Positions 1 through 64,000 of a DNA stretch of 64,000 nt are shown here, one piece after another; positions within the stretch are counted from its first letter, which is position 1, and each line of letters begins with the position of its first letter. The DNA is taken from contig CAXXLZ010000002.1 of NCBI GenBank assembly GCA_963675595.2, positions 64,001-128,000 on the forward strand, written 5' to 3'. Source of the stretch: Thermodesulfobacteriota bacterium (GTDB lineage: Bacteria; Desulfobacterota; Desulfarculia; JACQYL01). The notes under the pieces are model-generated. The model worked only from the letters and a program-made list of their open reading frames with translations. It searched no databases and was not told the origin of the DNA. The position numbers were made by a program, and so were the translations under genes.

Positions 1-2
1 AC

Positions 3-137
3 TACGTGGCCGCTGATATGGGGCAAGTGCTCTACCACGGGGTCTTGAGCTGTTCCAACAACCCCACCGAGATATTGGACTGCATTAGTGAATTCGGCTA
101 CGAGGAGTGTGTGCGATGTACGATAAAGAATCATTGA
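3..137 (+). CDS. sufC: C-terminal end of a SufC/SmsC-like Fe-S assembly ABC ATPase (truncated by window edge)
   Basis: Manual translation ...YVAADMGQVLYHGVLSCSNNPTEILDCISEFGYEECVRCTIKNH*; the C-terminal CxxC is typical of SmsC; it overlaps the start of the SufB-like gene. Confidence 0.75.
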   Translation, partial: YVAADMGQVLYHGVLSCSNNPTEILDCISEFGYEECVRCTIKNH

Positions 138-1342
138 GAAAACGTGCGGAACAGGCGGCCGAGAAGAAGGCGTCTCTCGGCACGGACATCGAGCTGTCCC
201 AGTACGACGCCTCCGCCGTTGCGCACGAATATCTGTCCGATCAGGCGCTGCTGGAATTACCCGATGAGGAGAGGTCCAGGTTGCTGATGGCCGGTTTGGA
301 CCTCTCCGAGAAGGAACGAGGAGGCACCTTCTTCCAAAAGGACACAACGGTCGTCCACTGCAAGACACGGCAGGAAGGGATACAGGTGTTGCCCGTCAAG
401 AAGGCGCTGGAGACGGAGGAATGGCTTGAGGAGTATTTCTGGAAACTCGTCGCAGTGGACGCGGATAAATACACCGCGGCCGCCGAGTTGGACCTCCACG
501 ACGGATACGTGATTCGAGCCTTGCCCGGCGCCAAAAGCGTTTACCCCGTGCAGGCCTGTCTTTACATGGACAAGGACGCTCATCAGCAAAATGTCCACAA
601 TATCATCGTGGCCGAAGAGGATTCGGAACTTCATATCATCACCGGATGCTCCACCTCTTCTCATGTGAAGAGCGGTTTGCATGTGGGCGTTTCCGAATTC
701 TTCGTCAAAAAGAACGCGAAGTTGAGTTTCACCATGATCCACAATTGGGCGGAAAACATGATGATACGCCCCAGATCCGTGGCCCGCGTCGAGGAAGGAG
801 GTCTATTCCTCAACAACTACATCTGCATGAAACCCGTCAGCTCTCTGCAGATGTATCCCACGACTTATCTCGAGGGAGAGGGAGCCGTAGCCAGATTCTA
901 CAGCATTATCGTAGGCAGTCCCGGCTCCGAGTTCGACATCGGAGGCCGCACTTACCTGAAAAAGCCGAAGACGCGTTCGGAAATCGTGGCCCGAACCATC
1001 AGCAACGGAGGCAAAATCATCGCCCGCGGACACCTCATCGGCGAAGCGGCTGAAATAAAGGCTCATCTGGAATGTAAGGGGCTGATTCTCAAAGGGGGAA
1101 CGATCCACGCGATTCCTGAACTCGAGGGGCACGTCGACGGAGTCGAAATGTCCCATGAGGCCGCAGTGGGCAAAATCGCTCAAGAAGAAATCCATTACCT
1201 CATGTCGAGAGGTTTAGACGAGGAAGAAGCGACTTCGACCATTGTCCGCGGATTCTTGAGTGTGGATATCCAGGGCCTTCCACCTCAACTGCAGGCGGAA
1301 ATCGACAAGACCATCGAGGAAAGCAACAAGAATATGATGTAA
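116..1342 (+). CDS. sufB: SufB/SufD-family (SmsB-like) Fe-S cluster assembly protein
   Basis: HLECKGL, IPEL, SHEAAVGKIAQEEIHYLMSRGLDEEEA motifs; start set at ATG 116. Confidence 0.9.
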   Translation: MYDKESLRKRAEQAAEKKASLGTDIELSQYDASAVAHEYLSDQALLELPDEERSRLLMAGLDLSEKERGGTFFQKDTTVVHCKTRQEGIQVLPVKKALETEEWLEEYFWKLVAVDADKYTAAAELDLHDGYVIRALPGAKSVYPVQACLYMDKDAHQQNVHNIIVAEEDSELHIITGCSTSSHVKSGLHVGVSEFFVKKNAKLSFTMIHNWAENMMIRPRSVARVEEGGLFLNNYICMKPVSSLQMYPTTYLEGEGAVARFYSIIVGSPGSEFDIGGRTYLKKPKTRSEIVARTISNGGKIIARGHLIGEAAEIKAHLECKGLILKGGTIHAIPELEGHVDGVEMSHEAAVGKIAQEEIHYLMSRGLDEEEATSTIVRGFLSVDIQGLPPQLQAEIDKTIEESNKNMM

Positions 1343-1364
1343 CTCTCGAGAAAACGACCGCCAA

Positions 1365-1393
1365 GGAGAGCCGCTCCCTTGTGAGCGGTTCTT
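1365..1393. terminator. Hairpin between convergent genes
   Basis: gagagccgctc-ccttgt-gagcggttctt inverted repeat. Confidence 0.5.
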
Positions 1394-1446
1394 CGTTGGG
1401 CAAAAGGGCGTCGTGACGGGAGAGAGCTCGAACACACGGCTTCAAC

Positions 1447-3132
1447 TCACACCGCGCTGCTTGCGTGGGACGACCGGAAATATTTCCATTCCAGCTTGTT
1501 TCTCTTTTTCATCACTTCGTCGTAGAGGTTCAGCACCTCGTTTTCGTATTTCGAGAAAGTCCTTTTCTTTCCTCTGCGGTATCGCTTGTTGAAGTAGCTG
1601 CTGTCCAGGACGCGGTCGCAGAGGAACATGACCTTCTCAAAAACCTCCTCGTCAAAACGCACCAGTTCCCGCTCCCTGGACAGAAACTCCGAAAGCAAAG
1701 ACAGCCTCTCCCTATAGGAGAGGGGTCTGGCGGACGCGTCTTTTGCTTCCAGGGCGTTTCTGAGGTTGAGCACCTCATACTCCTGCCTCAGGACCTCCAC
1801 CAGCTTCCTCACCGAACCCAGAAGCTCCGGGTATTTGAGTAGTTCAGGGATCGCTTCCGGATTGTCCAGATAGCTGGAGATGGTCTGATTAATCCTTCGA
1901 AACGTCCTCGACGAATACCCTAAGATAGCCCTGCGATGCTTCGAAAGCCAAGCAAACAAGAACTTCAGACGGCTTAAGTGGTCTTCCGTGCCATAGACGA
2001 CTTCCTGGCCCCTATACAGAATCTGTCCCTGATGCTCTCCGCGCACAATGTCGTTTAGTCGGACCACGTACCTGCGCGTGGTTCTCAAAAGATCCAGGTT
2101 CGTGAAGCGTTCCCCGGTCACGGGGTGAATGGCTTCCTGCTCCACGACCGAAAGCGCCCGGTCCTCGACGATGTTGTCGGGATTGTATTCATGCTGGATG
2201 TACGTGACCTTGAAGATGATCACCTTCCGCCGAGAATCCAGGAAGAAACCGCCGTCTTCCAGTGCCTGTGCTTCCGCCTTCGAATCAGTATCAACGGAGA
2301 CGAGAGCAAATTTCTCGATCAGGGGCCATCGTCCTTTACCTCTCGATGAAAGGAAGGTGATGACCCGGTCCGAGTTCCCCAAGACGGAAATGAAGAAGTT
2401 TTCGTTCATCTCGGCCAAGCGCAAGGCGAACATGGCGGCCGATGTTCGACGCTCGGACGCGATGGGAAAGCCGAACAGCTCCATGAGATAGCGATAGACG
2501 AACAGCCGGTTTCTTTCGTAAAGCTTGTCGTCGCCGCTTCTGAACTTCCTGATTCTCAGGCCGAACCGCTTGAGTTCCCAGTCCAAATCCGATGGAAAAG
2601 AGGCATAGATGCCGAGCAGCCTGTAGGACCCGTCCGCAGCCTGAGCGATCACGTGACCTCGATCCATTCGGCAGACGAAGGACAAAGTACGCGTATAATT
2701 CTTGAGCGAAGTAATATCGGCGGATCCCAGCTCGGAGATCAGGGTTTCGTGATCGCGCCTTGGAAGTCTGGCCAGAAACAAATCGATGTTGCGATGCATG
2801 ATCGATTCGGAGGATGCGTGAGACGTGGGAATGTGGAAAAAGTCGAACTGAAACGGCTCGTTTTGATAGACCAGTGTTCTGTCGAAAGCGAGTGTGGAGA
2901 AACCCGGCAAGTCTCTGTATTCCGTCAGTGAAGAATCGAACGGCGGCTGGAGCTCTCTGACCTCGGGTACGGGATAGTTGTCGGAATAAGGTTCTAGGAG
3001 GCCGACTTTGACCTGGGCGTGCTTTATGAATGATTTGAGAGTGAAGAGGTCTTTGATGCCTTCGCCGTCCCAAGAGGGACTGAATGGCAAGACTCCGCCT
3101 ATCTCCGCTTGGTGGAAATAATCGCCGGACAC
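1447..3132 (-). CDS. Hypothetical protein (561 aa)
   Basis: Long ORF with protein-like composition, downstream of the flagellar operon; no motif recognised. Confidence 0.8.
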   Translation of the reverse strand: MSGDYFHQAEIGGVLPFSPSWDGEGIKDLFTLKSFIKHAQVKVGLLEPYSDNYPVPEVRELQPPFDSSLTEYRDLPGFSTLAFDRTLVYQNEPFQFDFFHIPTSHASSESIMHRNIDLFLARLPRRDHETLISELGSADITSLKNYTRTLSFVCRMDRGHVIAQAADGSYRLLGIYASFPSDLDWELKRFGLRIRKFRSGDDKLYERNRLFVYRYLMELFGFPIASERRTSAAMFALRLAEMNENFFISVLGNSDRVITFLSSRGKGRWPLIEKFALVSVDTDSKAEAQALEDGGFFLDSRRKVIIFKVTYIQHEYNPDNIVEDRALSVVEQEAIHPVTGERFTNLDLLRTTRRYVVRLNDIVRGEHQGQILYRGQEVVYGTEDHLSRLKFLFAWLSKHRRAILGYSSRTFRRINQTISSYLDNPEAIPELLKYPELLGSVRKLVEVLRQEYEVLNLRNALEAKDASARPLSYRERLSLLSEFLSRERELVRFDEEVFEKVMFLCDRVLDSSYFNKRYRRGKKRTFSKYENEVLNLYDEVMKKRNKLEWKYFRSSHASSAV

Positions 3133-3232
3133 GAAACCAGAACCCCTGTGCGGAAACGCGTACCGTTCAACGGGCGACGAGGAGCTTCCGACCTCTCGTG
3201 CTCGCTCGGGATATCGGCGAAATTAGGGGAAA

Positions 3233-3763
3233 TCACAGGAGCTTGACTCGGTTGATCCAGATCTCCCTCACCACCGAAGACCCAATTTTCAGGTTGACGT
3301 TCCTGACCACCGTATTAAATCGCGAATAATGATCGGAAACCGCCCCTCCGCCGTGGAGCAAATGACCGTAGATCTCATGTCGGAGTTCGGGGAGGTGAGA
3401 AAGCACCAAGTCGCCGCGTTCCGAATCCACGGTCAAATCAACCGAAATGATTCTGTACGCCTTGCCTTCCGATCCCGCGGGAATGATGAAGGGTTTGAGT
3501 GATAGAACCCTTCGGTTGAACAATGCCGCCACTGCCGGCTTCCGGTAGATAAACGGCCCGATGCCGTTTCCCAGCCAATGGGCGTAACCCACGGCTATCG
3601 CCGACAATAGAAATAAGACAAGAAGCACATAAACGACGCCGGCCTTTCCAAACACCCGAAAGCGCTTCTCCCCGAATTCGCGACGTTCCTCGTTTCCGAC
3701 GGTACCCACCGAAAATTCTTGTGGAACAAAGCCCTTACGAACGGGCACGACATTCAAGGCCAT
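3233..3763 (-). CDS. Divergent FliL-like single-TM protein
   Basis: N-terminal TM helix then LKPFIIP...ISVDLTV...PELRHEIY...VREIWI, resembling the FliL C-terminal domain. Confidence 0.55.
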   Translation of the reverse strand: MALNVVPVRKGFVPQEFSVGTVGNEERREFGEKRFRVFGKAGVVYVLLVLFLLSAIAVGYAHWLGNGIGPFIYRKPAVAALFNRRVLSLKPFIIPAGSEGKAYRIISVDLTVDSERGDLVLSHLPELRHEIYGHLLHGGGAVSDHYSRFNTVVRNVNLKIGSSVVREIWINRVKLL

Positions 3764-3803
3764 GGTGCTTCTCCAGAAGCCGAGGGAACGGAGTTTCCGT
3801 TTC

Positions 3804-4184
3804 TCACTTCTTAAGAACCGCGTCGATCTTCCCGGAAAGCGTATCCGCGGTAAAAGGCTTCACGATGTAGTTGCTGACTCCCGCCTTAACCGCCTCGATG
3901 ACGTTTTCCTTATTCGCCTCAGCCGTCACCATAAGAAACGGAGTCTCCTTGAGGGAGTCGTCCGCCCGCACTTCCCGCAGCAGCTCGATGCCTGTCATGT
4001 TGGGCATATTCCAGTCGCAGATGATCATATCGTATTTAGTGGCCCTCATCTTCCGAAGTCCGACGACACCGTCCTCCGCTTCATCTATGTGAGCGTACCC
4101 AAGCTGCCTCAAGAGGTTACGTATGATCTTCCGCATGGTTGCAAAGTCATCCACCACCAGAAATTTTTTCTCTGAATCAACCAC
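3804..4184 (-). CDS. cheY: Chemotaxis response regulator CheY
   Basis: FLVVDDFATMRKII, DWNMPNMTG, MVTAE, YIVKPFT; GTG start after SD GGAGGAGG. Confidence 0.93.
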   Translation of the reverse strand: MVDSEKKFLVVDDFATMRKIIRNLLRQLGYAHIDEAEDGVVGLRKMRATKYDMIICDWNMPNMTGIELLREVRADDSLKETPFLMVTAEANKENVIEAVKAGVSNYIVKPFTADTLSGKIDAVLKK

Positions 4185-4390
4185 TGATCTCCTCCTCCGG
4201 CCTACAATTAGCTTCAAAGCCGACCAAAGCCGTCACCCTCCGGCATCCCGTGAAGAACGGGATTACAGGCAGGCCGCCGAAACACTTATGAGCACTCCGT
4301 GCTCGTTTCCCGAGAAACGGACGCACACGAAGCACGCAGCAGGGACCGGGACGCATCGCCGCTTCGTTGTTCGTGTCTTCCGACGGGCTG

Positions 4391-5164
4391 TCAGGAGATG
4401 CCGTTCATCGCGGCATTAATCTTCTTCTTAAGCGCCATCATGCACTTGGAATGAATCTGACTCACCCGGGACTCCGTAACCCCGAGCGCCTCCCCCACTT
4501 CCTTCATGTTCATGTCTTCAAAATAGTACAGGGACAGCACCAGTCGATACTTCTCCGGTAGTTCATCGATCGATCTGATAAGAACGCCTTTCAGCTCTTC
4601 CAACTCAATACGGTTCAGGGCGGTTTTGTCGTCCGGATCCGTCAAGGAATCGATCAACTGTCTCTGTTCCGTTCCGACCTGATTGCCGATGAGCTCATTC
4701 AGACTGATGGTTACCGTTCCGTTGACCTGCATCAGATATTTCAAATAGTCTTCCGTGGCCATCCCCAGGGCCCGGGCCATTTCTTCGTCCTCGGGTTCCC
4801 TCCCCAACTTGGACTCGAGCGCCTCGTAGGTCTCTTCTATCTTCCTTGCCATCGTGCGTACGGAACGCGGCGTTGGATCCAGCGATCTGAGTTCGTCAAA
4901 GACGGCCCCTCGAATCCGGTACTCGGCATAGGCTTCAAAGGGTACCCCTTTGGAAGGGTCATACTTCTCCACAGCGTCGATCAATCCGATAATTCCCGCG
5001 CTGTAGAGGTCCTCGGTTTCCGCGTGAGGAGGAAGCCGCATGCCAATGCGAGTGGCGATCCTTTTGACCATGGGAACGTGTTTTAGAATCCTCGCTTCCC
5101 GTTCCTCAGGAGTCAAGGCTTCCAGCCGAGCCGCCTTTTGGTATGCGTTCAAATTTTTCATCAT
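4391..5164 (-). CDS. fliA: Flagellar sigma factor FliA/WhiG (sigma28)
   Basis: DLYSAGIIGLIDA, YAEYRIRGAVFDELR, VTESRVSQIH. Confidence 0.95.
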   Translation of the reverse strand: MMKNLNAYQKAARLEALTPEEREARILKHVPMVKRIATRIGMRLPPHAETEDLYSAGIIGLIDAVEKYDPSKGVPFEAYAEYRIRGAVFDELRSLDPTPRSVRTMARKIEETYEALESKLGREPEDEEMARALGMATEDYLKYLMQVNGTVTISLNELIGNQVGTEQRQLIDSLTDPDDKTALNRIELEELKGVLIRSIDELPEKYRLVLSLYYFEDMNMKEVGEALGVTESRVSQIHSKCMMALKKKINAAMNGIS

Positions 5165-5480
5165 ATGCGCTTCCACAGTCGGGATCAATCGAAAAACCGT
5201 CGGTTCGACTTTTGGGCCCCTGTGGATACCATCCCCGGAGCGCAAGCCATCCGGGCAAAACCGGCGTCGATATCATCAAGAATCATTTCTCGGGAGTCAG
5301 TCCCGCGGCCCCCGCCTGTCCGCCCCTCGCCGGCGCTCCCCATTCCCGAAAAAGATTACTGAAACAAGCATACGAACGGAGAGGAATCAGCGGCCGAGAG
5401 GACGCCCAAATCCTTCTCGACGAACCGTATTTGATGAAAACCCAAGAACACCCCATGATCGGTCACAAGTCATATTTCTC

Positions 5481-6371
5481 TCACATCCCGCGATCATCCG
5501 CTTCACGAGACTCGTTCAAGAAACCCCTCCAAAACATCCTGGCCCTTCCCAATTCTCCCAAACGAACATTTCTCGCATCATCCTTGACCTTGAGAGCCAG
5601 TTTCTGAAACTGCCGGGAAGCGGGACTCTGGGGGTACGCTTCGACCACGGCCTTCTGTCGGCGAACCGCCTTGACGATATTTTGGTCGACGGGTATATGG
5701 CCGCACATTTCTAGTGAAACATTCAAGAACTTCTGAGTGACCATACTTAAGTGATTGAAGACCTGGTGAGCTTCTTCCTTGTTCTTCACCGAATTAAGCA
5801 ATACTTTGAAACGCTCTCCAGAGTACTTCATTGAGCTTACTTTCATCAAAGCGTAGGCGTCTGTAATGGAAGTCGGTTCAGGAGTGACAACTACCATGAC
5901 TTCTTGCGCCATGGCATTGAAATACATAACATTAGAGGATATTCCCGCACCTGTGTCAATTAAAAAAACATCGATGTTTTCGAGTATTGACTCCAATTCG
6001 GACGCTAACCCCATCTTCTGATCAGGAGACAAGTCGGTAAGCTCCTGTACACCGGAGCTCGAAGGAAGAATCTTTATTCCCAATGGCCCTTCCACCAAGA
6101 TATCTCGGGCACGAAATTGGCCGTTCAGAACATGCTGAATATTATACGTCGGCGTAAGCCCCAATAGAATGTCTATGTTGCCTAGTCCCACGTCCGCATC
6201 CAGTACCAGCACCCGTAATCCAAGTTGAGCCAAAGAACACGAAAGGTTGACGACGACATTAGTCTTTCCCACTCCTCCTTTCCCACTGGTCACGGCCAGT
6301 ATGAAGGGAGAATTCCCGTGTCCCGATTTAGCGTTCTCCGCCATTCCTCTCAAGCCGCTCGCCTGATCCAT
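5481..6371 (-). CDS. flhG: MinD-like flagellar number regulator FlhG/FleN
   Basis: MDQASGLR N-terminus, SGKGGVGKT, DTGAGI, TPEPTSITDAYAL. Confidence 0.95.
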   Translation of the reverse strand: MDQASGLRGMAENAKSGHGNSPFILAVTSGKGGVGKTNVVVNLSCSLAQLGLRVLVLDADVGLGNIDILLGLTPTYNIQHVLNGQFRARDILVEGPLGIKILPSSSGVQELTDLSPDQKMGLASELESILENIDVFLIDTGAGISSNVMYFNAMAQEVMVVVTPEPTSITDAYALMKVSSMKYSGERFKVLLNSVKNKEEAHQVFNHLSMVTQKFLNVSLEMCGHIPVDQNIVKAVRRQKAVVEAYPQSPASRQFQKLALKVKDDARNVRLGELGRARMFWRGFLNESREADDRGM

Positions 6372-6376
6372 CCTTA

Positions 6377-7621
6377 TCAGTCCTTAGCCCAGCAGGTTTT
6401 CCCGAAAAGCACTTTGAGCAGCATTTGCGGGGTCGCCGACTCGACATCGTCGGGCACTCTTTGACCGTTGGTGAGGTAGGCCAGTGGAAGGCCTCCGTCG
6501 CAGATTCTCGACAGCATGGGGCCGAAGTGGCCGCACTCATCCGTTTTCGTGATCGTCAAGGATTCCGGAGAGAGCCGGGAAAACCATTGCACCGCGTGAT
6601 GGGCGTCCATCTCGTTCGTTGTCGCACCAATTAACAGCATACAGTGAACCCCTTGGGACTCACGGAATGCCTGTCTGAGCTCTTCGACGTATCCGCCGTC
6701 GCCGGGCCCCTTTCCCGCCGTGTCCACATAGACGCGATCGAACCCTTCCAACCCTTTAAGAACACGTGGCAAGTCTCGGACCTGTTCCACGGGTTTAAGG
6801 GGAATTCCAAGAATATTTGCATACACCTTGATCTGTTCCACCGCGGCGATACGAAAGTTATCCACAGTGACAAGCGCCACCTTTCTACCTTCCGTAAAAC
6901 GATCCATTGCCGCGAGCTTGGCGATGGTCGTCGTCTTTCCAACTCCCGTAGGGCCCACAAGCGCAACCACTCTGGGAGGCACTCGACGCAAATCGGCACA
7001 CTTGACCATTCCGGAGAGCGAATCGGTGAGGCGACGTCCTATGCTCATCCCCTCTTCCGTGCACGCCTGCGCTCGTTTCAGCAAGCGCAGGCTCGTCCGA
7101 GGGTGAACCCCCGAGCCCAACAACTTGCCGAACACAAATCGCAAATCCCGATCAAACCCGAGTTCTTCCAGATACAGAGGATCGACCCCCGGAATCTTGT
7201 TCACAGTATACCATGATTTGTCAAACGTTGGGGGATTCTGTGCCCCGCCGAAGATTTCTTCTTCAAGGGGCTGTTCACCCGGCACTCTTTTGGGATCGGT
7301 TGTCGTTTCGGCGGTCTCGGTCCTCTTCGACGAGGGCGCTTCCAAGCTCCGGAAGCCACCGGCCTTTGAAGGTTTCCCGGAAAAGGATGAGAGTCCGCGT
7401 ATCCCTTTCGAAGCCGGGGGTTCGTCGGGTTTGGCTCGACTCTCCCCGGGAGACTCCGTAGCGGCCATCACTTCAACCCACTTACCGCCGACCATGCCCA
7501 ACAGGCCGTGGTCCTTTCTAAAATAGCGACTGGACAGAATCAATGCGTTCGGTCCCAGTTCCTTTTTCACTTTCTCCAGGGTCTCCTTCAAAGACCGGCC
7601 CTCATATCGTTTCAAATGCAT
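6377..7621 (-). CDS. flhF: SRP-type GTPase FlhF
   Basis: GPTGVGKTTTIAKLAA, DTAG, TKTDE, GQRVPDD. Confidence 0.95.
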   Translation of the reverse strand: MHLKRYEGRSLKETLEKVKKELGPNALILSSRYFRKDHGLLGMVGGKWVEVMAATESPGESRAKPDEPPASKGIRGLSSFSGKPSKAGGFRSLEAPSSKRTETAETTTDPKRVPGEQPLEEEIFGGAQNPPTFDKSWYTVNKIPGVDPLYLEELGFDRDLRFVFGKLLGSGVHPRTSLRLLKRAQACTEEGMSIGRRLTDSLSGMVKCADLRRVPPRVVALVGPTGVGKTTTIAKLAAMDRFTEGRKVALVTVDNFRIAAVEQIKVYANILGIPLKPVEQVRDLPRVLKGLEGFDRVYVDTAGKGPGDGGYVEELRQAFRESQGVHCMLLIGATTNEMDAHHAVQWFSRLSPESLTITKTDECGHFGPMLSRICDGGLPLAYLTNGQRVPDDVESATPQMLLKVLFGKTCWAKD

Positions 7622-7624
7622 GGG

Positions 7625-9703
7625 CTACACCTTTACCGTTCCGAGGGACTGGATTTTCGCTTCAGAGGAAATCTCATTGTGAGATAGGATCGCCAGATTG
7701 GGGAAGAAACGTTCGGTCAATTTTTTCAAGTGGGGCCTCACAACAGGGGAACACAGCAGGACCGGCTGGAAGTTCAAACGGGCGAAGGACTCGTTCGCTC
7801 TGCTGATCTCCGTGATGATTTTCTGGGCCGTGCCCGGATCCAGGCTCAGGTAGGTTTCCTGATCCGCCCGTTGAATCGATCCGCTGATCAGGTCTTCTAT
7901 GCTCTTGTCCAAAGTCATGAGCGGCAATTTGCCGTCTTCGAGCTGGTACTGCTTGGTGATGGTTCTCGCCAGACTTTGGCGCACATATTCCGTCAAGATA
8001 TCCGTGTTCTGAACCATCGGAGCATAGTCCGCCAGGGATTCGAGAATCGTCAGCAAATCCCGGATGGACACATTCTCCCGAAGCAGATTCTGCAGCACTT
8101 TTTGAACCTGCCCCACGCTAAGAAGCCCCGGTACCAGTTCCTCGACCACTTTAGGATGGGTCCGGGCCACATTGTCGATGAGTTTCTGTGCCTCCTGTCT
8201 CCCTATCAGCTCATACGCATGTCTCCGAATCACTTCCGTCAGGTGCGTGGCCATAACCGTAGAGGGCTCGACCACCGTATAACCGGCCATCTGCGCTCGT
8301 TCCTTCTCGCCGGGCCGAATCCATTTGGCGGGAAGCCCGAAAGCCGGTTCCTTCGTATCGATGCCGTGGATCTCCTCCGAGATTTCTCCCGCCTTGATCG
8401 CCATGAGATGGTCCGGCTCCAACTCTCCTGAAGCGACCTGGTTACCCTTGATCAGCACCGAATATTCGTTGGGCCCCATTTGTAGATTATCCCGAATGTG
8501 AAGCGGGGGCACGATGAACCCCATCTCCATGGCAAATTGTCGTCTGATGGACTTGATCTTCTCGAGCAGACTGCCGTCCTGCTGCACATCCACCAGGGGG
8601 ATCAGTCCATACCCGACCTCCAGCTCCATGGTGTCCAGAGCCAACAGACTCTCCACCTGCTCGGGCCCTTCCGCTTCCGCTTTGGGTTCTTCCGCTTCTC
8701 TTTCCGCCTCGGTGACTTCCTTCTTTGTCTCGCGATACCCTAAATAGGCGATGGTCCCCATGAGCAACGAGAGGGCCATGAACGGAATACGGGGAAGGCC
8801 GGGAACCAAGCCGAAGAAAAAAATGATGCAGGAAGCAAGGCCCACGGCTCGTGGACTCAAAAACAGCTGCCTTGTGACATCCTTTCCCAAATCCCCTTCG
8901 GCCGTGGCGCGAGTAACGATGATGCCGGCCCCTGTGGAGATCACCAAGGCCGGCAGCTGAGACACCAGTCCGTCTCCAACAGTGAGCAGGGTGTAGGTTT
9001 CGGCGGCTTCAGTGAAACTCATCCCCTGCTGAAGTACTCCGATGAGCAGCCCGCCCACGATGTTGATGATCGTGATGATAATTCCGGCGATGGCATCGCC
9101 TCGAACGAACTTACTGGCACCGTCCATCGACCCGTAGAAATCCGCTTCGCTCGAGATTTCCGTTCTCCGGCGGCGCGCCTCGCTCTCATCGATAAGCCCC
9201 GCGTTCAGATCCGCGTCTATGCTCATCTGCTTGCCGGGCATGGCGTCCAGCGTGAACCGCGCGGCCACCTCGGCAATGCGTGTGGCGCCTTTGGTGATCA
9301 CCACGAAGTTGATCAATACCAGAATCAGGAAGACGACCAGGCCGACCACGTAATTTCCACCCACGACAAAAGAACCGAACGACTGAATCACGGTCCCCGC
9401 GGCGGAAATGCCCTCGTCGCCGTGCAACAGAATCAATCTGGTTGATGCAATGTTGAGAGACAGCCGGAACAAAGTCATGATGAGCAGGACGGAAGGGAAG
9501 GACGAGAAGTCGAGCGCCTTCTTCATGTACATGGCTACGAGCAGGATGATGACGCCCATCGTGATATTGAGCGAGAGCAAAAGGTCCAGAAGAATCGTGG
9601 GCAGGGGCATCATCATGATCATCAGGACGCCCACCACCCCGACCGCCAGCATTATGTCGCTCTGGTCGAATGCCCTTTTCAATGTTGACGCTTTGGCCGG
9701 CAT
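7625..9703 (-). CDS. flhA: Flagellar export protein FlhA
   Basis: RIAEVAARFTLDAMPGKQMSIDADL, FYGSMDGASKFVRGDA. Confidence 0.98.
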   Translation of the reverse strand: MPAKASTLKRAFDQSDIMLAVGVVGVLMIMMMPLPTILLDLLLSLNITMGVIILLVAMYMKKALDFSSFPSVLLIMTLFRLSLNIASTRLILLHGDEGISAAGTVIQSFGSFVVGGNYVVGLVVFLILVLINFVVITKGATRIAEVAARFTLDAMPGKQMSIDADLNAGLIDESEARRRRTEISSEADFYGSMDGASKFVRGDAIAGIIITIINIVGGLLIGVLQQGMSFTEAAETYTLLTVGDGLVSQLPALVISTGAGIIVTRATAEGDLGKDVTRQLFLSPRAVGLASCIIFFFGLVPGLPRIPFMALSLLMGTIAYLGYRETKKEVTEAEREAEEPKAEAEGPEQVESLLALDTMELEVGYGLIPLVDVQQDGSLLEKIKSIRRQFAMEMGFIVPPLHIRDNLQMGPNEYSVLIKGNQVASGELEPDHLMAIKAGEISEEIHGIDTKEPAFGLPAKWIRPGEKERAQMAGYTVVEPSTVMATHLTEVIRRHAYELIGRQEAQKLIDNVARTHPKVVEELVPGLLSVGQVQKVLQNLLRENVSIRDLLTILESLADYAPMVQNTDILTEYVRQSLARTITKQYQLEDGKLPLMTLDKSIEDLISGSIQRADQETYLSLDPGTAQKIITEISRANESFARLNFQPVLLCSPVVRPHLKKLTERFFPNLAILSHNEISSEAKIQSLGTVKV

Positions 9704-9724
9704 TACAAGTCACCCGTTCGAATA

Positions 9725-10783
9725 TCAGACCACGGATTTCTTCCTGAGTTTGAACACATGCGCCAGGATTTCGGCCACCGCTCTGTAAAGCTTGGCGGGG
9801 ATTTCCTGACCTATGTCCGTGGTTTTATACAAAAGTTGTGCCACGCCGGGGTTCTCCACAACGGCCACCCGGTGTTTCGATGCGATCTCCCTGATCTTGA
9901 GGGCGATATACCCGGCCCCTTTGGCCAACACCACGGGAGCCGCCATTCCTCTCTCATATTTCAGCGCTATCGCCAAATGGGTGGGGTTCGTGATGACGAC
10001 GTCGGCTTTGGGCACCGCCTCCATCATGCGCTTTCGTGCCATTTCCCGTTGCAGCGACCGGATACGTGATTTGATCTGGGGATCGCCTTCACTCTGTTTG
10101 TACTCGTCCTTGACCTCCTGCTTGGTCATCTTGAGACTCTTCTCGTGTTCATACCTTTGGTAGACGAAATCCAAGATGGCGAGGATCAACAGCACCCAAG
10201 CCGTGCGCATGACGATGTCGAAAGCCACTCGAAGGACGAAAAGCAGAACGCCCCAAGCGTCCTGGTCCATCAGGGTGAGGGCTTCGTCCACTTCGGCTTT
10301 GATGCTGTAATAGACCACCATCCCGACGATGACGAGCTTGGCGATGTTCTTCACCAGCTCCACCAACGACTTCAGGGAAGCGAACTTCTTCACGCCCTCG
10401 ATGGGGTTCAGCTTCTTGAGATCGGGCGCAATGGACTTCCAGGAAACATTGAACCCCACTTGAGCCACATTGACGATCACGGCACCCAGAAACACCGCGA
10501 TCATGATGGGCAGAACGATGCGAGCGATGACTTCAACGGATTGGAGCATAATGAGCATGCTCCCGTCCGTTGTGAGGTCTTCATGCACGATATTGGTGAA
10601 CGCGTGACCCCAGAACACCCTCAGTCGATCGAGAATGTCCCGGCCGGCGAAGTAGAAGACCAACAGCCCCGTCATCAACACCACTACCCCGCCCAGTTCC
10701 TTACCTTTGGCAACCTGGCCTTCTTCGCGCGCCTTGGACCGTCGGCGCGCGGTCGGTTGTTCGGTTTTTTCTTCGTCGGGCAA
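9725..10783 (-). CDS. flhB: Flagellar export protein FlhB
   Basis: EKTEQPT N-terminus, KMTKQEVKDE, NPTH autocleavage site. Confidence 0.98.
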   Translation of the reverse strand: MPDEEKTEQPTARRRSKAREEGQVAKGKELGGVVVLMTGLLVFYFAGRDILDRLRVFWGHAFTNIVHEDLTTDGSMLIMLQSVEVIARIVLPIMIAVFLGAVIVNVAQVGFNVSWKSIAPDLKKLNPIEGVKKFASLKSLVELVKNIAKLVIVGMVVYYSIKAEVDEALTLMDQDAWGVLLFVLRVAFDIVMRTAWVLLILAILDFVYQRYEHEKSLKMTKQEVKDEYKQSEGDPQIKSRIRSLQREMARKRMMEAVPKADVVITNPTHLAIALKYERGMAAPVVLAKGAGYIALKIREIASKHRVAVVENPGVAQLLYKTTDIGQEIPAKLYRAVAEILAHVFKLRKKSVV

Positions 10784-10799
10784 GCTCCCCTCCGGATTT

Positions 10800-11573
10800 C
10801 TACATGGCTCGGATCAGGGCATGGAGGTGCCCTTCGGATTGGGTGAACACTCTCTGTAGGAGGATGGAGAAAAAGGACATGCTGAGGCCGATGGCGGCCA
10901 GCCCAACGCCGATTTTCAAGGGAAATCCGACGATAAACACGTTCATCTGCGGGACGGTTCGCGCCATGAGCCCCAAAGCCACACTCACGAAAAAATTGAT
11001 TGCGATGACGGGAGCCGCGATCTGAATCGCCAGAGAAAAAAGTTGTCCCGACAACCCGATCAGCAGGTTCATCATCGGTTCGCTCAAATGCCACCCACCG
11101 AAGGGCATCACCCGGAAGCTCTCCTGTAGCGCACGTAGCAACATATGATGGGCATCCAAGGTGAAAAAAAGCAGCACCGTCATAAAATTGTACAACTGGC
11201 TGACCACCGAACTCCTGGATTGGGTGAAGGGATCGATTACGGCGACGATGCCGAGCCCCATTTGGAAGCCGGCCACTTGACCCGCAGTCTGTACGGCTCC
11301 GAATATGATTTGGATCGCGAATCCGATCACCACTCCGATCATTAGTTCACATCCTACGTAGATCAGCATGGCATAAGGAGACGTGATCAAGGGGAGGGTG
11401 AATTCAACCACCGGAAACAGAGAAAGGCTGATAACCAGCGAAAGGCCTACCTTGGCAAGATTGGGAAAGGATTGATTGTCGAATACCGGCGCAAAGAAAA
11501 GCACCGCGGCAACCCGGGCCATGATAAGCACGAGCTTCTCGATGTCTACGGCTGGTATCGAGAAGAATTCCAT
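10800..11573 (-). CDS. fliR: Flagellar export protein FliR
   Basis: GQVAGFQMGL, ARTVPQMNVFIVGFP. Confidence 0.96.
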   Translation of the reverse strand: MEFFSIPAVDIEKLVLIMARVAAVLFFAPVFDNQSFPNLAKVGLSLVISLSLFPVVEFTLPLITSPYAMLIYVGCELMIGVVIGFAIQIIFGAVQTAGQVAGFQMGLGIVAVIDPFTQSRSSVVSQLYNFMTVLLFFTLDAHHMLLRALQESFRVMPFGGWHLSEPMMNLLIGLSGQLFSLAIQIAAPVIAINFFVSVALGLMARTVPQMNVFIVGFPLKIGVGLAAIGLSMSFFSILLQRVFTQSEGHLHALIRAM

Positions 11574-11575
11574 GC

Positions 11576-11845
11576 TTACTTAACGTAGACTGGAAAATTA
11601 ATCAGAATGTCTCGTGTGAAGCTGATCAGCATGTTCATCATCCAAGGCCCGAACATCAGAAGCGCCAGCATCACGACAATGATCTTAGGAACGAACGTCA
11701 AAGTCATTTCTTGGATTTGAGTGACGGACTGGAATATGCTGATGACCAGACCTACGGCCAACCCCAATCCCAACATGGGCGCGGCGACAAGAAGTACGGT
11801 CTTAATCGTCTCTCTTGCGAAACCGATAATAAAATCCATCGTCAT
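11576..11845 (-). CDS. fliQ: Flagellar export protein FliQ
   Basis: FQSVTQIQEMTLTFVPK. Confidence 0.97.
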   Translation of the reverse strand: MTMDFIIGFARETIKTVLLVAAPMLGLGLAVGLVISIFQSVTQIQEMTLTFVPKIIVVMLALLMFGPWMMNMLISFTRDILINFPVYVK

Positions 11846-11858
11846 TTGCTTATTCCTC

Positions 11859-12620
11859 CTACGAAAAGCTCCTTACAAGAGAACCAATCAATAAATTCCA
11901 ACCATCCACAAGAACAAACAATAACAGCTTGAACGGAAGCGAAATCATGACAGGTGGAAGCATCATCATTCCCATACTCAACAAGACGGAAGCAATCACC
12001 ATGTCGAGAACCAAGAAAGGAATGTAAATCAGGAAGCCGATCTGAAAGGCGGTCCTGATCTCACTTAATGCGAAAGCGGGTATCACGGTTAACGTTGACA
12101 CCTCCGAAACGTTCTTCGGGCGGTCATCTTGTCCCATGCTTACAAACAGGGCGAGGTCCTTTTCACGCGTCTGTGCGAGCATGAAGCTCCGAATCGGCTG
12201 CTCCGCCCTTTTCAGAGCCTCGGACCGGTCTATCTCCTCGTTGATATACGGCTGTAATGCCGTCTTATTGATCTCGTTGATCACCGGAGACATGATGTAG
12301 AAGCTTAGAAACAAGGCAAGAGCGATCATCACCTGATTTGGAGGCATCTGTTGGGTTCCCATGGCTTGACGGAGGAACCCGAACACTACGACGATTCGGG
12401 TAAAGCAGGTAACCATCACAAGAATTGCCGGCGCCAGAGTGAGCACCGTAAGCAGGAGCATAACCTGCAGGGAAGTGGAAATCTGCTCCGGGCTCGAGAG
12501 GTCGCCGAGTCCGAATGGGATCGCGGGGTCCGCGGCTTGAGCGACCGCCGTCCCCACAAGCGCCAGAGACATCGAAACGAAGCCGAGTCCCAATACACCG
12601 CTCTTTTTAAGCTCTCCCAT
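11859..12620 (-). CDS. fliP: Flagellar export protein FliP
   Basis: FTRIVVV, QQMPPNQV, MGMMMLPPVMISLPFK; start set at ATG 12620. Confidence 0.96.
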   Translation of the reverse strand: MGELKKSGVLGLGFVSMSLALVGTAVAQAADPAIPFGLGDLSSPEQISTSLQVMLLLTVLTLAPAILVMVTCFTRIVVVFGFLRQAMGTQQMPPNQVMIALALFLSFYIMSPVINEINKTALQPYINEEIDRSEALKRAEQPIRSFMLAQTREKDLALFVSMGQDDRPKNVSEVSTLTVIPAFALSEIRTAFQIGFLIYIPFLVLDMVIASVLLSMGMMMLPPVMISLPFKLLLFVLVDGWNLLIGSLVRSFS

Positions 12621-12990
12621 CCCCTTCCACTCCGCCGCCGCGGCGCAGCAGGCCCGCCAGCATTTTGGGAAACCTTCCCGTTTCCGGCGCGACGGTGCGA
12701 TCGTATTCCGCCGACCCGGACCCATCTCCCTCCAGTCCGCCGAGGAGGCTGATCCGCTCGGACGTCAGCCCCAGAATCATTCTGCGTCCTTCCACCTCGA
12801 CCACCGCAATACTCTTCTTGGCTCCCAATGAACGCTGCCCCAGCACACGGATCGGAACCGCGCCGCTCCCGGGAGCCGCCCCTTTCCAAATGGTTCTTTT
12901 CGCCACATACAGCAGACCAAACATGATCCCCAACACGATCGCGAGAGCCGAAAACATTCTGGTCAGGCCGAAAAAAAAATCCGATTCCAT
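12607..12990 (-). CDS. fliO: Flagellar protein FliO/FliZ
   Basis: TM helix then IRVLGQRSLGAKKSIAVVEV; lies between fliN and fliP. Confidence 0.88.
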   Translation of the reverse strand: MESDFFFGLTRMFSALAIVLGIMFGLLYVAKRTIWKGAAPGSGAVPIRVLGQRSLGAKKSIAVVEVEGRRMILGLTSERISLLGGLEGDGSGSAEYDRTVAPETGRFPKMLAGLLRRGGGVEGDGRA

Positions 12991-13009
12991 GGGTGCCGCC
13001 TCCGTCGCC

Positions 13010-13345
13010 TTACTTGGACGCGCGAAGTCGTTCGGCGTGGCTGATGATGTCCGTCAGACGCACTCCGAACTTCTCGTTGACCACCACGACCTCCCCGCGA
13101 GCCACGAGGCGGTCGTTGACGCGAACCTCCATGGGTTCCCCGGCCAGTTTGGCGAGTTCCACAACGGAACCGACGCCCAGCTTGAGAAGATCATCTATGA
13201 GCATTCTGGTCCTTCCGAGTTCCACCGTGACCCTCAGGGGGATATCCAAAATAAAGTCAAGACTGGGATCTATCCCCTCGCCCGCGCCCTGCTGGGATTC
13301 CAAATCCTTGAATTCATGATCCTGAGCTTCTTCCGCCTCGCTCAT
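13010..13345 (-). CDS. fliN: Motor switch protein FliN
   Basis: ILDIPLRVTVELG, ARGEVVVVNEKFGVR. Confidence 0.97.
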   Translation of the reverse strand: MSEAEEAQDHEFKDLESQQGAGEGIDPSLDFILDIPLRVTVELGRTRMLIDDLLKLGVGSVVELAKLAGEPMEVRVNDRLVARGEVVVVNEKFGVRLTDIISHAERLRASK

Positions 13346-14324
13346 CTTTTTCCTCCGACACCATGCCGGTTATCTCAACGGCCAGGTTTCGCTTGATCGT
13401 TCCGGGCATACCTCGGAACTTGGGTATTCCTTCAACACTGACAACGACCTCATCCTGGCTGTCGCCTGCAAGCTCCAGGATGTCCCCGATGCCCATCTTC
13501 ATCAATTCCCGTCCCGGGACGACCGTGTTTCCCAGCTCCACAACCAATTCCACTTCCGCTTTCAGCAGCTGTCTGTAAAAGCGTCGGATCCATGCGTGGT
13601 CCACTTCGAGCTGGTCGCTTTGAAAACCGGCATGCAGCTTCTCTTTAATAGGTTCCAACGAGGAATAGGGAATGCAGAGCGTCATACCGGCGGATGCGAA
13701 CTCCATTTCGACATCGAAACTGATGACGACAACAACATCCGTGGGAGGCACAATCCCCACGAATTGCGGGTTGATTTCCGACCGAACGTAAGTAATGTCC
13801 ACCTCGTGTACCGGCTTCCACGCCCGGTTCATGGCGTCCAATCCCATCTGCAAAATCTTCAGAATGATTCTGGTTTCGATCCGGGTGAATTCCCGACCTT
13901 CCACCTTGATGCTGGTGCTTCCTTTGCCTCCCAGAAACAGGTCCACCAGGGTGAAGACGAGCTTGGACTCGAATATCACGAGTGAGTTGCCGCGGAGGGG
14001 GTCAAACCGGAGCACGTGAATGCTTGTCGGCACGGGTAGCGTCTTGAGAAATTCCCCGAACTTCATCATGTCCGTGGACACCAGGCTGACATCCACCACT
14101 TTTCGAAGCACTGTCGACAGGCTGTCCCTGAACAGCCTGCAGAAGCGATCATTGATGATTTCGAGAGTGGGCATGCGCCCGCGGATGATCCGATCCTGAC
14201 TCGTGAGATCGTAAATCACGACTCCCGAGTCGTCGATCGGACCCTCCTGCTCGGTCTCGATCTCACCTCCGGATACGCCCCTTAACAGGGCATCGACTTC
14301 TTCTTGGGATAGAATCTGGGACAT
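13314..14324 (-). CDS. fliM: Motor switch protein FliM
   Basis: MSQILSQEEVDALL CheY-binding motif. Confidence 0.97.
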   Translation of the reverse strand: MSQILSQEEVDALLRGVSGGEIETEQEGPIDDSGVVIYDLTSQDRIIRGRMPTLEIINDRFCRLFRDSLSTVLRKVVDVSLVSTDMMKFGEFLKTLPVPTSIHVLRFDPLRGNSLVIFESKLVFTLVDLFLGGKGSTSIKVEGREFTRIETRIILKILQMGLDAMNRAWKPVHEVDITYVRSEINPQFVGIVPPTDVVVVISFDVEMEFASAGMTLCIPYSSLEPIKEKLHAGFQSDQLEVDHAWIRRFYRQLLKAEVELVVELGNTVVPGRELMKMGIGDILELAGDSQDEVVVSVEGIPKFRGMPGTIKRNLAVEITGMVSEEKDERGGRSSGS

Positions 14325-14333
14325 CGCCGGTTC

Positions 14334-14876
14334 CTATTGAACCACGAATTCCGTAAAATACACTCTTTGGATCTTCCCCGTATTCAACAGGCGGTTGATC
14401 CGTGCCTTGATCTCACTCTTCAGCACCTGCTTCCCTGAAAGGCTTGAGATCTCCTCGTAACTCTTTGAGCTTAAGAGGGATATGATCGTATCCCTCAACT
14501 GGGGGGTCCTGTTGGTCAGCTCCCGAGAAAGAACATCGTTGTCCATCTCGAGCTTGACGCTTACCTTCAGGTATCTTTCCCCCTCCTTTTCCTGGAGATT
14601 GACCACGAAAGTATCCAAGGGAAACAAGGGACCCATCTCGGGATTGTATCTTACGGTTTCCTGTCTCGGTGCGGTCCCGGAAGATGTCTCCACGGAGCCG
14701 GTGCTGGGCGTTGACATCGTCGAAGAGGGAGAAAGAAGCAAAAACCATGCGGCGGCTCCTCCAAGCACAACGACGAGACCAATACCCGCTATGAGGATCA
14801 GGCCGAGCTTCCCTTTTTTCTTCTTCGGAACTTGCCCCCCCTCGGTGGCGCCTTTTTCCGTTTTCTCCTTTGCCAT
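14334..14876 (-). CDS. fliL: Flagellar basal body protein FliL
   Basis: TM helix, FVVNL, RYLKV, VYFTEFVVQ. Confidence 0.95.
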   Translation of the reverse strand: MAKEKTEKGATEGGQVPKKKKGKLGLILIAGIGLVVVLGGAAAWFLLLSPSSTMSTPSTGSVETSSGTAPRQETVRYNPEMGPLFPLDTFVVNLQEKEGERYLKVSVKLEMDNDVLSRELTNRTPQLRDTIISLLSSKSYEEISSLSGKQVLKSEIKARINRLLNTGKIQRVYFTEFVVQ

Positions 14877-14888
14877 AGGAACCGCTCC

Positions 14889-15788
14889 TCACATGTTGTA
14901 GGTCAGAAGGATTTCGACTCGCCGGTTCTCTTCCCTTCCCTCTTCGGTCCTGTTGGATGCCACAGGCCGGGAGTCGGCATATCCGGCCACCGAAAACATC
15001 TCTCGGGGCAAGCCGCTCACCTTATGGAGAATCTCCATCACCCCCATGGCCCTGCCGATGGAGAGTTCCCAGTTGCTCGGGAAACGGAGAGTATGTATGG
15101 GAAGATCATCCGTATGCCCTTCCACCACCACGTTCAAACCCTTGATGGTTGCTACGAAACGGCCGATACGCTCGATAATGGGAACCCCTTCCTCCTTGAC
15201 GTCCACTTCGCCGGAATCAAAGAGCAACACCTGGGGCACCATAATGCTTACGGAGCCGTCCTGCCGAATCTCGAAAATCAAGCCCGGATTTACATCCTGC
15301 AAAGCCTGAGCGCCACTTTTCAGAAGGTCGGCCGTATTCGGCGGCGACGGCGGTACCCGTCCCTCATGATCGGCTCCCTCCTTCTTGCCTTCGGATTTTC
15401 CCCCGGAGGAATCGGCAATGCGCTTCGTGACGGTGTTGGACGGTATTTCCTCTTTCCGAAGGGCATCGTCCCCCGCCGAGTTCGCTTGCTCCTCATCCGA
15501 CCGGTACAGACGCTCTACGGTTTTCGGCTGCTTGCCCGCCTTGAGTACGGGCACCATGGGCCGAAACACCTCGATCTCCTCGGTCACGCCTTCCCCCAAC
15601 GCCCCCAGCGAGTCACGGAATTCGCTGTAAAGACGTTTGGCTTTGCCCGAGTCCATGGAACCCATGGCCAGCAGCAAAACGAAAAAGGTCAGCAACAGCG
15701 TCATCAGATCGTTGAAAGTGGTCAGCCACGAGGCGCTGTCGGTCTTTTCCGCGGAATGTCTATTCCTTGGTCTTTTCCTCACCGGCAT
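14889..15788 (-). CDS. motB: MotB/OmpA-family stator protein (paralog 2)
   Basis: WLTTFNDLMTLLLTFFVLL, EGHTD, SNWELS, NRRVEI. Confidence 0.93.
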   Translation of the reverse strand: MPVRKRPRNRHSAEKTDSASWLTTFNDLMTLLLTFFVLLLAMGSMDSGKAKRLYSEFRDSLGALGEGVTEEIEVFRPMVPVLKAGKQPKTVERLYRSDEEQANSAGDDALRKEEIPSNTVTKRIADSSGGKSEGKKEGADHEGRVPPSPPNTADLLKSGAQALQDVNPGLIFEIRQDGSVSIMVPQVLLFDSGEVDVKEEGVPIIERIGRFVATIKGLNVVVEGHTDDLPIHTLRFPSNWELSIGRAMGVMEILHKVSGLPREMFSVAGYADSRPVASNRTEEGREENRRVEILLTYNM

Positions 15789-16512
15789 TGCCGTCCTTGT
15801 TGAGTGCGGTCAACTTGATCTCGACCCTCCGGTTCTTCGCCCGACCTTCCTCGGTATCGTTGGAGGCCAGGGGCCGATATTCGCCGTACCCTCTTGCCTG
15901 CAGTTTGCGAGGTGCAATTCGGAAGCGTTTCTCCATATAGAGCATCACTTCGGTGGCCCTCATGGCGGACAATTCCCAATTGGAAGGAAATACGGCGGTC
16001 CGAATGGGACGGTCGTCCGTGTGGCCGCCCACCACGGCAAGCACATCGGATTTGCGAATCGTGTTGGCGATGATGTCCAAGGCGTCATGGGCGGCCGGTT
16101 TGACGTCCGCCTTCCCCGAATCGAACAACAGATCGTCCTTCACCACGAACTCGACTCCATCCTCCGTGCCTTTTACTTCCACATATTCCTCCACCCCCGC
16201 TCCACCGAACTGGGCGATCAGGTTTTCCACGGTACGCCTTACCTCTTCCCGCACCGCAACACGGCCTTTCGAAGCCTGGTCCGGGGAATACAGCTTCAAT
16301 GATTTCCCCAGTTCAGCACTAACGCCGCCCTGTTGGAGACCAACGGCCCCGCGAAAAGACCTCGATATTTCGATCAGCCTTCCTTGTTCCATTTGCATGT
16401 AACTGACAATCAGAACGAAAAAGGTAACCAGAAGCATGGCGAGGTCCCCGTACGTCGTCATCCATATGGCCTCAAGCTTGTCGCCCTTTTTCCTCTTACG
16501 ATAGAAAGCCAT
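15760..16512 (-). CDS. motB: MotB/OmpA-family stator protein (paralog 1)
   Basis: WMTTYGDLAMLLVTFFVL, GHTDD, SNWELS, NRRVEI. Confidence 0.93.
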   Translation of the reverse strand: MAFYRKRKKGDKLEAIWMTTYGDLAMLLVTFFVLIVSYMQMEQGRLIEISRSFRGAVGLQQGGVSAELGKSLKLYSPDQASKGRVAVREEVRRTVENLIAQFGGAGVEEYVEVKGTEDGVEFVVKDDLLFDSGKADVKPAAHDALDIIANTIRKSDVLAVVGGHTDDRPIRTAVFPSNWELSAMRATEVMLYMEKRFRIAPRKLQARGYGEYRPLASNDTEEGRAKNRRVEIKLTALNKDGNAGEEKTKE

Positions 16513-16581
16513 GACGTCGATTTCCTCGGGCTACGATTGCCGTCGATTCAGACAAATTTGAAACGTTTCGGTTCCCATCGG

Positions 16582-17349
16582 TCACTGCAAGAAAGCACTT
16601 CTTCTCTCATCCGGAGGAACATACGCATGAAGCTTGTTTTCCACGATTCTGGGATTGTCCCCGGCTTGAATGGAGCGAATGCCTTCCGTAATTACCTCTT
16701 TTAACAGGATTTCTTCCTGGCTTCTGGTCTTGAGTTTTCCCGCAATGGGCAAACAGATCAGATTTGCCAGAATGACCCCGTAAAAAGTCGTCAATAAAGC
16801 GACGGCCATGGCGGGTCCGATTTTGCTCGGATCCTCCATTTGCATAAGCATCTGCACCAGGCCGATAAGGGTACCCACCATGCCCATGGCGGGCGCAAAA
16901 GTCCCCATGGTTGTGAACACCTCGGCGCCGAGCCGGTGTCTCTCCTCAATGTACTCGATCTCCGTCTCCAGGATACTGGAAATGACTTCCGGCTCCAATC
17001 CGTCTATGGCAAGGGCCAACCCCTTGGCCATGAAAGGGTCCGAAATCTTTCCGGATTCGTTTTCGAGAGCCAGGATTCCTTCCTTTCGGGTCACCTGGGC
17101 GAAGTGCACCATCGACTCGATCACTTCGGTTCTCGATGGAAGACTGTGGAAGACCACGTTTCTGACCACCATGAAAATGCGGAGAACGTCCTTCAGAGGA
17201 TAGTTGATCAAAGTCGCGCCAATGGTCCCGCCGACTACGATCATGATTGATGGAATGCTGACGAACCACCCGAAGCCTCCCCCAACGAAGATGGCCAAGA
17301 AGACCAGTCCGAATCCACTGATGATACCGATAATCGTCGAGATATCCAT
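16582..17349 (-). CDS. motA: MotA/PomA stator protein
   Basis: MDISTIIGI, APAMGMVGTLIGLVQML, AVALLTTFYG. Confidence 0.96.
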   Translation of the reverse strand: MDISTIIGIISGFGLVFLAIFVGGGFGWFVSIPSIMIVVGGTIGATLINYPLKDVLRIFMVVRNVVFHSLPSRTEVIESMVHFAQVTRKEGILALENESGKISDPFMAKGLALAIDGLEPEVISSILETEIEYIEERHRLGAEVFTTMGTFAPAMGMVGTLIGLVQMLMQMEDPSKIGPAMAVALLTTFYGVILANLICLPIAGKLKTRSQEEILLKEVITEGIRSIQAGDNPRIVENKLHAYVPPDERRSAFLQ

Positions 17350-17393
17350 TTGAGCCCCGTAACCGCAACTCCGGTTGAGTACGGCTTTCCTTG

Positions 17394-17410
17394 AGCAAGG
17401 ATCGTACCAA
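17394..17410 (-). promoter_or_regulatory. sigma54 -24/-12 promoter upstream of motA
   Basis: Minus strand TTGGTAC-GATCC-TTGCT, about 45 nt upstream of motA. Confidence 0.7.
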
Positions 17411-17933
17411 GCGACCCCACGAGGTCGCTCTGGCGATGCCCGATACCGATCGCCACCCGAAACTTGAAGTTCCCTTCATCGCTCCTTCGCGGTTTCCACG
17501 GGATCGACCCGATAGGGCGCCGCTGTTTTGAGATCGGTGCCTTCGGCTTTTGGCTCGAGCGAGACCAAATTTTTCCGAAAGAGCAACCGCCCGGAGTCAT
17601 GTTTTTGACGCCGGATACCGCTTAAGAAGCGGATTTCCCAAAGGTATCCGGGATGTCGGTCTTGAGAGTTCCAGGGAACTGTGTTACCTGTGCAGTTGAC
17701 GCGCTTGTTGCTTGTATTCCCGTGATGTGCCGACACACCGTTTTCCAAAATTCAGTATAGCCGGATCATGAGCGTTTGTGTATCCTTTGACCCCGGTCAG
17801 ACTGAAAATTTTCCTCTTTTCGCTCTTGAACGTCGCCTCGGACTCTGATCCAATGAGGCGGAAGACACGGAAACGCCCTCGAACGGCGGTCGCCGTGCGC
17901 CTTATCGTTACCTGCTCCCACAAGGAAAAAGTT

Positions 17934-20537
17934 TTGAATGGTCAATCCCGACTGGAATCCAATCTGAAAGCACTCCGTCGCTCGTATCCGGAATTGGCGG
18001 ATCGCATCGAGGCGAGCCCCGACTTGCCTCCTGAAACCCTCTTCCTGACCTCCACGGGACATCCGAATCTTCGTTTTCCCATGGAAGACGGTCGCCTTTT
18101 CGCCCTTTATCCGGGTCCGGATCCCGAGTTCCACCTGCCCGATGCGGAAAAAAACGAGGTTCGCGGAGAAGATACGGCTACCTTGCTGCTGGGTTTCGGA
18201 CTAGGCTATCTCGCCTTGACACTCTACGAGAATTCCGACCCGAACCACCCGTTGATATTCGTGGAACCGGACCTCGCCGTGCTCAAGGCCGCCTTCACAT
18301 GGAATGATATGGGGCCTCTGGCGGCCTCACGCAAGACATACTGGGCGACAAACGAGGCCGAAGTGAATGTCGCCTTTGAGAGACTTCAAAACGACCTTGT
18401 GACGAAGGTTTTTGTCAGCTACAGGCCTCTCCACGCACCCCACGGAAAACCCGTGTTTGATGCTCTTTTGAGAAAGATTCGAAGTCTGACCTACCACGTC
18501 ACCGGTTCGGCCAAGTTTGTAGAGGAGAACGGCCTCCTCACCGCAACGAACAGCACTCTGAATTTGGCCCATCGAATTACCGGCCAAAGCGTGGGAAAGC
18601 TCTTCGACCGGTTCCACAAGGTCCCGGCCGTACTCATCGGCGGCGGCCCCAGCCTCGAAAAGAATCTCCACCATCTCCGTGGGTACGTGGACCGCGCCGT
18701 CGTCCTATGCGCCGACAGCGCCTTGCGCTTCACCTTGGCGATGGGGATCGAACCCCATTTTGTCACGAGCATAGATCCTTCGGCCCTCAACCTCAAGAAG
18801 TTCGTCGGAGTTCCGGTGCCTCCCCACACGACGTTGGTATGTCCGCCGGTGGTCAATCCAAAAATCCTGGACCGATTTCCAGGGCTCACACTTTTCCACC
18901 TCAGAGGGGATCAAGACCCTTTGTGGAGCGAAGCGCTTCAAGGCGACGAGCGTCAAATCAAGCCGGTGACCACAGTGGCCCTCCTTTCGCTTCACCTCGC
19001 GCTGGCTATGGGATGCGACCCGATCATCCTCGTGGGACAGGATCTATCCTTTCCGGACAACCGCACGCATGCGGCCGACTTCGATACGTGGACCATGGCC
19101 AACGTCTCTCCTCGTCAGCTGGTTACGGTACGAAATATGTGGGGACGCGAAGTCAAGACCACCACGCAGTTCTTGGGTTTCGCTCAAGCATTCGAATCCG
19201 AGATCGGAAGACATCGACGTGTCTTCGTCAACGCCACCGAGTACGGAATCCCTCTCAGGGGATTCTCCCCCATGAGGTTCAAGGATGCATTGAATGTTTT
19301 CTGTTCGAAAACCCAAGACGCCTTGAAGCAATATTGGTGGTTGGAATCGACGCAGGGCCTCGACCGCTCCTCAGCGCTGAAAGAACTGATCGGCTCAGTT
19401 GAGAACCATGTACGAGCTCTTAAGCAGATGGTCCGACTCGGCGGCAAAATTCCGCTGCGGCGTACCGGCGAGGCCTCCTTGAACACCAAGGCTCGAAAAG
19501 CCGTGGACCGGCTCTCCGCCGAAATCCTCAAGACGCCGGCGTCCTGGTTCCTTGTGGCAACCACTTCGGCGACCTTGCTCCGTTGGGCCTTACGGCACCC
19601 TCCTCGCGCCTTTGCCTCCCTTGTTACGCGGAACGCGGCCATGGCAATCGAATTCGCCGACAGACTTCTGAAGAACGGCCCCAGGCTTCTCGATGCTTTG
19701 GGGGTAACGCTGCAACGGCTGCGACTGCTCGAAGCTGCAGAGGAAAATTGGGAAAGAGGTGAATGGGACGGATTACGCAAGCAGGCGGCACTGTTGAGAA
19801 AGCAGGGACTCCTGGCCGTTTCTCAATCAGTATTGCAGCAGGTGGTCTCAGCCGCCGCCGACCCTCAGGCCGTAACGGCTCGCAGGGAAATCCTTCTTGA
19901 AATGGATCAATTTCCCTTGGTTGCGGCGGAAGCCCCGTTACACGAACCGGAGAACGAGACCGCGGACTCTCTTCGCCGGAGGGCTGCGGAGTTGGAAGGA
20001 GATTGGAGGCGATTCGCGGATTCGATCCGGCAAAAGTTCGGCGGAGAAGAAAGCGATCCGGAAAACAACCTGCTTGAAGGAGCCCGGTTCTATTTGAGGT
20101 CGGGGAGCCCGAAAAACGCTGGGGCGCTCCTCACGGAATATCTGAATCGGTATGGGGAGAATGATCTCACGCTTTCATTGAGAGCGGAACTTTACATGGC
20201 GGGAGGACGTTGGCCCGAAGCCGTCGGGTGTTTTCGCGAGGCCGAGGCTCGGCATCCTCTCAATCCCGAGAGCCGGCATCTTCTCGGAAAAGCCCTGATC
20301 GGGGGGGGGGCGTTCCAGGAAGCGGAAGCCCTGCTACGGGAAATGTGCGTATCCGAATCGGCCGAACCGTCGGTTTTCGGAAGTTTGGCGGGACTCTACT
20401 TGGCCACGTCGCGGCCTCAAGAGGCTCTCCGATTACTGGACAAGGCGAAAGAGCGCTTTCCGGACAGTCCTTCCATTGCCGAACTCCATCGCAGCGTATC
20501 AGCCGCGGCCGGCCCCGGCATGCATCCAAACGATTGA
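17934..20537 (+). CDS. Motility-associated factor (Maf/DUF115, MptE-like) flagellin glycosylation protein with C-terminal TPRs
   Basis: LGFGLGY, IGGGPSLEKN, CADSAL, GIEPHFVTSID, GCDPIILVGQDLSF, NATEYG; TPR-like C-terminus; TTG start assumed. Confidence 0.85.
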   Translation: MNGQSRLESNLKALRRSYPELADRIEASPDLPPETLFLTSTGHPNLRFPMEDGRLFALYPGPDPEFHLPDAEKNEVRGEDTATLLLGFGLGYLALTLYENSDPNHPLIFVEPDLAVLKAAFTWNDMGPLAASRKTYWATNEAEVNVAFERLQNDLVTKVFVSYRPLHAPHGKPVFDALLRKIRSLTYHVTGSAKFVEENGLLTATNSTLNLAHRITGQSVGKLFDRFHKVPAVLIGGGPSLEKNLHHLRGYVDRAVVLCADSALRFTLAMGIEPHFVTSIDPSALNLKKFVGVPVPPHTTLVCPPVVNPKILDRFPGLTLFHLRGDQDPLWSEALQGDERQIKPVTTVALLSLHLALAMGCDPIILVGQDLSFPDNRTHAADFDTWTMANVSPRQLVTVRNMWGREVKTTTQFLGFAQAFESEIGRHRRVFVNATEYGIPLRGFSPMRFKDALNVFCSKTQDALKQYWWLESTQGLDRSSALKELIGSVENHVRALKQMVRLGGKIPLRRTGEASLNTKARKAVDRLSAEILKTPASWFLVATTSATLLRWALRHPPRAFASLVTRNAAMAIEFADRLLKNGPRLLDALGVTLQRLRLLEAAEENWERGEWDGLRKQAALLRKQGLLAVSQSVLQQVVSAAADPQAVTARREILLEMDQFPLVAAEAPLHEPENETADSLRRRAAELEGDWRRFADSIRQKFGGEESDPENNLLEGARFYLRSGSPKNAGALLTEYLNRYGENDLTLSLRAELYMAGGRWPEAVGCFREAEARHPLNPESRHLLGKALIGGGAFQEAEALLREMCVSESAEPSVFGSLAGLYLATSRPQEALRLLDKAKERFPDSPSIAELHRSVSAAAGPGMHPND

Positions 20538-20549
20538 TCCGAAAGAAAA

Positions 20550-20568
20550 GCCGGGGCGAACCCCGGCG
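20550..20568. terminator. Hairpin between convergent maf-like gene and flgE
   Basis: gccgggg-cgaa-ccccggc with A-rich left flank. Confidence 0.6.
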
Positions 20569-20607
20569 TGAATCTCGGTATATTCCCGCGAACGGAAACG
20601 GTCCCGT

Positions 20608-22113
20608 TTATCGCTTGATGCTCATGAGGTCCGAAAGCATGGAGTCGGACGTGCTGACCACCTTGGTATTGGCCGTGTAGGCTCGTTGCACCGTAATCAG
20701 TTTGACGAATTCGGTACCTATGTCCACATTGGAAAGCTCGAGGGAATAGGAAAGAACGCTGGAACGCCCCGTTCCCGCGACATTGTGGATCGCTTGACCC
20801 GAGGCTCTGGACTCCTCGAACCTGGTGTCCCCTACCTTGGTCAGGCCGTGGGCGTTTCGGAAATAGCCCAGCACCAATTGTCCCACTTCCCGCACTTCTC
20901 CGTTCGTAAAGCTTCCAGTAACGATGCCCTCCTCCGTGACATTTAGGCTCTGAAGCTCCCCGGCACCGTGACCGTCTTGTTCCACGTCACGCGTCACTGA
21001 GGCGGAGGCGTATTGGGTGATCCGACTCATGTTCGTGGTTACCGTTTGTGCCGTGGCCGCCCCGGTGGAAAGATGAAGATCCACAGTGACGTTTCCCGAT
21101 GCGGGAGAGGCCAAAGCGCCCACCGAAGAAAAAGTCACGTTGAACGGATATCCGGTGTTGGCATAGTAATCGTAGTCTACTTGCCAGCCACCGCCGCCCG
21201 GAGGCGTAGACCCGAAAGTCAACGACATCACCCCGTTTTCGTCGGTTTCCACAAGTACTTGGCCGGCCACGGGAGTTCCCGAGTAGATGGGCGACAAGTT
21301 CACCGTGCCTCCGGCGTCACTGAAAACCAGCGTGCCGACGTCCACATTGGCATTGGCCAGCGTATAGGGACCGGATCCGGACCCCAGCGCCTCGCCGGCC
21401 ACGGCCGTCGAAACGGCTCCGGGCGCGGTGGCGATTCCATACTGGACCGGAATGCTGGGCACGCACGACCAAGTATTGACCCCTATCTTTGTATAGGTAT
21501 AGGAAAGGGGAATGTCTCGGCCCTGAGAGTCCCAGGTGGTGACGGTGGCGGTGTATTGGCCCGACTCGGTCTCGGGATCGTTCGGAACATAGACCGGAGC
21601 TTCCGCGTTCAGATTCAGAACGAGAGAGCTTTCCGTGGTTGCCTCCGCAGCCCCCAGGACCACCGTGTCCACCCTAAGGTCCACCTGCTCCGTGTAATCG
21701 ATGACCCCGCCGTTGTCCAGGCCGAAGCCCCTCACACGAAGGCCGTCGGTGGTAATCAGGTAGCCTTCCTTATCCAAAATGAACTGTCCGTTACGGCTGT
21801 AATAAAGCGTGTCGTCTCCGACCTCCCGGGTCACGAAAAAACCCGCACCATCGATGGAGAGGTCGGTCGAGTTCTCGGTATACTCGAGAGAACCCTGTAC
21901 ATAGTCCACTTTCACACTTCCCATGAACACGCCGCGCCCGACCTGTATATTCGCAGCTCCTCCCTGGAAATTCGAGCTCAAGATATCGAAGAAGGTCGTA
22001 CTGCTTCTCTGAAAACCGACCGTGTTCGCGTTGGCGATGTTGTTACTGATCACACTCATGGAATTGGAGTTCGCGTTTAGTCCGGTGATGCCGGTATATA
22101 ATGCGCCGAGCAT
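20608..22113 (-). CDS. flgE: Flagellar hook protein FlgE
   Basis: SNNIANANTVGF, DLSIDGAGFF, LELSNVDIGTEF, QRAYTAN. Confidence 0.96.
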   Translation of the reverse strand: MLGALYTGITGLNANSNSMSVISNNIANANTVGFQRSSTTFFDILSSNFQGGAANIQVGRGVFMGSVKVDYVQGSLEYTENSTDLSIDGAGFFVTREVGDDTLYYSRNGQFILDKEGYLITTDGLRVRGFGLDNGGVIDYTEQVDLRVDTVVLGAAEATTESSLVLNLNAEAPVYVPNDPETESGQYTATVTTWDSQGRDIPLSYTYTKIGVNTWSCVPSIPVQYGIATAPGAVSTAVAGEALGSGSGPYTLANANVDVGTLVFSDAGGTVNLSPIYSGTPVAGQVLVETDENGVMSLTFGSTPPGGGGWQVDYDYYANTGYPFNVTFSSVGALASPASGNVTVDLHLSTGAATAQTVTTNMSRITQYASASVTRDVEQDGHGAGELQSLNVTEEGIVTGSFTNGEVREVGQLVLGYFRNAHGLTKVGDTRFEESRASGQAIHNVAGTGRSSVLSYSLELSNVDIGTEFVKLITVQRAYTANTKVVSTSDSMLSDLMSIKR

Positions 22114-22251
22114 GGTTGTTCCTCCAAAATCGTCCGCCCATGGGCACCGAATTCCGGCTCACCGGAATCCATAAATCATGAGGTAGGATCGGCCCTTACC
22201 GCAAAGGCGGGCGAGGTTGATCGTTGACTTCGAAGAGTCCCCGACAGGGAT

Positions 22252-22506
22252 TCACCGAAGGCGTCCGGCCGCAGCTGTCTCCGAGCACTAGCCGAAGTTG
22301 GGTTGCTCAGTACCCGAACCGCAGGGTACTCCCAAACGGATGTTGGACGCTCCCCCCAACAAACAGGTCGTCCATGACCCCCGGAAGGCTCGTTCCGTTC
22401 CCGACCCCGCTTTGGCACACGGCCGGGTCGCGTAAGAAACTCCGCCGTTAAGTTCGTTCGAACACGTTCTTAATCCGGAAATCCCGGTTCCCAAGGTACC
22501 CAACAT
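22252..22506 (-). pseudogene. Degenerate remnant of a second flgE N-terminus
   Basis: SD-preceded MLGTLGTGISGLRTCSNEL...GGASNIRLG aligns by eye to FlgE MLGALYTGITGLNANSNSM...GGAANIQVG; TAG at 22288-22290, TGA at 22252-22254. Confidence 0.6.
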
Positions 22507-22525
22507 AATAGTGCTCCTACTGTTT

Positions 22526-23134
22526 TCAGCTAATGGATCCAACTTCCGAGAGTGTGATCTTTTGTCCGTTCACTTCCAAATAGGTGGCGCCGTCCTCAAA
22601 CGTTACTCCCGTGACTTCGCCCTTCTGGTAAGTGGCCGTTGATACCGAGTTTCCATCCGAGTCTTTGGCCGTTACGTTGAAGGTGTATTTTCCTTCCGGA
22701 GCCGTGGTTCCGGACAACGTCATACCGTCCCATGTTACGGACTGCTTCCCGGACGAAAGATCGTAGTATTCCAGTTCCTGCACGACCTCTCCCTCCTCGT
22801 CGAGAATCTGGACCGTCACTTGGGCCGCGTCATCCTCCAAGGCATAGGTGAGAGTTTCTCCGGAACCTTCTTCGGTCAGGTAGAATTCGTCTCCCTGAGA
22901 AGTCACTTCCTTGCCGATCAACCCCACGGCGAGCGTGCTGATGGTGGATGATTGGTAGGTAATCATTTGCTCCATGGACGAGTTCATGCTGTCGAGCTCT
23001 TCCACCGTGGTAAACATGGCCAACTGCTGCGTAAAATCTTCGTTGCTCACCGGCTCCAACGGGTTCTGATTCTGAATCTGAGCCAGGAACAGTGTCATGA
23101 ATTCTTCTTTGCCAAAACTTGTATCAATGTCCAT
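22526..23134 (-). CDS. flgD: Hook capping protein FlgD
   Basis: FMTLFLAQIQNQNPLEP, QQLAMF, WDG, GKYTF. Confidence 0.95.
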   Translation of the reverse strand: MDIDTSFGKEEFMTLFLAQIQNQNPLEPVSNEDFTQQLAMFTTVEELDSMNSSMEQMITYQSSTISTLAVGLIGKEVTSQGDEFYLTEEGSGETLTYALEDDAAQVTVQILDEEGEVVQELEYYDLSSGKQSVTWDGMTLSGTTAPEGKYTFNVTAKDSDGNSVSTATYQKGEVTGVTFEDGATYLEVNGQKITLSEVGSIS

Positions 23135-23145
23135 AGGGCCTCCCG

Positions 23146-24714
23146 TTAAGCTCTCACATAAATGGAATGTTCGCCCTGTCCCTGGCGGAATTTATTGAGG
23201 ACTCCCGCTTCAACCGAGCTCTCCGTCGACGAGCTTGCCACCCGCGGCGTTCTCGATCGAGAGCCGCTCTTGCTTCCGGATTCTTCTTTTCCCTGAGAGT
23301 TCTCTTGCTTCAGAAAGACGTCGGCTTGACCGCCGCCCATACCCGCATCCGACAAAGAATGTTTCAGCATATTCATGCCCGACTCGAGTGCTTCCCTGAC
23401 CAGAGGAGTGGACGCCGTGAAAACCGCTTTCACGTGATCTCCACGCACGATCACCTCCACGTCCACGGACCCCAGTTGAGGTGGATTGAGGTTGAGAGTG
23501 GCTTTTTGCGTACCGGTCCAGGTAACCTTGGTTACCATTTCCTCCAATTGCGTCTGGACTTGGCGCACGACCTCAGCGTTGGTGAGAGTCACGTTGTTGG
23601 ATCGCAAGGGCGTTGTTGCACGCGCATCGGCACTTTTTTCCGCGGCCGTCTGGGTCTGTTCCTCCACCTGCGAACCCAGGACTCGCTCGTCGGCCGACTT
23701 TGCACCGGATTCCACGCCCTCCACAGCTGAGTGGCGACCTTTCACGGACGTATCCGTTGATGATTCCTTGGTTCCATCGAAAAGCTTCTTCTCCAAGCCT
23801 TCATGCAGTTCCGAACGCAAAACCGCAGACTTGTCGGGTGCATCGGAATCCATCGATTCGGCCAAGGCATCGGAAGCGGAATTGAGGACTCGAGCCTCCT
23901 GCGAAGCACCGGAAAAGGATGAAACGCCGATCGATTTGTCTCCCCCGACCAACTTCTTACCCGTCTCCTGGACAACGACACCGACTTTGCTTTCGCTCCG
24001 TTTCGACTTGTCGACGATCTTCCCCTCTTCCAGGCTTTGAGGCGCACTTGTAGCCCCTATCGCCTCACTTGCCGTGGCCTGTGCGACGTTCGACGTTGTC
24101 TTGGCGGCCTCGAGTCCTTTGGCACCGACGCCCACGGCCTTACTGGAAGAGCCGTCGGTGTATTTCTGAAACAAGTTCTTCCCTTTCAGGTTCACCAGAC
24201 CCGTTTGGGTCTGTTTGCCTCCAAGAGGAACCGATTCGTCGGCGCCTCCCGTCTGGAAGCCGCTCATCATTCCGATAAGCTCACTCCCGAGCGACCGGAC
24301 ATTTTTGCCGATCGATCCGCTGGTCGGGTCCGTTGTCACCCCTTTAAGCGTTTCTCGACTCGAGGCCGACGCATTTTCCGCTTTGCCGGTTGCTCCTTGT
24401 GAGCCTGAAGCGGTGGTTGAACCGTCTTTGGTCTTCGTATTCGGTTCCGATTGACTGGAATGACTCTGCTCGGACCTGACGGATTTTTCATCCGAGACCG
24501 AAGACTTCGTGCGAGAGGAGTCCGACTTGGCCGAGGAGTCCGTGTTTCGAACGTGCGTGTTGGAGGCGACCGGTATGTTCGCAGCGGCTTCGATCGAACT
24601 CAGAACGGCGGCGAAATCCTCGCCCTCAACCGAGCCGGATCCGCCGGACGAACTATAGCCGCCCGAGACTGCTTCCGGTACTGCACTGCTGATTGTCTGT
24701 ATGAGATCTTGAAT
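23146..24714 (-). CDS. fliK: Hook-length control protein FliK (probable ATT start, 522 aa)
   Basis: C-terminal LNLNPPQLGSVDV domain; Ser/Thr/Glu-rich frame stays open 125 codons upstream of the called GTG (24339) to an ATT 8 nt after GGAGGT. Confidence 0.85.
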   Translation of the reverse strand: MQDLIQTISSAVPEAVSGGYSSSGGSGSVEGEDFAAVLSSIEAAANIPVASNTHVRNTDSSAKSDSSRTKSSVSDEKSVRSEQSHSSQSEPNTKTKDGSTTASGSQGATGKAENASASSRETLKGVTTDPTSGSIGKNVRSLGSELIGMMSGFQTGGADESVPLGGKQTQTGLVNLKGKNLFQKYTDGSSSKAVGVGAKGLEAAKTTSNVAQATASEAIGATSAPQSLEEGKIVDKSKRSESKVGVVVQETGKKLVGGDKSIGVSSFSGASQEARVLNSASDALAESMDSDAPDKSAVLRSELHEGLEKKLFDGTKESSTDTSVKGRHSAVEGVESGAKSADERVLGSQVEEQTQTAAEKSADARATTPLRSNNVTLTNAEVVRQVQTQLEEMVTKVTWTGTQKATLNLNPPQLGSVDVEVIVRGDHVKAVFTASTPLVREALESGMNMLKHSLSDAGMGGGQADVFLKQENSQGKEESGSKSGSRSRTPRVASSSTESSVEAGVLNKFRQGQGEHSIYVRA

Positions 24715-24752
24715 GGCTGATCACCTCCCCCAATGATGCTGAACCTCAGTAA

Positions 24753-24769
24753 AGCAAGGGACGTGCCGA
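24753..24769 (-). promoter_or_regulatory. sigma54 promoter for fliK-flgD-flgE
   Basis: Minus strand TCGGCAC-GTCCC-TTGCT. Confidence 0.75.
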
Positions 24770-24999
24770 TGTTGCCCTGAAAAAAACTCGCTGCAATCAC
24801 GGTATGTTAGGAGAGGGAACTTGGGATAGGAAGCCTCAGATGGGCAGTTTTTTACCTGCTACTGAGGCAGTGGAGCAAAAAATTCCATCGGTGGTTCCGG
24901 AATGCCGGGAAGACGGCGGTGGAGGCCCCATTTGTCGATTCGAACGCCTGAGGCCTTTGCCGGGTGGTATTCGTGCGTGGGGGAAAAGGTTATAGTCTG

Positions 25000-25608
25000 T
25001 TATTCCTTGAGCTTGATCAGTTCCTTGCTGATCGCTTCGCCCCGGTCGGGTTTCACATAACCCCAAATCCTGCCCGCTTTCCTCGGGTTCATGCGAATCA
25101 GGAGCTTGGCGGCCATGGAAGGGGAAAGAGCGGAAATCATGGGGCCCGCCTTTTCAGGGGTGGTTTCCTCGTAAACCTTGGCCAGACGATTCAGAGTTTC
25201 CTCTTCCGCCTCGTTCTTCTTCCGAATCGTCTCGTCGACTTGGGCTTTGAGCTGTTTCAACTCGCCCAGCGTAGCGCTCAACCGGCTTTTGACCTCCTCG
25301 AGCCGCTTTCGTTCTTCCTCGGATCGCGCCGTGGCGTGATCGGCATTCTTCTCCCGTTCCCTAAGCTGCTCAAAGCGTCTTTCCTGAATCGACTTAAGGA
25401 ATTCATCGACTGCCGGAGACGGCCCCTGCATTCCCTGTCCCGGGGCAGGTTCCTCGTCCTGCGCCTGCGCGGTGGAGGAGAACTCCATTGGGCTTCGAGG
25501 AAATTCGGCCCCCAAATCCACCGCCACAACGACAAGCAGAATGATCTTCAAGCCGAGCAGGCCCAATACTCCCCGGACGAAGAGGCTACTCCCTCTCCGC
25601 CTTCGCAT
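25000..25608 (-). CDS. MotE/FlbB-like (MgtE N-terminal-like) flagellar protein
   Basis: TM helix, coiled coil, LAKVYEETTPEKAG...MNPRKAGRI; follows fliJ; start set at ATG 25608. Confidence 0.75.
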   Translation of the reverse strand: MRRRRGSSLFVRGVLGLLGLKIILLVVVAVDLGAEFPRSPMEFSSTAQAQDEEPAPGQGMQGPSPAVDEFLKSIQERRFEQLREREKNADHATARSEEERKRLEEVKSRLSATLGELKQLKAQVDETIRKKNEAEEETLNRLAKVYEETTPEKAGPMISALSPSMAAKLLIRMNPRKAGRIWGYVKPDRGEAISKELIKLKE

Positions 25609-26029
25609 CGAAGTATCTCCGGACGGCAATTTCATCCAGGAACGCCATCTCTTTCCGGGCCGACTCGGTCTGGTATCTCTTCCATTCCTTTTCACGGAGC
25701 CTCTCCATCGCCTGTTCATTCTTTTTGGCTTCCAGAAGCTCGACAATTTTTTCCTCGACTCTATCTTCCAGCTCGAGGACTTCTTCTTCCGCCTCACGAA
25801 TCTTCTCGGCGAGCCCATCGACGAAACGATGGTATATTTTGATTTCGTCGATGTTCAGGTCGAGCCGGGACCGGAATTCCTCAACGCACTGTCGCCTTCT
25901 GTCCGCTAGTTGTTCCCGGAATTCCCTGGCCGCATCGAGAAGGCCTCTCAAGTCGCTCAACTCCACTTCGATCCGGTCTCTGACTTGTCGTCGAATGTCC
26001 AGTATACGCTGGAGCTTGAATCGGAACAC
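25586..26029 (-). CDS. fliJ: Flagellar export protein FliJ
   Basis: FRFKLQRILDIR N-terminus, EMAFLDEIA C-terminus. Confidence 0.92.
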   Translation of the reverse strand: MFRFKLQRILDIRRQVRDRIEVELSDLRGLLDAAREFREQLADRRRQCVEEFRSRLDLNIDEIKIYHRFVDGLAEKIREAEEEVLELEDRVEEKIVELLEAKKNEQAMERLREKEWKRYQTESARKEMAFLDEIAVRRYFDAKAERE

Positions 26030-26139
26030 CGTCTATCTCCCGAATGTTGCGCGCACGCATCCCGACAGGCCCCGCCGGCAACTTCCGCAACCCCGCAAAC
26101 ATCCGAAAGAGGCGAAAAACGCCTTGTTCATCGAAGGGT

Positions 26140-27504
26140 TCACTTACCTTTGCCTTTCTTAGGCGGTGGCGGCTTACGGACCGGAGGCGGGTACAACTGC
26201 TGCAGCCGGGCGACCGTTTCCGGCATCGTCGAACGCTCCTGGGTCCCTTGCCTCAAGAAATCGTTGACCGGGTCGATCATACGAATCGCCTGATCGATCT
26301 GAGGATTGCTTCCCGCCGCGTAAGCGCCGATATTGATTAAGTCCTCGGAACGACGATAGGTAGCCACCGTTCGTATCAGATTTCGGGCGCTCTCCACGTG
26401 TTCGGGCGGCACTACATCGGACATGCAACGGCTGACACTGGATAGGATGTCGATGCTCGGATAATGATTCTGGGCGGCCAAGTCCCTGGTCAGCATGATA
26501 TGCCCATCGAGTATGGCCCGGGCAGCGTCGGAAATGGGTTCGTTGAAATCGTCGCCCTCAACGAGCACGGTATAGATTCCGGTGATGCTTCCGGCATCGC
26601 TTTTCGATCCCGCACGTTCCAGCAGTTTGGGCAGCAGCGTGAACACGCTCGGCGTGTAGCCTCTGGTGGTGGGCGGCTCTCCGACCGACAGCCCCACCTC
26701 CCTCTGCGCCATGGCGAATCGGGTCAGGGAATCCATCATCAAAATGACATGCTTACCGCGATCTCTGAAGTATTCCGCGACCGCGGTGGCCACATAAGCC
26801 CCTCGCATTCTTATCAAAGGCGGTTGGTCGGAAGTCGCCACGACTACGACCGAGCGTTTCAATCCCTCCGTACCCAGATCCTTTTCGATGAACTCCCGCA
26901 CTTCACGTCCTCGTTCCCCGATGAGTGCGATAACACTGATGTCGGCACTGGTATTCCTGGCGATCATGCCCAGAAGGGTGCTCTTGCCCACACCGCTCCC
27001 GGCGAATATTCCGATACGCTGTCCCTTACCCAACGTCAGCAATCCGTTGATCGCCCTGATCCCGACGTCCATGGGCTCCGTTATGCGAGCACGTGCCAAG
27101 GGATTGATGGGCTCCGCATAGAGCGGGTATGTGGCATCGGAGTAAATCGCAGCGCCGCCGTCCATCGGAATTCCGCGCCCGTCCAGAACCCGACCCGTCA
27201 AATCGTCGCAAACGGGAATGGCGGCCGACTCCCCCAAAGCCACGATGTGGCTTCCCGGGCCCACTCCCTGAGTATCGCCCAAAGGCATGAGTAGGACCCT
27301 GTTGTCGCGAAAGCCGACGACCTCCGCGGTAAAGGCTTCGCGTCTCGGATCCTTGGGGAACACTTTGCAGATGCTTCCGATATGGGACCCGGGTCCGTGC
27401 CCCTCGATGATCAGACCCACCAGTCGAGTCACCTTGCCGTTCACCGTTATGGGATCGACCTGCTCAACGCATTCCAGATAGCTGCTCAGATCAACCCGTG
27501 GCAT
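26140..27504 (-). CDS. fliI: Flagellar export ATPase FliI
   Basis: FAGSGVGKSTLLGM, IGERGREV, MDSLTRFAMAQREVG. Confidence 0.98.
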   Translation of the reverse strand: MPRVDLSSYLECVEQVDPITVNGKVTRLVGLIIEGHGPGSHIGSICKVFPKDPRREAFTAEVVGFRDNRVLLMPLGDTQGVGPGSHIVALGESAAIPVCDDLTGRVLDGRGIPMDGGAAIYSDATYPLYAEPINPLARARITEPMDVGIRAINGLLTLGKGQRIGIFAGSGVGKSTLLGMIARNTSADISVIALIGERGREVREFIEKDLGTEGLKRSVVVVATSDQPPLIRMRGAYVATAVAEYFRDRGKHVILMMDSLTRFAMAQREVGLSVGEPPTTRGYTPSVFTLLPKLLERAGSKSDAGSITGIYTVLVEGDDFNEPISDAARAILDGHIMLTRDLAAQNHYPSIDILSSVSRCMSDVVPPEHVESARNLIRTVATYRRSEDLINIGAYAAGSNPQIDQAIRMIDPVNDFLRQGTQERSTMPETVARLQQLYPPPVRKPPPPKKGKGK

Positions 27505-28387
27505 CTTGACCCGCCTCCGAGCGTTGCTTTTCGAGGTTTTCGATCAGGCTCTTCTCTATCCGTTGAAATTGTTCATCAAGCCTTGCGTCCAGATCGCCGA
27601 AAGACGTTTCCACCACGGCCCCACCTCTCGGAATGGCGGGATCGGCCTGAAAGGTCAGGTCCCGAATGTCGGGAATCCCGTCCAGCAGTTCCGCCTGAGC
27701 CGACTTGGCCCTCTCGGCATCCGATGGGTGGAGTCTGATCACGACGGAATCCTTGTCGGTCACCCTCTTGAGCACGTGCCTGAGGTTCTGAATGATGACA
27801 TCCGGATTCTGAAGTACCTCCGCATGGATGACTTTGCGGGCAACGGCCAAAGACAGCCGGACGATCTCCGAATCCATATCCCCCAAGCTCGAGGCAGCCA
27901 CCTCTTTGAATTCCACCAGAGCCTTTTCAAGCGCCTTTATGGCCGATTCAAAACGTTTCTCCCCGATCTCGATTCCCGTTTTTTCCCCTTGCTTATACCC
28001 GCTCTCGTAGGCCTCCCGCTCGATGTGCGCCGCCTTTTCTTGAGATTCCTTGAGCATCTTCTCGGAATCCGTCTTGGCCTGCCGCAGTATCTCCTCCGCT
28101 TCACGCTCCTCTGCGCGAGGTTTGGGGGGGGCCTTTCTCGGTTTGGACTTCTCGACCGGAGCCGGCTGCTCGATTTCGGGTTCGCTCGGAACCGGCTTCT
28201 CTTCCACCGGCGGTTCCGGGCTCACTATCGACGCGAGCAGCGGCTGGAATCCGGGTTGGATCGATGCGCCGTTTCCATGATGTCCCGAAGCACGACCGCT
28301 CATATCCGGAGGCTCCAGGGGAATCATGACGCTCTCACTCGCCGTGGTCCCCTCGGTGCCGAACATCCGCTTAAACAAGGACTTCAT
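27491..28387 (-). CDS. fliH: Flagellar assembly protein FliH
   Basis: AYESGYKQGEKTG GxxxG repeats, IRLHPSD, GGAVVETSFG. Confidence 0.93.
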   Translation of the reverse strand: MKSLFKRMFGTEGTTASESVMIPLEPPDMSGRASGHHGNGASIQPGFQPLLASIVSPEPPVEEKPVPSEPEIEQPAPVEKSKPRKAPPKPRAEEREAEEILRQAKTDSEKMLKESQEKAAHIEREAYESGYKQGEKTGIEIGEKRFESAIKALEKALVEFKEVAASSLGDMDSEIVRLSLAVARKVIHAEVLQNPDVIIQNLRHVLKRVTDKDSVVIRLHPSDAERAKSAQAELLDGIPDIRDLTFQADPAIPRGGAVVETSFGDLDARLDEQFQRIEKSLIENLEKQRSEAGQDATG

Positions 28388-29408
28388 CCCCGCCCTTTCC
28401 GGCCACTACGATCCTACCCTCCTCTTCCAGTTTACGAGCCACGCGAATGATTTCCTGCTGAGACGTTTCAACGTCGGAAAGTCTCGTCGGCCCCATGGCT
28501 TCCATGTCTTCCATAAGCATTTCCGAAGCGCGCGAGCTCATGTTCCGGAGGAATTTCTCCTTCACTTCCTCCGTGGCTCCCCTCAAGGCGATGGCGAGCG
28601 TCTTGGAGTCGATCTCCCTCAGCAGTTGCTGTACCCCGCGGTCATCCACACTGTTCAGGTCTTCAAACACAAACATAAGTTTGCGGATCTCGTCTGCGAG
28701 CGCGGGATTGATCTCCTCCATGTGGGCCAGGACCTCTTTTTCCGACTGGGTATCCAACTGGTTCAGGATCTCCGCCACCGGTTGAGCCCCCCCCATCTTC
28801 TTTCCAAGTCCGGCGGAAATCTGAAGTTCGTTCTTGAGGACATGGGCCACTTCCTGAAGAACGTCCGAGGGAACCTGGTCCAATTCCGCCATCCTCATCA
28901 TGATTTCGTTCTTCATTTCCTGGCCTAGATGGCTCAGCACCACGGCGGCCTTGTCGGGTTGCATGTAGGCCACGACGATGGCGATGGTCTGTGGATGCTC
29001 CCCTTTGATGAAGTCGGCCAGTATATCCGGATCGATGGTTCGGAGAGCGTCAATAATGGTAAGATCTGAAGAAGGCAGTTCCGAGGTCAGATTGGAAATG
29101 ATGTAATCCGCCTGTTCCTTGTCCAATGCGCGCTGGATAAGAGCTTTGGCGTATTCGGCGCCACCGCTGAGAACCCCCTCGTCACTCGACATCAGTTCCG
29201 AGAACTCCTCGGCCACCCTACGTACCAGGGCCACGGGAACGTCGTCCATCTGACTCATACGATTCGAGATCAGATGGATTTCTCTAGGATTCATCCTCCT
29301 CATGATATTTGCGGCGGCTGAGGGATCCATGCTCAGAAGCAGAACCGCCGCTTTATCCACGTCGGGCATCCCCGAAGAATCCCCGCTCTTCGATTTCTTA
29401 TCGCTCAT
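28371..29408 (-). CDS. fliG: Motor switch protein FliG
   Basis: KAAVLLL, EHPQTIA, MFVFEDL, NMSSRA. Confidence 0.97.
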   Translation of the reverse strand: MSDKKSKSGDSSGMPDVDKAAVLLLSMDPSAAANIMRRMNPREIHLISNRMSQMDDVPVALVRRVAEEFSELMSSDEGVLSGGAEYAKALIQRALDKEQADYIISNLTSELPSSDLTIIDALRTIDPDILADFIKGEHPQTIAIVVAYMQPDKAAVVLSHLGQEMKNEIMMRMAELDQVPSDVLQEVAHVLKNELQISAGLGKKMGGAQPVAEILNQLDTQSEKEVLAHMEEINPALADEIRKLMFVFEDLNSVDDRGVQQLLREIDSKTLAIALRGATEEVKEKFLRNMSSRASEMLMEDMEAMGPTRLSDVETSQQEIIRVARKLEEEGRIVVAGKGGDEVLV

Positions 29409-29415
29409 GACAGGC

Positions 29416-31008
29416 TCACCTGATCCAGGCCCGGATCAATTGGACCATCTTGTCCGGATCATTTTCGGCCAAAGCGTTGATCTCCGCCAACAGATCCCTC
29501 TTTTCGGCCACTTCTTCCTCGGGCGCTTCGAGAGCTTCCAATCTCGCCCGTTCCTCATCGGTAAGCAGCCGTTCTTCTGGAATCTCCTCTTCCTTGGCAA
29601 GAAGTTGCCTGAGCATGGGGCGCACCACGAAGAAGATCACCAACAAGGCCAACAGCAGGATCACCGCATATTTGACGTAGGATGCGATCATCTTCCTCCG
29701 CTCCAATTCGCCGAGGAGACGTTCCGCGTCCACTTCTTCAGCCATATGTTTGAAGGGCAGGTTGACCACCGTGACACGGTCGCCCCTCAATTCATCGTAA
29801 CCGATGGCATTTTCGACCATCCGTCTGTATTTCTCAAGTTCCTCGTCCGTCCGAGGAACATACTTCATGAAATCCTTGCCGACGTCGTCGGTTTCTTTTT
29901 GGTAAGAGCCGTCCACCATCACGGCGACGCTCAACTTCTCGATGCTGCCCGCCGGCACTCGATTATTCTGAACGACCCGGGTGATCTCGTAATTGATCGT
30001 TTCCACCTGTTTCCGGTAGATGTCCCGAGCGGTTGTGCCCTGCTCCTGGTCCAGCCCTTCCACATTGGGCCTGACCCCGGGAACGCCCGCGGGATTCATC
30101 TGACCGCCAATGGATTCCTCATTTTGGCGCTGCTCGCTTCGGACCGCGGTTTTATCCGGATCATAGATCTCCCGCGTTTCATCCGTGGACGTGAAGTCGA
30201 TATTCGCGTCCACACGGGCCGTCACCTTGTCTTTGCCCAGCGTCTGCTCGAGGAGGCTAGTGATCTTCTGCTGGATGGATTTTTCGATCTTGGCTTTGAG
30301 TTCCTGCTGCGATTGGGAGAGGATGCCGGTAACCGTACTTTCGGATCCATCATATAAGATATTCCCCGAAGAGTCCACAATGGACACGTTCCCGGCCCGC
30401 AACCCCTCGACACTTCCAGTCAACAGATTCACGATTCCTTTGACTTGAGCCCTGGTCAGCAAAGCGGCGCGATCCAAACCGAGCACCACGGATGCTGTGG
30501 CCGGTTCCTGAGCATCTTCGAACAACGCCCTTTCCGGGATGACGATGTGCACCCTCGCCGTTTTGACTTCCTCCAAATGCGCGATGGTGCGCGCCAATTC
30601 TCCTTCAAGCGCCCTGCGGTAATTGAGCTTCTGCACAAACTCGCTCATGCCGAGCTTGGCTTCGTCGAAAAGTTCGTAGCCGATGTTTCCTCCCTGAGGA
30701 ATACCCTGCCCGGCCAAACTAAGACGAACGTCGTAATAATTCTCCACGGGCACCAGGACGGTAGTGCCGTTGTCGGAAAGCCTGTAAGGAGTCTTGGAGG
30801 CCTTGAGCGACTCTACAATGGCATTGGCGTCCTGCGGAGAAAGGTCGGTGTACAAGATACGGTATTCCACCTGACTGCCCCACAAAATAACGGCGATCAG
30901 CCCTCCCACCACCATTAGAAGGACCAACACGAAACTGATTTTGCGGGCAAGGGACAGGCTTCCGATGAATTCTGCGGCCTGCCGATACAGCCTTTTCAAG
31001 AAGTCCAC
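29416..31008 (-). CDS. fliF: MS-ring protein FliF
   Basis: GYELFD, RALEGELARTI, ARVHIVIP, ASVVL; two TM segments. Confidence 0.97.
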   Translation of the reverse strand: MDFLKRLYRQAAEFIGSLSLARKISFVLVLLMVVGGLIAVILWGSQVEYRILYTDLSPQDANAIVESLKASKTPYRLSDNGTTVLVPVENYYDVRLSLAGQGIPQGGNIGYELFDEAKLGMSEFVQKLNYRRALEGELARTIAHLEEVKTARVHIVIPERALFEDAQEPATASVVLGLDRAALLTRAQVKGIVNLLTGSVEGLRAGNVSIVDSSGNILYDGSESTVTGILSQSQQELKAKIEKSIQQKITSLLEQTLGKDKVTARVDANIDFTSTDETREIYDPDKTAVRSEQRQNEESIGGQMNPAGVPGVRPNVEGLDQEQGTTARDIYRKQVETINYEITRVVQNNRVPAGSIEKLSVAVMVDGSYQKETDDVGKDFMKYVPRTDEELEKYRRMVENAIGYDELRGDRVTVVNLPFKHMAEEVDAERLLGELERRKMIASYVKYAVILLLALLVIFFVVRPMLRQLLAKEEEIPEERLLTDEERARLEALEAPEEEVAEKRDLLAEINALAENDPDKMVQLIRAWIR

Positions 31009-31196
31009 TGTTTCACTCGCTCATGAGAATTCAGGCGAACCGTCCACCTGAAAGACGTTTCGAAGCTCCGAGGCTTATCCCCGGCGACCCCATGACCGTA
31101 ATGGTCCTCGTCGCAAGGCGGAACACAACCCGATAAGGGTTGCAGTTTTCATCCGGTCTTGAGGGATGCGACGAGACTCAAGAGCTCATTCGGAAA

Positions 31197-31505
31197 TTAG
31201 ACCTGCATTCGGAGCACTTCCCTGTAAGCATCGACAACCTTGTTTCGAACCTGCATCATCAGCCGGAAGGAAAGGTTGGCCTTTTCCAGGGCGATCATGG
31301 TCTGATGGATGTTCTTGTTCCCACCGGTCGTCATTTCAGCGACGGCTTCGTTGGCCTCGGACTGGAGCCGATTGACTTTTTTGAACTCGCCTTTGAGCGT
31401 ATCGGCGAAATTCATCGGCTCGGAATTGGGGTCCGCGGACGCCTTAACCTGATCCTTGGGGCCCTGCACCATCAAACGGCCCGCTTTCAGCATCTCCAGT
31501 TCCAT
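31197..31505 (-). CDS. fliE: Basal body protein FliE
   Basis: QVRNKVVDAYREVLRMQV. Confidence 0.96.
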   Translation of the reverse strand: MELEMLKAGRLMVQGPKDQVKASADPNSEPMNFADTLKGEFKKVNRLQSEANEAVAEMTTGGNKNIHQTMIALEKANLSFRLMMQVRNKVVDAYREVLRMQV

Positions 31506-31552
31506 ATGCTCCCTCCGTCCTCATTGCTTTGGTGCCGACTGAATGCACCGAC

Positions 31553-31990
31553 TTAACGACCGAGCTCCAGAGCCCGCTGAGCCATCGACCGGCTGGTCCC
31601 CGCCACGGCGAGGTTGGCTTCGTAAGCTCGGGAAGCGTCCATCATGTTCACCATTTCGTACACCAAATCCACATTGGGCATGGTCACATAACCCTCGGCA
31701 TCGGCATGCGGATGATGAGGATTGAAGACTTTCCTGAAAGGCGCCTGGCTTCTGGTGATCTCGGCGACCCTGCACTCGCTGATATTTCTCGAGGCAACGG
31801 CGTCTAATTCCCTTTCAAATGCGTTCCTTTTGGGCACCGCCTCAAAAACGACCTCACGCTTTTGGTAGGGCCCCCCCTCGGGCGTTTTGGTGGTATGAAT
31901 GTTCGCCATGTTCGAAGCGATGACATTCAATCGAATCTTCTGAGCGGTAAGCGCCGAGCCGCTCAGTTCCATTGCGGTAAACAGGTCCAT
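31553..31990 (-). CDS. flgC: Rod protein FlgC
   Basis: SNMANIHTT, GGPYQKR, PHADAEGYVTMPNV, ASRAYEAN. Confidence 0.97.
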   Translation of the reverse strand: MDLFTAMELSGSALTAQKIRLNVIASNMANIHTTKTPEGGPYQKREVVFEAVPKRNAFERELDAVASRNISECRVAEITRSQAPFRKVFNPHHPHADAEGYVTMPNVDLVYEMVNMMDASRAYEANLAVAGTSRSMAQRALELGR

Positions 31991-31991
31991 C

Positions 31992-32399
31992 TTAACTCCC
32001 CGATTCCGTGATGCTGTACTCAAGCAGCTTGTCCTTCCTGTTCAAGGCCTGAAGCAATACGGAATACATCAGGTTATTGCGGCCCATCTTTCCCAACTCC
32101 TTTTCGATATCCACGGAGTTGAGATCGTTCTTGATCGCCGGCTGGTTCGGGACCACCAGGTCCGGAACTATTTCGGAAATGGATTCCGAATGTCCCAAGT
32201 GATTCTTGTGAGTCTTTTTCAAACTCATGGAGTCCGACCCGACCGCGGCCCTCAGCTTGTTCTCAAAGGAAATATCCTTGCTTCGATAACCCGGCGTGTT
32301 GATGTTGGCGATGTTTCCCGCGATCAATCCGTGTCGCTGTAAACGGAAATCCAGGGCTTTTTCTACCAGCGCCTTCATGCGTTCATCGTTGATTTCCAT
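31992..32399 (-). CDS. flgB: Rod protein FlgB
   Basis: AGNIANINTPGY, DLNSVDIEKE. Confidence 0.96.
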   Translation of the reverse strand: MEINDERMKALVEKALDFRLQRHGLIAGNIANINTPGYRSKDISFENKLRAAVGSDSMSLKKTHKNHLGHSESISEIVPDLVVPNQPAIKNDLNSVDIEKELGKMGRNNLMYSVLLQALNRKDKLLEYSITESGS

Positions 32400-32425
32400 A
32401 CCGAGAACCTCCTATCGCCGATGAA

Positions 32426-32442
32426 AGCAATATCCGTGCCCC
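32426..32442 (-). promoter_or_regulatory. sigma54 promoter for the flgB operon
   Basis: Minus strand GGGGCAC-GGATA-TTGCT. Confidence 0.7.
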
Positions 32443-32464
32443 GGCTTCAATCCGCTGGAAACAG

Positions 32465-32494
32465 AAAAAAAGAAACCGGCCTCTCGGCCGGTTC
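32465..32494 (-). terminator. Rho-independent terminator after the sigma54 regulator
   Basis: Minus strand gaaccggcc-gaga-ggccggttt followed by a T-run. Confidence 0.75.
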
Positions 32495-32523
32495 ATTGAA
32501 GCGAAATCGTTTGATTCATAACG

Positions 32524-33918
32524 TCAGATATCGGGAATCTCTCCCTTCTCCCGGTATTCATTGATCTTATTGCGCAGAGTCCGAATGCTGATCCCGAGCA
32601 TTTTGGCGGCGTGTGTCCGGTTGCCGTCCACCTTGCTCAAAGTATGCAGAATCATGCTCTTTTCCACCTCTCTCATTGTATGCCCGGCCTGAAATGTGAT
32701 TACGTCTTCGGAAACCGTCCGGGTCGCCTGCACCGCGACGGGCTCGTCGAAAAGCAACAAATGCTCCCGGTCGATGGGCTCGTCCAAGGAAATCAGTACC
32801 GCCCGTTCAATCGTGTTCTGAAGCTCCCTCACATTTCCGTTCCAATCGTGAGCGGCTAACGCCTCCATGGCACCTTTCGTCAATTCTTTGACCGCCTTGC
32901 CGTTTCGCTCACAGGCCTCCTCGGTGAAGTGACGAATGAGGAGAGGAATATCTTCCGTTCGCTCCCGAAGCGGCGGAATCCGCAGTGGGATCACATTCAA
33001 CCGATAATACAAGTCCTCCCGAAACCTCCCCTCGCTCACTTCCTTCTTCAGATCCCGGTTGGTCGTGGCCACCACCCGTACATCCAGCCTCATGGACTTT
33101 CTGCCGCCCACCCGAGTAATTTCGTATTCCTGCAATACCCGGAGGAGCTTGGCTTGAAGGGGGACCGCCATTTCACTGATTTCGTCCAGCAGCAGGGTCC
33201 CACGGTCCGCCAATTCGAACTTTCCGACGCGCTGATAGACCGCACCCGTGAAGGCTCCCTTCTCGTGGCCGAATAATTCGCTTTCAAGCAGGTTGTCCGG
33301 AATGGCGGCACAATTGACTGCGACAAACAGACCGATGGAGCGATTTCCCGATTCGTGCAGAAGCTTGGCGAACAGTTCTTTGCCGGTGCCGCTTTCTCCT
33401 TGAATGAGAACGCACGCACGGCTTGAAGCCACGCTCCGTGTCAGTTCGATGAGACGCAGCATGGTGGGGTTCTGAGTGACTATGACCGGACCTTCCCGAG
33501 TCCCGGACACGGCCCGACTTCGCGTTCTTTCTTGCTTGCGCTCGGAAATGGCGCTCAACAGCGTTTCCACCTCTTCCGGAGGAAACGGTTTCTGCAAGAA
33601 ATCAAGCGCCCCGCTTTTCATGGCTTCAACGGCCGTCTCCACATCACGACGTCCGGACATGAGAATCACCGGCGGCTCTTCACCCACCTCGCGAATCTTC
33701 CTCAGAAGATATAGGCCGTCTTTCGCCGGCAGGTCGAAGTCGGCTATCACGAGGTCGAGGGCCCCCTCGTTCACTATCTTCAGAGCCTGACTTGCGTTCT
33801 CAGCGATTTCAACCGTGCAGCCCGCAAGATCAAGCACCTGCTTCAACGCGTTTCGCGTCTCCGGTCCGCTGTCCACCACCAGAACTCGGGCTTCCATCCG
33901 CACATTATCCTCGATCAT
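32524..33918 (-). CDS. sigma54-dependent response regulator (FleR/FlgR-like)
   Basis: REC domain, [24 protein letters not shown], Fis HTH (NRTHAAKMLGISIRTLRNK). Confidence 0.93.
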   Translation of the reverse strand: MIEDNVRMEARVLVVDSGPETRNALKQVLDLAGCTVEIAENASQALKIVNEGALDLVIADFDLPAKDGLYLLRKIREVGEEPPVILMSGRRDVETAVEAMKSGALDFLQKPFPPEEVETLLSAISERKQERTRSRAVSGTREGPVIVTQNPTMLRLIELTRSVASSRACVLIQGESGTGKELFAKLLHESGNRSIGLFVAVNCAAIPDNLLESELFGHEKGAFTGAVYQRVGKFELADRGTLLLDEISEMAVPLQAKLLRVLQEYEITRVGGRKSMRLDVRVVATTNRDLKKEVSEGRFREDLYYRLNVIPLRIPPLRERTEDIPLLIRHFTEEACERNGKAVKELTKGAMEALAAHDWNGNVRELQNTIERAVLISLDEPIDREHLLLFDEPVAVQATRTVSEDVITFQAGHTMREVEKSMILHTLSKVDGNRTHAAKMLGISIRTLRNKINEYREKGEIPDI

Positions 33919-33929
33919 CCTCGAATTCT

Positions 33930-36827
33930 CTAAAGGGCTTCCAGCTCTCCCCTCAGTTTGGATGCTTGATCCATGGCCTGCGCAACCATGGGCCAGATAT
34001 CCGATTTCCCGAATTCGGAAAGTCGTTTCAACGAACTCTTGAACCCATCTTGATCACCCAGCTTCCGCTCCAGAAGAGCCGTTCGATAAGCGGCCCATGC
34101 CCGGTCCGACTCAGGTGCCTTTGATTCTATCACTTCAGAGTAAAGAGAACGAGCAACTTCGTCGGCGCCCTGTTTCGCTAGTTCATCCGCAAGAAACAGG
34201 TTGCAGTCCGTCAGGAACCGGGTGGCGTATTCCGGTTCCGAGTCTTCCGGAAGCAGGGTTCGCGCTCTGTTGACAAAGTGCACCGCATTGGAGGTCAGCC
34301 CGGTCTCTTTGTAGAGCTTTCCGAGATCAAAGGAGGCTTTGGCGGCCACAAGGTCGCCTCCGGCCTTCCCCGGGGGAATCAGCTCGGAAAAAGTCGCCGC
34401 GGCTGCAGGATAATCAAGCGCCCGCCACAAATGTTCAGCCAACTGCAATTGGAATTCCCGCCTATTCTTCCCATTGGGAAACCGCTCGATATAGGTTCGG
34501 AGCAGGCGGGCGGCGTCTTCGCTGTTGCCTCTGAGCGTTTCCCAACGAAACAGGTCCGACAACGCGGCCTGCTCCAAGTGGGGATTCGAAGTCGTCTCGA
34601 TCGCTTTTTCCCCGAGATTCACCGCTTCCTTAAGCAAGTCCAATGCGGCATAGCTCTCGGCTAGATTATAAAGCAGGAAATCGTCCTCGGTTGCAATACC
34701 CATGGGAAGAAAAACGGTTTCATAAGTCTTCACGACATCAAAATCGTCCTTGTCCCGTTTCATCAGCATAACCAACCGCCGGAATACGGGCGTCACTTCC
34801 TCCCTGGCTTTGACGCTCAAAGGGCTGTCCGGAAATTCCCTCAACAGTTCGGCATAAGTATCCAGGGATCGACGATACCGTGCCAGTTCCATCTGCCCCC
34901 GGGCGAGGGCGTAATATACCTCATCAAGTATTTCGAGCGGCGCTGTCTGAACCATTCGCCGGAGTACCTCTATAGGTTCCAGTATGGTGTCGATCTGACT
35001 CGGAGGAAGATCCGCGCGAATCGGCATCTTCGCAATGGCCATTTGAGCAAGGCGAATCCTTGCCCGATACGCCAACGGGGTTTCGGGAAAAAGCTCCGCC
35101 AAGAGCGCGTAGGTGGTGGCCGCTTTGTCCACTTCGCCAGCATTATCATAGGAACGCGCCAATTCCATCAGAGCTTCATTGGCCTCTTCGCTGTCGGGAT
35201 GAATGTTTACCGCCATCAGGAACAAATCCGTGGCGTCCCCTATCCGATTCTTGGCCCTCAGACTTCGGCCCATGGTAAGCAGCGTTCCCGCCGATAGTTG
35301 AACCAGAAGCTCGGGCCATTCCTTGAAAGCTCGTTCAAAAATGGTTTCGGCTTCATCGGGCTTCCCCAGAAACGCCAAGCATTCACCGTACCTAACCAGT
35401 GCACGCTTGTAAAGCTCGCTGTCCGGATACTTGTTCATCAGTCGGCTGTAAGCAGCCCGAGCCTCATCGTATCTCCGCACCTGGAAAGCCGCTTCTCCTT
35501 CCCAGAACAGGGCCTCTTCCGCCCGGGGACTCGTGGGAAAGCGATTGAGTACGCGCCGAAACTGTCCCAGTGCCTCGTAATAAAGGCCAAGTCTCATGTA
35601 GGCTTTTCCCGCCCGCAGAATGGCATCGGGCAACCATGGAGCATCGGGCACCTTAGCGGCTGCGTCCATGAACGCGTCCACTACGGCATCGAACTCAACC
35701 TTCCCTTCCTCTGCCAGGATTTCCAGCCAAAGGGCTCTCAAATAGAGCCCTTCCTCATGCACTTCTCTGGGCGGATTCTCACGGAGAGTTCTCTCCAGGG
35801 AACGAAGAGCCTCCTCAACCCTTCCCATCTCCACCAGCAATCGTTCCTTGCCGAAACTCACCTGCGATACCGGAAGCTTGGATTCCTCCGACTCCTCAGC
35901 CACGGGAACCCGCACTTTCTTCCTCAGTTCGTGTGTGCTTTGTGAGGGTACTTTTCCGGAATGGCGCTCCGGTTCCTGGGCGTTGGCGCGACGAACCTCC
36001 CAAAAGCCGGAGGAGGAGGTCGGCTCGCCCCCTTCCGCGTCGGATTCGGATGGACGTATGATCTGTGCGACTTCCCCGGACGGTGACGGAAACCCGGGCA
36101 GTCCACGAGTCGCGCCTTCCCGAGCTTCGCCTGCGATGCTTCCGGAGACGGCGGCCACGACCGGCTCTCCCGACGGCGGGCCGGTGTTCACAGGTCCCTC
36201 CGCCGCAGAGGGAGAAACCGGGTCATTGCTCCGCAGAGCATGAGCGGTCGAAGTCGACGAAGCGGTCGCCGGTTTGGCGCCTTCCGCCCCGGACACGGGA
36301 CCCTTCCCTTCCGCGTTGTTCGCTCTCCGCTCGGTTCGATCTTCCTGCCGTGCGTTCGAGCTCTTGGGTTCGGCGCTTTCCGAAGCCTTCACGGTACTGA
36401 AATCCATAAACAACCGCGGAGGATCGGGCAAAATGCCTTGGCCTGCCAGTCTTAAGTCCGAACGCACGTCCAGGATGCAGTCGAGGCGGTGATTCGATTT
36501 GGGATTCAGCTCAACCCGACCGACATCCTTCGGCAGAAGAATGTCTTTGGCCGTGACGCCCGATTCCACATCGAATAAGTGAACCCTGAATCGATTTGGA
36601 TTTCTGTGCGTCAATACATATTGGGGTTCCGCCGAAAAGTCCAATACGATCCGAACTCCGTCCGTCGTTTTCCCAAATCGTATGTTTTTCAGCATTCCCG
36701 TGGGTTTTTTTGCTCCCTTAGCCTCCTTTATGGGTGCAAACGTGCAGCACAACGCAAGGCATACAAGGAGGGTCACCCACATATCCCGAGCGCTTCTTCC
36801 CGCCTGACTTGTCCGTATTTCTTTCAT
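33930..36827 (-). CDS. Exported AMIN-like/TPR-repeat protein
   Basis: Signal-peptide-like N-terminus, IRFG...RIVLDF domain, low-complexity linker, many TPR-like repeats (FPTSPRAEEA, YPDS, FPDSP). Confidence 0.8.
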   Translation of the reverse strand: MKEIRTSQAGRSARDMWVTLLVCLALCCTFAPIKEAKGAKKPTGMLKNIRFGKTTDGVRIVLDFSAEPQYVLTHRNPNRFRVHLFDVESGVTAKDILLPKDVGRVELNPKSNHRLDCILDVRSDLRLAGQGILPDPPRLFMDFSTVKASESAEPKSSNARQEDRTERRANNAEGKGPVSGAEGAKPATASSTSTAHALRSNDPVSPSAAEGPVNTGPPSGEPVVAAVSGSIAGEAREGATRGLPGFPSPSGEVAQIIRPSESDAEGGEPTSSSGFWEVRRANAQEPERHSGKVPSQSTHELRKKVRVPVAEESEESKLPVSQVSFGKERLLVEMGRVEEALRSLERTLRENPPREVHEEGLYLRALWLEILAEEGKVEFDAVVDAFMDAAAKVPDAPWLPDAILRAGKAYMRLGLYYEALGQFRRVLNRFPTSPRAEEALFWEGEAAFQVRRYDEARAAYSRLMNKYPDSELYKRALVRYGECLAFLGKPDEAETIFERAFKEWPELLVQLSAGTLLTMGRSLRAKNRIGDATDLFLMAVNIHPDSEEANEALMELARSYDNAGEVDKAATTYALLAELFPETPLAYRARIRLAQMAIAKMPIRADLPPSQIDTILEPIEVLRRMVQTAPLEILDEVYYALARGQMELARYRRSLDTYAELLREFPDSPLSVKAREEVTPVFRRLVMLMKRDKDDFDVVKTYETVFLPMGIATEDDFLLYNLAESYAALDLLKEAVNLGEKAIETTSNPHLEQAALSDLFRWETLRGNSEDAARLLRTYIERFPNGKNRREFQLQLAEHLWRALDYPAAAATFSELIPPGKAGGDLVAAKASFDLGKLYKETGLTSNAVHFVNRARTLLPEDSEPEYATRFLTDCNLFLADELAKQGADEVARSLYSEVIESKAPESDRAWAAYRTALLERKLGDQDGFKSSLKRLSEFGKSDIWPMVAQAMDQASKLRGELEAL

Positions 36828-36906
36828 GGCATTGGGACTTCTTTGAAAAGGATGGATGTGGTTCGACGCCGCCGCCGGCGCATCTGCGGCTCACGAAGCA
36901 CATACC

Positions 36907-36923
36907 GGCAATTTCCATGCCAC
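36907..36923 (-). promoter_or_regulatory. sigma54 promoter upstream of the TPR gene
   Basis: Minus strand GTGGCAT-GGAAA-TTGCC. Confidence 0.65.
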
Positions 36924-37101
36924 ACCGGCCGAGCCGGATGTTGTGGATCAAGCATCCAGAACCGTTTTCGCTTCAACACGCACGGTGCGGGAGAGTTGCG
37001 AATGAACGCCGCAGAACGACATGCGACAAGTCGGGTCGGAAAATGTAAGGATTGGGGCGATGAAAATATACGGCGGAGTAGGTCGTCAAAACATTGACGG
37101 A

Positions 37102-38511
37102 TCAGTTCTTGACCTGGGCGTCTTTTTCCAAATTGATCCGCTTCATCTTCTCAACAAGCGTGGTTCGCTTCATATCCAGAAGTTTTGCAGCCCGATTCTT
37201 CACCCAATTGGTTCGATCCAGCGCCTCCAGGATCAACTGGCGCTCGAAATTGGTGACGGCGGTGCTGAAATTCACCTCCCCCTGGTGAAACTGACCCCTA
37301 ACCTGCTCGGACACCTCGGGCACCAAAGATTCGTCGGTTTCGAAGGCTCCGAACGGGCCCTCCGGCAGGTCCTCGAGCCGCACCAGTCCTCCGTCCTTCA
37401 TAATGACGGCCCGCTCAATAATGTTTTCCAGTTCTCGAACGTTTCCCGGCCAGTGGTACTCCATGAATGCCGCCGTCACTTCTTCGGAAAAGCCCTCAAT
37501 ATCATGCTCCCTCTTGAAGCGGAACCGCTCCAGGATGGTTTGGGCCAACAATGGAATATCCGATTTTCGCTCGCGAAGGGGCGGGACCTCAATGGGAAAG
37601 ACGTTCAAACGGTAGTAAAGGTCCTCTCTGAATCTTTTCTCCTGAATGGCCGCCGGCAGGTCTTGGTGAGTAGCCGCGATGACCCGCACATCCACTCGGA
37701 TGGGTCCGCCGCCGCCCACACGATCGATGGTCCGTTCCTGGAGAACCCGTAACATCTTGACCTGTAAGGTCAGAGGCATGTCGCCGATCTCGTCGAGGAA
37801 GATGGTCCCCTTATCCGCCATCTCAAATCGACCGATCCGTGTCCGGTGGGCCCCTGTGAAAGCGCCCTTCTCAAACCCGAACAGCTCGCTCTCCAGAAGT
37901 TCCGGGGGAATGGCCCCGCAGTTGAGAGCCACGAGATTCCCTTCGTTACGAGCGCTCAGGTGATGAATCGCTTTGGCGATCAGTTCCTTTCCCGTACCGC
38001 TTTCTCCATGGATCAAGACGGTGCTGTCCGTGGGCGCCACGCGTCTGACCATGTTCAATACGCGCTGCATGCCCAGGGATTCGCCCACGATCGAGTCCAA
38101 ATCGAAGGCCGAGGAGTTCTTTTTGACCTGGTTTTCCACTCGTCTTTTCCGGAGAGCCTCGGAAAGAATGAGCGGAATTTTCTCCAATTCGGAACTCTTG
38201 TCCAAATAGTTCACTGCGCCGAGGCGCATGAATTCCACCGCCGCCTGCACAGAGGGAGTTGATGACCAAACAATTACCGTGGATTCCGGATCGGATCGCC
38301 TGATAAGTTTCAGCGTCTCCGTTCCCTCAAGGTCGGAAGGATTCGAATCGCACAAGATCAGATCGAAAGTCCGTCCCTGGAGAAGATTCAACGTTTCCGC
38401 GCAGCTCCGCGCGATTTCCACGCAACCTTCGGAGCTTTGAAGTCTGCCCGATAGTTCTTGGGCAAGACTTTCGTCGCTTTCCACGATCAGAATACTTGGA
38501 GATTTGGACAT
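37102..38511 (-). CDS. sigma54-dependent transcriptional activator (FleQ/FlrA-like)
   Basis: [44 protein letters not shown]; start set at ATG 38511. Confidence 0.9.
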   Translation of the reverse strand: MSKSPSILIVESDESLAQELSGRLQSSEGCVEIARSCAETLNLLQGRTFDLILCDSNPSDLEGTETLKLIRRSDPESTVIVWSSTPSVQAAVEFMRLGAVNYLDKSSELEKIPLILSEALRKRRVENQVKKNSSAFDLDSIVGESLGMQRVLNMVRRVAPTDSTVLIHGESGTGKELIAKAIHHLSARNEGNLVALNCGAIPPELLESELFGFEKGAFTGAHRTRIGRFEMADKGTIFLDEIGDMPLTLQVKMLRVLQERTIDRVGGGGPIRVDVRVIAATHQDLPAAIQEKRFREDLYYRLNVFPIEVPPLRERKSDIPLLAQTILERFRFKREHDIEGFSEEVTAAFMEYHWPGNVRELENIIERAVIMKDGGLVRLEDLPEGPFGAFETDESLVPEVSEQVRGQFHQGEVNFSTAVTNFERQLILEALDRTNWVKNRAAKLLDMKRTTLVEKMKRINLEKDAQVKN

Positions 38512-38756
38512 GTGACGAAAAACCGCCTTGGAAGTGTACGGTCGAATCGGGGCCGCACCGACGACCACCGGCGCGTTCGTTCGGAAAATCCCGAGCCGAA
38601 GATCATGGAATTATAGAGAACCCTGCGACCACCTTCAAGGTTTTTAACATTCGGGGAAATCGTGGTATCGTGAGCCGTATGGAACAGGTAGGCGATGGTT
38701 TGCGCGGATCCGGAAGATTTGAAGATCATTCCGAAGACCCGAAGAGTATTAAGCAA

Positions 38757-39422
38757 TCATGCCTTGGTACTGAATTTCTTATCTTCGCGTTCCTGAGAGG
38801 TTCCGCTGATGATTTTGGACTCCTCTTCGGAAGACTTCCGAGGCAGCATGGGAGCGGAAGGACCCACCAGAAAGGGAAACTGCTGGAACAAGGCGCTTAG
38901 GTTTTCTTCGTGCTCCAACAACTTAGTCCGGGTCTCCTCCAATTCCAAGCGGAGTTCCTCGTTCCCCTTTTCCAGCTCATCCGTTCGCTTCCTGGCTTCC
39001 GACAATTCGGACTGTAATTGCTTGTTTGCCCGTTGAAGCTGAATTTTCTCTCGAACATTTTTGAGCAACAGCCTAAGCTCTTCGAGCTTAAAAGGCTTGG
39101 TCAAATAATCATAGGCGCCCATCCGGATAGCCTCAACCAGCGTCTCCATGCTGCCGAAACCGGCAATAATCACCACCAGGACGTCCGGTCGTTTGATCTT
39201 TGCCGCGCGCAGAAGATCCATACCGTTTCTGTGGGGAATCAGCAGGTCCGTAACGATCACGTCATAGTCGTTTTCGAGAATCATCCGGATGGCCTCAGAG
39301 CCGTCGCCACAGACGTCCACGGACATTTCCGCACTCGTCATGAGCTCGGCAATAATTTCCTGATGAATCTCGTCCCCTTCAGACAGAAGGGCTCTGATTT
39401 TTTCTTGGTCTTCCGTATTCAA
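38757..39422 (-). CDS. Response regulator receiver plus coiled coil
   Basis: YDVIVTDLLIP, GAYDYLTKPF, then a heptad-rich tail. Confidence 0.85.
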   Translation of the reverse strand: MNTEDQEKIRALLSEGDEIHQEIIAELMTSAEMSVDVCGDGSEAIRMILENDYDVIVTDLLIPHRNGMDLLRAAKIKRPDVLVVIIAGFGSMETLVEAIRMGAYDYLTKPFKLEELRLLLKNVREKIQLQRANKQLQSELSEARKRTDELEKGNEELRLELEETRTKLLEHEENLSALFQQFPFLVGPSAPMLPRKSSEEESKIISGTSQEREDKKFSTKA

Positions 39423-39602
39423 TTGAAATCACTATGATTTTGTTCGAGAGCCAGAGTAGGGCCGGCAGGCCCGCTTTTTGCAAACCCATAAGACCGGCTT
39501 GCATACAAAACAATCGCAATGAACGAACACGAGTCGATCGGACGCAGGACAGGCCCCAGCGGAAGATGGGTGCAGCCGTCCCTTTCGTTCCTCGCATTCG
39601 TA

Positions 39603-39666
39603 TATCGGAAAAACTTGCCCTTTTCTTTACCGCAAGGAGTCAAGTTTTCCAAATCAAATCCGATAT
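39603..39666. promoter_or_regulatory. Back-to-back sigma28-like promoters (fliD on +, response regulator on -)
   Basis: Plus strand TCAA-N15-TCCGATAT (39640-39666); minus strand TAAA-N16-TCCGATAT (39629-39602). Confidence 0.5.
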
Positions 39667-39719
39667 CATAACCGACGCCCGATGAAGGGAGAGGTTTATC
39701 GGGAAGGAGGAGAGGAGCT

Positions 39720-42700
39720 ATGGCAATCCAGCTGGGTGGACTAGCGACCGGCATGGATACCCAAACCATCATCGAAACGCTGATGACTCAGGCCAAGCAG
39801 CCGCTTCTTCGCCTTGAGGACGAGAAGACGGCGATCCTCCTGAAGAAAAGCATTTTCGAGAGTGTGGAGGACGACTTGACCACCTTTCGTCGTTCCCTTC
39901 TCACGATGCGTCTGGAATCCACCTACAAGTCGAAGTTGACGTCCACTTCGGATTCGACGGCTCTTTCGGCGGATGCAACCGTTGAAGCTCAGGCCGGGAC
40001 CTACTCCCTCGAGATCGACCAGGTTGCTTCGCCCGCCATCGCCCGGAGTCTTTATACCAGGACTTCGCTGGCTACCGAGCCCGCCAACTCCATCGGAGTC
40101 GAGTCGGTTTCGGGAAGGCCCACGGACAACTTGGAAGGTACTCACGAAATCACAATTACCAACCAAGGAACCTATTACCGGGCCAGGTCGGAATTCGAAC
40201 CTTCGGGAGGAGGATCGATCCGAACCCTCAGCGGCACCACGGAAATGGAGAGTTCCCTGAACGAAGGGACCATAGGAACCACCATCGACAGCTCCAACAA
40301 CATACTCCGTGTAACCTTGGCCGGTGAAACGGTGGAAGTCACCCTCGACTCGGCCACCGCGGATGTGACCGCCACCGCCAGGGTGGCCGCGGATATAGAG
40401 GATAAGTTGAACGAAGCCCTCAACACCGCGAAAGATACCCAGGACGTCACCTACGTGGCTGTTCGGACTTCCAGAGATGCCTCTACGGATTCCGATCAAC
40501 TGATGATCTACGACCTTTCGGGCACCACCACCGCGCCCGTGATCGAAACCGTAGCCAACACCGCCGCCACGGCCTTGGGCTTCGGAGCGTCGTCGCCCTA
40601 CGGAATCTCAGGCACGGCAAGCCGCATTATCACGGACGTTACGGCCACTTCTCTGGAGAATCTGGCCATCGAAATCAACGAGGTCAACACCGGACTGATC
40701 CGTGGAGTGACCTTCTCCGTCGAAGATGACGGCCTCACCACCGGAAATGCTTACGTGCATACCAACGCCGGATTGAACGCTCTCGGAGCGGTCCCTTCCA
40801 TCGTCTACGGTGCGGAAGACGTATCTTCGGCGTCGGGAGGCTTGGACACCATGGTCGTGGGGCTGGAAAACGCAGGTTTCGACGAAACGCCTTCTTCGAG
40901 CACCAACGGAACTTTTACGATCAACGGCGCCGAGATCACCATCAACAACTACCAAAGTCTCAGCGTCGATGCGGTCCTCGGCCTCATCAACGGAAGCGCC
41001 GCCGGCGTCACGGCCACCTACGACGAAGACAACGATCGAATCCTCCTCACAAGCAATGAAGATACCGGCTCCGCCATCACCTTGGGAGACACGGCCGATA
41101 CCAGCGATTTCCTCACCATCGCCAAATTGACGTCCGTACAGGGCGCTTCTTCCAGCGTCGGCAGCTACGGGGGCGGTATCAGTACGTCCAGCGCCCTCGA
41201 CGAGGCCGGTTTGACGCTGACTCCCACCAGCGGGACCTTCACCATCAACGGGGTCACCTTGTTCGTCGAGTCCAGCAGCGACACGATCCAAGACCTGGTG
41301 GATCTCATCAACAACTCCAGTGCCGGAGTGACCGCATCCTACGATACGATAACGGACAAGTTCTCTCTGCGCTCCAAAATGGGGGGCGTAAGCACCAATG
41401 CGGACAAAATCGAGTTGGGCTCCGTCACGGACAGCAGCAACATTCTGAGAGCTCTGAACCTTGTGGACGACCTGACTCCTTCCTACACCAGCGCCTCCGT
41501 GGTCAACGGCGTACGTGCCGATCAGGACACCATATCCATCACCCGCACAGGCTATTCCACGCCCGTGGAAATTTACGTACCCGCCACACTGAGCACCGGG
41601 GCCTACCAGGAAACGGCGGGCACCATCAACTGGATCGACGGCATCGACGCCGGTTCCGTCTTCAATGTGCTGGCCGGAGACACGGGTACTTCAGGGGCCA
41701 CCTGGACAAACTCTCTAAGTTCCGCCATCACGGATATCGACACATTTGTGAGCGAGTGGAACGACAGCGGCAACTGGAGCACCGGATACGTGGAAGTGGG
41801 CGTCATCAAGGAGGGCGACGACCAACTCAGATTCTTCAACCGTTCCGACGGAGATGGGGCGAGCGGCGCGAGTTTTACCATCACGGCGCCCAACGCCTAC
41901 GACTTGTATGAGCTGGGCTTGGCCGCTCCGGGAGCCTCTTCGGCCGCCTTCACCAATACCGACTCCGGCGTGGACGCCGAGTATAACGCCTTGGTTCACG
42001 CCTTTGCCATCAATCAGGGAGGCAGCATCGCCAAGGCCCGAACGGACGATTCCGGGCACCTCATTCTTTATTCGAATACCGTCGGATATTATGGTGGTTT
42101 TACCGCTGCAGACAGTGCGTCGGGGGACTCGGTGGCGAGCTATTTTGGAACCTCCTCCGTCCAAGTGAGCGCAGACGAGGACGTGGAAAGCGGCACGAGA
42201 GGCCAAGACGCCGTGTTTACCGTCGACGGTGTCGGGTATACGAGGTCCACCAACACGGTGGACGACGTGATCGGAGGCGTGACTCTCAAGCTGCAAGCCC
42301 CCTCTTCGGGACCCGTGACGTTGACCATCGAAAACGATACGGAAAAGGCGGTTGATGCCTTGGTCGACTTCATCGTTCAATACAACGAGACTCTCCAACT
42401 GCTGAACCCGCCGATTTTGGACGACGACCAGAGGAAGTACCTCGATCCTCTGACCGACGACGAAAAACTGGACATGACGGTGAATGAGTACGAAGAGTAT
42501 ATGTACCACTATACCACTTACAACTCGTATCAATACATCCGGAAAGAGGGCTCCCTACGTTTGCTTTATTCCGACATGAGAAGCTATGTTTCAGGTGTCG
42601 TAGACGGCCTGGGAAGCTCACTCAACAGCCTGAGTCTGTTGGACATTACCGCGGGATCCATCGGAGGATTTGAGGACGCCAAAGACGGCTATCTGCTGCT

Positions 42701-43130
42701 CGCACCGACGGGTGAGGACGATTATGCGGATACGGTCCGGGATATACTGACCTCCAACTCAGCCCTGATGGAGGCTTTGGAGGAAGACGCCGACAGTGTT
42801 TACAAGCTCTTTGCACTCGAGGGCGACGACGACGAATCCACTGATGACGATGGAATCGCCCGCAGAATCGATACCCTGTTGGACAACTACGTCGGTTCGG
42901 ATGGTATTCTGACCGTACAGACCGAGAGCGGAGGAAGCTTCGAAGACCGGGTGACGGCCATTGGTGGTCTGAATGATCGGATCGACAATGTGGAACGGCG
43001 CCTGGAACTTCTGGAAGAGCGGCTTTGGACGAAATTTAATGCCATGGAAGAAACCGTGGCTAAGTTGCAGAAACAGCAGGAAAGCGCCAGCGCGGCTTTG
43101 GAGAGTGCGGGAAGCGCCAGCCTGCTTTAG
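39720..43130 (+). CDS. fliD: Flagellar cap protein FliD (very long, 1136 aa)
   Basis: IQLGGLATGMDT N-terminus, GQDAVFTVDG...NTVDDVIGGVTLKL, WTKFNAMEETVAKLQ; followed by fliS. Confidence 0.95.
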   Translation: MAIQLGGLATGMDTQTIIETLMTQAKQPLLRLEDEKTAILLKKSIFESVEDDLTTFRRSLLTMRLESTYKSKLTSTSDSTALSADATVEAQAGTYSLEIDQVASPAIARSLYTRTSLATEPANSIGVESVSGRPTDNLEGTHEITITNQGTYYRARSEFEPSGGGSIRTLSGTTEMESSLNEGTIGTTIDSSNNILRVTLAGETVEVTLDSATADVTATARVAADIEDKLNEALNTAKDTQDVTYVAVRTSRDASTDSDQLMIYDLSGTTTAPVIETVANTAATALGFGASSPYGISGTASRIITDVTATSLENLAIEINEVNTGLIRGVTFSVEDDGLTTGNAYVHTNAGLNALGAVPSIVYGAEDVSSASGGLDTMVVGLENAGFDETPSSSTNGTFTINGAEITINNYQSLSVDAVLGLINGSAAGVTATYDEDNDRILLTSNEDTGSAITLGDTADTSDFLTIAKLTSVQGASSSVGSYGGGISTSSALDEAGLTLTPTSGTFTINGVTLFVESSSDTIQDLVDLINNSSAGVTASYDTITDKFSLRSKMGGVSTNADKIELGSVTDSSNILRALNLVDDLTPSYTSASVVNGVRADQDTISITRTGYSTPVEIYVPATLSTGAYQETAGTINWIDGIDAGSVFNVLAGDTGTSGATWTNSLSSAITDIDTFVSEWNDSGNWSTGYVEVGVIKEGDDQLRFFNRSDGDGASGASFTITAPNAYDLYELGLAAPGASSAAFTNTDSGVDAEYNALVHAFAINQGGSIAKARTDDSGHLILYSNTVGYYGGFTAADSASGDSVASYFGTSSVQVSADEDVESGTRGQDAVFTVDGVGYTRSTNTVDDVIGGVTLKLQAPSSGPVTLTIENDTEKAVDALVDFIVQYNETLQLLNPPILDDDQRKYLDPLTDDEKLDMTVNEYEEYMYHYTTYNSYQYIRKEGSLRLLYSDMRSYVSGVVDGLGSSLNSLSLLDITAGSIGGFEDAKDGYLLLAPTGEDDYADTVRDILTSNSALMEALEEDADSVYKLFALEGDDDESTDDDGIARRIDTLLDNYVGSDGILTVQTESGGSFEDRVTAIGGLNDRIDNVERRLELLEERLWTKFNAMEETVAKLQKQQESASAALESAGSASLL

Positions 43131-43182
43131 ACCGCGACCAGCGGGACACCGGGAGGAGATCGGAAAGGAGCGAGGTTTTCGT

Positions 43183-43653
43183 ATGCAAGCCAAACAGCAC
43201 TTGAACCAGTACCTCAAACAGAGCGTCGAAGGCGTAGGTCAGGGTGAACTGATCCTATTGCTTTACGAAGCGGGTATTACCTTCTTAAATATGGGGAAGG
43301 TGAAGATTCAGGAGCGAGACATCGAAGGGGCTCACAACGCCCTGGTAAGAGCAATCAACGTGGTTCGCGAGCTCATGGCGAGTCTGAATACGGAACGGGG
43401 AGGAGAAATCGCCAGGAATTTGCTCAGCCTTTACGCCTTCATTAATCGACGTATTGTGGAAGCCAACTCCAAAAAGGAGTGCGCCGGAATCGAAGAGGCT
43501 CTGTTCCTGATGGAACAGCTCAAAGAGACCTGGGCAAAGGCGATAAAGATCCATCAGGAAAACTCCGCTTCCAAACCGGCCGCCACCGCCGGGCCGAAGA
43601 ACCTGAAAGGCGAAGACAAGTCCCAATTCAAGGGGATCAGCATTCGAAGTTGA
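43183..43653 (+). CDS. fliS: Flagellin chaperone FliS
   Basis: ELILLLYE, ELMASLN, GGEIARNLLSLY, LKETW; start set at ATG 43183. Confidence 0.95.
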   Translation: MQAKQHLNQYLKQSVEGVGQGELILLLYEAGITFLNMGKVKIQERDIEGAHNALVRAINVVRELMASLNTERGGEIARNLLSLYAFINRRIVEANSKKECAGIEEALFLMEQLKETWAKAIKIHQENSASKPAATAGPKNLKGEDKSQFKGISIRS

Positions 43654-43686
43654 CGCGTGCTTTGAGAGCAGCAAGGAGTTCAGGAA

Positions 43687-43992
43687 ATGGGTATCAATGA
43701 AATAGGAAATATCATCTATTTGAAGGACTTCGTACAACACGATCCCGACGGCAAGAAAGCGGTCGAAAAGAGAACGCAAGGGTCGGATCGAACGAACGCC
43801 GGCAACCGCTCCAAGGTTGAGGAGCGTGCGGCGGCGGTGGAGGAACAGAACCGGCTGGCATCATCCCCTTCCATCGGAGATTTTGAGGAAGCGGTCAAAG
43901 TGATGGGCAAGTTGGAAAAGATGATGTTGGAGGGCGGAGACTCCCTGCTGGCCGTCCATTCGGCCAAACCGGTGGATCCTTCTTCAATCTGA
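43687..43992 (+). CDS. Hypothetical protein, flagellar operon
   Basis: SD AGGAG, operon position after fliS. Confidence 0.6.
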   Translation: MGINEIGNIIYLKDFVQHDPDGKKAVEKRTQGSDRTNAGNRSKVEERAAAVEEQNRLASSPSIGDFEEAVKVMGKLEKMMLEGGDSLLAVHSAKPVDPSSI

Positions 43993-44004
43993 CGGGAGCA
44001 TTCT

Positions 44005-44217
44005 ATGGACCTCACTTCCCTGTTGACCGGCATGTCCAGCCAGATGAGCGCCGTCACGACCGCATTGCACATGAGCACCGCGGTGGCTTCGAAGGCGTTG
44101 GACTCCCAGGAAAGTACGGGGCAGGCTGTGCTCGACCTTATTGAATCGGCTACCGCCGACCCCATGTATAAGGCCAAGGCCAGTGGAAAAGGACTGCGCT
44201 TGGATGTGGTCGCTTAG
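44005..44217 (+). CDS. Small YjfB-like putative motility protein
   Basis: AVASKALDSQESTGQAVLDLI...GLRLDVVA resembles the YjfB pattern; SD GGGAG. Confidence 0.65.
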   Translation: MDLTSLLTGMSSQMSAVTTALHMSTAVASKALDSQESTGQAVLDLIESATADPMYKAKASGKGLRLDVVA

Positions 44218-44263
44218 GCGGGCGTCTCCTCACAACGGCGTTGCCCCGCCTGCGATCATGCTG

Positions 44264-44707
44264 TCAAACTTCCTTTTTGAACAATCGGTAGGAACTTGAT
44301 GGAGAGGTCCGCCCTTTCCCATAGACTTTGCTCATTCGGCGCGAAGCACGAGTTTTCCCTAATTCCTCGGCGATTTCGTCCCTCAGTTGCCTTCCGCTCT
44401 CCAGACAGTCGTCTTCCAGGCTGGAAAGCTCCTCCAGCGTTCGTTTCCTAAGCTCCAAGAGTTCGGTGAGACGCGGCGGAATCCCCGTTTCCGAGCCCAC
44501 TGCGGCGAGATTGTTCTTAATCTCTTTCTCCATGCCGATTGCTTGATTCAACAAGTCCTGGCGCATGTTCAGGGCCCGCTGAATGTCTTCGATGTCTTTG
44601 CTCGCCATTGCCTCCCGCAACCGATGCGTTTCATCAAGAAGGCGTTTGAGCAATACGTTCTGTCCGTCAAGAAGTCCGGCGGTTTCCATAGTCACATCTC
44701 GGTTCAT
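44264..44707 (-). CDS. Helical FlgN/FliT-like flagellar chaperone (tentative)
   Basis: All-helical composition with a C-terminal aromatic/basic tail, in flagellar context. Confidence 0.5.
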   Translation of the reverse strand: MNRDVTMETAGLLDGQNVLLKRLLDETHRLREAMASKDIEDIQRALNMRQDLLNQAIGMEKEIKNNLAAVGSETGIPPRLTELLELRKRTLEELSSLEDDCLESGRQLRDEIAEELGKTRASRRMSKVYGKGRTSPSSSYRLFKKEV

Positions 44708-45336
44708 GCGCCTGCTTCTCTTCTTTCACATCGTTGAATCATCCAATCCAGGATCGGCCCCCATTTCTTGAAATACGGAATGAGCTTACCTTGGATCAAG
44801 TCGCCCATGGCGGTCCAATTTTGTTCTTCCTGGTACCTGGACAGTTTCTCGATAATTGATTGGAGCGCCTGATAGCATTCGAGGACGGTGGTTCCCTCTA
44901 CTTCGTCTTTGGCGTAGTCAACCGGAATGAAAACCTCTACGTTTTCGATCAAGGAACGGAATCCCTGGATTCCCTCCGTCGCCAATGCCAAGAGTCTCGA
45001 CCCCTCGCCGGCGTCTCCGGCTCGATAGTATTCCGCGACGGAAACCAATCCGGAAGTAAGGCGGTTCAGGTAGTCGGCCCCTTCCATAAGACTTTCCAGG
45101 GCGAGCCGCCTGGGATCTCGGGATTTGATTTCGAGCCTTCCGATTCCACCTACCGGATCGGTACCCCGTTCACGCTCTTCATCGACGTTCACCGGGGTTC
45201 CGTCCACCACGATCTCGAAAATCGCCTCTCCCGGAGGCATATGGTATGAAGCCGTCAATTCCAGAAGTCTGCGAAGGTTCATGTCTGGTTGAATCCATCC
45301 GGAATCGACCTGTTTTCCGTTGATCCACAATTCCAT
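44704..45336 (-). CDS. Hypothetical protein
   Basis: SD AGGAG; overlaps the next gene by 4 nt. Confidence 0.75.
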   Translation of the reverse strand: MELWINGKQVDSGWIQPDMNLRRLLELTASYHMPPGEAIFEIVVDGTPVNVDEERERGTDPVGGIGRLEIKSRDPRRLALESLMEGADYLNRLTSGLVSVAEYYRAGDAGEGSRLLALATEGIQGFRSLIENVEVFIPVDYAKDEVEGTTVLECYQALQSIIEKLSRYQEEQNWTAMGDLIQGKLIPYFKKWGPILDWMIQRCERREAGA

Positions 45337-45935
45337 GATCGGACTCCTCTTTCCGCCCGGCGGATCGGCCTATGGTCCTCCTCGGTTTTGTTCGTGCAAA
45401 ACCGGTAGGTCGATCATTATCTAACTAATCGACAACTATATTATCTTAGAGTGTGTTGGGATAAGTTTCAAGAAAAAATATTCCGGACGACTCTCCTTAG
45501 CATAAACCATAGGCAAAATGCCCCAAAAAAAAGGATTGTGACTGCTGAATGCTTTAGCCTTCATTGGCATTGAAGCTAAAACGGAAAAGGGTTTGCGGAG
45601 ACGAGCTCACGATACCTCTATTTACAAAGCCAAGAACAAAGATTCACCATCCAACTTGATTTCAACAAAATGATATCTCCTTAACCTGAGCATCCAAATG
45701 TCCCGAAGAACTCCGAGCTTTTTGAGAAGAAGTCGGGTTCCATGGGAGGTTGTATGCTCCGGCAATTCCACGGATGAACTCGTCGAGAGCAGTTGACAAT
45801 CTGCCTACTTGCATGTACGTTAATTTCGGTGAACATTGAATATCCAAGGAAGGTCCAGGGGTAAGAAGGGCCGGATGCCAATCAACGTGAGGGGAAAGCC
45901 CCCGGCGCCAGACTTATGCGAGAAAGCGACTCAGG

Positions 45936-46874
45936 ATGAAACCTTACCTCACCACTGGAGAAGCTGCGGAGCTACTGGGGATTTCCAGGTCCACGGTTTC
46001 CAGAAAGTTCGATCAGGGGAGCCTTGAGGGTAAGAAAAATCCCCTAACCGGGGAACGCCTCATCAGCCTCAAGAGCGTCCGCGAACTCATGGAACGCTAC
46101 GATCTTCCCACTAAGACCGACGTGGCGGGGAGAAAGACCATCTTGGTGGGAACCAAGGACAAACGTTTTCTCAAGTCCGTCGAAAAAGCGCTCCAGTCCA
46201 ACGGCGCCGTAACCATCGAACACGTGCCTTACGGCACCGACGCTTTGGTTCGCTGTCTGAGAGAGCAGATCGACCTGTTGATCATCGACGGAGAGCTTCC
46301 CGATCTTCCAGGCGCCGAAGTCATCAAATCACTTCGCCGTACCCAAGACGCGCCCACTCTTAAGGTCCTCTATCGCCCATCCGACCAAGAACACGGAACG
46401 CTTCAGGACCTCGGAGCGGATGAATTGCTCGTGAAGGAGGAACGTGACGAGGAATCATTGAAAGCCAAGGTCGGTACATTGTTGAACCTCGTCGAGCACG
46501 GGGTTGCGGCCGATGCCTTTACAGGGGCGGACAGACGATCCTCGCCCCGCCTAAGGGTCAATCTCCCCGCGATCATAGAGGTGTTCTGCAGAGAAGACGC
46601 GGCAGCCCGCGACTTGGGACGGGCCGTTGTCAAAGACATCAGTGCGGGCGGGGCGTGCCTCGAGCAGATGCAGGTAGACGGGGGTCGGATTCCCGCCGGG
46701 CCCTTTTTCATGAAACTTACGGTGGATGACAGGCAACTGAAAGATTGGTCCGCCGAAGCCAAGGTGGTTCGTCTCCAACCCGACGGTTCCCTGGTTGCGG
46801 GAGTCCGTTTTACGCACCTGTCCGATCCCAACCGAGAGAAGATTGAATCGCTGTTGAGCGACTTCCAAGCATAA
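45936..46874 (+). CDS. Excisionase-type HTH-receiver-PilZ protein
   Basis: YLTTGEAAELLGISRSTV; DLLIIDGELPDLPG; DRRSSPR (RxxxR) and DISAGG (DxSxxG). Confidence 0.85.
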   Translation: MKPYLTTGEAAELLGISRSTVSRKFDQGSLEGKKNPLTGERLISLKSVRELMERYDLPTKTDVAGRKTILVGTKDKRFLKSVEKALQSNGAVTIEHVPYGTDALVRCLREQIDLLIIDGELPDLPGAEVIKSLRRTQDAPTLKVLYRPSDQEHGTLQDLGADELLVKEERDEESLKAKVGTLLNLVEHGVAADAFTGADRRSSPRLRVNLPAIIEVFCREDAAARDLGRAVVKDISAGGACLEQMQVDGGRIPAGPFFMKLTVDDRQLKDWSAEAKVVRLQPDGSLVAGVRFTHLSDPNREKIESLLSDFQA

Positions 46875-46960
46875 GCCGCCGGCGAAGGTCCGTTCACGCC
46901 CTCCGCCCGGACCTCACTCCCCTATTCGGCAATTGCGGCTTGATCGTGTTTACTTCCGCC

Positions 46961-47548
46961 TCAACTCATCACGGCCGCATAGAACTCCCGGCCCGCCTGA
47001 TAGGATTCTTCCAGGTAACGAGGATGCTTATCCACGTCACCCTCCAAATCCAGGCCCCGATACAGAAGACTGCGCCATAGTTCCGCATCCAAAGCATCAA
47101 GAAAATAGCGCACCGTCAGGAGGATTCCGTTGAACAACTGATTCCCATGGGTGGCTCCGGCCGAAATGAACAAGCCTTTCTTGGTGGGAATCCCTTCTCC
47201 AAATTTCACGCCGTCAATCCAATACTTCCGCACCCAAAGCGACTGGCAGCGATCCATCATCACCTTGGTAATCGCAGAAACCGAATAGAAGAAAACGGGG
47301 GATGCCAACATAACGCCCCGGCAACGATCAAAGGAATCGTGGAGTCTCTGAAAATCATCCCGGATTGCGCAGCGCCCGGACTCCCTACACGCATAGATCT
47401 CAAGGCACGGGGAAATTTTCAGGTCTCGTAATACGAATTCCTCCACTTCTCCTCCGGCGTCACGGACACCCCGGACCGCCTCTTTCAGCAAGGTCGAGGT
47501 GTTTCCCTTCCTGCGGGGACTCCCATACAACGCAACGATATTCGACAT
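46961..47548 (-). CDS. Iron-sulfur flavoprotein / NADPH-dependent FMN reductase family
   Basis: GSPRRKGNT, SPCLEIYACRESGRCAIRDD, ASPVFF, MDRCQ. Confidence 0.88.
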   Translation of the reverse strand: MSNIVALYGSPRRKGNTSTLLKEAVRGVRDAGGEVEEFVLRDLKISPCLEIYACRESGRCAIRDDFQRLHDSFDRCRGVMLASPVFFYSVSAITKVMMDRCQSLWVRKYWIDGVKFGEGIPTKKGLFISAGATHGNQLFNGILLTVRYFLDALDAELWRSLLYRGLDLEGDVDKHPRYLEESYQAGREFYAAVMS

Positions 47549-47760
47549 GTGCGGTTATTCTCCCTTCGGCGAGCCGAACCGGCACGCCGGACGTTAGACG
47601 ATGAAAGCCGGAAACGTGTCCCGACGGGGTCTCGGTTGCATTCCCATGTTCGAACGAGTATTTTCAAGTATTATGTGAAAGAAAACGACGTTGCGAACGG
47701 CGTGAAGTCCGTCGCATTCCACCCGGTCGTGAAAGCCCCGGCGCATCCGGCGTCGCTGCT

Positions 47761-50700
47761 TTGTCGCGAGCAGAAAGACACTTTCGAATGGTCGGTCCGC
47801 CTCCCCCGCCGAACAACCAAGATCGCGTTGCCGCAGCAGTGGAGGCCTCGGGCCCCACACGCGAACAACTCGTCGCCGAACTCGCGGAATTGAAGCGCCA
47901 AGTCTCGGAACACCAAGTCATAGATCGCCGTCGCAGGGAAACCGAAGAAGCTTTGCGGGAGAGTCAGCGCAAGCTTTTCACCCTCATGGGCAACCTGCCC
48001 GGCATGGTCTACCGATGCAGGAACGACAAAGATTGGACCATGGAGTTCGTGAGCGATGGTTGTCTGAACCTCACGGGCTACCCTCCCGACCATATTCTTT
48101 GGAACCGCAAGAAATCATACAACCAACTCATCCACCTCGAGGATCAGGACTACGTCTGGAATTGCATTCAGACCGCACTGAAGCGAAACGCACCATTTCG
48201 CCTTACTTACAGGATTACCAACAGCGGCGGCAACGTGCGATGGGTACTGGAGCGAGGCATCGGCATCTTCGATAAAGCGGGCCGTCTGATCGCCTTGGAG
48301 GGGTTCGTCACCGACGTCACCGAGCGCAAACTTTCCGAAGAAGCCCTTCGGAAGAGCGAAGAGAAGTACCGCATCATTACCGAAAACGCCACGGACATCA
48401 TCTGGATCGTGGATCTCTACGGTCGTTTCCAGGTGGTAAGCCCTTCTCTGGAACGCGTTCTGGGGTACACTCTCGAGGAAGCGGCCTCACTCACCTTAAG
48501 GCAGATCCTCACCCGAGACTCCTACAAACGCGCCATGATGGAAATCGAGAAACGGCTCTCTCACAGCTTCCTCACTCCCGGCCTGGACCAGGATCCGGCC
48601 GTTTTGGAACTGGAATATTTGAAAAAGGACGGATCCAAGGTCTGGTGTGAAGTCACCACCAAATTTCTTTCCGATTCCACCGGCAGAACGATGGGCATCA
48701 CGGGAATCACAAGAGATATCAGTCTCAGGAAGCAGGTCGAAGAAAACCTGATCCGTGAAAAAAACTTCTCGGAGACGGTCATCAACAGTCTCCCCGGCAT
48801 TTTTTACATTTTCGACGCCGACGGCAACCTGGTGCGCTGGAATGACAACCTGGAAACCGTAACGGACTACTCGTTCGATGAGATCTCCGCCATGACGGCC
48901 TTCGATCTTTTTTCACATGAAAATAAGCCCAAGGCCACCGAGCTCCTGTGGGACGCCTTCAGCAAGAACAAATTCTCCCTTGAGATCGACCTGCTGACCA
49001 AAAACGGAAGGAAAATTCCTTACTTCCTGACGGGGATTCGCAACCATATCGACGATTACAAATATATCCTCGGGGTCGGTATCGATATCACCAAGCGAAA
49101 ACGAACGGAAATCGCTCTGCGGGAAAGCGAGGAACGATACCGAAGCGTCTTCGAGAATACGGGTACGGCCACCATCATGGTCGAGGCGGACATGACGATT
49201 TCAATGGTGAATTCGGAGTGGGAGAAGCTCAGCGGATACACGGGTTCCGAGATCGAGCACAAGATGAAATGGACTCAATTCGCGGCTCCGGAAGACATAG
49301 ACCGCTTGAAGGACTATCACACCCGACGTCGGACCGGAGACGTGGGGGTGCCCATGGAGTTCGAGTTCCGATTCGTGAATCGAGCGGGAAACGTGAGGGA
49401 TGTGCTGAACAAAGTATTCATGGTTCCCGGAACAGAGAAGAGCATCTCGTCCATGCTGGACATCACTGAGCGAAAGCGGGTGGAAGAAAATTTCAGGCGG
49501 ACTTCGGAGCAGCTTTCCGTTCTCCTGGAATCCCTGCCCATTGTTCCATATACGTGCAGGGCCGACGGAGATTTCGCAACCACCTATGTGGGAAACACGG
49601 TCGTGGAAATGACGGGCTACACACCGGAACAGTTTCTTGAACGCCCCACTTTCTGGGCCGCTCACATCCATCCCGACGACCGCAAGAAGGTCTTCGCCGA
49701 GCTCCCCGAACTGACCAAGCACGGTAAATGGCAATACGAATACCGGTTTCGAACGGAGGACGGCCGGTACAAATGGTTCCGAGACATCCGACGAATGGTG
49801 GGGCTTCCCGATGGATCGATCAGCCACATTGTGGGTACTTGGCAGGATATCACCGAAGAGAAGAAATTGCGGCAGGAAGCCGAGTACCGCCTCCAGCAGG
49901 TAATTCAGGCGGATAAGCTCGCCTCCCTGGGGGAGGTGGTGGCCGGCGTGGCTCATGAAATCAACAATCCCAACAATTTCATTACTTCCAACATTCCTTT
50001 GATGGAGGAGACATGGGTGATGCTGGAGCCCATTCTGTGCCGGTACGCAACGGCGAATCCGGACTGGACTCGTGGTGGATTCGGGATGGCGGAGCTCTGC
50101 CAGGACATGCACGAAATGATCGAGGCCGTGAAGGCCGGATCCGACCGAATCAACCGGGTGGTGAACAATCTTAAGGACTTCGCCCGCGTGGATGAGGCGG
50201 GCCACCCGGAACCGGTGGATGTGAACGAAGTCATTGAAAAGACCTTCAACATTGTCGGAGCCCAGGTGCGCAAACTGGTCGGACGTATTGAGATCGACCT
50301 GAGTCCGAGTTTGCCTGAAATATCGGGGCATTTTCAAAAGCTCGAGCAGGTGGCGGCCAACCTTCTGGTCAACGGAGCCCAAGCGATCCCGGAGAAGTCC
50401 AAAGGGCTGCTCCGCATCACCACAAAATACCTTCCTCATCTCAACTCTGTGCTCCTGTCGGTGGAAGACAACGGCATCGGAATGGAACCCTCGGTCAGGG
50501 AACAGATATTCGAGCCTTTTTTCACCACCAAACGCACGACCGGCGGGACCGGTTTAGGCCTCTCGGTTTCCTACGGCTTGGTGCGGGAACACAGGGGGAT
50601 CATCGGGGTCTTGTCCAAGCCCGGAATCGGCACTCGATTCGCCGTGCTTTTGCCCGTGAACCAGGTAGAACCCTTGGACGTACGCCCTGTGATACTGTGC

Positions 50701-51054
50701 GTGGACGACGACGCCCGGTTCCTTGCCGAATTGAGATCCTACATGACGGGAGACAATCCCATTGCCGTCGAAACCCTTTCACGCCCCGACCTTGTCGTCG
50801 ATTATCTGCACGAGCATCCCGAAACGGATGTGGTGGTTTCCGAGATTATGACCGTCGGCGTATCCGGATGGAGTCTGTTGGAGCGCGTTAAACGTGAGTT
50901 CCCTCTGGTCTCCGTAATGCTTTACTCGGGAAACCCAATCTGTTTGAACAAACAGCCGGGAATCGCCGCGGATCCCGACCTGATTCTGCAGAAACCGTTT
51001 AAAATGAGAGAATTCATAGACGCTCTAACCACCCTGGATCGGCAGATATTATGA
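47761..51054 (+). CDS. Cytoplasmic multi-PAS hybrid histidine kinase
   Basis: About five PAS/PAC repeats (DVTERK, DISLRK, DITKRK, DITERK, DITEEK), AHEINNP, DNGIGM, FEPFFTTK, GTGLGL, degenerate C-terminal REC; exact start uncertain. Confidence 0.92.
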   Translation: MSRAERHFRMVGPPPPPNNQDRVAAAVEASGPTREQLVAELAELKRQVSEHQVIDRRRRETEEALRESQRKLFTLMGNLPGMVYRCRNDKDWTMEFVSDGCLNLTGYPPDHILWNRKKSYNQLIHLEDQDYVWNCIQTALKRNAPFRLTYRITNSGGNVRWVLERGIGIFDKAGRLIALEGFVTDVTERKLSEEALRKSEEKYRIITENATDIIWIVDLYGRFQVVSPSLERVLGYTLEEAASLTLRQILTRDSYKRAMMEIEKRLSHSFLTPGLDQDPAVLELEYLKKDGSKVWCEVTTKFLSDSTGRTMGITGITRDISLRKQVEENLIREKNFSETVINSLPGIFYIFDADGNLVRWNDNLETVTDYSFDEISAMTAFDLFSHENKPKATELLWDAFSKNKFSLEIDLLTKNGRKIPYFLTGIRNHIDDYKYILGVGIDITKRKRTEIALRESEERYRSVFENTGTATIMVEADMTISMVNSEWEKLSGYTGSEIEHKMKWTQFAAPEDIDRLKDYHTRRRTGDVGVPMEFEFRFVNRAGNVRDVLNKVFMVPGTEKSISSMLDITERKRVEENFRRTSEQLSVLLESLPIVPYTCRADGDFATTYVGNTVVEMTGYTPEQFLERPTFWAAHIHPDDRKKVFAELPELTKHGKWQYEYRFRTEDGRYKWFRDIRRMVGLPDGSISHIVGTWQDITEEKKLRQEAEYRLQQVIQADKLASLGEVVAGVAHEINNPNNFITSNIPLMEETWVMLEPILCRYATANPDWTRGGFGMAELCQDMHEMIEAVKAGSDRINRVVNNLKDFARVDEAGHPEPVDVNEVIEKTFNIVGAQVRKLVGRIEIDLSPSLPEISGHFQKLEQVAANLLVNGAQAIPEKSKGLLRITTKYLPHLNSVLLSVEDNGIGMEPSVREQIFEPFFTTKRTTGGTGLGLSVSYGLVREHRGIIGVLSKPGIGTRFAVLLPVNQVEPLDVRPVILCVDDDARFLAELRSYMTGDNPIAVETLSRPDLVVDYLHEHPETDVVVSEIMTVGVSGWSLLERVKREFPLVSVMLYSGNPICLNKQPGIAADPDLILQKPFKMREFIDALTTLDRQIL

Positions 51055-52421
51055 GCATACTCGTTGTCGACGACGAACAAGTGGCCCTCACATCCTACCG
51101 AAGACTCCTGAAGCGGCGGGGCTTTAAAGACGTGGATATCTGCGCCGACGGTAACGAAGCCATTGGGCTGATCAGAAACAACGACTACGACGTCGTTCTC
51201 TTGGACATTCTTATGCCGGGAGTGGATGGTCTCCAGGTTCTTGAAGCGACCAAACCCCACAAGCCGCGTACGGAATTCATAATTCTGACCGCGGTGGACG
51301 ACATCGCCACGGCGGTTAAGACGGTTCGACTGGGTGCTTACGATTATCTGGCCAAACCTCTGGATAACGAAAGACTGCTCCTATCCATCGAAAGAGCCTT
51401 CGAACGAAAAGGACTACGAGCGGCGCATACGGAAGCTTTTTCCAGGACCGCTCCCTCCAATGCTCTGGGACCCTTCCATGATATCGTCACCCAGTGTTCC
51501 AGGATCAAGGAACTGCTTTCCTTCGCCCAGGTGATGGCGAGAAGCGGCAATCCCATTCTCATCACGGGGGAATCGGGTACGGGCAAAGAACTTCTAGCGC
51601 GCGGAATCCACCGAGCCGGACCTTCTCCCGAAGGCCCCTTCGTCGCGGTGAACCTCTCGTCCATTCCGGACTCTCTCTTCGAAAGCCAGATTTTCGGTCA
51701 TGCCAAAGGAGCGTTTACGGGGGCGGACAGAGCCCACCCCGGCTTCTTCGAGCAGGCCGACGGAGGAACCCTGTTTCTGGACGAAATCGGTGAACTCCCC
51801 ATGAACCTTCAGGTCAAACTACTCCGAGTGCTCGAAGAAAAGACCGTCATAAGGCTTGGTGAAACCACCCCGATTTCCACGGACGTCCGCATCGTGTCCG
51901 CAACCAACCGGAACCTGGAAGAGGCCTGCCGCGTCGGCCGTTTCCGGCTGGACCTGATGTACAGACTGAATTCGGCACACATCTATCTTCCGCCTCTTCG
52001 AGAACGCCTCCCCGATATTCCGCTCCTTGCCGATCATTTCCTGGAGAAGTCCTGCGAACGTTTCGGCAAGGTTGTCACCGGGTTCACCCCCGAGGCTATG
52101 GATATCCTTCGAGGCAAGTCTTTTGAGGGAAACATTCGCGAACTCGGCCAACTCGTGGAAAAGGCGGTGCTCATGAGCCAGACAGGCAAGATCACTCCCG
52201 AGGATTTAGGTGAAAAATGCCCCCCGACCCATGACTTCCAACGACGGCTCTCCACCCTCAAAGAAAACACGGAGTCACACATCCTTTTCGTGCTGCGCAA
52301 CACGGGAGGGAATCGCAAAGAAACCGCCCGGATCCTGGATATCTCCTTGAGGCAGCTTCAGCGCAAACTGGCTGAAATGAGAGAAAAGGCCCCATGGAGC
52401 GAACTCATGGGCGACATTTAG
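51051..52421 (+). CDS. NtrC-family sigma54 response regulator
   Basis: [31 protein letters not shown]; ATGA overlap with the kinase. Confidence 0.95.
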
Positions 52422-52711
52422 GTCGCCGCCGCATGTCAAAAATGACACCCATCCCTTTTCCTTAATAAATCAAGCAGGTTATTCGACCGACTCCCGCGCC
52501 CGCCCGCCCCTGTCGTGTTTGACCAAAAGCGCATGATCCTCAAAGCGCAGCGCGATCCCGCATCCATTCCCGGACGCGGGCCCTTCCTCATTTCTCTTTC
52601 GTCTGTGGACGTCATTTTCGTCACCCCCTCTCCTCCCACCCAACGTCGTTCGTTTCCCTGATTCATGCGTAATTTTAGATAGTTCCAACTATGTCACTCT
52701 CCGTCCTCTCC

Positions 52712-52728
52712 ACGGCACATCGCTTGCT
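52712..52728 (+). promoter_or_regulatory. sigma54 promoter of the methylamine operon
   Basis: ACGGCAC-ATCGC-TTGCT with exact GG/GC spacing, about 120 nt upstream of mttC. Confidence 0.8.
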
Positions 52729-52847
52729 CTTACAGTGATGATGGGATGCCGTCGATGGATTCGAATTTCAACCTTCAATTACTCGGGGAGGTGATTTCTC
52801 AGATTAGAGCCCCAAGTCCGAAAATCAGATGAAAGGAGGGTAACCTT

Positions 52848-53492
52848 TTGAGCAAAGAAGCATTGATTGAGAAGGCCAAACAGGTGGTCATCGAAGGCGA
52901 CGAAGACGGCGCCGTGGAATTGGCCAACAAGGTGATCGAAGAGGGCGTCAACCCCGTCGAAATCATCAACGAAGGGTTGACGCCGGGAATGACGACCATC
53001 GGCGACATGTTCGGGAATGAGGAAATTCCTCTACCCGGCGTGTTGGTCGCCGCGGAAGCGATGACCAAGGCCATCGAAATCCTGGAGCCTCACATTCCCA
53101 AGGACAGCTCTTCCAAGAAGATCGGTACGGTGGTCATTGGAACCATCGAAGGGGACATCCACGACATCGGTAAACGGATCGTGGCCACGATGATGCGCGT
53201 GTACGGCTTCGACGTGCACGACCTCGGCCGAGACGTACCCATCGGCGACTTCGTGAACACGGCCAAAGAAGTCGGGGCGGATATCGTGGGGTCTTCCACT
53301 CTGATGACCACCACCATGGCCGGTCAGAAGACTCTGGAGGAAGAGCTGAACAAAGCGGGGATCCGGGACAAGGTCAAGACCATGATCGGTGGAGCGGCGA
53401 CGACTCAGGAATGGGCCAACAAAATCGGCGCGGACTGTTACGCCGAAGACTCCACGGACGCCGTGAGAAAGGCCAAAGAGCTCATTAGTTAA
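52848..53492 (+). CDS. mttC: Trimethylamine corrinoid protein
   Basis: GDIHDIGK (DxHxxG), GSSTLMTTT, MIGGA; TTG start after AGGAGG; adjacent to mttB. Confidence 0.88.
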   Translation: MSKEALIEKAKQVVIEGDEDGAVELANKVIEEGVNPVEIINEGLTPGMTTIGDMFGNEEIPLPGVLVAAEAMTKAIEILEPHIPKDSSSKKIGTVVIGTIEGDIHDIGKRIVATMMRVYGFDVHDLGRDVPIGDFVNTAKEVGADIVGSSTLMTTTMAGQKTLEEELNKAGIRDKVKTMIGGAATTQEWANKIGADCYAEDSTDAVRKAKELIS

Positions 53493-53563
53493 GGGAGGTG
53501 CACAGGTGATCCCAAGGCGACCGGAAATGGAAACACCAGACTTAGCGGAAAGGAGGTGAAAGG

Positions 53564-55027
53564 ATGATTCGAGGACTGAAAGCCGGAGTCATGAATCTGG
53601 AAGGCTTCGGTTTGAACATGTTCAGTCGTGATCAATTAGATGAACTCCACTATGCAACCCTCGACGTCCTTCAGAACTACGGCGTCCAGGTGTATTGCGA
53701 CGAAGCCCTGGATATTTTCGACGGAGCCGGGGCCTTTGTCGACCGAAAGACCAATCAGGTGCGCATCCCCGCCAATTTGGTGGAAGATGCCATTATATCG
53801 GCACCCAGTACGATTCTGCTGGCGGGACGTACGCCGGAATACGACGTCACCATCCAGCCTCGTCGACTCGGTTTTACCTGTTTCGGCGCGGGCGTCATGG
53901 TTGTGGACCCCTTCAACGGCGAATTCCGGGAGTCCAACAAGACCGACGTGGGTCACACGGCATTGGCTTGCGACGCCATGGATAACGTGGACATTTATTC
54001 CAGCGCCGTGGTGGCCAGGGATATTTCGGGCCCCGCCACCGACCTTCACGAAGCGGAAGCGTTTCTAAGCAACACCATGAAACACTGTCAGCACATCGAT
54101 TTGACGGGCGGCCCGGGAGCCAAGAAGTTCTTTGAAATGGCCGCGGCCGTCGTCGGTGGGCTGGACAAGCTGCGGGAGCGGCCCTTGGTATCCGCTCTGG
54201 TTTGCCCTACGAGCCCCCTGCAGCTCCACACCCATACCGCCGAGATCATCATTGAGTGCGCACGGTACGGGGTGCCCGTGAACGTTCTTTCCATGGCCAT
54301 GTCGGGAGCCTCTTCCCCGGTCACTCTGGCGGGAACCCTGGTGACGCACAACGCGGAAGTGCTCAGCGGCATCGTGTTGCACCAGCTCACCGCCAAGGGA
54401 GCGCCGGTCATTTACGGCAGCTCGACCACGACCTTCGACATGAATTACACCACCGCTCCCGTTGGTTCGCCTGAATTGGGAATGATCAGCGCCGGCGTGG
54501 TGGAACTGGCTCGTTACTACATGCTTCCGAGCTACGTCGCGGGAACATAGGCTGACAGCAAACTGTCCGACGCTCAGGCCGGGCATGAAAAGACCATCAC
54601 CTCTTTGCTTCCGGCGTTGGCGGGCGCCAACTTGATCTACGGGATGGGAATGCTGGAGTTAGGAGTGACTTTCAGCTTCGCTCAACTCCTGATCGATAAC
54701 GAAATCGCCGGGATGGTCAAAAGAGTGGTCCAGGGCATTCATATATCGGACGCGACCCTCGGGGTCGAGCTGATCAAAAAGGTCGGAGCCGGGAAGGACT
54801 TTCTCGCTGAAAAACACACCAGAGAGTGGATGGGATGCGAGCAGTCCAAGGTGAAGTTGATCGACCGCAGAATGCGAGGAAACTGGACGCGAAGAGGGGC
54901 CAAGGATCTGGGGCAGGCCGCCACGGAAAAGGCCAGGGAGCTTCTGGAAACCCATAAGGTGCCGGCGCTTCCGGACAACGTGCTGTCCACGTTTAGATCC
55001 ATCATTGAGGACGTTGAGAACGAATAA
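53564..55027 (+). CDS. mttB: Pyrrolysine-containing trimethylamine methyltransferase MttB (487 aa, Pyl329 at TAG 54548-54550)
   Basis: Frame continues through TAG: ...[41 protein letters not shown], the canonical MttB Pyl context; merges ORFs 53564..54550 and 54605..55027. Confidence 0.95.
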
Positions 55028-55174
55028 CGTCCTTTCGGCATAGACACCGATCGGAGGCAAAGCGGAGAACGGAACCCTTAACTCGATGAAACCTTTCGTC
55101 CGGATTGCAGAGTCTCTCCGGGTGAAGCGAATTCGACGAGAACCGGGGCCGTACCGCGTGCCGACGTCACTTAC

Positions 55175-55217
55175 GGGCTTGGGAATCGGGCCGAAGGCCC
55201 GTTTCCCGGTCCTTTTC
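55175..55217 (+). terminator. Terminator-like hairpin between mttB and mttP
   Basis: gggaatcgggcc-gaa-ggcccgtttccc followed by ggtcc-tttt. Confidence 0.5.
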
Positions 55218-55443
55218 ACCCGGTCCGGTTTCGGGTGCCGGGTTTCGCAGTCTCCCTTACGTCCACCGTCCGGCATATGCTGCGAGCCCGAAAAACAACG
55301 AGGTTCAAACCATATCCGAGTCGTTGGCTCGGTACGGGGCTTCAAGCTTCTCGGAGTAACCAACGATGCCACGCGTGTGATCGATACGACCGTCGGATGG
55401 GTGTACCGCGCGATCTAGACAAAACGAGTTGGAGGAGGACTGA

Positions 55444-56511
55444 ATGCAGACATTAGAACAAGCGAGAGTTCAGTACCGGAACCGTTCGGTGAAATGGGGG
55501 TTCATCTGGGCGCTCTGGTGCGCCATCCTCTGGGGCGCTTGGTACGTCCCCGGCACCGCGGTTTGGTACGAAGCTCCCTTCGTCGACATGGCCTTCGAAA
55601 CCCCGGGAGAAACTTTGCTCGCGGCGGCGATCATCACCACGCTGAATGCGGTCGCCGTCCTGCTTTTCCTGTTCATTTGGGTGGGGACCCTCGGGAAGCT
55701 GTCCGATTATGGACGAACCATACGGCAAATGAAGAAGATATCCTTCTGGTATTTCTTCGCCGCGATTTTCGGAGGGCCGTGCGCCATTTACGGATCTTAC
55801 CTGGCCATCGCCTATGTAGGGCCCGTTTTCGCGGCCATCGCCGCTCTCCTTTATCCCGTAGTCGGGGCCACCATCGCCCGCCTCTGGTATAATGAAAAAA
55901 TAACGACTCGGGCCGCTCTTGGGATATTCATCATTATCTCCGGCGGCGTGGTCGTCTACGGTCCGGGAATTTTCGGTGAGATGTCCGGTGCCTCGGACGC
56001 CTCCTGGATCGGCTACCTTGGGGGAGCCATGGCGGCTCTCGGCTGGGGGATCGAAGGAGCCATCGCGGGTCGTGCCCTGGACGTTACTGATCCCGACGTG
56101 GGCATCACCGTCCGATTCACCGCGGAAACCGCTTATTGGGTGTTCATTATCCTTCCGCTGGTCGCTCTGTTCAGCGACGCGCCCGTGTGGTCTCTCGTGG
56201 GACGGACGCTGACTTCCATGGGAGTGGTGTGGCTCCTGCTGGCCGGCATCACCTTCGCTTTCTGTTACGTGTCCTGGTACAAATCCTTCCCCCTCATCGG
56301 CGTGGGTCGAGGCCAGGCCATCGCGGACCTTTACGGCGTCTTCGCCGTGTTATGGCTCCTTATCTTCACTCTGGACGTTCCCCAATGGAATTTCGTGATC
56401 GGATTATTGCTCACGATCTTCGGCGGTTTCGTCATGTACACCGAAAAATCCGAAGTCATCGAAGTCGTCCGCGCCGTGGGCAAGGGCGATGAAACTGCGG
56501 AGGCATGCTGA
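55444..56511 (+). CDS. mttP: DMT/EamA-family methylamine permease (MttP-like)
   Basis: About 10 TM segments; WALWCAILWGAWYVPG, AIFGGP, ALLYPVVG, WYKSFPLIGVGRGQ as recalled for methanogen MttP. Confidence 0.8.
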   Translation: MQTLEQARVQYRNRSVKWGFIWALWCAILWGAWYVPGTAVWYEAPFVDMAFETPGETLLAAAIITTLNAVAVLLFLFIWVGTLGKLSDYGRTIRQMKKISFWYFFAAIFGGPCAIYGSYLAIAYVGPVFAAIAALLYPVVGATIARLWYNEKITTRAALGIFIIISGGVVVYGPGIFGEMSGASDASWIGYLGGAMAALGWGIEGAIAGRALDVTDPDVGITVRFTAETAYWVFIILPLVALFSDAPVWSLVGRTLTSMGVVWLLLAGITFAFCYVSWYKSFPLIGVGRGQAIADLYGVFAVLWLLIFTLDVPQWNFVIGLLLTIFGGFVMYTEKSEVIEVVRAVGKGDETAEAC

Positions 56512-56801
56512 TGGGACAGGTTCATATGAAAGGTTTCATCCTCCAGCTTCTGGCCAAGAACCCCGACGGATTGTGGGACCACGAGATATCCAAGGAAACT
56601 CTGGCGCAATATGATTGCACCGGAGACTATTGGAAGTCCACGGTTCGTGTAACCCTGACGGACCTTTATTCCGGCGGACTTGTGGAAGAGCTTGAGGATA
56701 GACTCGACCAGGGAGAACATTTTGGACCGGGCAAGGTATTGGTGAAATTCAGACTAAGCGACTTCGGTCGTTCCCGTATGCAGGATACCGGTCTCTTGTA
56801 A
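56505..56801 (+). CDS. Small soluble hypothetical protein, possibly winged-helix fold
   Basis: Overlaps the permease stop; ILQLLAKNPDGLWDHEI...FRLSDFG. Confidence 0.7.
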   Translation: MLMGQVHMKGFILQLLAKNPDGLWDHEISKETLAQYDCTGDYWKSTVRVTLTDLYSGGLVEELEDRLDQGEHFGPGKVLVKFRLSDFGRSRMQDTGLL

Positions 56802-56833
56802 CGTCACCATGATATCATCGGAGGGAATGCATC

Positions 56834-56944
56834 ATGTCGTCTTTTTGGGGTTATACCGGAGCGGACATTTTAGCAATCGTCCTCATCACGGCTTTGAGCC
56901 TGGTGTGCCTGTACCAAGCGCGCACCTTTGTAAAGAAATTATAG
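56834..56944 (+). CDS. 36-aa single-TM microprotein (missed by ORF track)
   Basis: SD GGAGGG; MSSFWGYTGADILAIVLITALSLVCLYQARTFVKKL*. Confidence 0.6.
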   Translation: MSSFWGYTGADILAIVLITALSLVCLYQARTFVKKL

Positions 56945-57116
56945 TCGGGAACCGTTGGGCTGAGTAGAACTTTATAACCTGTCGGCATTATTCGACATAC
57001 CGCCCATCATTGTCAATTGTGGAGACCCATCGGGTCCTAATGTCCCATTGAACCTTTCCCGAACTCTGGTTTGATGATATAAACATGCATAAATAGAAGG
57101 GAGGTGAAAGCAAGAC

Positions 57117-57764
57117 ATGGATAAGAAAGAATGGTTCGAGAAAGCGGCCAAGACCGTGCTTGACGCGGATCAGGAAGCAGCCGTTAAGGTGGCTGAGGAG
57201 GCCGTTGCAGCCGGTATCAACCCCTTGGAAATGCTTAACCAGGGTTTTTCGGAAGGGATCATGCGTATTGGTGATCTTTTCGACCGAGGAGAAGTTTTTC
57301 TCCCCGAACTGATCATCGCTTCCGAAGCAATGGTCGCCGCCGTCAAGGTGCTGGAAGCGGCGTTGCCCGCTGAAGAACACAAGGAGAAGCTGGGCAAAGT
57401 CGTCATCGGAAGCATCGAAGGAGACGTTCACGACATCGGCAAAGGAATCATGGTCACCATGCTTCGCGTGTACGGGTTCGAGGTCTACGATCTCGGAAGA
57501 GACGTTCCCATCAAGTCCTTCGTTGACAAGGCGAAGGAGGTGGACGCGGACTTTGTGGGTTCTTCGGCCTTGATGACCACCACACAGGTGGGCCAGAAAG
57601 CGCTCGAGGCAGCACTGAGTGAAGCGGGACTCCGCGACAAGGTAAAAACCATGGTGGGCGGTGCTGTGGCTACCCAGCACTGGGCCAACAAAATCGGCGC
57701 CGATCTTTACGCCGAAACCGCGACGGAAGCCGTTATGAAGCTCAAGGAGCTTGCAGGCGGCTGA
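57117..57764 (+). CDS. mtbC: Dimethylamine corrinoid protein
   Basis: [22 protein letters not shown]; adjacent to mtbB. Confidence 0.88.
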
Positions 57765-57780
57765 GAAGGGAGGTGAGTCC

Positions 57781-59181
57781 ATGAAGAAATACCTCACCCG
57801 TCGGGGTGACGGAGTCCGCATCGAGATGACGGATGACGAACTCAGAGCCGACTTTGAGTCGGGCATCCAGGATGCGGCGGAAAGAGGGAAGATCGACCCC
57901 CTTTCCAACGAGGACCTCGACCGGCTGATGGACATTTTCACTGATCCCAATCGAATCGTCGGTGTGGAACCCGGGAACGAAGTTCCCTTGACCCACGATA
58001 TCGGTACGCTTCGTTTGATGGGCGATCAGGGAAACAGCGGCGTGGGAATACCGCTGAGCAGGGTCCACGGGATCCAGGTGCATGAACGGGCTTTCTGTTC
58101 CGACTCCATGGAGCTTGGACACATTGATTACAGCTTCAAGCCCATTAAACCCGTGATCGCCATGGAACAGCAGGAGTACGAGAATGCACAAATGTGCACG
58201 ATCATTCCTCTGTTGTACGGCGCCATGCCCAATCTGGGCCTTTATTACGCCCCGGACGGCCCCTTCGGGAACCCGTCCGATCTCTTGCCCGCGGGCAAAG
58301 TCAAAGAGGCGCTGGAAGCCCAGGAACAAGCGGTGGAACACGCCACCAAAGACATGATCTATATCTCCGAGAAGCTCGCAAATGTGGGCTGCGACGGGAT
58401 CAACTTCGACACCACCGGAGCCGCGGGCGACACGGATTTCGCCGCCACGCTCAAGGCGGTGGAACATCTGAAAAAGACCACCAACCTGGCCGTCCAGGTG
58501 GGCATGGCGGGCGAGTTCGTTCTGGGAATGCACGGCAGCCTCAAGTACAACGGAACCAGGCTGGCCGGGCTCTATCCCCACAAGCAACTCGAATTGGTGG
58601 AACAAGCGGGGGCGGACATCTTCGGACCCGTGGTAAACACCAAGCCGAGCAAGTCCATGGCTTGGAATCTGGCCCGGGCGGTTACCTTCGTCAAGGCGTG
58701 TACGGCCGTCGCCAAGATTCCCATCCATGTGAATATGGGAATGGGCGTGGGCGGCTCCCCCGTTTTCGAGACTCCGCCCATCGACAGCGTGACCCGCGCA
58801 TCCAAGGCCATGGTGGAAATCGGCCGCGCGGACGGGTTGTAGATAGGCGTGGGGGACCCCCTTGGGATGCCGATAGCTCACGGCATGGCAGCAGGCATGG
58901 GCGGAATCAGGACGGCCGGAGATCTGGTGGTCCGAATGCAACTGAGCCGCAAGATGCGGATTCAGGAAGCGAAAGCCTATGTGGCCGACAAGCTGAAAGT
59001 ATCCCCGGTAGACCTGTCGGACGAGAACGTGATGAGAGAAGTCCGCGAGGAGCTGGACATCGGAGTCATCACTTCGGTCCCGGGTTGTGCCAAAGGAATG
59101 GAAGCGAAAGCGAAAATCGCCGACTTGCTCGGCATTGAAATCAACAGTGTCAGCCGTTTCAAACGGAAGCTCGGTCTATAG
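57781..59181 (+). CDS. mtbB: Pyrrolysine-containing dimethylamine methyltransferase MtbB (466 aa, Pyl354 at TAG 58840-58842)
   Basis: [12 protein letters not shown]-terminus; ...[20 protein letters not shown]...[10 protein letters not shown], the canonical MtbB Pyl context; merges two ORF-track entries. Confidence 0.95.
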
Positions 59182-59191
59182 ACCGGAACAA

Positions 59192-59220
59192 GCGGGCTTC
59201 CCTCGGGAAGCCCGCCCTTT
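59192..59220 (+). terminator. Intrinsic terminator-like hairpin after mtbB
   Basis: gcgggcttcc-ctcg-ggaagcccgc followed by ccttt. Confidence 0.65.
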
Positions 59221-59275
59221 CAGGCGCCCGCTGGAGAGCACCAGACTCCCGGACGCCAATACAAGGAATCATTTG

Positions 59276-59866
59276 GTGAGCCGAAAAAACACACCCGACC
59301 TTCAGTCAGCGTTCCATTCCGCCGACCCCTCTTTGGAAGAAGCGTTCGAAGCGGTCTCCCGGGAGCACGGCGTTCGCGTGTATCCTCTTGAATTGGAGAG
59401 CATCAAGCCTTCGTACAGCATCCGTCTCAAGTGTCAGGTGCCCTTGTGCGAATATTACGGTGTGTCCAAAGTATGCCCGCCGAACATCCCGGATGTCCCC
59501 GAATTCCGTGAAGCGATGAAGGATTATCGGATGGCGTTTCTGGTGGTGTACACGGAACGCATCGACAACATTCAGCACTATCGAAAGGACTTCACCGCGG
59601 AGCGAAAGCTCGCCGACGCGGTCTCCGCCTTGGAGGCGGCGGCTTATCGGCACGGTTGGTATCGGGCGTTGGGACTGTGCGTGGGGGGTTGCAAGCTGTG
59701 CCCAAGCTGTGCGGGGGCCGACGAGCCATGTCGGCATCCCTTTAAGGCCCGCCCCAGTCCGGAAGGGTTCGGCATCGACGTAACCGAACTCGCCCGCAAT
59801 CTGGGAGTGGCGGTCGAATGGCCTCCCCGCGACCAAGTCAACTTCTTGGGCCTTCTGTTCCTCTGA
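59276..59866 (+). CDS. DUF2284-like Cys-rich metal-binding protein
   Basis: RLKCQVPLCEYYG...CPP, GGCKLCPSC, CRHPFKARPSPEGFGIDV; start approximate (TTG 59273 or GTG 59276). Confidence 0.8.
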   Translation: MSRKNTPDLQSAFHSADPSLEEAFEAVSREHGVRVYPLELESIKPSYSIRLKCQVPLCEYYGVSKVCPPNIPDVPEFREAMKDYRMAFLVVYTERIDNIQHYRKDFTAERKLADAVSALEAAAYRHGWYRALGLCVGGCKLCPSCAGADEPCRHPFKARPSPEGFGIDVTELARNLGVAVEWPPRDQVNFLGLLFL

Positions 59867-59968
59867 TTCGCGACCAGGCACGGTATGAAACCGCCGTTTC
59901 TTTTTCTTCTTCAGGAATCATCGTCTCGAGAATCATGATCGAGGCGAGATGGAGTTTGAGGATATATA

Positions 59969-60937
59969 ATGTTCAGCATGCTCAGCTGTTATGATCGGGT
60001 CCGCAAGGAAGTCGTCGGCAGGGAAGTGGAAGCCAAATCCATTCTCGTGGCCATGGATGCGGGAAAACACATACTTCTCGAAGGACCTCCGGGAACCTCC
60101 AAGTCCACTCTTTTAAGAATCATCGCGAAGGAAAGCGGCATCCCCTTGTATATCATCGAAGGCAACATCGATCTGACCCCGGCCAAGCTCGTGGGGCATT
60201 TCAATCCCTCCAAGGTGATGTCCGACAGCTATCAGCCCGAATATTTCGAAAAGGGTCCCCTGACGAACGCCATGGAAGTAGGAGGGATACTGTACATCGA
60301 GGAATTTAACCGGATGCCCGCCGACGTAGCCAATGTACTCATCTCCCCCATGGAAGAAGGCGAAATGACCATTCCCAGGTACGGCAAGATCAAGGCCGTA
60401 CGCCCCTTCACCGTGATCGCGGCCCAGAACCCTTACGATGATGTGGGCACCGTGAGGGTGAGCAGGGCCTTTATGGATCGGATTTGCCTGATCCGCATGA
60501 CGTATCAGAGTGAAGAAGAAGAGATGGAGATCGTACGGAAAAGATCCACGTCCGAGGATCTCGAAGCGATCGCTTTGGCGGTGGCCATGGCGAGAAAGAC
60601 CAGGGAGCACGAGGACATCAAGCTGGGAGCGTCCGTGCGTGCCGCCATCGATCTGGCGGACATCTATTGGGGACTGCAGAAACTGGCCCGGGACCCGGTC
60701 CGGAACTTCCTCATCGCCGCAAGAATGGCCATGTCCAATAAAATATGGCTCAATGAGATGGCCGCCGACACGGCGGATACGATCATTGAACAGATTTTCG
60801 CCTCCCTGCGCAGCAAATACGGCCGCTTTTTGTACAGGAAGGAAGGCGACGAGGCCGGCGACGGCGTGGAGACGTCGGGCCAAGAATCCCTCGAAGCGGA
60901 CTTGGATATCGAAGAAAAAAAAAAGATCGCTATGTAG
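59969..60937 (+). CDS. MoxR/chelatase-like AAA+ ATPase
   Basis: Walker A GPPGTSKST, variant Walker B LYIEE, AAQNP, SRAFMDR, ASVR; acidic tail ending in an A10 run. Confidence 0.9.
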   Translation: MFSMLSCYDRVRKEVVGREVEAKSILVAMDAGKHILLEGPPGTSKSTLLRIIAKESGIPLYIIEGNIDLTPAKLVGHFNPSKVMSDSYQPEYFEKGPLTNAMEVGGILYIEEFNRMPADVANVLISPMEEGEMTIPRYGKIKAVRPFTVIAAQNPYDDVGTVRVSRAFMDRICLIRMTYQSEEEEMEIVRKRSTSEDLEAIALAVAMARKTREHEDIKLGASVRAAIDLADIYWGLQKLARDPVRNFLIAARMAMSNKIWLNEMAADTADTIIEQIFASLRSKYGRFLYRKEGDEAGDGVETSGQESLEADLDIEEKKKIAM

Positions 60938-60960
60938 GGGATAAGTTCCTCGATCGGATT

Positions 60961-61791
60961 ATGACGGGGTCGTCCTATTATTACCGGGTGGCCACGCACC
61001 TGAACAACAACCCGGACGATCTGGTCCCTTTTTTTGAGAAGCAGGACTCCCTGGAAGTATTCGCCAACATTCTGGGGATGCTGAAAAAGGACGTGAGGGA
61101 GATGGCGGCCCAGATCGCCGGCCGCATCATCATCAAGATCGCCAAACAAATCGCGGACACGGGGACGCGTTCCGGCAAGCTCAAGTTGGTCAGAGGGTGG
61201 GTGGACGGCGCGGAACTTGAGCTCGATCTGAGCCTTGAACAATACACCGAAGCGCCCGAGTTGGGCATCGTGGAAAACCTGGTTTCCTATATCAGAAAGC
61301 GGGAGAAGGAAGCCTTCATCATGTTCCTGGACCACAGCTACTCCATGAAGGGGCTCAAGATCGTTTTAGCGGCCATCACCGCGGCTTCCATCGCTCAGCA
61401 CTTCAAGCGGGACTATGCCATCATGGCGTTCAGCAATTCGGTCACCATGCTCAAAGCCATCGACGAATCCACCGGACCCGAGGAGATTCTGCAAAGGCTC
61501 TTCGCTCTGGAACTTTATGGCGACACGGATTTTCAGCGGGCGTTGGAGGCCGGCCTTTACCACCTGAGAAACTTCGACCGGAAGAGAGGGCTGATTCTAA
61601 CGGACGGAGCCTGGAACCAGGGTGGAGATCCACTGGACGCGGCCGCTCGTTTCGACAAGCTCAGCGCCATAGGCTTTCCCCCGTCCAAACACGAAAAAAT
61701 CAGGATTCTGGCGCTCAAAGGCAAAGGGGAATGCGCCTTCGTGGAAAACCAGCATGAGATATCTCGAGCCATCATCCGTTGCCTGAACTGA
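60961..61791 (+). CDS. von Willebrand factor A (MIDAS) domain; probably expressed as a frameshift fusion with the AAA+ ATPase
   Basis: DHSYS (DxSxS), GDTD, ILTDG; no SD before ATG 60961; frame open upstream across the slippery site. Confidence 0.85.
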   Translation: MTGSSYYYRVATHLNNNPDDLVPFFEKQDSLEVFANILGMLKKDVREMAAQIAGRIIIKIAKQIADTGTRSGKLKLVRGWVDGAELELDLSLEQYTEAPELGIVENLVSYIRKREKEAFIMFLDHSYSMKGLKIVLAAITAASIAQHFKRDYAIMAFSNSVTMLKAIDESTGPEEILQRLFALELYGDTDFQRALEAGLYHLRNFDRKRGLILTDGAWNQGGDPLDAAARFDKLSAIGFPPSKHEKIRILALKGKGECAFVENQHEISRAIIRCLN

Positions 61792-61846
61792 CTCCACGAC
61801 GGAACGCGAATCCATCATGACCGAAAGCGTAAGAACGAAATCCAAA

Positions 61847-61918
61847 GGAGGGTTGATCGGCAAGATCATGAAGACTCTAAATCTTCACAGCCGGGTTGAA
61901 CTCCCGGACCCTCCTCCA
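61847..61918 (+). tRNA. pylT: tRNA-Pyl (anticodon CUA)
   Basis: Acceptor GGAGGGT/ACCCTCC; one-nt linker; D-arm GATC-GGCAA-GATC; 6-bp anticodon stem TGAAGA/TCTTCA with loop CTCTAAA; 3-nt variable loop CAG; T-arm CCGGG-TTGAACT-CCCGG lacking TTC; T73; encoded CCA. Confidence 0.96.
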
Positions 61919-61961
61919 ATTTTCGTATCCGTTTGCCGACGGTGCATGAAGGCGTAGACTT

Positions 61962-62288
61962 ATGGGCATGCCTCAACGAAAAGCACCAGCGGCGACGAAG
62001 AAGGCGAAGAAGACTTTCTTTCGCAAAAGAGAAGACTTGGGAATGGTGCTTCAAAAGGTGAAGCTCTGGCCTTCGCGGAACGGGACCCTGCATGGAGTGC
62101 GCACCATCGTGGTGAAGGGAGCTTTCATTGATTTCACCACCCATTGCGGCCAGAAGCTACGCATCAAGAATTCGAAGAGCAGCAGGGTGTCCCGGTGGCT
62201 CAGGAACAAGTGGTACGTCAGACCTTGTTCCGGGTGTCGGGTCCCTACATGGAAACTTGAGAAATACTCCCAAACGTCTTTTCGATAA
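61962..62288 (+). CDS. pylSn: Pyrrolysyl-tRNA synthetase N-terminal domain protein
   Basis: KVKLWPSRNGTLHG, TTHCG, SRWLRNKW, CSGCRVPTWKLEKY; directly follows pylT. Confidence 0.93.
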   Translation: MGMPQRKAPAATKKAKKTFFRKREDLGMVLQKVKLWPSRNGTLHGVRTIVVKGAFIDFTTHCGQKLRIKNSKSSRVSRWLRNKWYVRPCSGCRVPTWKLEKYSQTSFR

Positions 62289-62343
62289 CCGACGAGTTCG
62301 ATCCTTCGCCGATCGATCTCCACGATGGAAGGTGAAAGTGCCC

Positions 62344-63516
62344 ATGACCGGACGAGACAATCGTCTCACAGCTGTTTTGGACGGAGTGCTGCAAGGAGGC
62401 GCCCTATCCCGCCGAGACGCGGAAACCCTGCTTTCCGCTTCAGACCCTCAGGATGTGGACAGAATTACCCAAGCGGCCCGGATCATGAGGGCGCGGCTTT
62501 TCGCCGACTCCGTTTTTCTTTACGGTTTCGTCTATTTTTCGACCTATTGCAGGAATTCCTGTACGTTTTGTTTCTACCGCAGGGGCAACAAGCAAAGCCC
62601 CAGGTACCGAAAGACCGAAACGGAGGTCAAGGACATCGCCCTCGGACTTGCCGCGTCCGGGGTTCATCTGGTGGATTTGACCATGGGTGAGGACCCATGG
62701 ATCTACGAGCGGCAGGATTACGGCGTACTCTACCGGATAGTGGGAGGCATCCGAGACGCCACGTCGGTTCCCCTCATGATTTCGCCCGGAGCCGTGCCCG
62801 ACGAGGTGCTCCGGACCTTGGCGGCTCAAGGTGTGGACTGGCTGGCCCTGTACCAGGAAACCCACAACCGAAGTCTATACGGGAAGCTCAGAGTCGGACA
62901 GAGTTACGACGAACGGGTGGAAAAGCGGAATCTGGGCGCACGGCTGGGAATGCTCGTGGAAGACGGGATTCTGCTGGGCGTGGGAGAATCCGTGCGGGAC
63001 CGGGCGGATTCCATCATGAACATGCGCTCCGGCGGATCGGACCAGGTCCGCGTCATGAGCTTTGTTCCGCAACCGGATACCCCCCTCGCCGATCGACAAA
63101 CGCCTCCCAGGCGACTCGAGCGCCTTTGCATCGCGGTCATGCGCCTCGCCATGCCGGATCGGCTGATCCCGGCTTCTCTGGACGTGGACGGCATCAACGG
63201 GCTGCGGATGCGTCTCGAAGCGGGAGCCAACGTGGTCACTTCCATCATACCGCCCCGAAGTCGCCTCGCGGGAGTTTCCCAGAGCAGTTTGGATATAGAG
63301 CCCGGTCACAGAACCGTGGCGGAGGTACGGAAGATTCTCGACGATATGGGCATGAAAGCGGCTTCCTTGTCTGAGTATGAATCATGGATGAAACAAAGAA
63401 AGCTGTTGAAAACCGGCCGGTCGGAACAAATCCAAATCGGTCTTTCCGCACTTCCCGACACGCACGCCGGCGACGTACCGAGCCATCCCCTCGGTCTGCA
63501 TCACACATATCCTTGA
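62344..63516 (+). CDS. pylB: Methylornithine synthase PylB (radical SAM)
   Basis: YGFVYFSTYCRNSCTFC (CxxxCxxC), DLTMGEDP, LYQETH, LIPASLDVDG, GANVVTSIIP; start set at ATG 62344. Confidence 0.95.
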   Translation: MTGRDNRLTAVLDGVLQGGALSRRDAETLLSASDPQDVDRITQAARIMRARLFADSVFLYGFVYFSTYCRNSCTFCFYRRGNKQSPRYRKTETEVKDIALGLAASGVHLVDLTMGEDPWIYERQDYGVLYRIVGGIRDATSVPLMISPGAVPDEVLRTLAAQGVDWLALYQETHNRSLYGKLRVGQSYDERVEKRNLGARLGMLVEDGILLGVGESVRDRADSIMNMRSGGSDQVRVMSFVPQPDTPLADRQTPPRRLERLCIAVMRLAMPDRLIPASLDVDGINGLRMRLEAGANVVTSIIPPRSRLAGVSQSSLDIEPGHRTVAEVRKILDDMGMKAASLSEYESWMKQRKLLKTGRSEQIQIGLSALPDTHAGDVPSHPLGLHHTYP

Positions 63517-63653
63517 GCCCGAAAGCCGTGAGCCCTGAGACCCCTCGGGGCCCGGAGGAACGCCGACGAGGCAAGACGGCACCCCCTTTCGGCGTCGGCG
63601 GAATCGCAGCAACTGCTGATCCAGCCATAACGCAAAACCTGGAGGTAACCTAA

Positions 63654-64000
63654 ATGACAGCCAAAGAACGAGTCATGGCCGTCCTGAACCACGAGAAACC
63701 GGATCAAATGCCCGTTTTTGGGGCAAATTCCACGGTCACCTATGATCAAATGGAAAAGGTATCCGCTTTCTGGCCTAAAGGTCACGAGGACGGCGAGACC
63801 ATGGCCAAGCAGGCCATGGCCGCTTACACCATGCTGGGATTCGATGCGGTCCGGGTCCCTTTCTGCCAGACCTTCGAAGCGGAAGCTTTGGGATGCAAAG
63901 TCAAGTCGGGCGGCGACAAGGGTATTCCCGGCATTGATCATCCCCCGCCGTACAAGCTCGAGGACACCCCGGCCTTCCCCTCGGACTTCCTTTCCAGAGG
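63654..64000 (+). CDS. MtaA/CmuA (UroD-fold) methylcobamide methyltransferase, truncated by window edge
   Basis: SD GGAGG; MTAKERVMAVLNHEKPDQMPVF...GFDAVRVPFCQTFEAEALGC. Confidence 0.85.
   Translation, partial: MTAKERVMAVLNHEKPDQMPVFGANSTVTYDQMEKVSAFWPKGHEDGETMAKQAMAAYTMLGFDAVRVPFCQTFEAEALGCKVKSGGDKGIPGIDHPPPYKLEDTPAFPSDFLSR

Follow-up and report, generated by a model that had tools for sequence, protein, structure and literature searches.

A probable Desulfobacterales-type bacterial locus for pyrrolysine-dependent demethylation of trimethylamine and dimethylamine

The 64 kb stretch of DNA analyzed here (the window), which comes from a 4.73 Mb contig, carries a genuine cluster of genes predicted from their sequences to be responsible for the pyrrolysine (Pyl)-dependent demethylation of trimethylamine (TMA) and dimethylamine (DMA) (Table 1). 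The family matches of the methyltransferase, pylT, pylSn and pylB genes are far beyond chance, and we consider it likely that this is a bacterial locus of the Desulfobacterales type.

Table 1. Features of the methylamine locus and of the region immediately upstream, in window coordinates
Feature	Position	Strand	Support
Multi-PAS sensor histidine kinase, C-terminal receiver	47761..51054	+	Pfam PAS_3, PAS_9, PAS, HATPase_c, Response_reg
Sigma-54-dependent response regulator (receiver, AAA+, HTH_8), terminator TAG	51051..52421	+	PF00158 211.7 bits, PF00072, PF02954
Sigma-54 -24/-12-like element CGGCAC-N5-TTGCT	52713..52728	+	~120 nt upstream of mttC
Corrinoid protein adjoining mttB (MttC-like)	52848..53492	+	TIGR02370 253.7 bits vs 215.3; Pfam B12-binding, B12-binding_2
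mttB, trimethylamine:corrinoid methyltransferase	53564..55027	+	TIGR02369 725.7 bits vs cutoff 525; terminator TAA
Rfam PYLIS_3 match	54548..54647	+	First base = TAG; 80.1 bits vs gathering score 38
EamA-family membrane protein (mttP-like permease candidate)	55444..56511	+	PF00892 44 bits
Corrinoid protein adjoining mtbB (MtbC-like)	57117..57764	+	TIGR02370 244.2 bits vs 215.3
mtbB, dimethylamine:corrinoid methyltransferase	57781..59181	+	TIGR02368 655.3 vs cutoff 369.1; PF09505 749.9 bits
Rfam PYLIS_2 match	58840..58939	+	First base = TAG; 80.6 bits vs gathering score 36
DUF2284 predicted metal-binding protein	59087..59866	+	PF10050 137.1 bits, ORF residues 101-258
MoxR-type AAA+ ATPase, terminator TAG	59969..60937	+	PF07728 80.7 bits; PF07726
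VWA-domain protein, presumed MoxR ATPase partner	60961..61791	+	PF05762 VWA_CoxE 32.9 bits
pylT, tRNA-Pyl, anticodon CUA, CCA encoded	61847..61918	+	ARAGORN; own covariance model
pylSn, small (N-terminal) subunit of split pyrrolysyl-tRNA synthetase	61962..62288	+	TIGR03912 109.9 bits vs 51.15
pylB, methylornithine synthase (radical SAM)	62344..63516	+	TIGR03910 449.4 bits vs 348.2
MtaA/MtbA-family (URO-D fold) methylcobamide methyltransferase gene, cut by window end	63654..64000	+	

As pointed out in the preliminary description of this DNA, standard gene calling (translation table 11) breaks the two methyltransferase genes into four open reading frames, namely 53564..54550 (328 aa) and 54605..55027 (140 aa) for mttB, and 57751..58842 (363 aa) and 58849..59181 (110 aa) for mtbB; public protein sets hold the MtbB of the window as a 353-aa fragment. 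When the in-frame TAG codons at 54548-54550 and 58840-58842, positions that agree with the preliminary description, are read through, mttB becomes a single frame of 487 aa and mtbB a single frame that includes the motif RADGL-O-IGVGDP and itself terminates with TAG (59179-59181). The equivalog models for trimethylamine methyltransferase (TIGR02369) and dimethylamine methyltransferase (TIGR02368) span the respective read-through products end to end. Both TAG codons are located at the Pyl columns, as claimed previously. In the alignment with Methanosarcina MttB that had been proposed as a check, the TAG falls on the Pyl residue (X in YVAGSXSDAK) of the Methanosarcina barkeri protein (7xcl_A; 479-482 bits), to which the read-through product aligns over the full length (7XCL, 7XCM, 7XCN). 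Among the homologues from the fetched loci, the TAG occupies the DG[LI]-O-[VI]GVGDP column in 16 of 16 MtbB sequences, and a single in-frame TAG is present in 17 of 20 MttB sequences, in the same column as in the window in all 7 pairwise alignments. The MtbB entries named for Methanohalophilus and Methanohalarchaeum stop exactly at the TAG column.

The regions downstream of the two TAG codons are conserved at the protein level. In the comparison with the Desulfobacterales bins L001 and L002, pN for MtbB is 0.136-0.138 after the TAG (pS 0.51-0.55) and 0.132-0.140 before it, and for MttB, pN and pS after the TAG are 0.130-0.168 and 0.73-0.82, respectively. Because pN after the TAG is as low as before it, the post-TAG parts of both genes are, judging from these values, under purifying selection. 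The folding z-scores of the PYLIS_3 and PYLIS_2 regions (0.08 relative to shuffles and -0.43, respectively) do not support an RNA structure, and these two matches reflect conserved coding sequence.

The pylT gene is the only tRNA gene detected by ARAGORN in the 64 kb. The covariance model check suggested in the preliminary description was performed with a model derived from tRNA-Pyl genes at other loci (48 distinct genes), and the pylT site is its only match in the window (full length, 87.2 bits, E-value 1.3e-20), without any non-standard pair. The same components are found in a compact bacterial cassette, locus L003 (pylT-pylSn-pylSc-pylB-pylC-pylD), the pylT gene of which is identical to that of the window in 69 of 72 bases, with two of the three differences forming a compensatory pair in the anticodon stem; the PylSn proteins are 77% identical. 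Both pylSn and pylB proved to be real genes, with scores above the TIGR03912 and TIGR03910 cutoffs, and the pylB match covers positions 3-347 of the 347 in the latter model. In 185,579 species genomes, the best PylB relative reaches just 60% identity.

NCBIfam and Pfam matches bear out the described gene set, with mttC-mttB, mtbC-mtbB, a permease gene and an MtaA-like gene. The MttC-like protein is 77-78% identical to its counterparts in L001 and L002, and the MtbC-like protein scores below the MtbC equivalog cutoff (NF041607, 232.1 vs 350). The EamA-family protein, which has no NCBIfam match, is 63% identical to a protein of L026 and 45% identical to the protein encoded after mttB-mttC in two loci of the Methanomassiliicoccus type, L038 and L057. 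The DUF2284 protein (65-67% identical to those of L001 and L002) and the MoxR ATPase (68-70% identical to those of L001, L002 and L004) are encoded in the same positions in these loci, and the VWA protein is 68-69% identical to those of L001, L002 and L004. The DUF2284 domain starts near 59387, the start codon of its gene being uncertain. The truncated MtaA/MtbA-family product (115 aa; NF004889, E-value 1.6e-29; PF01208, 62 bits) is 72% identical to that of the full-length gene of L002, which exceeds the cutoffs of both NF004889 (305.4 vs 244) and TIGR01463 (264.8 vs 235.4).

The nearest relatives of the locus are Desulfobacterales metagenome bins. The gene order mtbC-mtbB-DUF2284-MoxR-VWA-pylB is shared with L001 and L002, and MoxR-VWA-pylB is shared with the compact cassette of L004, which continues with pylT-pylSc-pylC-pylD-pylSn. 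MtbB and MttB are 77-80% identical to those of the closest Desulfobacterales bins, and the trees of both proteins place the window with Desulfobacterales (98-99 SH-aLRT). These affinities agree with the Desulfobacterota assignment in the preliminary description; judging by the locus itself, the host is probably a member of this phylum. The characterization of the gene set as methanogen-like fits only in part; its closest relatives are bacteria, first Desulfobacterales and next Actinomycetota.

An alternative without Pyl takes the two TAGs for plain stop codons or errors of assembly, and the fragments for separate or broken genes. The four table 11 frames agree with it, but it is refuted by the sequence evidence and has practically no probability: the homologues counted above, from independent assemblies, carry the TAG in the same column wherever aligned, a single HMM runs unbroken across both halves of each gene, and a dedicated tRNA(CUA) is encoded 3 kb away. 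It is also very improbable that a methylotrophic methanogen was the direct donor of the cluster in a recent transfer between domains. In the MtbB tree, the clade of Desulfobacterales and Actinomycetota joins archaeal sequences (Methanohalophilus, Methanohalarchaeum and Methanomassiliicoccaceae; 99 SH-aLRT), with the Bacillota-type MtbB apart, and the similarity of the permease to the protein in the mttP position of Methanomassiliicoccus-type loci points in the same direction. However, among the matches listed and the loci, MtbB identity is 77-85% for the Desulfobacterales type and 74-75% for Actinomycetota, compared to 60-63% for archaea; in the MttB tree, the window groups with Actinomycetota and the single archaeal row is not its sister; and PylS is split in the bacterial manner. 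Both trees are unrooted quick searches on small samples (28 rows for MtbB and 21 for MttB, comprising PylB-linked loci and 11 of the best 120 database matches).

A bacterial Pyl system that is incomplete or recently disabled, such that pylSc, pylC and pylD are gone, both TAGs terminate translation and the locus is a relic, appears unlikely, albeit less so than the preceding alternatives. Neither these three genes or their remnants nor ramA and mtmB were found in the 64 kb (tblastn, best E-value 0.065); pylSn abuts pylB across a 55-bp spacer where L003 carries pylSc; and pylB is followed by the MtaA-like gene, whereas in 68 of the 75 loci that extend far enough beyond pylB, the start of pylC is no more than 1 kb from the pylB end. 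In searches of a set of 5.8 billion proteins, no protein from a contig of 4,730,252 nt, the length of the contig of the window, was among the best 120 of 1973 matches to the PylSc of L003 (reaching down to 54% identity) or the best 120 of 3066 matches to that of L004 (reaching to 68%); a PylSc less than about 55% identical to the former or 68% to the latter would be missed by these lists. For four relatives (MtbB 77-81% identical), the listed matches do include an L003-like PylSc, encoded on a contig equal in length to that of their MtbB. On the other hand, the retained genes are all intact and above curated cutoffs, pylT contains no mispair, and the post-TAG regions show purifying selection, although this test averages over long divergence and is blind to recent loss. 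Moreover, pylC is likewise missing from the vicinity of pylB in L001, L002, L015 and L018, all related bins, and the 4 of the 75 loci that lack pylC altogether are all labelled Desulfobacteraceae or Desulfobacterales, so a detached pylB is normal for this lineage. Our preferred reading is that the host probably decodes these TAGs as Pyl, with pylSc, pylC and pylD presumably located elsewhere in the genome.

Pyl-encoding MtbB and MttB, together with a full pyl set, have been reported for a deltaproteobacterium, the delta-1 symbiont of the worm Olavius algarvensis (Zhang and Gladyshev, 2007; PMC1976440), and subsequently for marine Desulfobacterales genomes, most of which are described as encoding, with in-frame Pyl, several TMA methyltransferases and a methyltransferase for DMA (Kivenson et al., 2021; PMC8318568). 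The novelty of the locus was accordingly overstated: clusters of this kind were already known from related lineages of sulfate reducers, and the present one adds an example rather than a new kind. As far as the loci are described in these reports, the window shares with them the TAG in mttB and mtbB, the cognate corrinoid proteins, pylT, split pylS, pylB and the Desulfobacterales-type background. It differs in that pylT-pylSn-pylB stand alone behind DUF2284-MoxR-VWA, without pylSc, pylC and pylD; in the presence of an MtaA/MtbA-family gene, whereas the 2021 study states that its own two genomes lack MtbA (PMC8318568); and in its source, a contig of 4.73 Mb instead of a fragmented bin. The adjacent corrinoid partners are shared with the methanogen sets, and a permease gene near mttB/mttC with the mttP arrangement reported for Methanomassiliicoccus luminyensis (PMC5688252). 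In contrast to the methanogen sets, the window has the bacterial split PylS, and its methyl acceptor is probably not coenzyme M. Acetohalobium arabaticum, a bacterium from a different phylum, likewise keeps TAG as a stop with reported use of Pyl in TMA metabolism (cited in PMC8318568); for the window, sigma-54 control is a prediction.

In the proposed mechanism, a single UAG in each of the MttB and MtbB messages would be translated by Pyl-tRNA(CUA) from pylT, and the active-site Pyl would bind and activate TMA or DMA, the methyl group being taken up by the Co(I) corrinoid that the neighbouring MttC-like or MtbC-like protein carries. A C1 carrier, most likely tetrahydrofolate in a bacterium, could then receive it from the MtaA-family methyltransferase; for the marine genomes, tetrahydrofolate has been proposed as the methyl acceptor and the Wood-Ljungdahl pathway as the route of oxidation (PMC8318568). 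The EamA-type membrane protein probably imports the amines. PylB is predicted to make 3-methylornithine, the first Pyl precursor, and PylSn to be the tRNA-binding subunit of the split PylRS, whereas pylSc, pylC, pylD and the activase gene ramA would have to reside elsewhere on the contig.

The histidine kinase gene overlaps the start of the regulator gene by 4 bases. The -24/-12-like element, with one mismatch to TGGCAC-N5-TTGCW, is the sole match in the 52422-52847 spacer; window-wide, this pattern is no more common than expected by chance (20 matches vs 22.1 expected), so only the position of the element is suggestive. Together, the regulator pair and this site suggest induced expression, and the PAS kinase and the sigma-54 regulator probably activate the cluster in response to methylamines. 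If so, amber suppression would be conditional in a genome where TAG is a normal stop. The use of Pyl by A. arabaticum reportedly depends on the carbon source, a finding attributed to Prat et al. in 2012.

Flagellar genes occupy 4391-43130, in line with the flagellated bacterium of the preliminary description. A point against Pyl decoding, and a difference from the methanogen sets, is that TAG still serves as a normal stop codon: of the 39 genes with family support in the window, 10 end in TAG, mtbB among them. Were these codons read through, FlhA would continue in frame into FlhF (415 codons), and FliL likewise into FliM (339 codons).

The read-through product of the trimethylamine (TMA) enzyme gene mttB matches TIGR02369 over the complete model (positions 1-469 of 469, 725.7 bits versus 525), and that of the dimethylamine (DMA) enzyme gene mtbB matches TIGR02368 (655.3 bits versus a cutoff of 369.1) and PF09505 (749.9 bits, positions 2-462 of 463). 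The in-frame TAG codons are located where the preliminary description placed them, at 54548-54550 in mttB (residue 329) and at 58840-58842 in mtbB (residue 354), and standard gene calling indeed breaks the two genes into four open reading frames (ORFs): under the standard bacterial code, mttB is split into ORFs 53564..54550 and 54605..55027, and mtbB into ORFs 57751..58842 and 58849..59181, each pair fusing to a single frame once the TAG is read through. The proposal that both codons occupy pyrrolysine (Pyl, O) columns is borne out by a solved structure for MttB and by homologues for MtbB. In the alignment with the Methanosarcina barkeri MttB chains (479-482 bits across residues 7-484), the TAG falls on the X of YVAGSXSDAK in 7xcl_A and on K in the variant chain 7xcm_A. 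One in-frame TAG is present in 17 of the 20 MttB homologues from pylB-bearing loci of other genomes (denoted L below), and it is found on the same column as in the window in all seven pairwise alignments made; the three TAG-less homologues are non-Pyl members of the superfamily. The MtbB codon lies in the context RADGL-O-IGVGDP, and all 16 MtbB homologues from these loci contain exactly one in-frame TAG, in the column DG[LI]-O-[VI]GVGDP. The MtbB entries of Methanohalophilus halophilus and Candidatus Methanohalarchaeum stop precisely at this column; a search for a solved MtbB structure (E up to 0.01) yielded none. By family (TIGR02369/PF06253), MttB is a Pyl-dependent TMA:corrinoid methyltransferase, with TMA activity predicted.

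The MtbB of the window is stored in a large public protein set as a 353-aa fragment, and 116 of its best 120 database matches are at most 357 aa long, which is consistent with truncation at the TAG. Four full-length proteins (P0056, P0081, P0092 and P0082; 466-468 aa) are also found among these best 120 matches, with Q in the Pyl column of three and L in that of one. These are either calls made under a code in which TAG specifies a residue or genuine non-Pyl variants of MtbB.

Pairwise codon comparison with the two closest loci gives similar values on both sides of the TAG: for MttB, pN is 0.123-0.128 before and 0.130-0.168 after the codon, with pS of 0.68-0.84 and 0.73-0.82, respectively; for MtbB, pN is 0.132-0.140 before and 0.136-0.138 after, with pS of 0.75-0.81 and 0.51-0.55 (synonymous sites are near saturation, so proportions rather than ratios are given). 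The excess of synonymous over non-synonymous change is thus alike before and after the TAG, which shows, at the level of sequence, long-term selection on full-length MttB and MtbB, and would be compatible with a recent loss in the lineage of the window. The Rfam PYLIS models (RF02509, RF02510) match both genes, PYLIS_2 in mtbB (80.6 bits versus a gathering score of 36) and PYLIS_3 in mttB (80.1 bits versus 38); both matches start at the TAG, and positions 1-3 (UAG) of PYLIS_2 align to 58840-58842. The 100 nt following the TAG fold no better than shuffled sequences in either mttB (z 0.08, 104 of 200 shuffles equal or better) or mtbB (z -0.43, 65 of 200), so the PYLIS matches are read as conserved coding sequence and PYLIS as an RNA structure is rejected. 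In the cmscan alignments, several base pairs of the models are occupied by non-standard combinations.

Profile matches and the tRNA search agree with the gene identities proposed previously throughout the locus, including pylSn and pylB, both of which exceed curated cutoffs (see the table).

Features of the window that are relevant to the methylamine locus, with their positions and supporting matches
Feature	Position	Match or remark
Flagellar cluster	4391-43130	fliA, flhF, flhA, flhB, fliR, fliP, fliN, fliM, fliL, motAB, flgE, flgD, fliI, fliH, fliG, fliF, flgC, flgB, fliD
Multi-PAS histidine kinase and sigma-54-dependent response regulator	47761-52421	upstream of the locus
-24/-12-like site	52713-52728	CGGCAC-N5-TTGCT
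Corrinoid protein gene before mttB (mttC-like)	52848-53492	TIGR02370, 253.7 bits (cutoff 215.3); B12-binding
mttB	53564-55027	
EamA-family membrane protein gene	55444-56511	between the two methyltransferase pairs
Corrinoid protein gene before mtbB (mtbC-like)	57117-57764	TIGR02370, 244.2 bits (cutoff 215.3); B12-binding
mtbB	57781-59181	
DUF2284 protein, MoxR-type AAA+ ATPase and VWA protein genes	59087-61791	downstream of mtbB
pylT, tRNA-Pyl(CUA)	61847-61918	sole tRNA gene in the window (ARAGORN)
pylSn	61962-62288	TIGR03912, 109.9 bits (cutoff 51.15)
pylB	62344-63516	TIGR03910, 449.4 bits (cutoff 348.2)
MtaA/MtbA-family methyltransferase gene		first 115 codons, ends at the window edge

Both corrinoid proteins score below the cutoff of the MtbC equivalog model NF041607 (232-238 bits versus 350), and the amine that each probably serves is assigned from the neighbouring gene only. 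A protein cluster look-up places MttC and MtbC each alone in its cluster at 90% identity. The EamA-family protein shares 45% identity with the protein encoded next after mttB-mttC in L038 and L057, two loci of the Methanomassiliicoccus type; this position bears the name mttP in M. luminyensis in the accessible text of PMC5688252. No curated MttP model exists, and the comparison is one of gene position. The spacers on the two sides of this gene, of 416 bp (55028-55443) and 605 bp (56512-57116), contain no Rfam match at the gathering score and no ramA remnant. Here the window differs from L002, a locus labelled Desulfobacterales, in which mtaA and ramA are located between mttB and mtbC, with RamA (TIGR04270, 764.2 bits versus 500) encoded between mtaA and mtbC. 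The 115-aa portion of the MtaA/MtbA-like protein scores 103 bits against the NF004889 cutoff of 244, for a partial gene only; the L002 gene that is 72% identical to it passes the model cutoff (NF004889/TIGR01463). Between fliD and the histidine kinase gene (43285-47548), there are five ORFs of 146-312 aa that have no NCBIfam match at E up to 1e-10.

The preliminary description had recognized a structurally complete tRNA(CUA). A covariance model based on 48 different tRNA-Pyl genes from other loci finds a single site in the window, the pylT gene (87.2 bits, E 1.3e-20), complete and with all pairs standard; in the model alignment, its anticodon stem has six pairs, its D loop five bases and its variable loop three. 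The window pylT and pylSn are nearest to those of L003: pylT differs in 3 of 72 bases, two of these being compensatory changes of one anticodon-stem pair, and PylSn is 77% identical. The L003 record, nearest in pylT (69 of 72 bases identical) and PylSn, is labelled Firmicutes bacterium UBA2595. PylSc proteins that are 61-74% identical to that of L003 pair with MtbB that are 77-81% identical to that of the window, on contigs of the same size. Either the L003 label is doubtful or a pylT-pylS module has moved between phyla.

No gene or remnant for pylSc (the catalytic half of the split PylRS, of which pylSn encodes the small half), pylC, pylD, ramA or mtmB is found in the window by tblastn (best E 0.065), with PylSc, PylC and PylD of L003 and L004, RamA of L002 and MtmB of L003 as queries. 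The contig of the window is also missing among the best 120 of 1973 matches to the L003 PylSc (at least 54% identity) and among the best 120 of 3066 matches to the L004 PylSc (at least 68% identity); the largest contigs among the matches listed are 1,256,766 nt and 32,311 nt, respectively. The miss is worth noting because an L003-like PylSc is among the matches listed for four relatives with similar MtbB, on contigs of 14,994, 13,974, 30,611 and 15,802 nt, the same sizes as those carrying their MtbB. One reading is that the genome lacks pylSc, pylC and pylD, and that Pyl-tRNA would be formed via a pathway yet to be recognised, for instance by scavenging of pyrrolysine or of its intermediates, or by another ligase that cooperates with PylSn, with pylT, pylSn, pylB and the two intact Pyl-type methyltransferase genes kept under selection; the genes for the DUF2284, MoxR and VWA proteins might be part of such a route. 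We consider this reading very improbable. The PylSc miss is not evidence of absence from the contig, because an L004-type PylSc below 68% identity or an Actinomycetota-type one at about 54% falls below the matches listed; the L004-type clade alone fills the 120 matches above 68%.

The position of pylB in related loci bears on the same question. With the window PylB as query, a scan of 185,579 species, each represented by a single genome, yielded 260 relatives, the best of which is only 60% identical (58-60% for the best ones), so the genome of the window itself lies outside this set; the best 80 were retained. Judged by genes other than pylB, the closest loci among these 80 are three bins: L001, labelled Desulfobacteraceae (MtbB 79%, MttB 80%, MoxR 70%, VWA 68% and DUF2284 65% identity), L002 (MtbB 77%, MttB 79%, MtaA-like 72%; RamA present) and L004, labelled Deltaproteobacteria (MoxR 68%, VWA 68%). 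In 68 of the 75 loci whose sequence extends 1.5 kb or more past pylB, pylC begins at most 1 kb from the end of pylB, including three (L040, L050 and L071) in which pylC overlaps this end by a few bases; among the other seven, pylT-pylSc intervene in L004, pylC is located elsewhere in the locus in L013 and L076, and four loci (L001, L002, L015 and L018) contain no pylC. The latter are all labelled Desulfobacteraceae or Desulfobacterales, so the detached pylB is a lineage trait that the window shares. The covariance model finds no pylT in these four loci. The gene order is mtmB-pylT-pylSn-pylSc-pylB-pylC-pylD in L003 and MoxR-VWA-pylB-pylT-pylSc-pylC-pylD-pylSn in L004.

The order mtbC-mtbB-DUF2284-MoxR-VWA-pylB is common to L001 and L002, in which the trio between mtbB and pylB spans 4215-6599 and 7552-9959, respectively; in L004, MoxR-VWA precede pylB (3-1708). 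Among the best 80 loci, MoxR/VWA matches are found in four and DUF2284 in two; the trio or its MoxR-VWA part accompanies pylB in three of the 80 and in the window. A more distant MoxR/VWA pair (52% and 40% identical) is located near pyl and mtt genes in L062 from Actinomycetota (10412-12168, minus strand). MoxR-VWA pairs usually serve cofactor insertion or enzyme maturation, and the trio may act in the maturation of the methyltransferase or of the corrinoid system. A full-text literature search on DUF2284 and corrinoids yielded a single paper, on selenoproteomes.

Trees were obtained with quick, unrooted IQ-TREE searches (SH-aLRT support in parentheses). The MtbB tree (28 rows: the complete set of 17 full-length window and locus sequences, plus 11 chosen from the best 120 database matches) places the window with L001, L002 and six database sequences (98); an Actinomycetota clade is sister to this group (92), and together they join archaeal sequences (99), away from the Bacillota-type MtbB. 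In the MttB tree (21 rows), the window clusters with L001 and L002 (99), Actinomycetota join next (95), and the single archaeal row is not sister to the window. With respect to archaeal versus bacterial origin, a question raised at the outset, both trees indicate that the nearest relatives of the locus are bacterial; the MtbB tree leaves room for an old exchange with archaea, in either direction.

In the proposed mechanism, the steps from Pyl synthesis to methyl transfer onto the corrinoid follow established knowledge of these families, and the acceptor, import and regulation are what we infer here. PylB, PylC and PylD would make Pyl from lysine; PylSc would charge it onto tRNA-Pyl while PylSn holds the tRNA, and Pyl would be inserted at the single UAG of mttB and of mtbB. 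The Pyl residue is expected to activate the methylamine, whose methyl would pass to the Co(I) corrinoid of the adjacent protein, kept reduced by RamA. The MtaA-family enzyme would then pass the methyl on, most likely to tetrahydrofolate, as proposed for Desulfobacterales in the accessible text of PMC8318568; the EamA protein is a probable amine importer, and the sigma-54 regulator and the -24/-12-like site might control expression of the cluster. Actual use of Pyl by this organism is predicted from its genes, and its membership of Desulfobacterota is presumed from the relatives of this locus.

The observation of a Pyl-type methylamine locus is confirmed, and the novelty initially attached to it was too generous. 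According to the accessible text of PMC1976440 (2007), the delta-1 symbiont of Olavius algarvensis encodes MtbB (six genes) and MttB (two genes) with in-frame TAG together with pylT, pylSn, pylSc and pylBCD. The accessible text of PMC8318568 (2021) describes marine Desulfobacterales genomes that encode a Pyl-type TMA methyltransferase along with the machinery for Pyl; in its survey, most such genomes also have a DMA methyltransferase with in-frame Pyl. The genomes of that study itself are described there as lacking MtbA, so the MT2 gene in the window and L002 is a difference. Particular to the present locus are its detached pylT-pylSn-pylB, its DUF2284-MoxR-VWA trio, its MT2 gene and the sigma-54 pair upstream. 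The locus overturns nothing in current understanding; it adds a case, on a long contig (4.73 Mb), of a bacterium equipped for TMA and DMA demethylation via Pyl enzymes, a trait argued in the accessible part of PMC8318568 to put sulfate-reducer lineages in a position to compete for sediment methylamines with methylotrophic methanogens, and further demonstrates that standard gene calling splits Pyl genes. It is also a tractable case for studying sigma-54 control of the cluster, the function of the conserved DUF2284-MoxR-VWA genes beside pylB, and how a bacterium in which TAG ends about one quarter of sampled genes limits the cost of amber suppression.

Among 39 family-supported genes of the window, 10 end in TAG, 20 in TGA and 9 in TAA; the TAG-terminated genes include mtbB, moxR and the sigma-54 regulator. 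Conditional expression of the cluster would make sense given this use of TAG. The -24/-12-like site is located about 120 nt before mttC, just past the sigma-54 regulator gene; the pattern is no commoner than chance window-wide (20 matches versus 22.1 expected), so position alone favours this site. Consensus scans of 52400-64000 were uninformative: the 4 promoter-like sites (4.0 expected) all fall on the minus strand, and the 20 terminator-like sites (12.2 expected) are mostly intragenic.

Read-through of the second TAG of mtbB, its own terminator at 59179, would extend the protein by 69 residues, as far as the TGA at 59389-59391; the L002 mtbB terminates in TAA. On the minus strand, amber read-through of the flhA stop (7625-7627) would yield an FlhA-FlhF fusion with 415 more codons, and that of the fliL stop (14334-14336) a FliL-FliM fusion with 339 more codons. 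The in-frame downstream neighbours may be coincidental; these fusions would serve as markers of off-target suppression. Other one-mismatch sigma-54 matches are located in the flagellar cluster on the minus strand (9828-9843, 17394-17409, 24753-24768 and 32426-32441), one of them just upstream of flgB and one upstream of motA, and two sigma-54 activator genes (32524-33918 and 37102-38568) are found nearby.

Follow-up and report, generated by a model that had tools for sequence, protein, structure and literature searches.

The gene and its reading frames

The window, by which we mean the whole 64,000-nt stretch of DNA that was analysed, carries two neighbouring open reading frames (ORFs), one for an AAA+ ATPase and one for a vWA-domain protein, in the midst of genes for methylamine metabolism. 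The features that concern us are the following:

57117..57764, + strand: MtbC-like dimethylamine corrinoid protein (pyl_corrinoid, 244 bits)
57751..59181, + strand: mtbB, dimethylamine methyltransferase, with an in-frame TAG at 58840 (Dimeth_Pyl, 561 bits)
59200..59866, + strand: DUF2284 metal-binding protein (137 bits; start not fixed), conserved as a neighbour upstream
59969..61791, + strand: the whole putative recoded gene, from the AAA+ part through the slip site to the vWA part, across the junction of which fused homologues align
59969..60937, + strand: short product, a MoxR-class AAA+ ATPase of 322 aa with Walker A GPPGTSKS (Pfam AAA_5, AAA_3)
60915..60924, + strand: A10, the putative slip site, with A_AAA_AAG in phase at 60919-60925 (A8-A14 at the same junction in 85/100 loci)
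60925..61791, + strand: -1-frame part, 288 codons and a TGA stop, comprising a linker peptide, a helical subdomain and a vWA domain with full MIDAS
60935..60937, + strand: zero-frame TAG that ends the short product, inside the -1-frame Val-Gly codons GTA GGG
60961..60963, + strand: ATG used by gene callers as the vWA start, without Shine-Dalgarno (SD) sequence and not conserved
62128..63516, + strand: pylB, methylornithine synthase (TIGR03910, 449 bits; cut-off 348)

The zero-frame ORF (59969-60937) begins with an ATG preceded by GAGGA, continues for 322 codons through the run of ten adenines, and ends at a TAG ten bases past the run, the fourth codon after AAG. Its text from 60911 is GAAGAAAAAAAAAAGATCGCTATGTAG, which places the heptamer A_AAA_AAG in phase. 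The vWA ATG at 60961 is 992 nt from 59969 and hence in the -1 frame, which is free of stops from about 60790 to 61791; no GGAGG-like SD sequence precedes it. These coordinates bear out what an earlier, sequence-only reading had described: an AAA+ ORF that stops just past A10, a -1 frame open into the vWA ORF, a vWA ATG without an SD, and products of 322 aa and about 607 aa (607 exactly, as 319 + 288). Judged from the sequence, the two ORFs are very probably one recoded gene for a short motor protein and a longer motor-adaptor fusion. Standard decoding would yield the MoxR/NorQ-like ATPase, and a programmed slip within the run would divert part of the output to the -1 frame, giving a fusion of the ATPase, a disordered linker, the helical subdomain and the vWA (MIDAS) adaptor. 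The slip would occur mainly in transcription, with RNA polymerase adding one extra A to the mRNA, and -1 ribosomal slippage on A_AAA_AAG may contribute.

Read-through of the TAG was rejected as the fusing event: past the TAG the zero frame has eight codons and then meets a TGA at 60962, so read-through cannot get to the vWA frame.

Reality and conservation of the run

Homopolymers are error-prone, and the run might be an assembly error in a gene that is truly in frame, or the mark of a gene recently broken and now dead. In-frame homologues do exist, and one relative of the window's genome (G004) has a copy with several frame breaks. The Logan contigs of four sequencing runs, however, have the same run length and no indel. 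Two of these (X1 and X2) are from one sample, possibly the source, the third (X3) from another sample, and the fourth (X4) from another study; the X4 strain, 3.3% divergent, shows 30 substitutions and no gaps in 901 nt. On the question of A10 or A11, on which an assembly error would turn, all four give A10. The same -1 state is found, moreover, in 46 non-redundant clusters of homologues, and both halves of the gene are intact and conserved. Error or breakage is scarcely credible. A10 is real, not an assembly artefact, at the level of contigs, where minority DNA length variants are invisible.

Runs of this kind are rare. In the whole genome (6.79 Mb, GC 0.561), A/T runs of ten or more number just four. 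Among 38 homologous genome loci (289,051 nt), 33 have at least nine A's at the junction, and elsewhere in the same sequence there are only six A/T runs of nine or more, besides a second A9 that lies 98 nt upstream in one locus (L011). The junction run is more than chance.

Across all loci, a run of A8-A14 occupies the junction in 34/39 from genomes and 51/61 from metagenomes, or 85 of the 100 that could be analysed. Left out were 4/42 genome loci (L035, L045, L046 and L050; no upstream flank or a partial match) and 19/80 metagenome loci (12 edge or partial matches, and 7 whose upstream sequence was shorter than 400 nt). The run-bearing loci belong to Thermodesulfobacteriota, Bacillota, Nitrospirota and GC-rich Actinomycetota. 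In 67 of them the vWA part is in the -1 frame, in 16 it is in frame and in two it is in +1; clustered at 95% nucleotide identity, the 85 reduce to 58, of which 46, 11 and one are in these respective states. The run and its -1 offset are thus conserved in homologous AAA/vWA pairs, the point on which the sequence-only reading had proposed that its case be checked. On the tree, the -1 state is common to both sides of a deep split between an actinobacterial clade and the rest and is kept between clades at about 40% protein identity; in-frame states have at least three to four separate origins. Where GC reaches 0.63-0.66 the run is still A9, and lysine is otherwise encoded in these genes by AAG 163 times and by AAA 31 times. 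By these counts, AAA in the run is chosen against the codon usage of GC-rich genomes, and the slip-prone motif at the ORF overlap is conserved beyond what codon usage predicts. In-frame relatives retain A8-A10, with a -1-frame TGA 0-4 nt past the run in 5/6 of the genome set, and those that carry the run would make two products, too.

The run is absent from 15 of the 100 loci and is therefore not indispensable to the family. The run-less loci consist of fused genes, two having a TGA in frame, a further locus with an in-frame TAG farther upstream, and a lineage whose run is interrupted. In some lineages (Desulfospira joergensenii, L030) the run seems to have given way to an in-frame UGA. If that UGA is leaky, one gene family would have two recoding routes to the same product pair. 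Only four of 60 relatives of the window's genome that were searched had any match, and none was informative; this near-absence indicates that the gene follows pyl/methylamine loci rather than taxonomy.

The peptide beyond the run

The -1-frame peptide is conserved from the run onward and matches that of the fused homologues, and its variation is concentrated at third codon positions (entropy 0.65/0.53/1.16). The fused homologues number 51 and range from 523 to 628 aa (47 of 600-628 aa and four of 523-556 aa). A conserved trans-frame product and the existence of in-frame fused relatives are both what is looked for at a slippage site. In ten loci, a TAA made with the first A's of the run closes the -1 frame just upstream, and so the shift must happen inside the run. 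The zero-frame stop is TAG in 27/27 and in 38/40 of the -1 loci, and the GTA that overlies it is invariant in 18/18 split loci. This invariance implies that the zero-frame stop is under selection, which is sensible only if the short product is in use.

The same region could be read as two ordinary genes. Re-initiation or coupling after the TAG would then start the vWA protein at ATG 60961, and the run would be no more than the code for a lysine-rich tail. The ATG lies 24 nt past the stop, a start codon occurs at the same place (+34 to +39 nt) in ten further loci, and gene callers produce more than 100 clusters of vWA proteins of about 276 aa. But the ATG has no SD, and 17/28 out-of-frame loci of the genome set are without a start codon at that position, five having none there at all; in actinobacterial loci the first start is 80-95 nt downstream, within conserved sequence. 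The stretch from stop to ATG is conserved as -1-frame protein, fused homologues exist, and AAA runs against codon usage in GC-rich genomes. With the run in 85/100 loci, a conserved -1 peptide and many loci start-less, the homologues do not fit the picture of two genes, each with its own start and no A-run between them. This and A11 at the junction were the two outcomes that the sequence-only reading had named as fatal to it, and neither was observed. We consider two ordinary genes highly improbable, although a vWA-only protein made by independent initiation is possible in the 11/28 loci that have the start codon, the window included. If the gene is recoded as we suppose, the start of the 276-aa annotation is an artefact, and the more than 100 clusters now annotated as 'AAA family ATPase' plus 'VWA domain-containing protein' should be joined.

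A switch at the level of DNA is also conceivable. In such a contingency locus, replication slippage would switch the gene on (fused) and off (split), with no programmed slip in expression. Run lengths do differ between close relatives (A10 in L053 and A11 in L009, L038 and L052; A14 in L063 and A13 in L064 and L109), in-frame states arose repeatedly, and poly-A/T tracts are slippery for DNA polymerase as well (PMC3711429). A switch should populate the in-frame and both out-of-frame states, however, and the observed states are non-random. The persistence of the -1 state between distant clades, the A10 common to all four sequencing runs and both studies, the divergent strain included, and the selected zero-frame stop also speak against it. 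We judge a contingency locus very unlikely.

Polymerase or ribosome

Within the recoding that we favour, transcription is, on the pattern of the runs, somewhat more probably than otherwise the main step. None of the 67 -1 loci has fewer than nine A's, although seven suffice for a ribosomal heptamer, and this favours slippage by RNA polymerase, the hybrid of which is 9-10 bp and which slips efficiently at runs of nine (PMC5009743). The base after the run varies in these loci (G 32, C 18, T 17); this, and the lack of a conserved structure or upstream motif, we count for transcription. Since the runs are all of at least nine A's, an in-phase A_AAA_AAN is present in every -1 locus, and the sequence alone fits both mechanisms, each of which the sequence-only reading had named.

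The ribosome could make the shift by classical -1 programmed frameshifting on A_AAA_AAG, yielding the same two products with little part for RNA polymerase. The window's heptamer is in phase, as is its like in every -1 locus, G is the commonest base past the run, and PMC9227772 terms the chlD case programmed ribosomal frameshifting. The stimulators typical of efficient -1 frameshifting are not in evidence, however. The sequence-only reading had proposed a hairpin, and the inverted repeat (60925-29 with 60951-55; 60936-40 with 60946-50) is indeed there and folds at -7.8 kcal/mol. It begins right at the end of the run, 55 of 200 shuffles fold as well, and the 76-nt context has a folding z of +0.33. 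Among 18 sequences there is no conserved downstream structure (consensus -0.6 kcal/mol, 0 covarying pairs), nor does the alignment contain a conserved SD-like element or upstream motif. The hairpin thus stands as a structure and falls as a stimulator. Runs longer than the ribosome requires, C or T after the run in 35/67 -1 loci, retention of the run by in-frame relatives, and the two +1 variants also weigh against the ribosome as the main agent, and we regard that explanation as possible but doubtful. Because natural flips between -1 and in frame have kept the run, these genes are a good system in which to study both the selected ratio and the question of polymerase versus ribosome.

Protein family and fold

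The ATPase scores 80.7 bits on Pfam AAA_5 (cut-off 22) and 60.4 bits on AAA_3 (cut-off 27), and its translation includes the Walker A motif GPPGTSKS and YIEEF, the Walker A and B of the MoxR class. By sequence, its matches to solved structures are midasin (95 bits), the MoxR-like entry 2r44 (75) and NorQ (46). None of the named equivalogs GvpN, NorQ and CbbQ claims it, the best being GvpN (79.6 bits; cut-off 266.8). It is a MoxR-class ATPase (AAA_5/AAA_3; the NorQ, CbbQ, GvpN group) that belongs to no named subfamily. The vWA part scores 32.9 bits on VWA_CoxE (cut-off 26.4) and 25.7 bits on VWA, and has the full MIDAS (DxSxS, T, D), the residues of which (D124, S126, S128, T189 and D215) do not vary among 28 sequences.

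The model of a fused homologue, P0122, comprises an AAA+ module (1-290), a linker (293-324) of pLDDT below 50 that holds KKKK at 319-322, and a vWA domain. Its best matches in the PDB, which are those of this homologue's model and not of the window's own protein, are NorQ of the NorQD complexes (TMt 0.84-0.86) and CbbQ (0.80-0.83); sequence identity to NorQ is 18-20%. An AAA+ module, an acidic or disordered linker and a C-terminal MIDAS vWA domain make up an architecture held in common with BchD/ChlD, which is no proof of membership. The suggestion that the ATPase might be classed with ChlI/ChlD/CobS finds no support: it scores 24.7 bits on BchD-ChlD (TIGR02031; cut-off 499.55) and 30.9 on TIGR02442 (putative cobaltochelatase; cut-off 779.45), and P0122 scores 27.4 and 22.8.

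Related systems

The closest parallel in logic is the chlD-type chelatase gene, in which a programmed -1 shift occurs at a poly-A tract; reporter tests cited in these papers give efficiencies that rise with run length, 10% for A7, 40% for A9 and 63% for A11 (PMC3711429, PMC9227772 and PMC5009743). The chlD gene and the window's gene as we read it are alike in encoding two subunits, AAA+ by itself and AAA+-linker-vWA, in having the poly-A slip site just past the AAA+ module in the -1 configuration, and in having in-frame fused relatives. They differ in protein family, with scores far below the cut-offs, and in neighbours, which are mtbB, mttB and pyl genes for the one and cobN or chlH for the other. 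The window's genome has, in addition, a true chlD-type gene split at A9, the halves of which score 476 and 189 bits on TIGR02442; the identity of the two genes is 25-26%, in partial alignments. The likeness is one of logic, not of family. Poly-A recoding is known from cobalt and magnesium chelatase genes and has apparently not been reported for this MoxR-class family. We found no literature on the gene among papers on pyrrolysine, corrinoid and methylamine metabolism, MoxR-vWA frameshifts or DUF2284 contexts; the 146 candidate clusters of PMC3711429 may include the family. The gene would add a second, non-orthologous AAA+/vWA family, from four phyla, in which a poly-A slip provides motor and motor-adaptor subunits.

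In protein type, the nearest systems are NorQ/NorD and CbbQ/CbbO (PDB 9qh4-9qhg, 6l1q and 5c3c). They share with the window's gene a MoxR-class motor (Pfam AAA_5/AAA_3, with NorQ and CbbQ as the best structural matches), a vWA partner with complete MIDAS, and a position next to the enzyme served, in the window a putative client. Motor and adaptor are separate genes in these systems, whereas in the window the adaptor is fused to a motor subunit, and no recoding is known for either pair. The pore of the NorQD hexamer receives a single vWA finger (PMC13036017). By analogy, a pore that takes one finger would suit a gene that makes many short subunits and few fused ones.

The dnaX gene, for tau and gamma, is recoded by -1 frameshifting on A_AAA_AAG in E. 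coli and by transcriptional slippage at a run of nine in Thermus thermophilus (PMC5009743 and PMC3711429). It resembles the window's gene as we read it in that one gene with an A-run gives two products of fixed ratio, in that both layouts occur in nature (long form in frame with a slipped short form, and the reverse), and in that stops lie close by in other frames. The proteins are unrelated, and the SD-like element and stem-loop conserved in E. coli dnaX were not found here. IS3-family elements likewise have an A-run at the -1 overlap of orfA and orfB; the window's genome contains 11 copies of one such element, with A9 at the overlap. Their product is a mobile-element transposase, not a cellular chaperone.

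Neighbourhood and inferred role

The order MtbC-MtbB-DUF2284-gene-(PylB or MttB) is complete in 12 loci and partial in three more. Few genes accompany bacterial mtbB as constantly as this one. DUF2284 adjoins the gene or lies near it in 15 loci, MtbB or MttB is nearby in six actinobacterial loci, and a paralogous subclade adjoins CobW, CobO/BtuR and RACo. From neighbourhood and fold we infer a role in remodelling, or as a metal or cofactor chaperone for, the dimethylamine methyltransferase/corrinoid system; corrinoid cofactor loading or repair, as the sequence-only reading had it, fits the conserved synteny. RamA, the reductive activase, is encoded separately, 1.6 kb downstream of pylB (738 bits). 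The gene was accordingly rejected as a RamA-like reductive activase, and repair by reduction is probably not its job.

By analogy with NorQ/NorD or ChlI/ChlD, the short and long forms would co-assemble into a hexameric motor with few adaptor arms. Its clients would be the dimethylamine/trimethylamine methyltransferase and corrinoid proteins encoded next to it, which it would either remodel or supply with a metal or cofactor. Taken together, these considerations allow a speculative reading, which we think unlikely: that the slip sets the stoichiometry of a maturation machine, so far overlooked, in the pyrrolysine-dependent methylamine metabolism of bacteria. The vWA fusion would make up about one in every few subunits, and the result would be a NorQD-like hexamer with one or two adaptor arms. 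The arms would dock on MtbB/MtbC, perhaps with the DUF2284 protein, and load or reset the cofactor. If the gene does encode a maturation factor, heterologous expression of these methyltransferases in active form may require it.

The locus would contain two recoding events, amber read as pyrrolysine in mtbB/mttB and the slip in the AAA+/vWA gene. On the same speculative reading, the short form ends at UAG in organisms able to read UAG as pyrrolysine, and the balance of products may therefore respond to pyrrolysine decoding as well. Of the window's other contents, two large ORFs correspond, in a profile scan of these two, to a histidine kinase and a FliD-like protein.

A probable recoded gene and its predicted products

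The gene at 59969–61791 comprises an AAA+ ATPase reading frame and a vWA reading frame, probably joined by a −1 shift at a run of ten adenines. Both ORFs, the A10, the heptamer and the −1 offset are present as the sequence-only reading described them:

59969, + strand: ATG of the AAA+ ATPase ORF (322 codons), preceded by GAGGA
60915–60924, + strand: A10 run; the zero frame crosses it as two Glu codons, then three Lys codons
60919–60925, + strand: A_AAA_AAG heptamer, in phase with the zero frame
60935–60937, + strand: zero-frame stop TAG, separated from the Lys codons by Ile, Ala and Met
60961 (ATG) to 61789–61791 (stop), + strand: vWA ORF, in the −1 frame relative to the AAA+ ORF

In the window sequence, the −1 frame is free of stops from about 60790 to the vWA stop, and no Shine–Dalgarno sequence precedes the ATG at 60961. 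A −1 shift within the A10 would give a fusion of 319 + 288 = 607 residues, the size predicted earlier.

The A10 itself, rather than an A11, is borne out by Logan contigs from four public sequencing runs compared with 60500–61400: none contains an inserted or deleted base, at the level of contigs, where minority length variants stay invisible. Two runs (X1 and X2) are from one sample, perhaps the source; X3 is from a separate sample; and X4, from a different study and a differently labelled organism, carries 30 substitutions in 901 nt. Such runs are scarce: the 6.79-Mb genome at GC 0.561 contains just four A/T runs at least ten bases long.

Conservation of the junction

The sequence-only observation stands, and comparative evidence supports its central idea of one gene with two products. 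We collected 42 homologous loci from one-genome-per-species contigs, of which four were dropped (upstream flank missing, or partial match), leaving 38, or 39 with the window. A run of A9–A12 lies exactly at the junction in 34 of the 39: 27 have the vWA part in −1 (A9, 10; A10, 10; A11, 6; A12, 1), six are in frame (A10, 5; A9, 1) and one is in +1; the other five lack a run. A metagenome search returned 80 loci, 61 of them analysable: 40 in −1 (run lengths between A9 and A14), 10 in frame, one in +1, and 10 without a run, so that 51 retain it. The sets overlap; pooled and clustered at 95% nucleotide identity, the 85 run-bearing loci collapse into 58 clusters, of which 46 are in −1, 11 are in frame and 1 is in +1; both +1 loci cluster with −1 siblings one base different. 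The run is conserved, mostly with the −1 offset.

The 38 genome loci together span 289,051 nt and have 34 runs of at least nine A's in the junction window, in 33 loci (L011 carries a second A9, 98 nt upstream, inside that window); only six A/T runs of nine or more occur elsewhere. In seven actinobacterial loci (GC 0.63–0.66) the run is A9; outside it, lysine in the same two ORFs is encoded by AAG 163 times and by AAA 31 times.

A few loci depart from the common pattern. Three −1 loci of one metagenomic lineage (L063, L064 and L109) have A13/A14 runs whose length differs between near-identical contigs, a flanking base compensating. In an actinobacterial lineage (L039, at about 920–930, and L110) a G splits the run into two blocks of four A's; the −1 layout and the TAG persist, and the slip site is weakened or decayed. 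The homologue in G004 (L002:466–2281), a genome of the same taxonomic order as the window's, has the junction A10 plus several more frame breaks in both halves, and is either a pseudogene or the product of a poorly polished assembly (genome 71% complete). Two loci of a subclade without the run have both parts in the same frame with an in-frame TGA between them: in Desulfospira joergensenii DSM 10085 (L030:3920–3922) precisely at the site of the relatives' lysine run, and in L079:1501–1503 within the linker. These could reflect programmed read-through instead of slippage, or decay.

Probable translation of the −1 frame

The peptide directly after the run, in the −1 frame, is conserved in split and fused loci alike. 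Over nine codons of 18 split loci, the three codon positions have entropies of 0.65, 0.53 and 1.16, highest at the third, a coding signature. A start codon occurs where the window has its ATG in only 11 of 28 out-of-frame loci, and five of the 28 lack one throughout that stretch; the first start in the actinobacterial loci comes 80–95 nt past the run, within a conserved stretch. A TAA that uses the run's first two A's shuts the −1 frame just upstream in ten loci, and the zero frame ends 6–30 nt downstream; the shift must therefore occur within the run.

The vWA ORF as query matched over 100 clusters of proteins near 276 aa in length and, among longer matches, 51 in-frame AAA+–vWA fusions (47 of 600–628 aa, 4 of 523–556 aa), at up to 71% identity. 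At their junction the fusions correspond to the window's zero frame up to the lysines and its −1 frame right after them. One 'split' protein, P0045, was called from a start upstream of its lysines, and another, P0047, lacks the methionine altogether.

The short product

The short product, too, appears to be under selection, judging from its stop. The zero-frame stop is TAG in 65 of 67 −1 loci (27/27 in the genome set, 38/40 in the metagenome set). In the main clade it is formed from an overlapping Val–Gly codon pair. All 18 split loci use GTA for Val, while the Gly codon varies freely at its third base (1.95 bits); one in-frame lineage has relaxed the Val codon to GTG. In-frame relatives retain the run: in five of six it is followed 0–4 nt later by a −1-frame TGA and 12–53 nt beyond by a +1-frame stop, and slippage there would give the short form. 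The −1 state spans the deepest run-bearing split on a tree of vWA parts, where the in-frame state arises at least 3–4 times within the −1 majority.

This near-constant TAG occurs in organisms that decode TAG as pyrrolysine in the adjacent genes. Reading through it would append 2–119 unconserved residues. The prevalence of TAG may be no more than a consequence of the codon overlap (xTA then G), and so does not establish selection for amber as such.

Which step slips

Two steps could slip, transcription or translation. The hairpin proposed downstream of the run can form with an energy of −7.8 kcal/mol, yet 55 of 200 shuffled sequences fold as well, and the window's 76-nt downstream stretch shows no advantage over shuffles (z +0.33). 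An alignment of 18 −1 or +1 junctions revealed neither a conserved RNA structure (consensus −0.6 kcal/mol, zero covarying pairs) nor a conserved upstream element. None of the 67 −1 loci has fewer than nine A's, and the base after the run varies (G 32, C 18, T 17). The bacterial RNA polymerase hybrid is given as 9–10 bp, and runs of nine are described as slipping efficiently, with Thermus dnaX as the model (PMC5009743); for chelatase cassettes in E. coli, PMC3711429 reports shifting of 10% (A7), 40% (A9) and 63% (A11). Together, the lack of structure and upstream element, the nine-A minimum, the variable next base and the hybrid length favour polymerase slippage. Every run also contains an in-phase heptamer on which the ribosome might shift instead; polymerase slippage is the step we consider more probable.

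Protein family and fold

The AAA+ part matches Pfam AAA_5 (80.7 bits) and also AAA_3; the second part matches VWA_CoxE (32.9 bits) and also VWA. The best NCBIfam match is GvpN (79.6 bits, far below its cut-off). Assignment to the ChlI/ChlD side, weighed earlier against MoxR, found no support: the NCBIfam BchD–ChlD model scores 24.7 bits against a cut-off of 499.55, BchI scores 24.9 bits by sequence, and among solved chains midasin AAA modules, the MoxR-like entry 2r44, NorQ and CbbQ come closest. A structure was predicted for P0122, a naturally fused homologue, from a 57-sequence alignment (mean pLDDT 80):

residues 1–290: AAA+ module
residues 293–324: linker, pLDDT below 50, containing the lysine run (319–322)
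residues 341–400: helical subdomain
residues 409–611: vWA fold

Foldseek with this model ranks NorQ from NorQD complexes first (TMt 0.84–0.86) and CbbQ next. MIDAS residues are invariant in 28 of 28 sequences.

Gene neighbourhood and function

The gene lies among methylamine genes of the window:

in-frame TAG at 54548: mttB, beside a corrinoid protein gene
in-frame TAG at 58840: mtbB, beside an MtbC-like protein gene
G000:C2:127654–130820 (window's own genome): MtaA/MtbA-like ORF (L131:154–1155, starting at window 63654) and RamA ORF (L131:1638–3320)

After mtbB come DUF2284, the recoded gene and pylB, then the MtaA/MtbA-like methylcobamide methyltransferase and RamA, a corrinoid reductive activase scoring 738 bits; over the following 8 kb none of pylC, pylD and pylS turned up. 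The order MtbC–MtbB–DUF2284–gene–(PylB or MttB) is complete in 12 loci and partial in three more, and six actinobacterial loci have MtbB or MttB within a few kb. A paralogous subclade lacks these neighbours and adjoins CobW, a corrinoid adenosyltransferase, a RACo activase or a homocysteine S-methyltransferase-type gene. From the conserved neighbours of both groups we infer a role in corrinoid-dependent methyl transfer. Reductive reactivation is probably not the task, since RamA is present.

Relation to chlD and other A-runs

Poly-A recoding of chlD-type genes is already in print (PMC3711429, PMC9227772, PMC5009743), and the same genome has an example of this published kind: a putative cobaltochelatase gene outside the window, split in −1 configuration by an A9 (C2:433856–433864; L133:1856–1864), whose halves match TIGR02442 positions 1–343 (476 bits) and 380–637 (189 bits). 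The window halves share only 25–26% identity with it over partial alignments. Low chlD scores and identity, with the same A-run arrangement, mean that the window gene has the logic of chlD but lies outside its family: a new family employing a known trick. Full-text searching found no literature on this MoxR-type gene, its recoding or its link to pyl loci, though the cluster lists of PMC3711429 might include it.

Elsewhere in the genome, an IS3-family element (HTH_Tnp_1 orfA, rve orfB) carries an A9 at its −1 orfA/orfB overlap. Its 11 copies—one at L132:695–703 (G000:C1:123695–123703) and 10 at further places—make up 11 of the 35 A/T runs of at least nine in this genome. The only other such run in the window is the A9 at 12971–12979.
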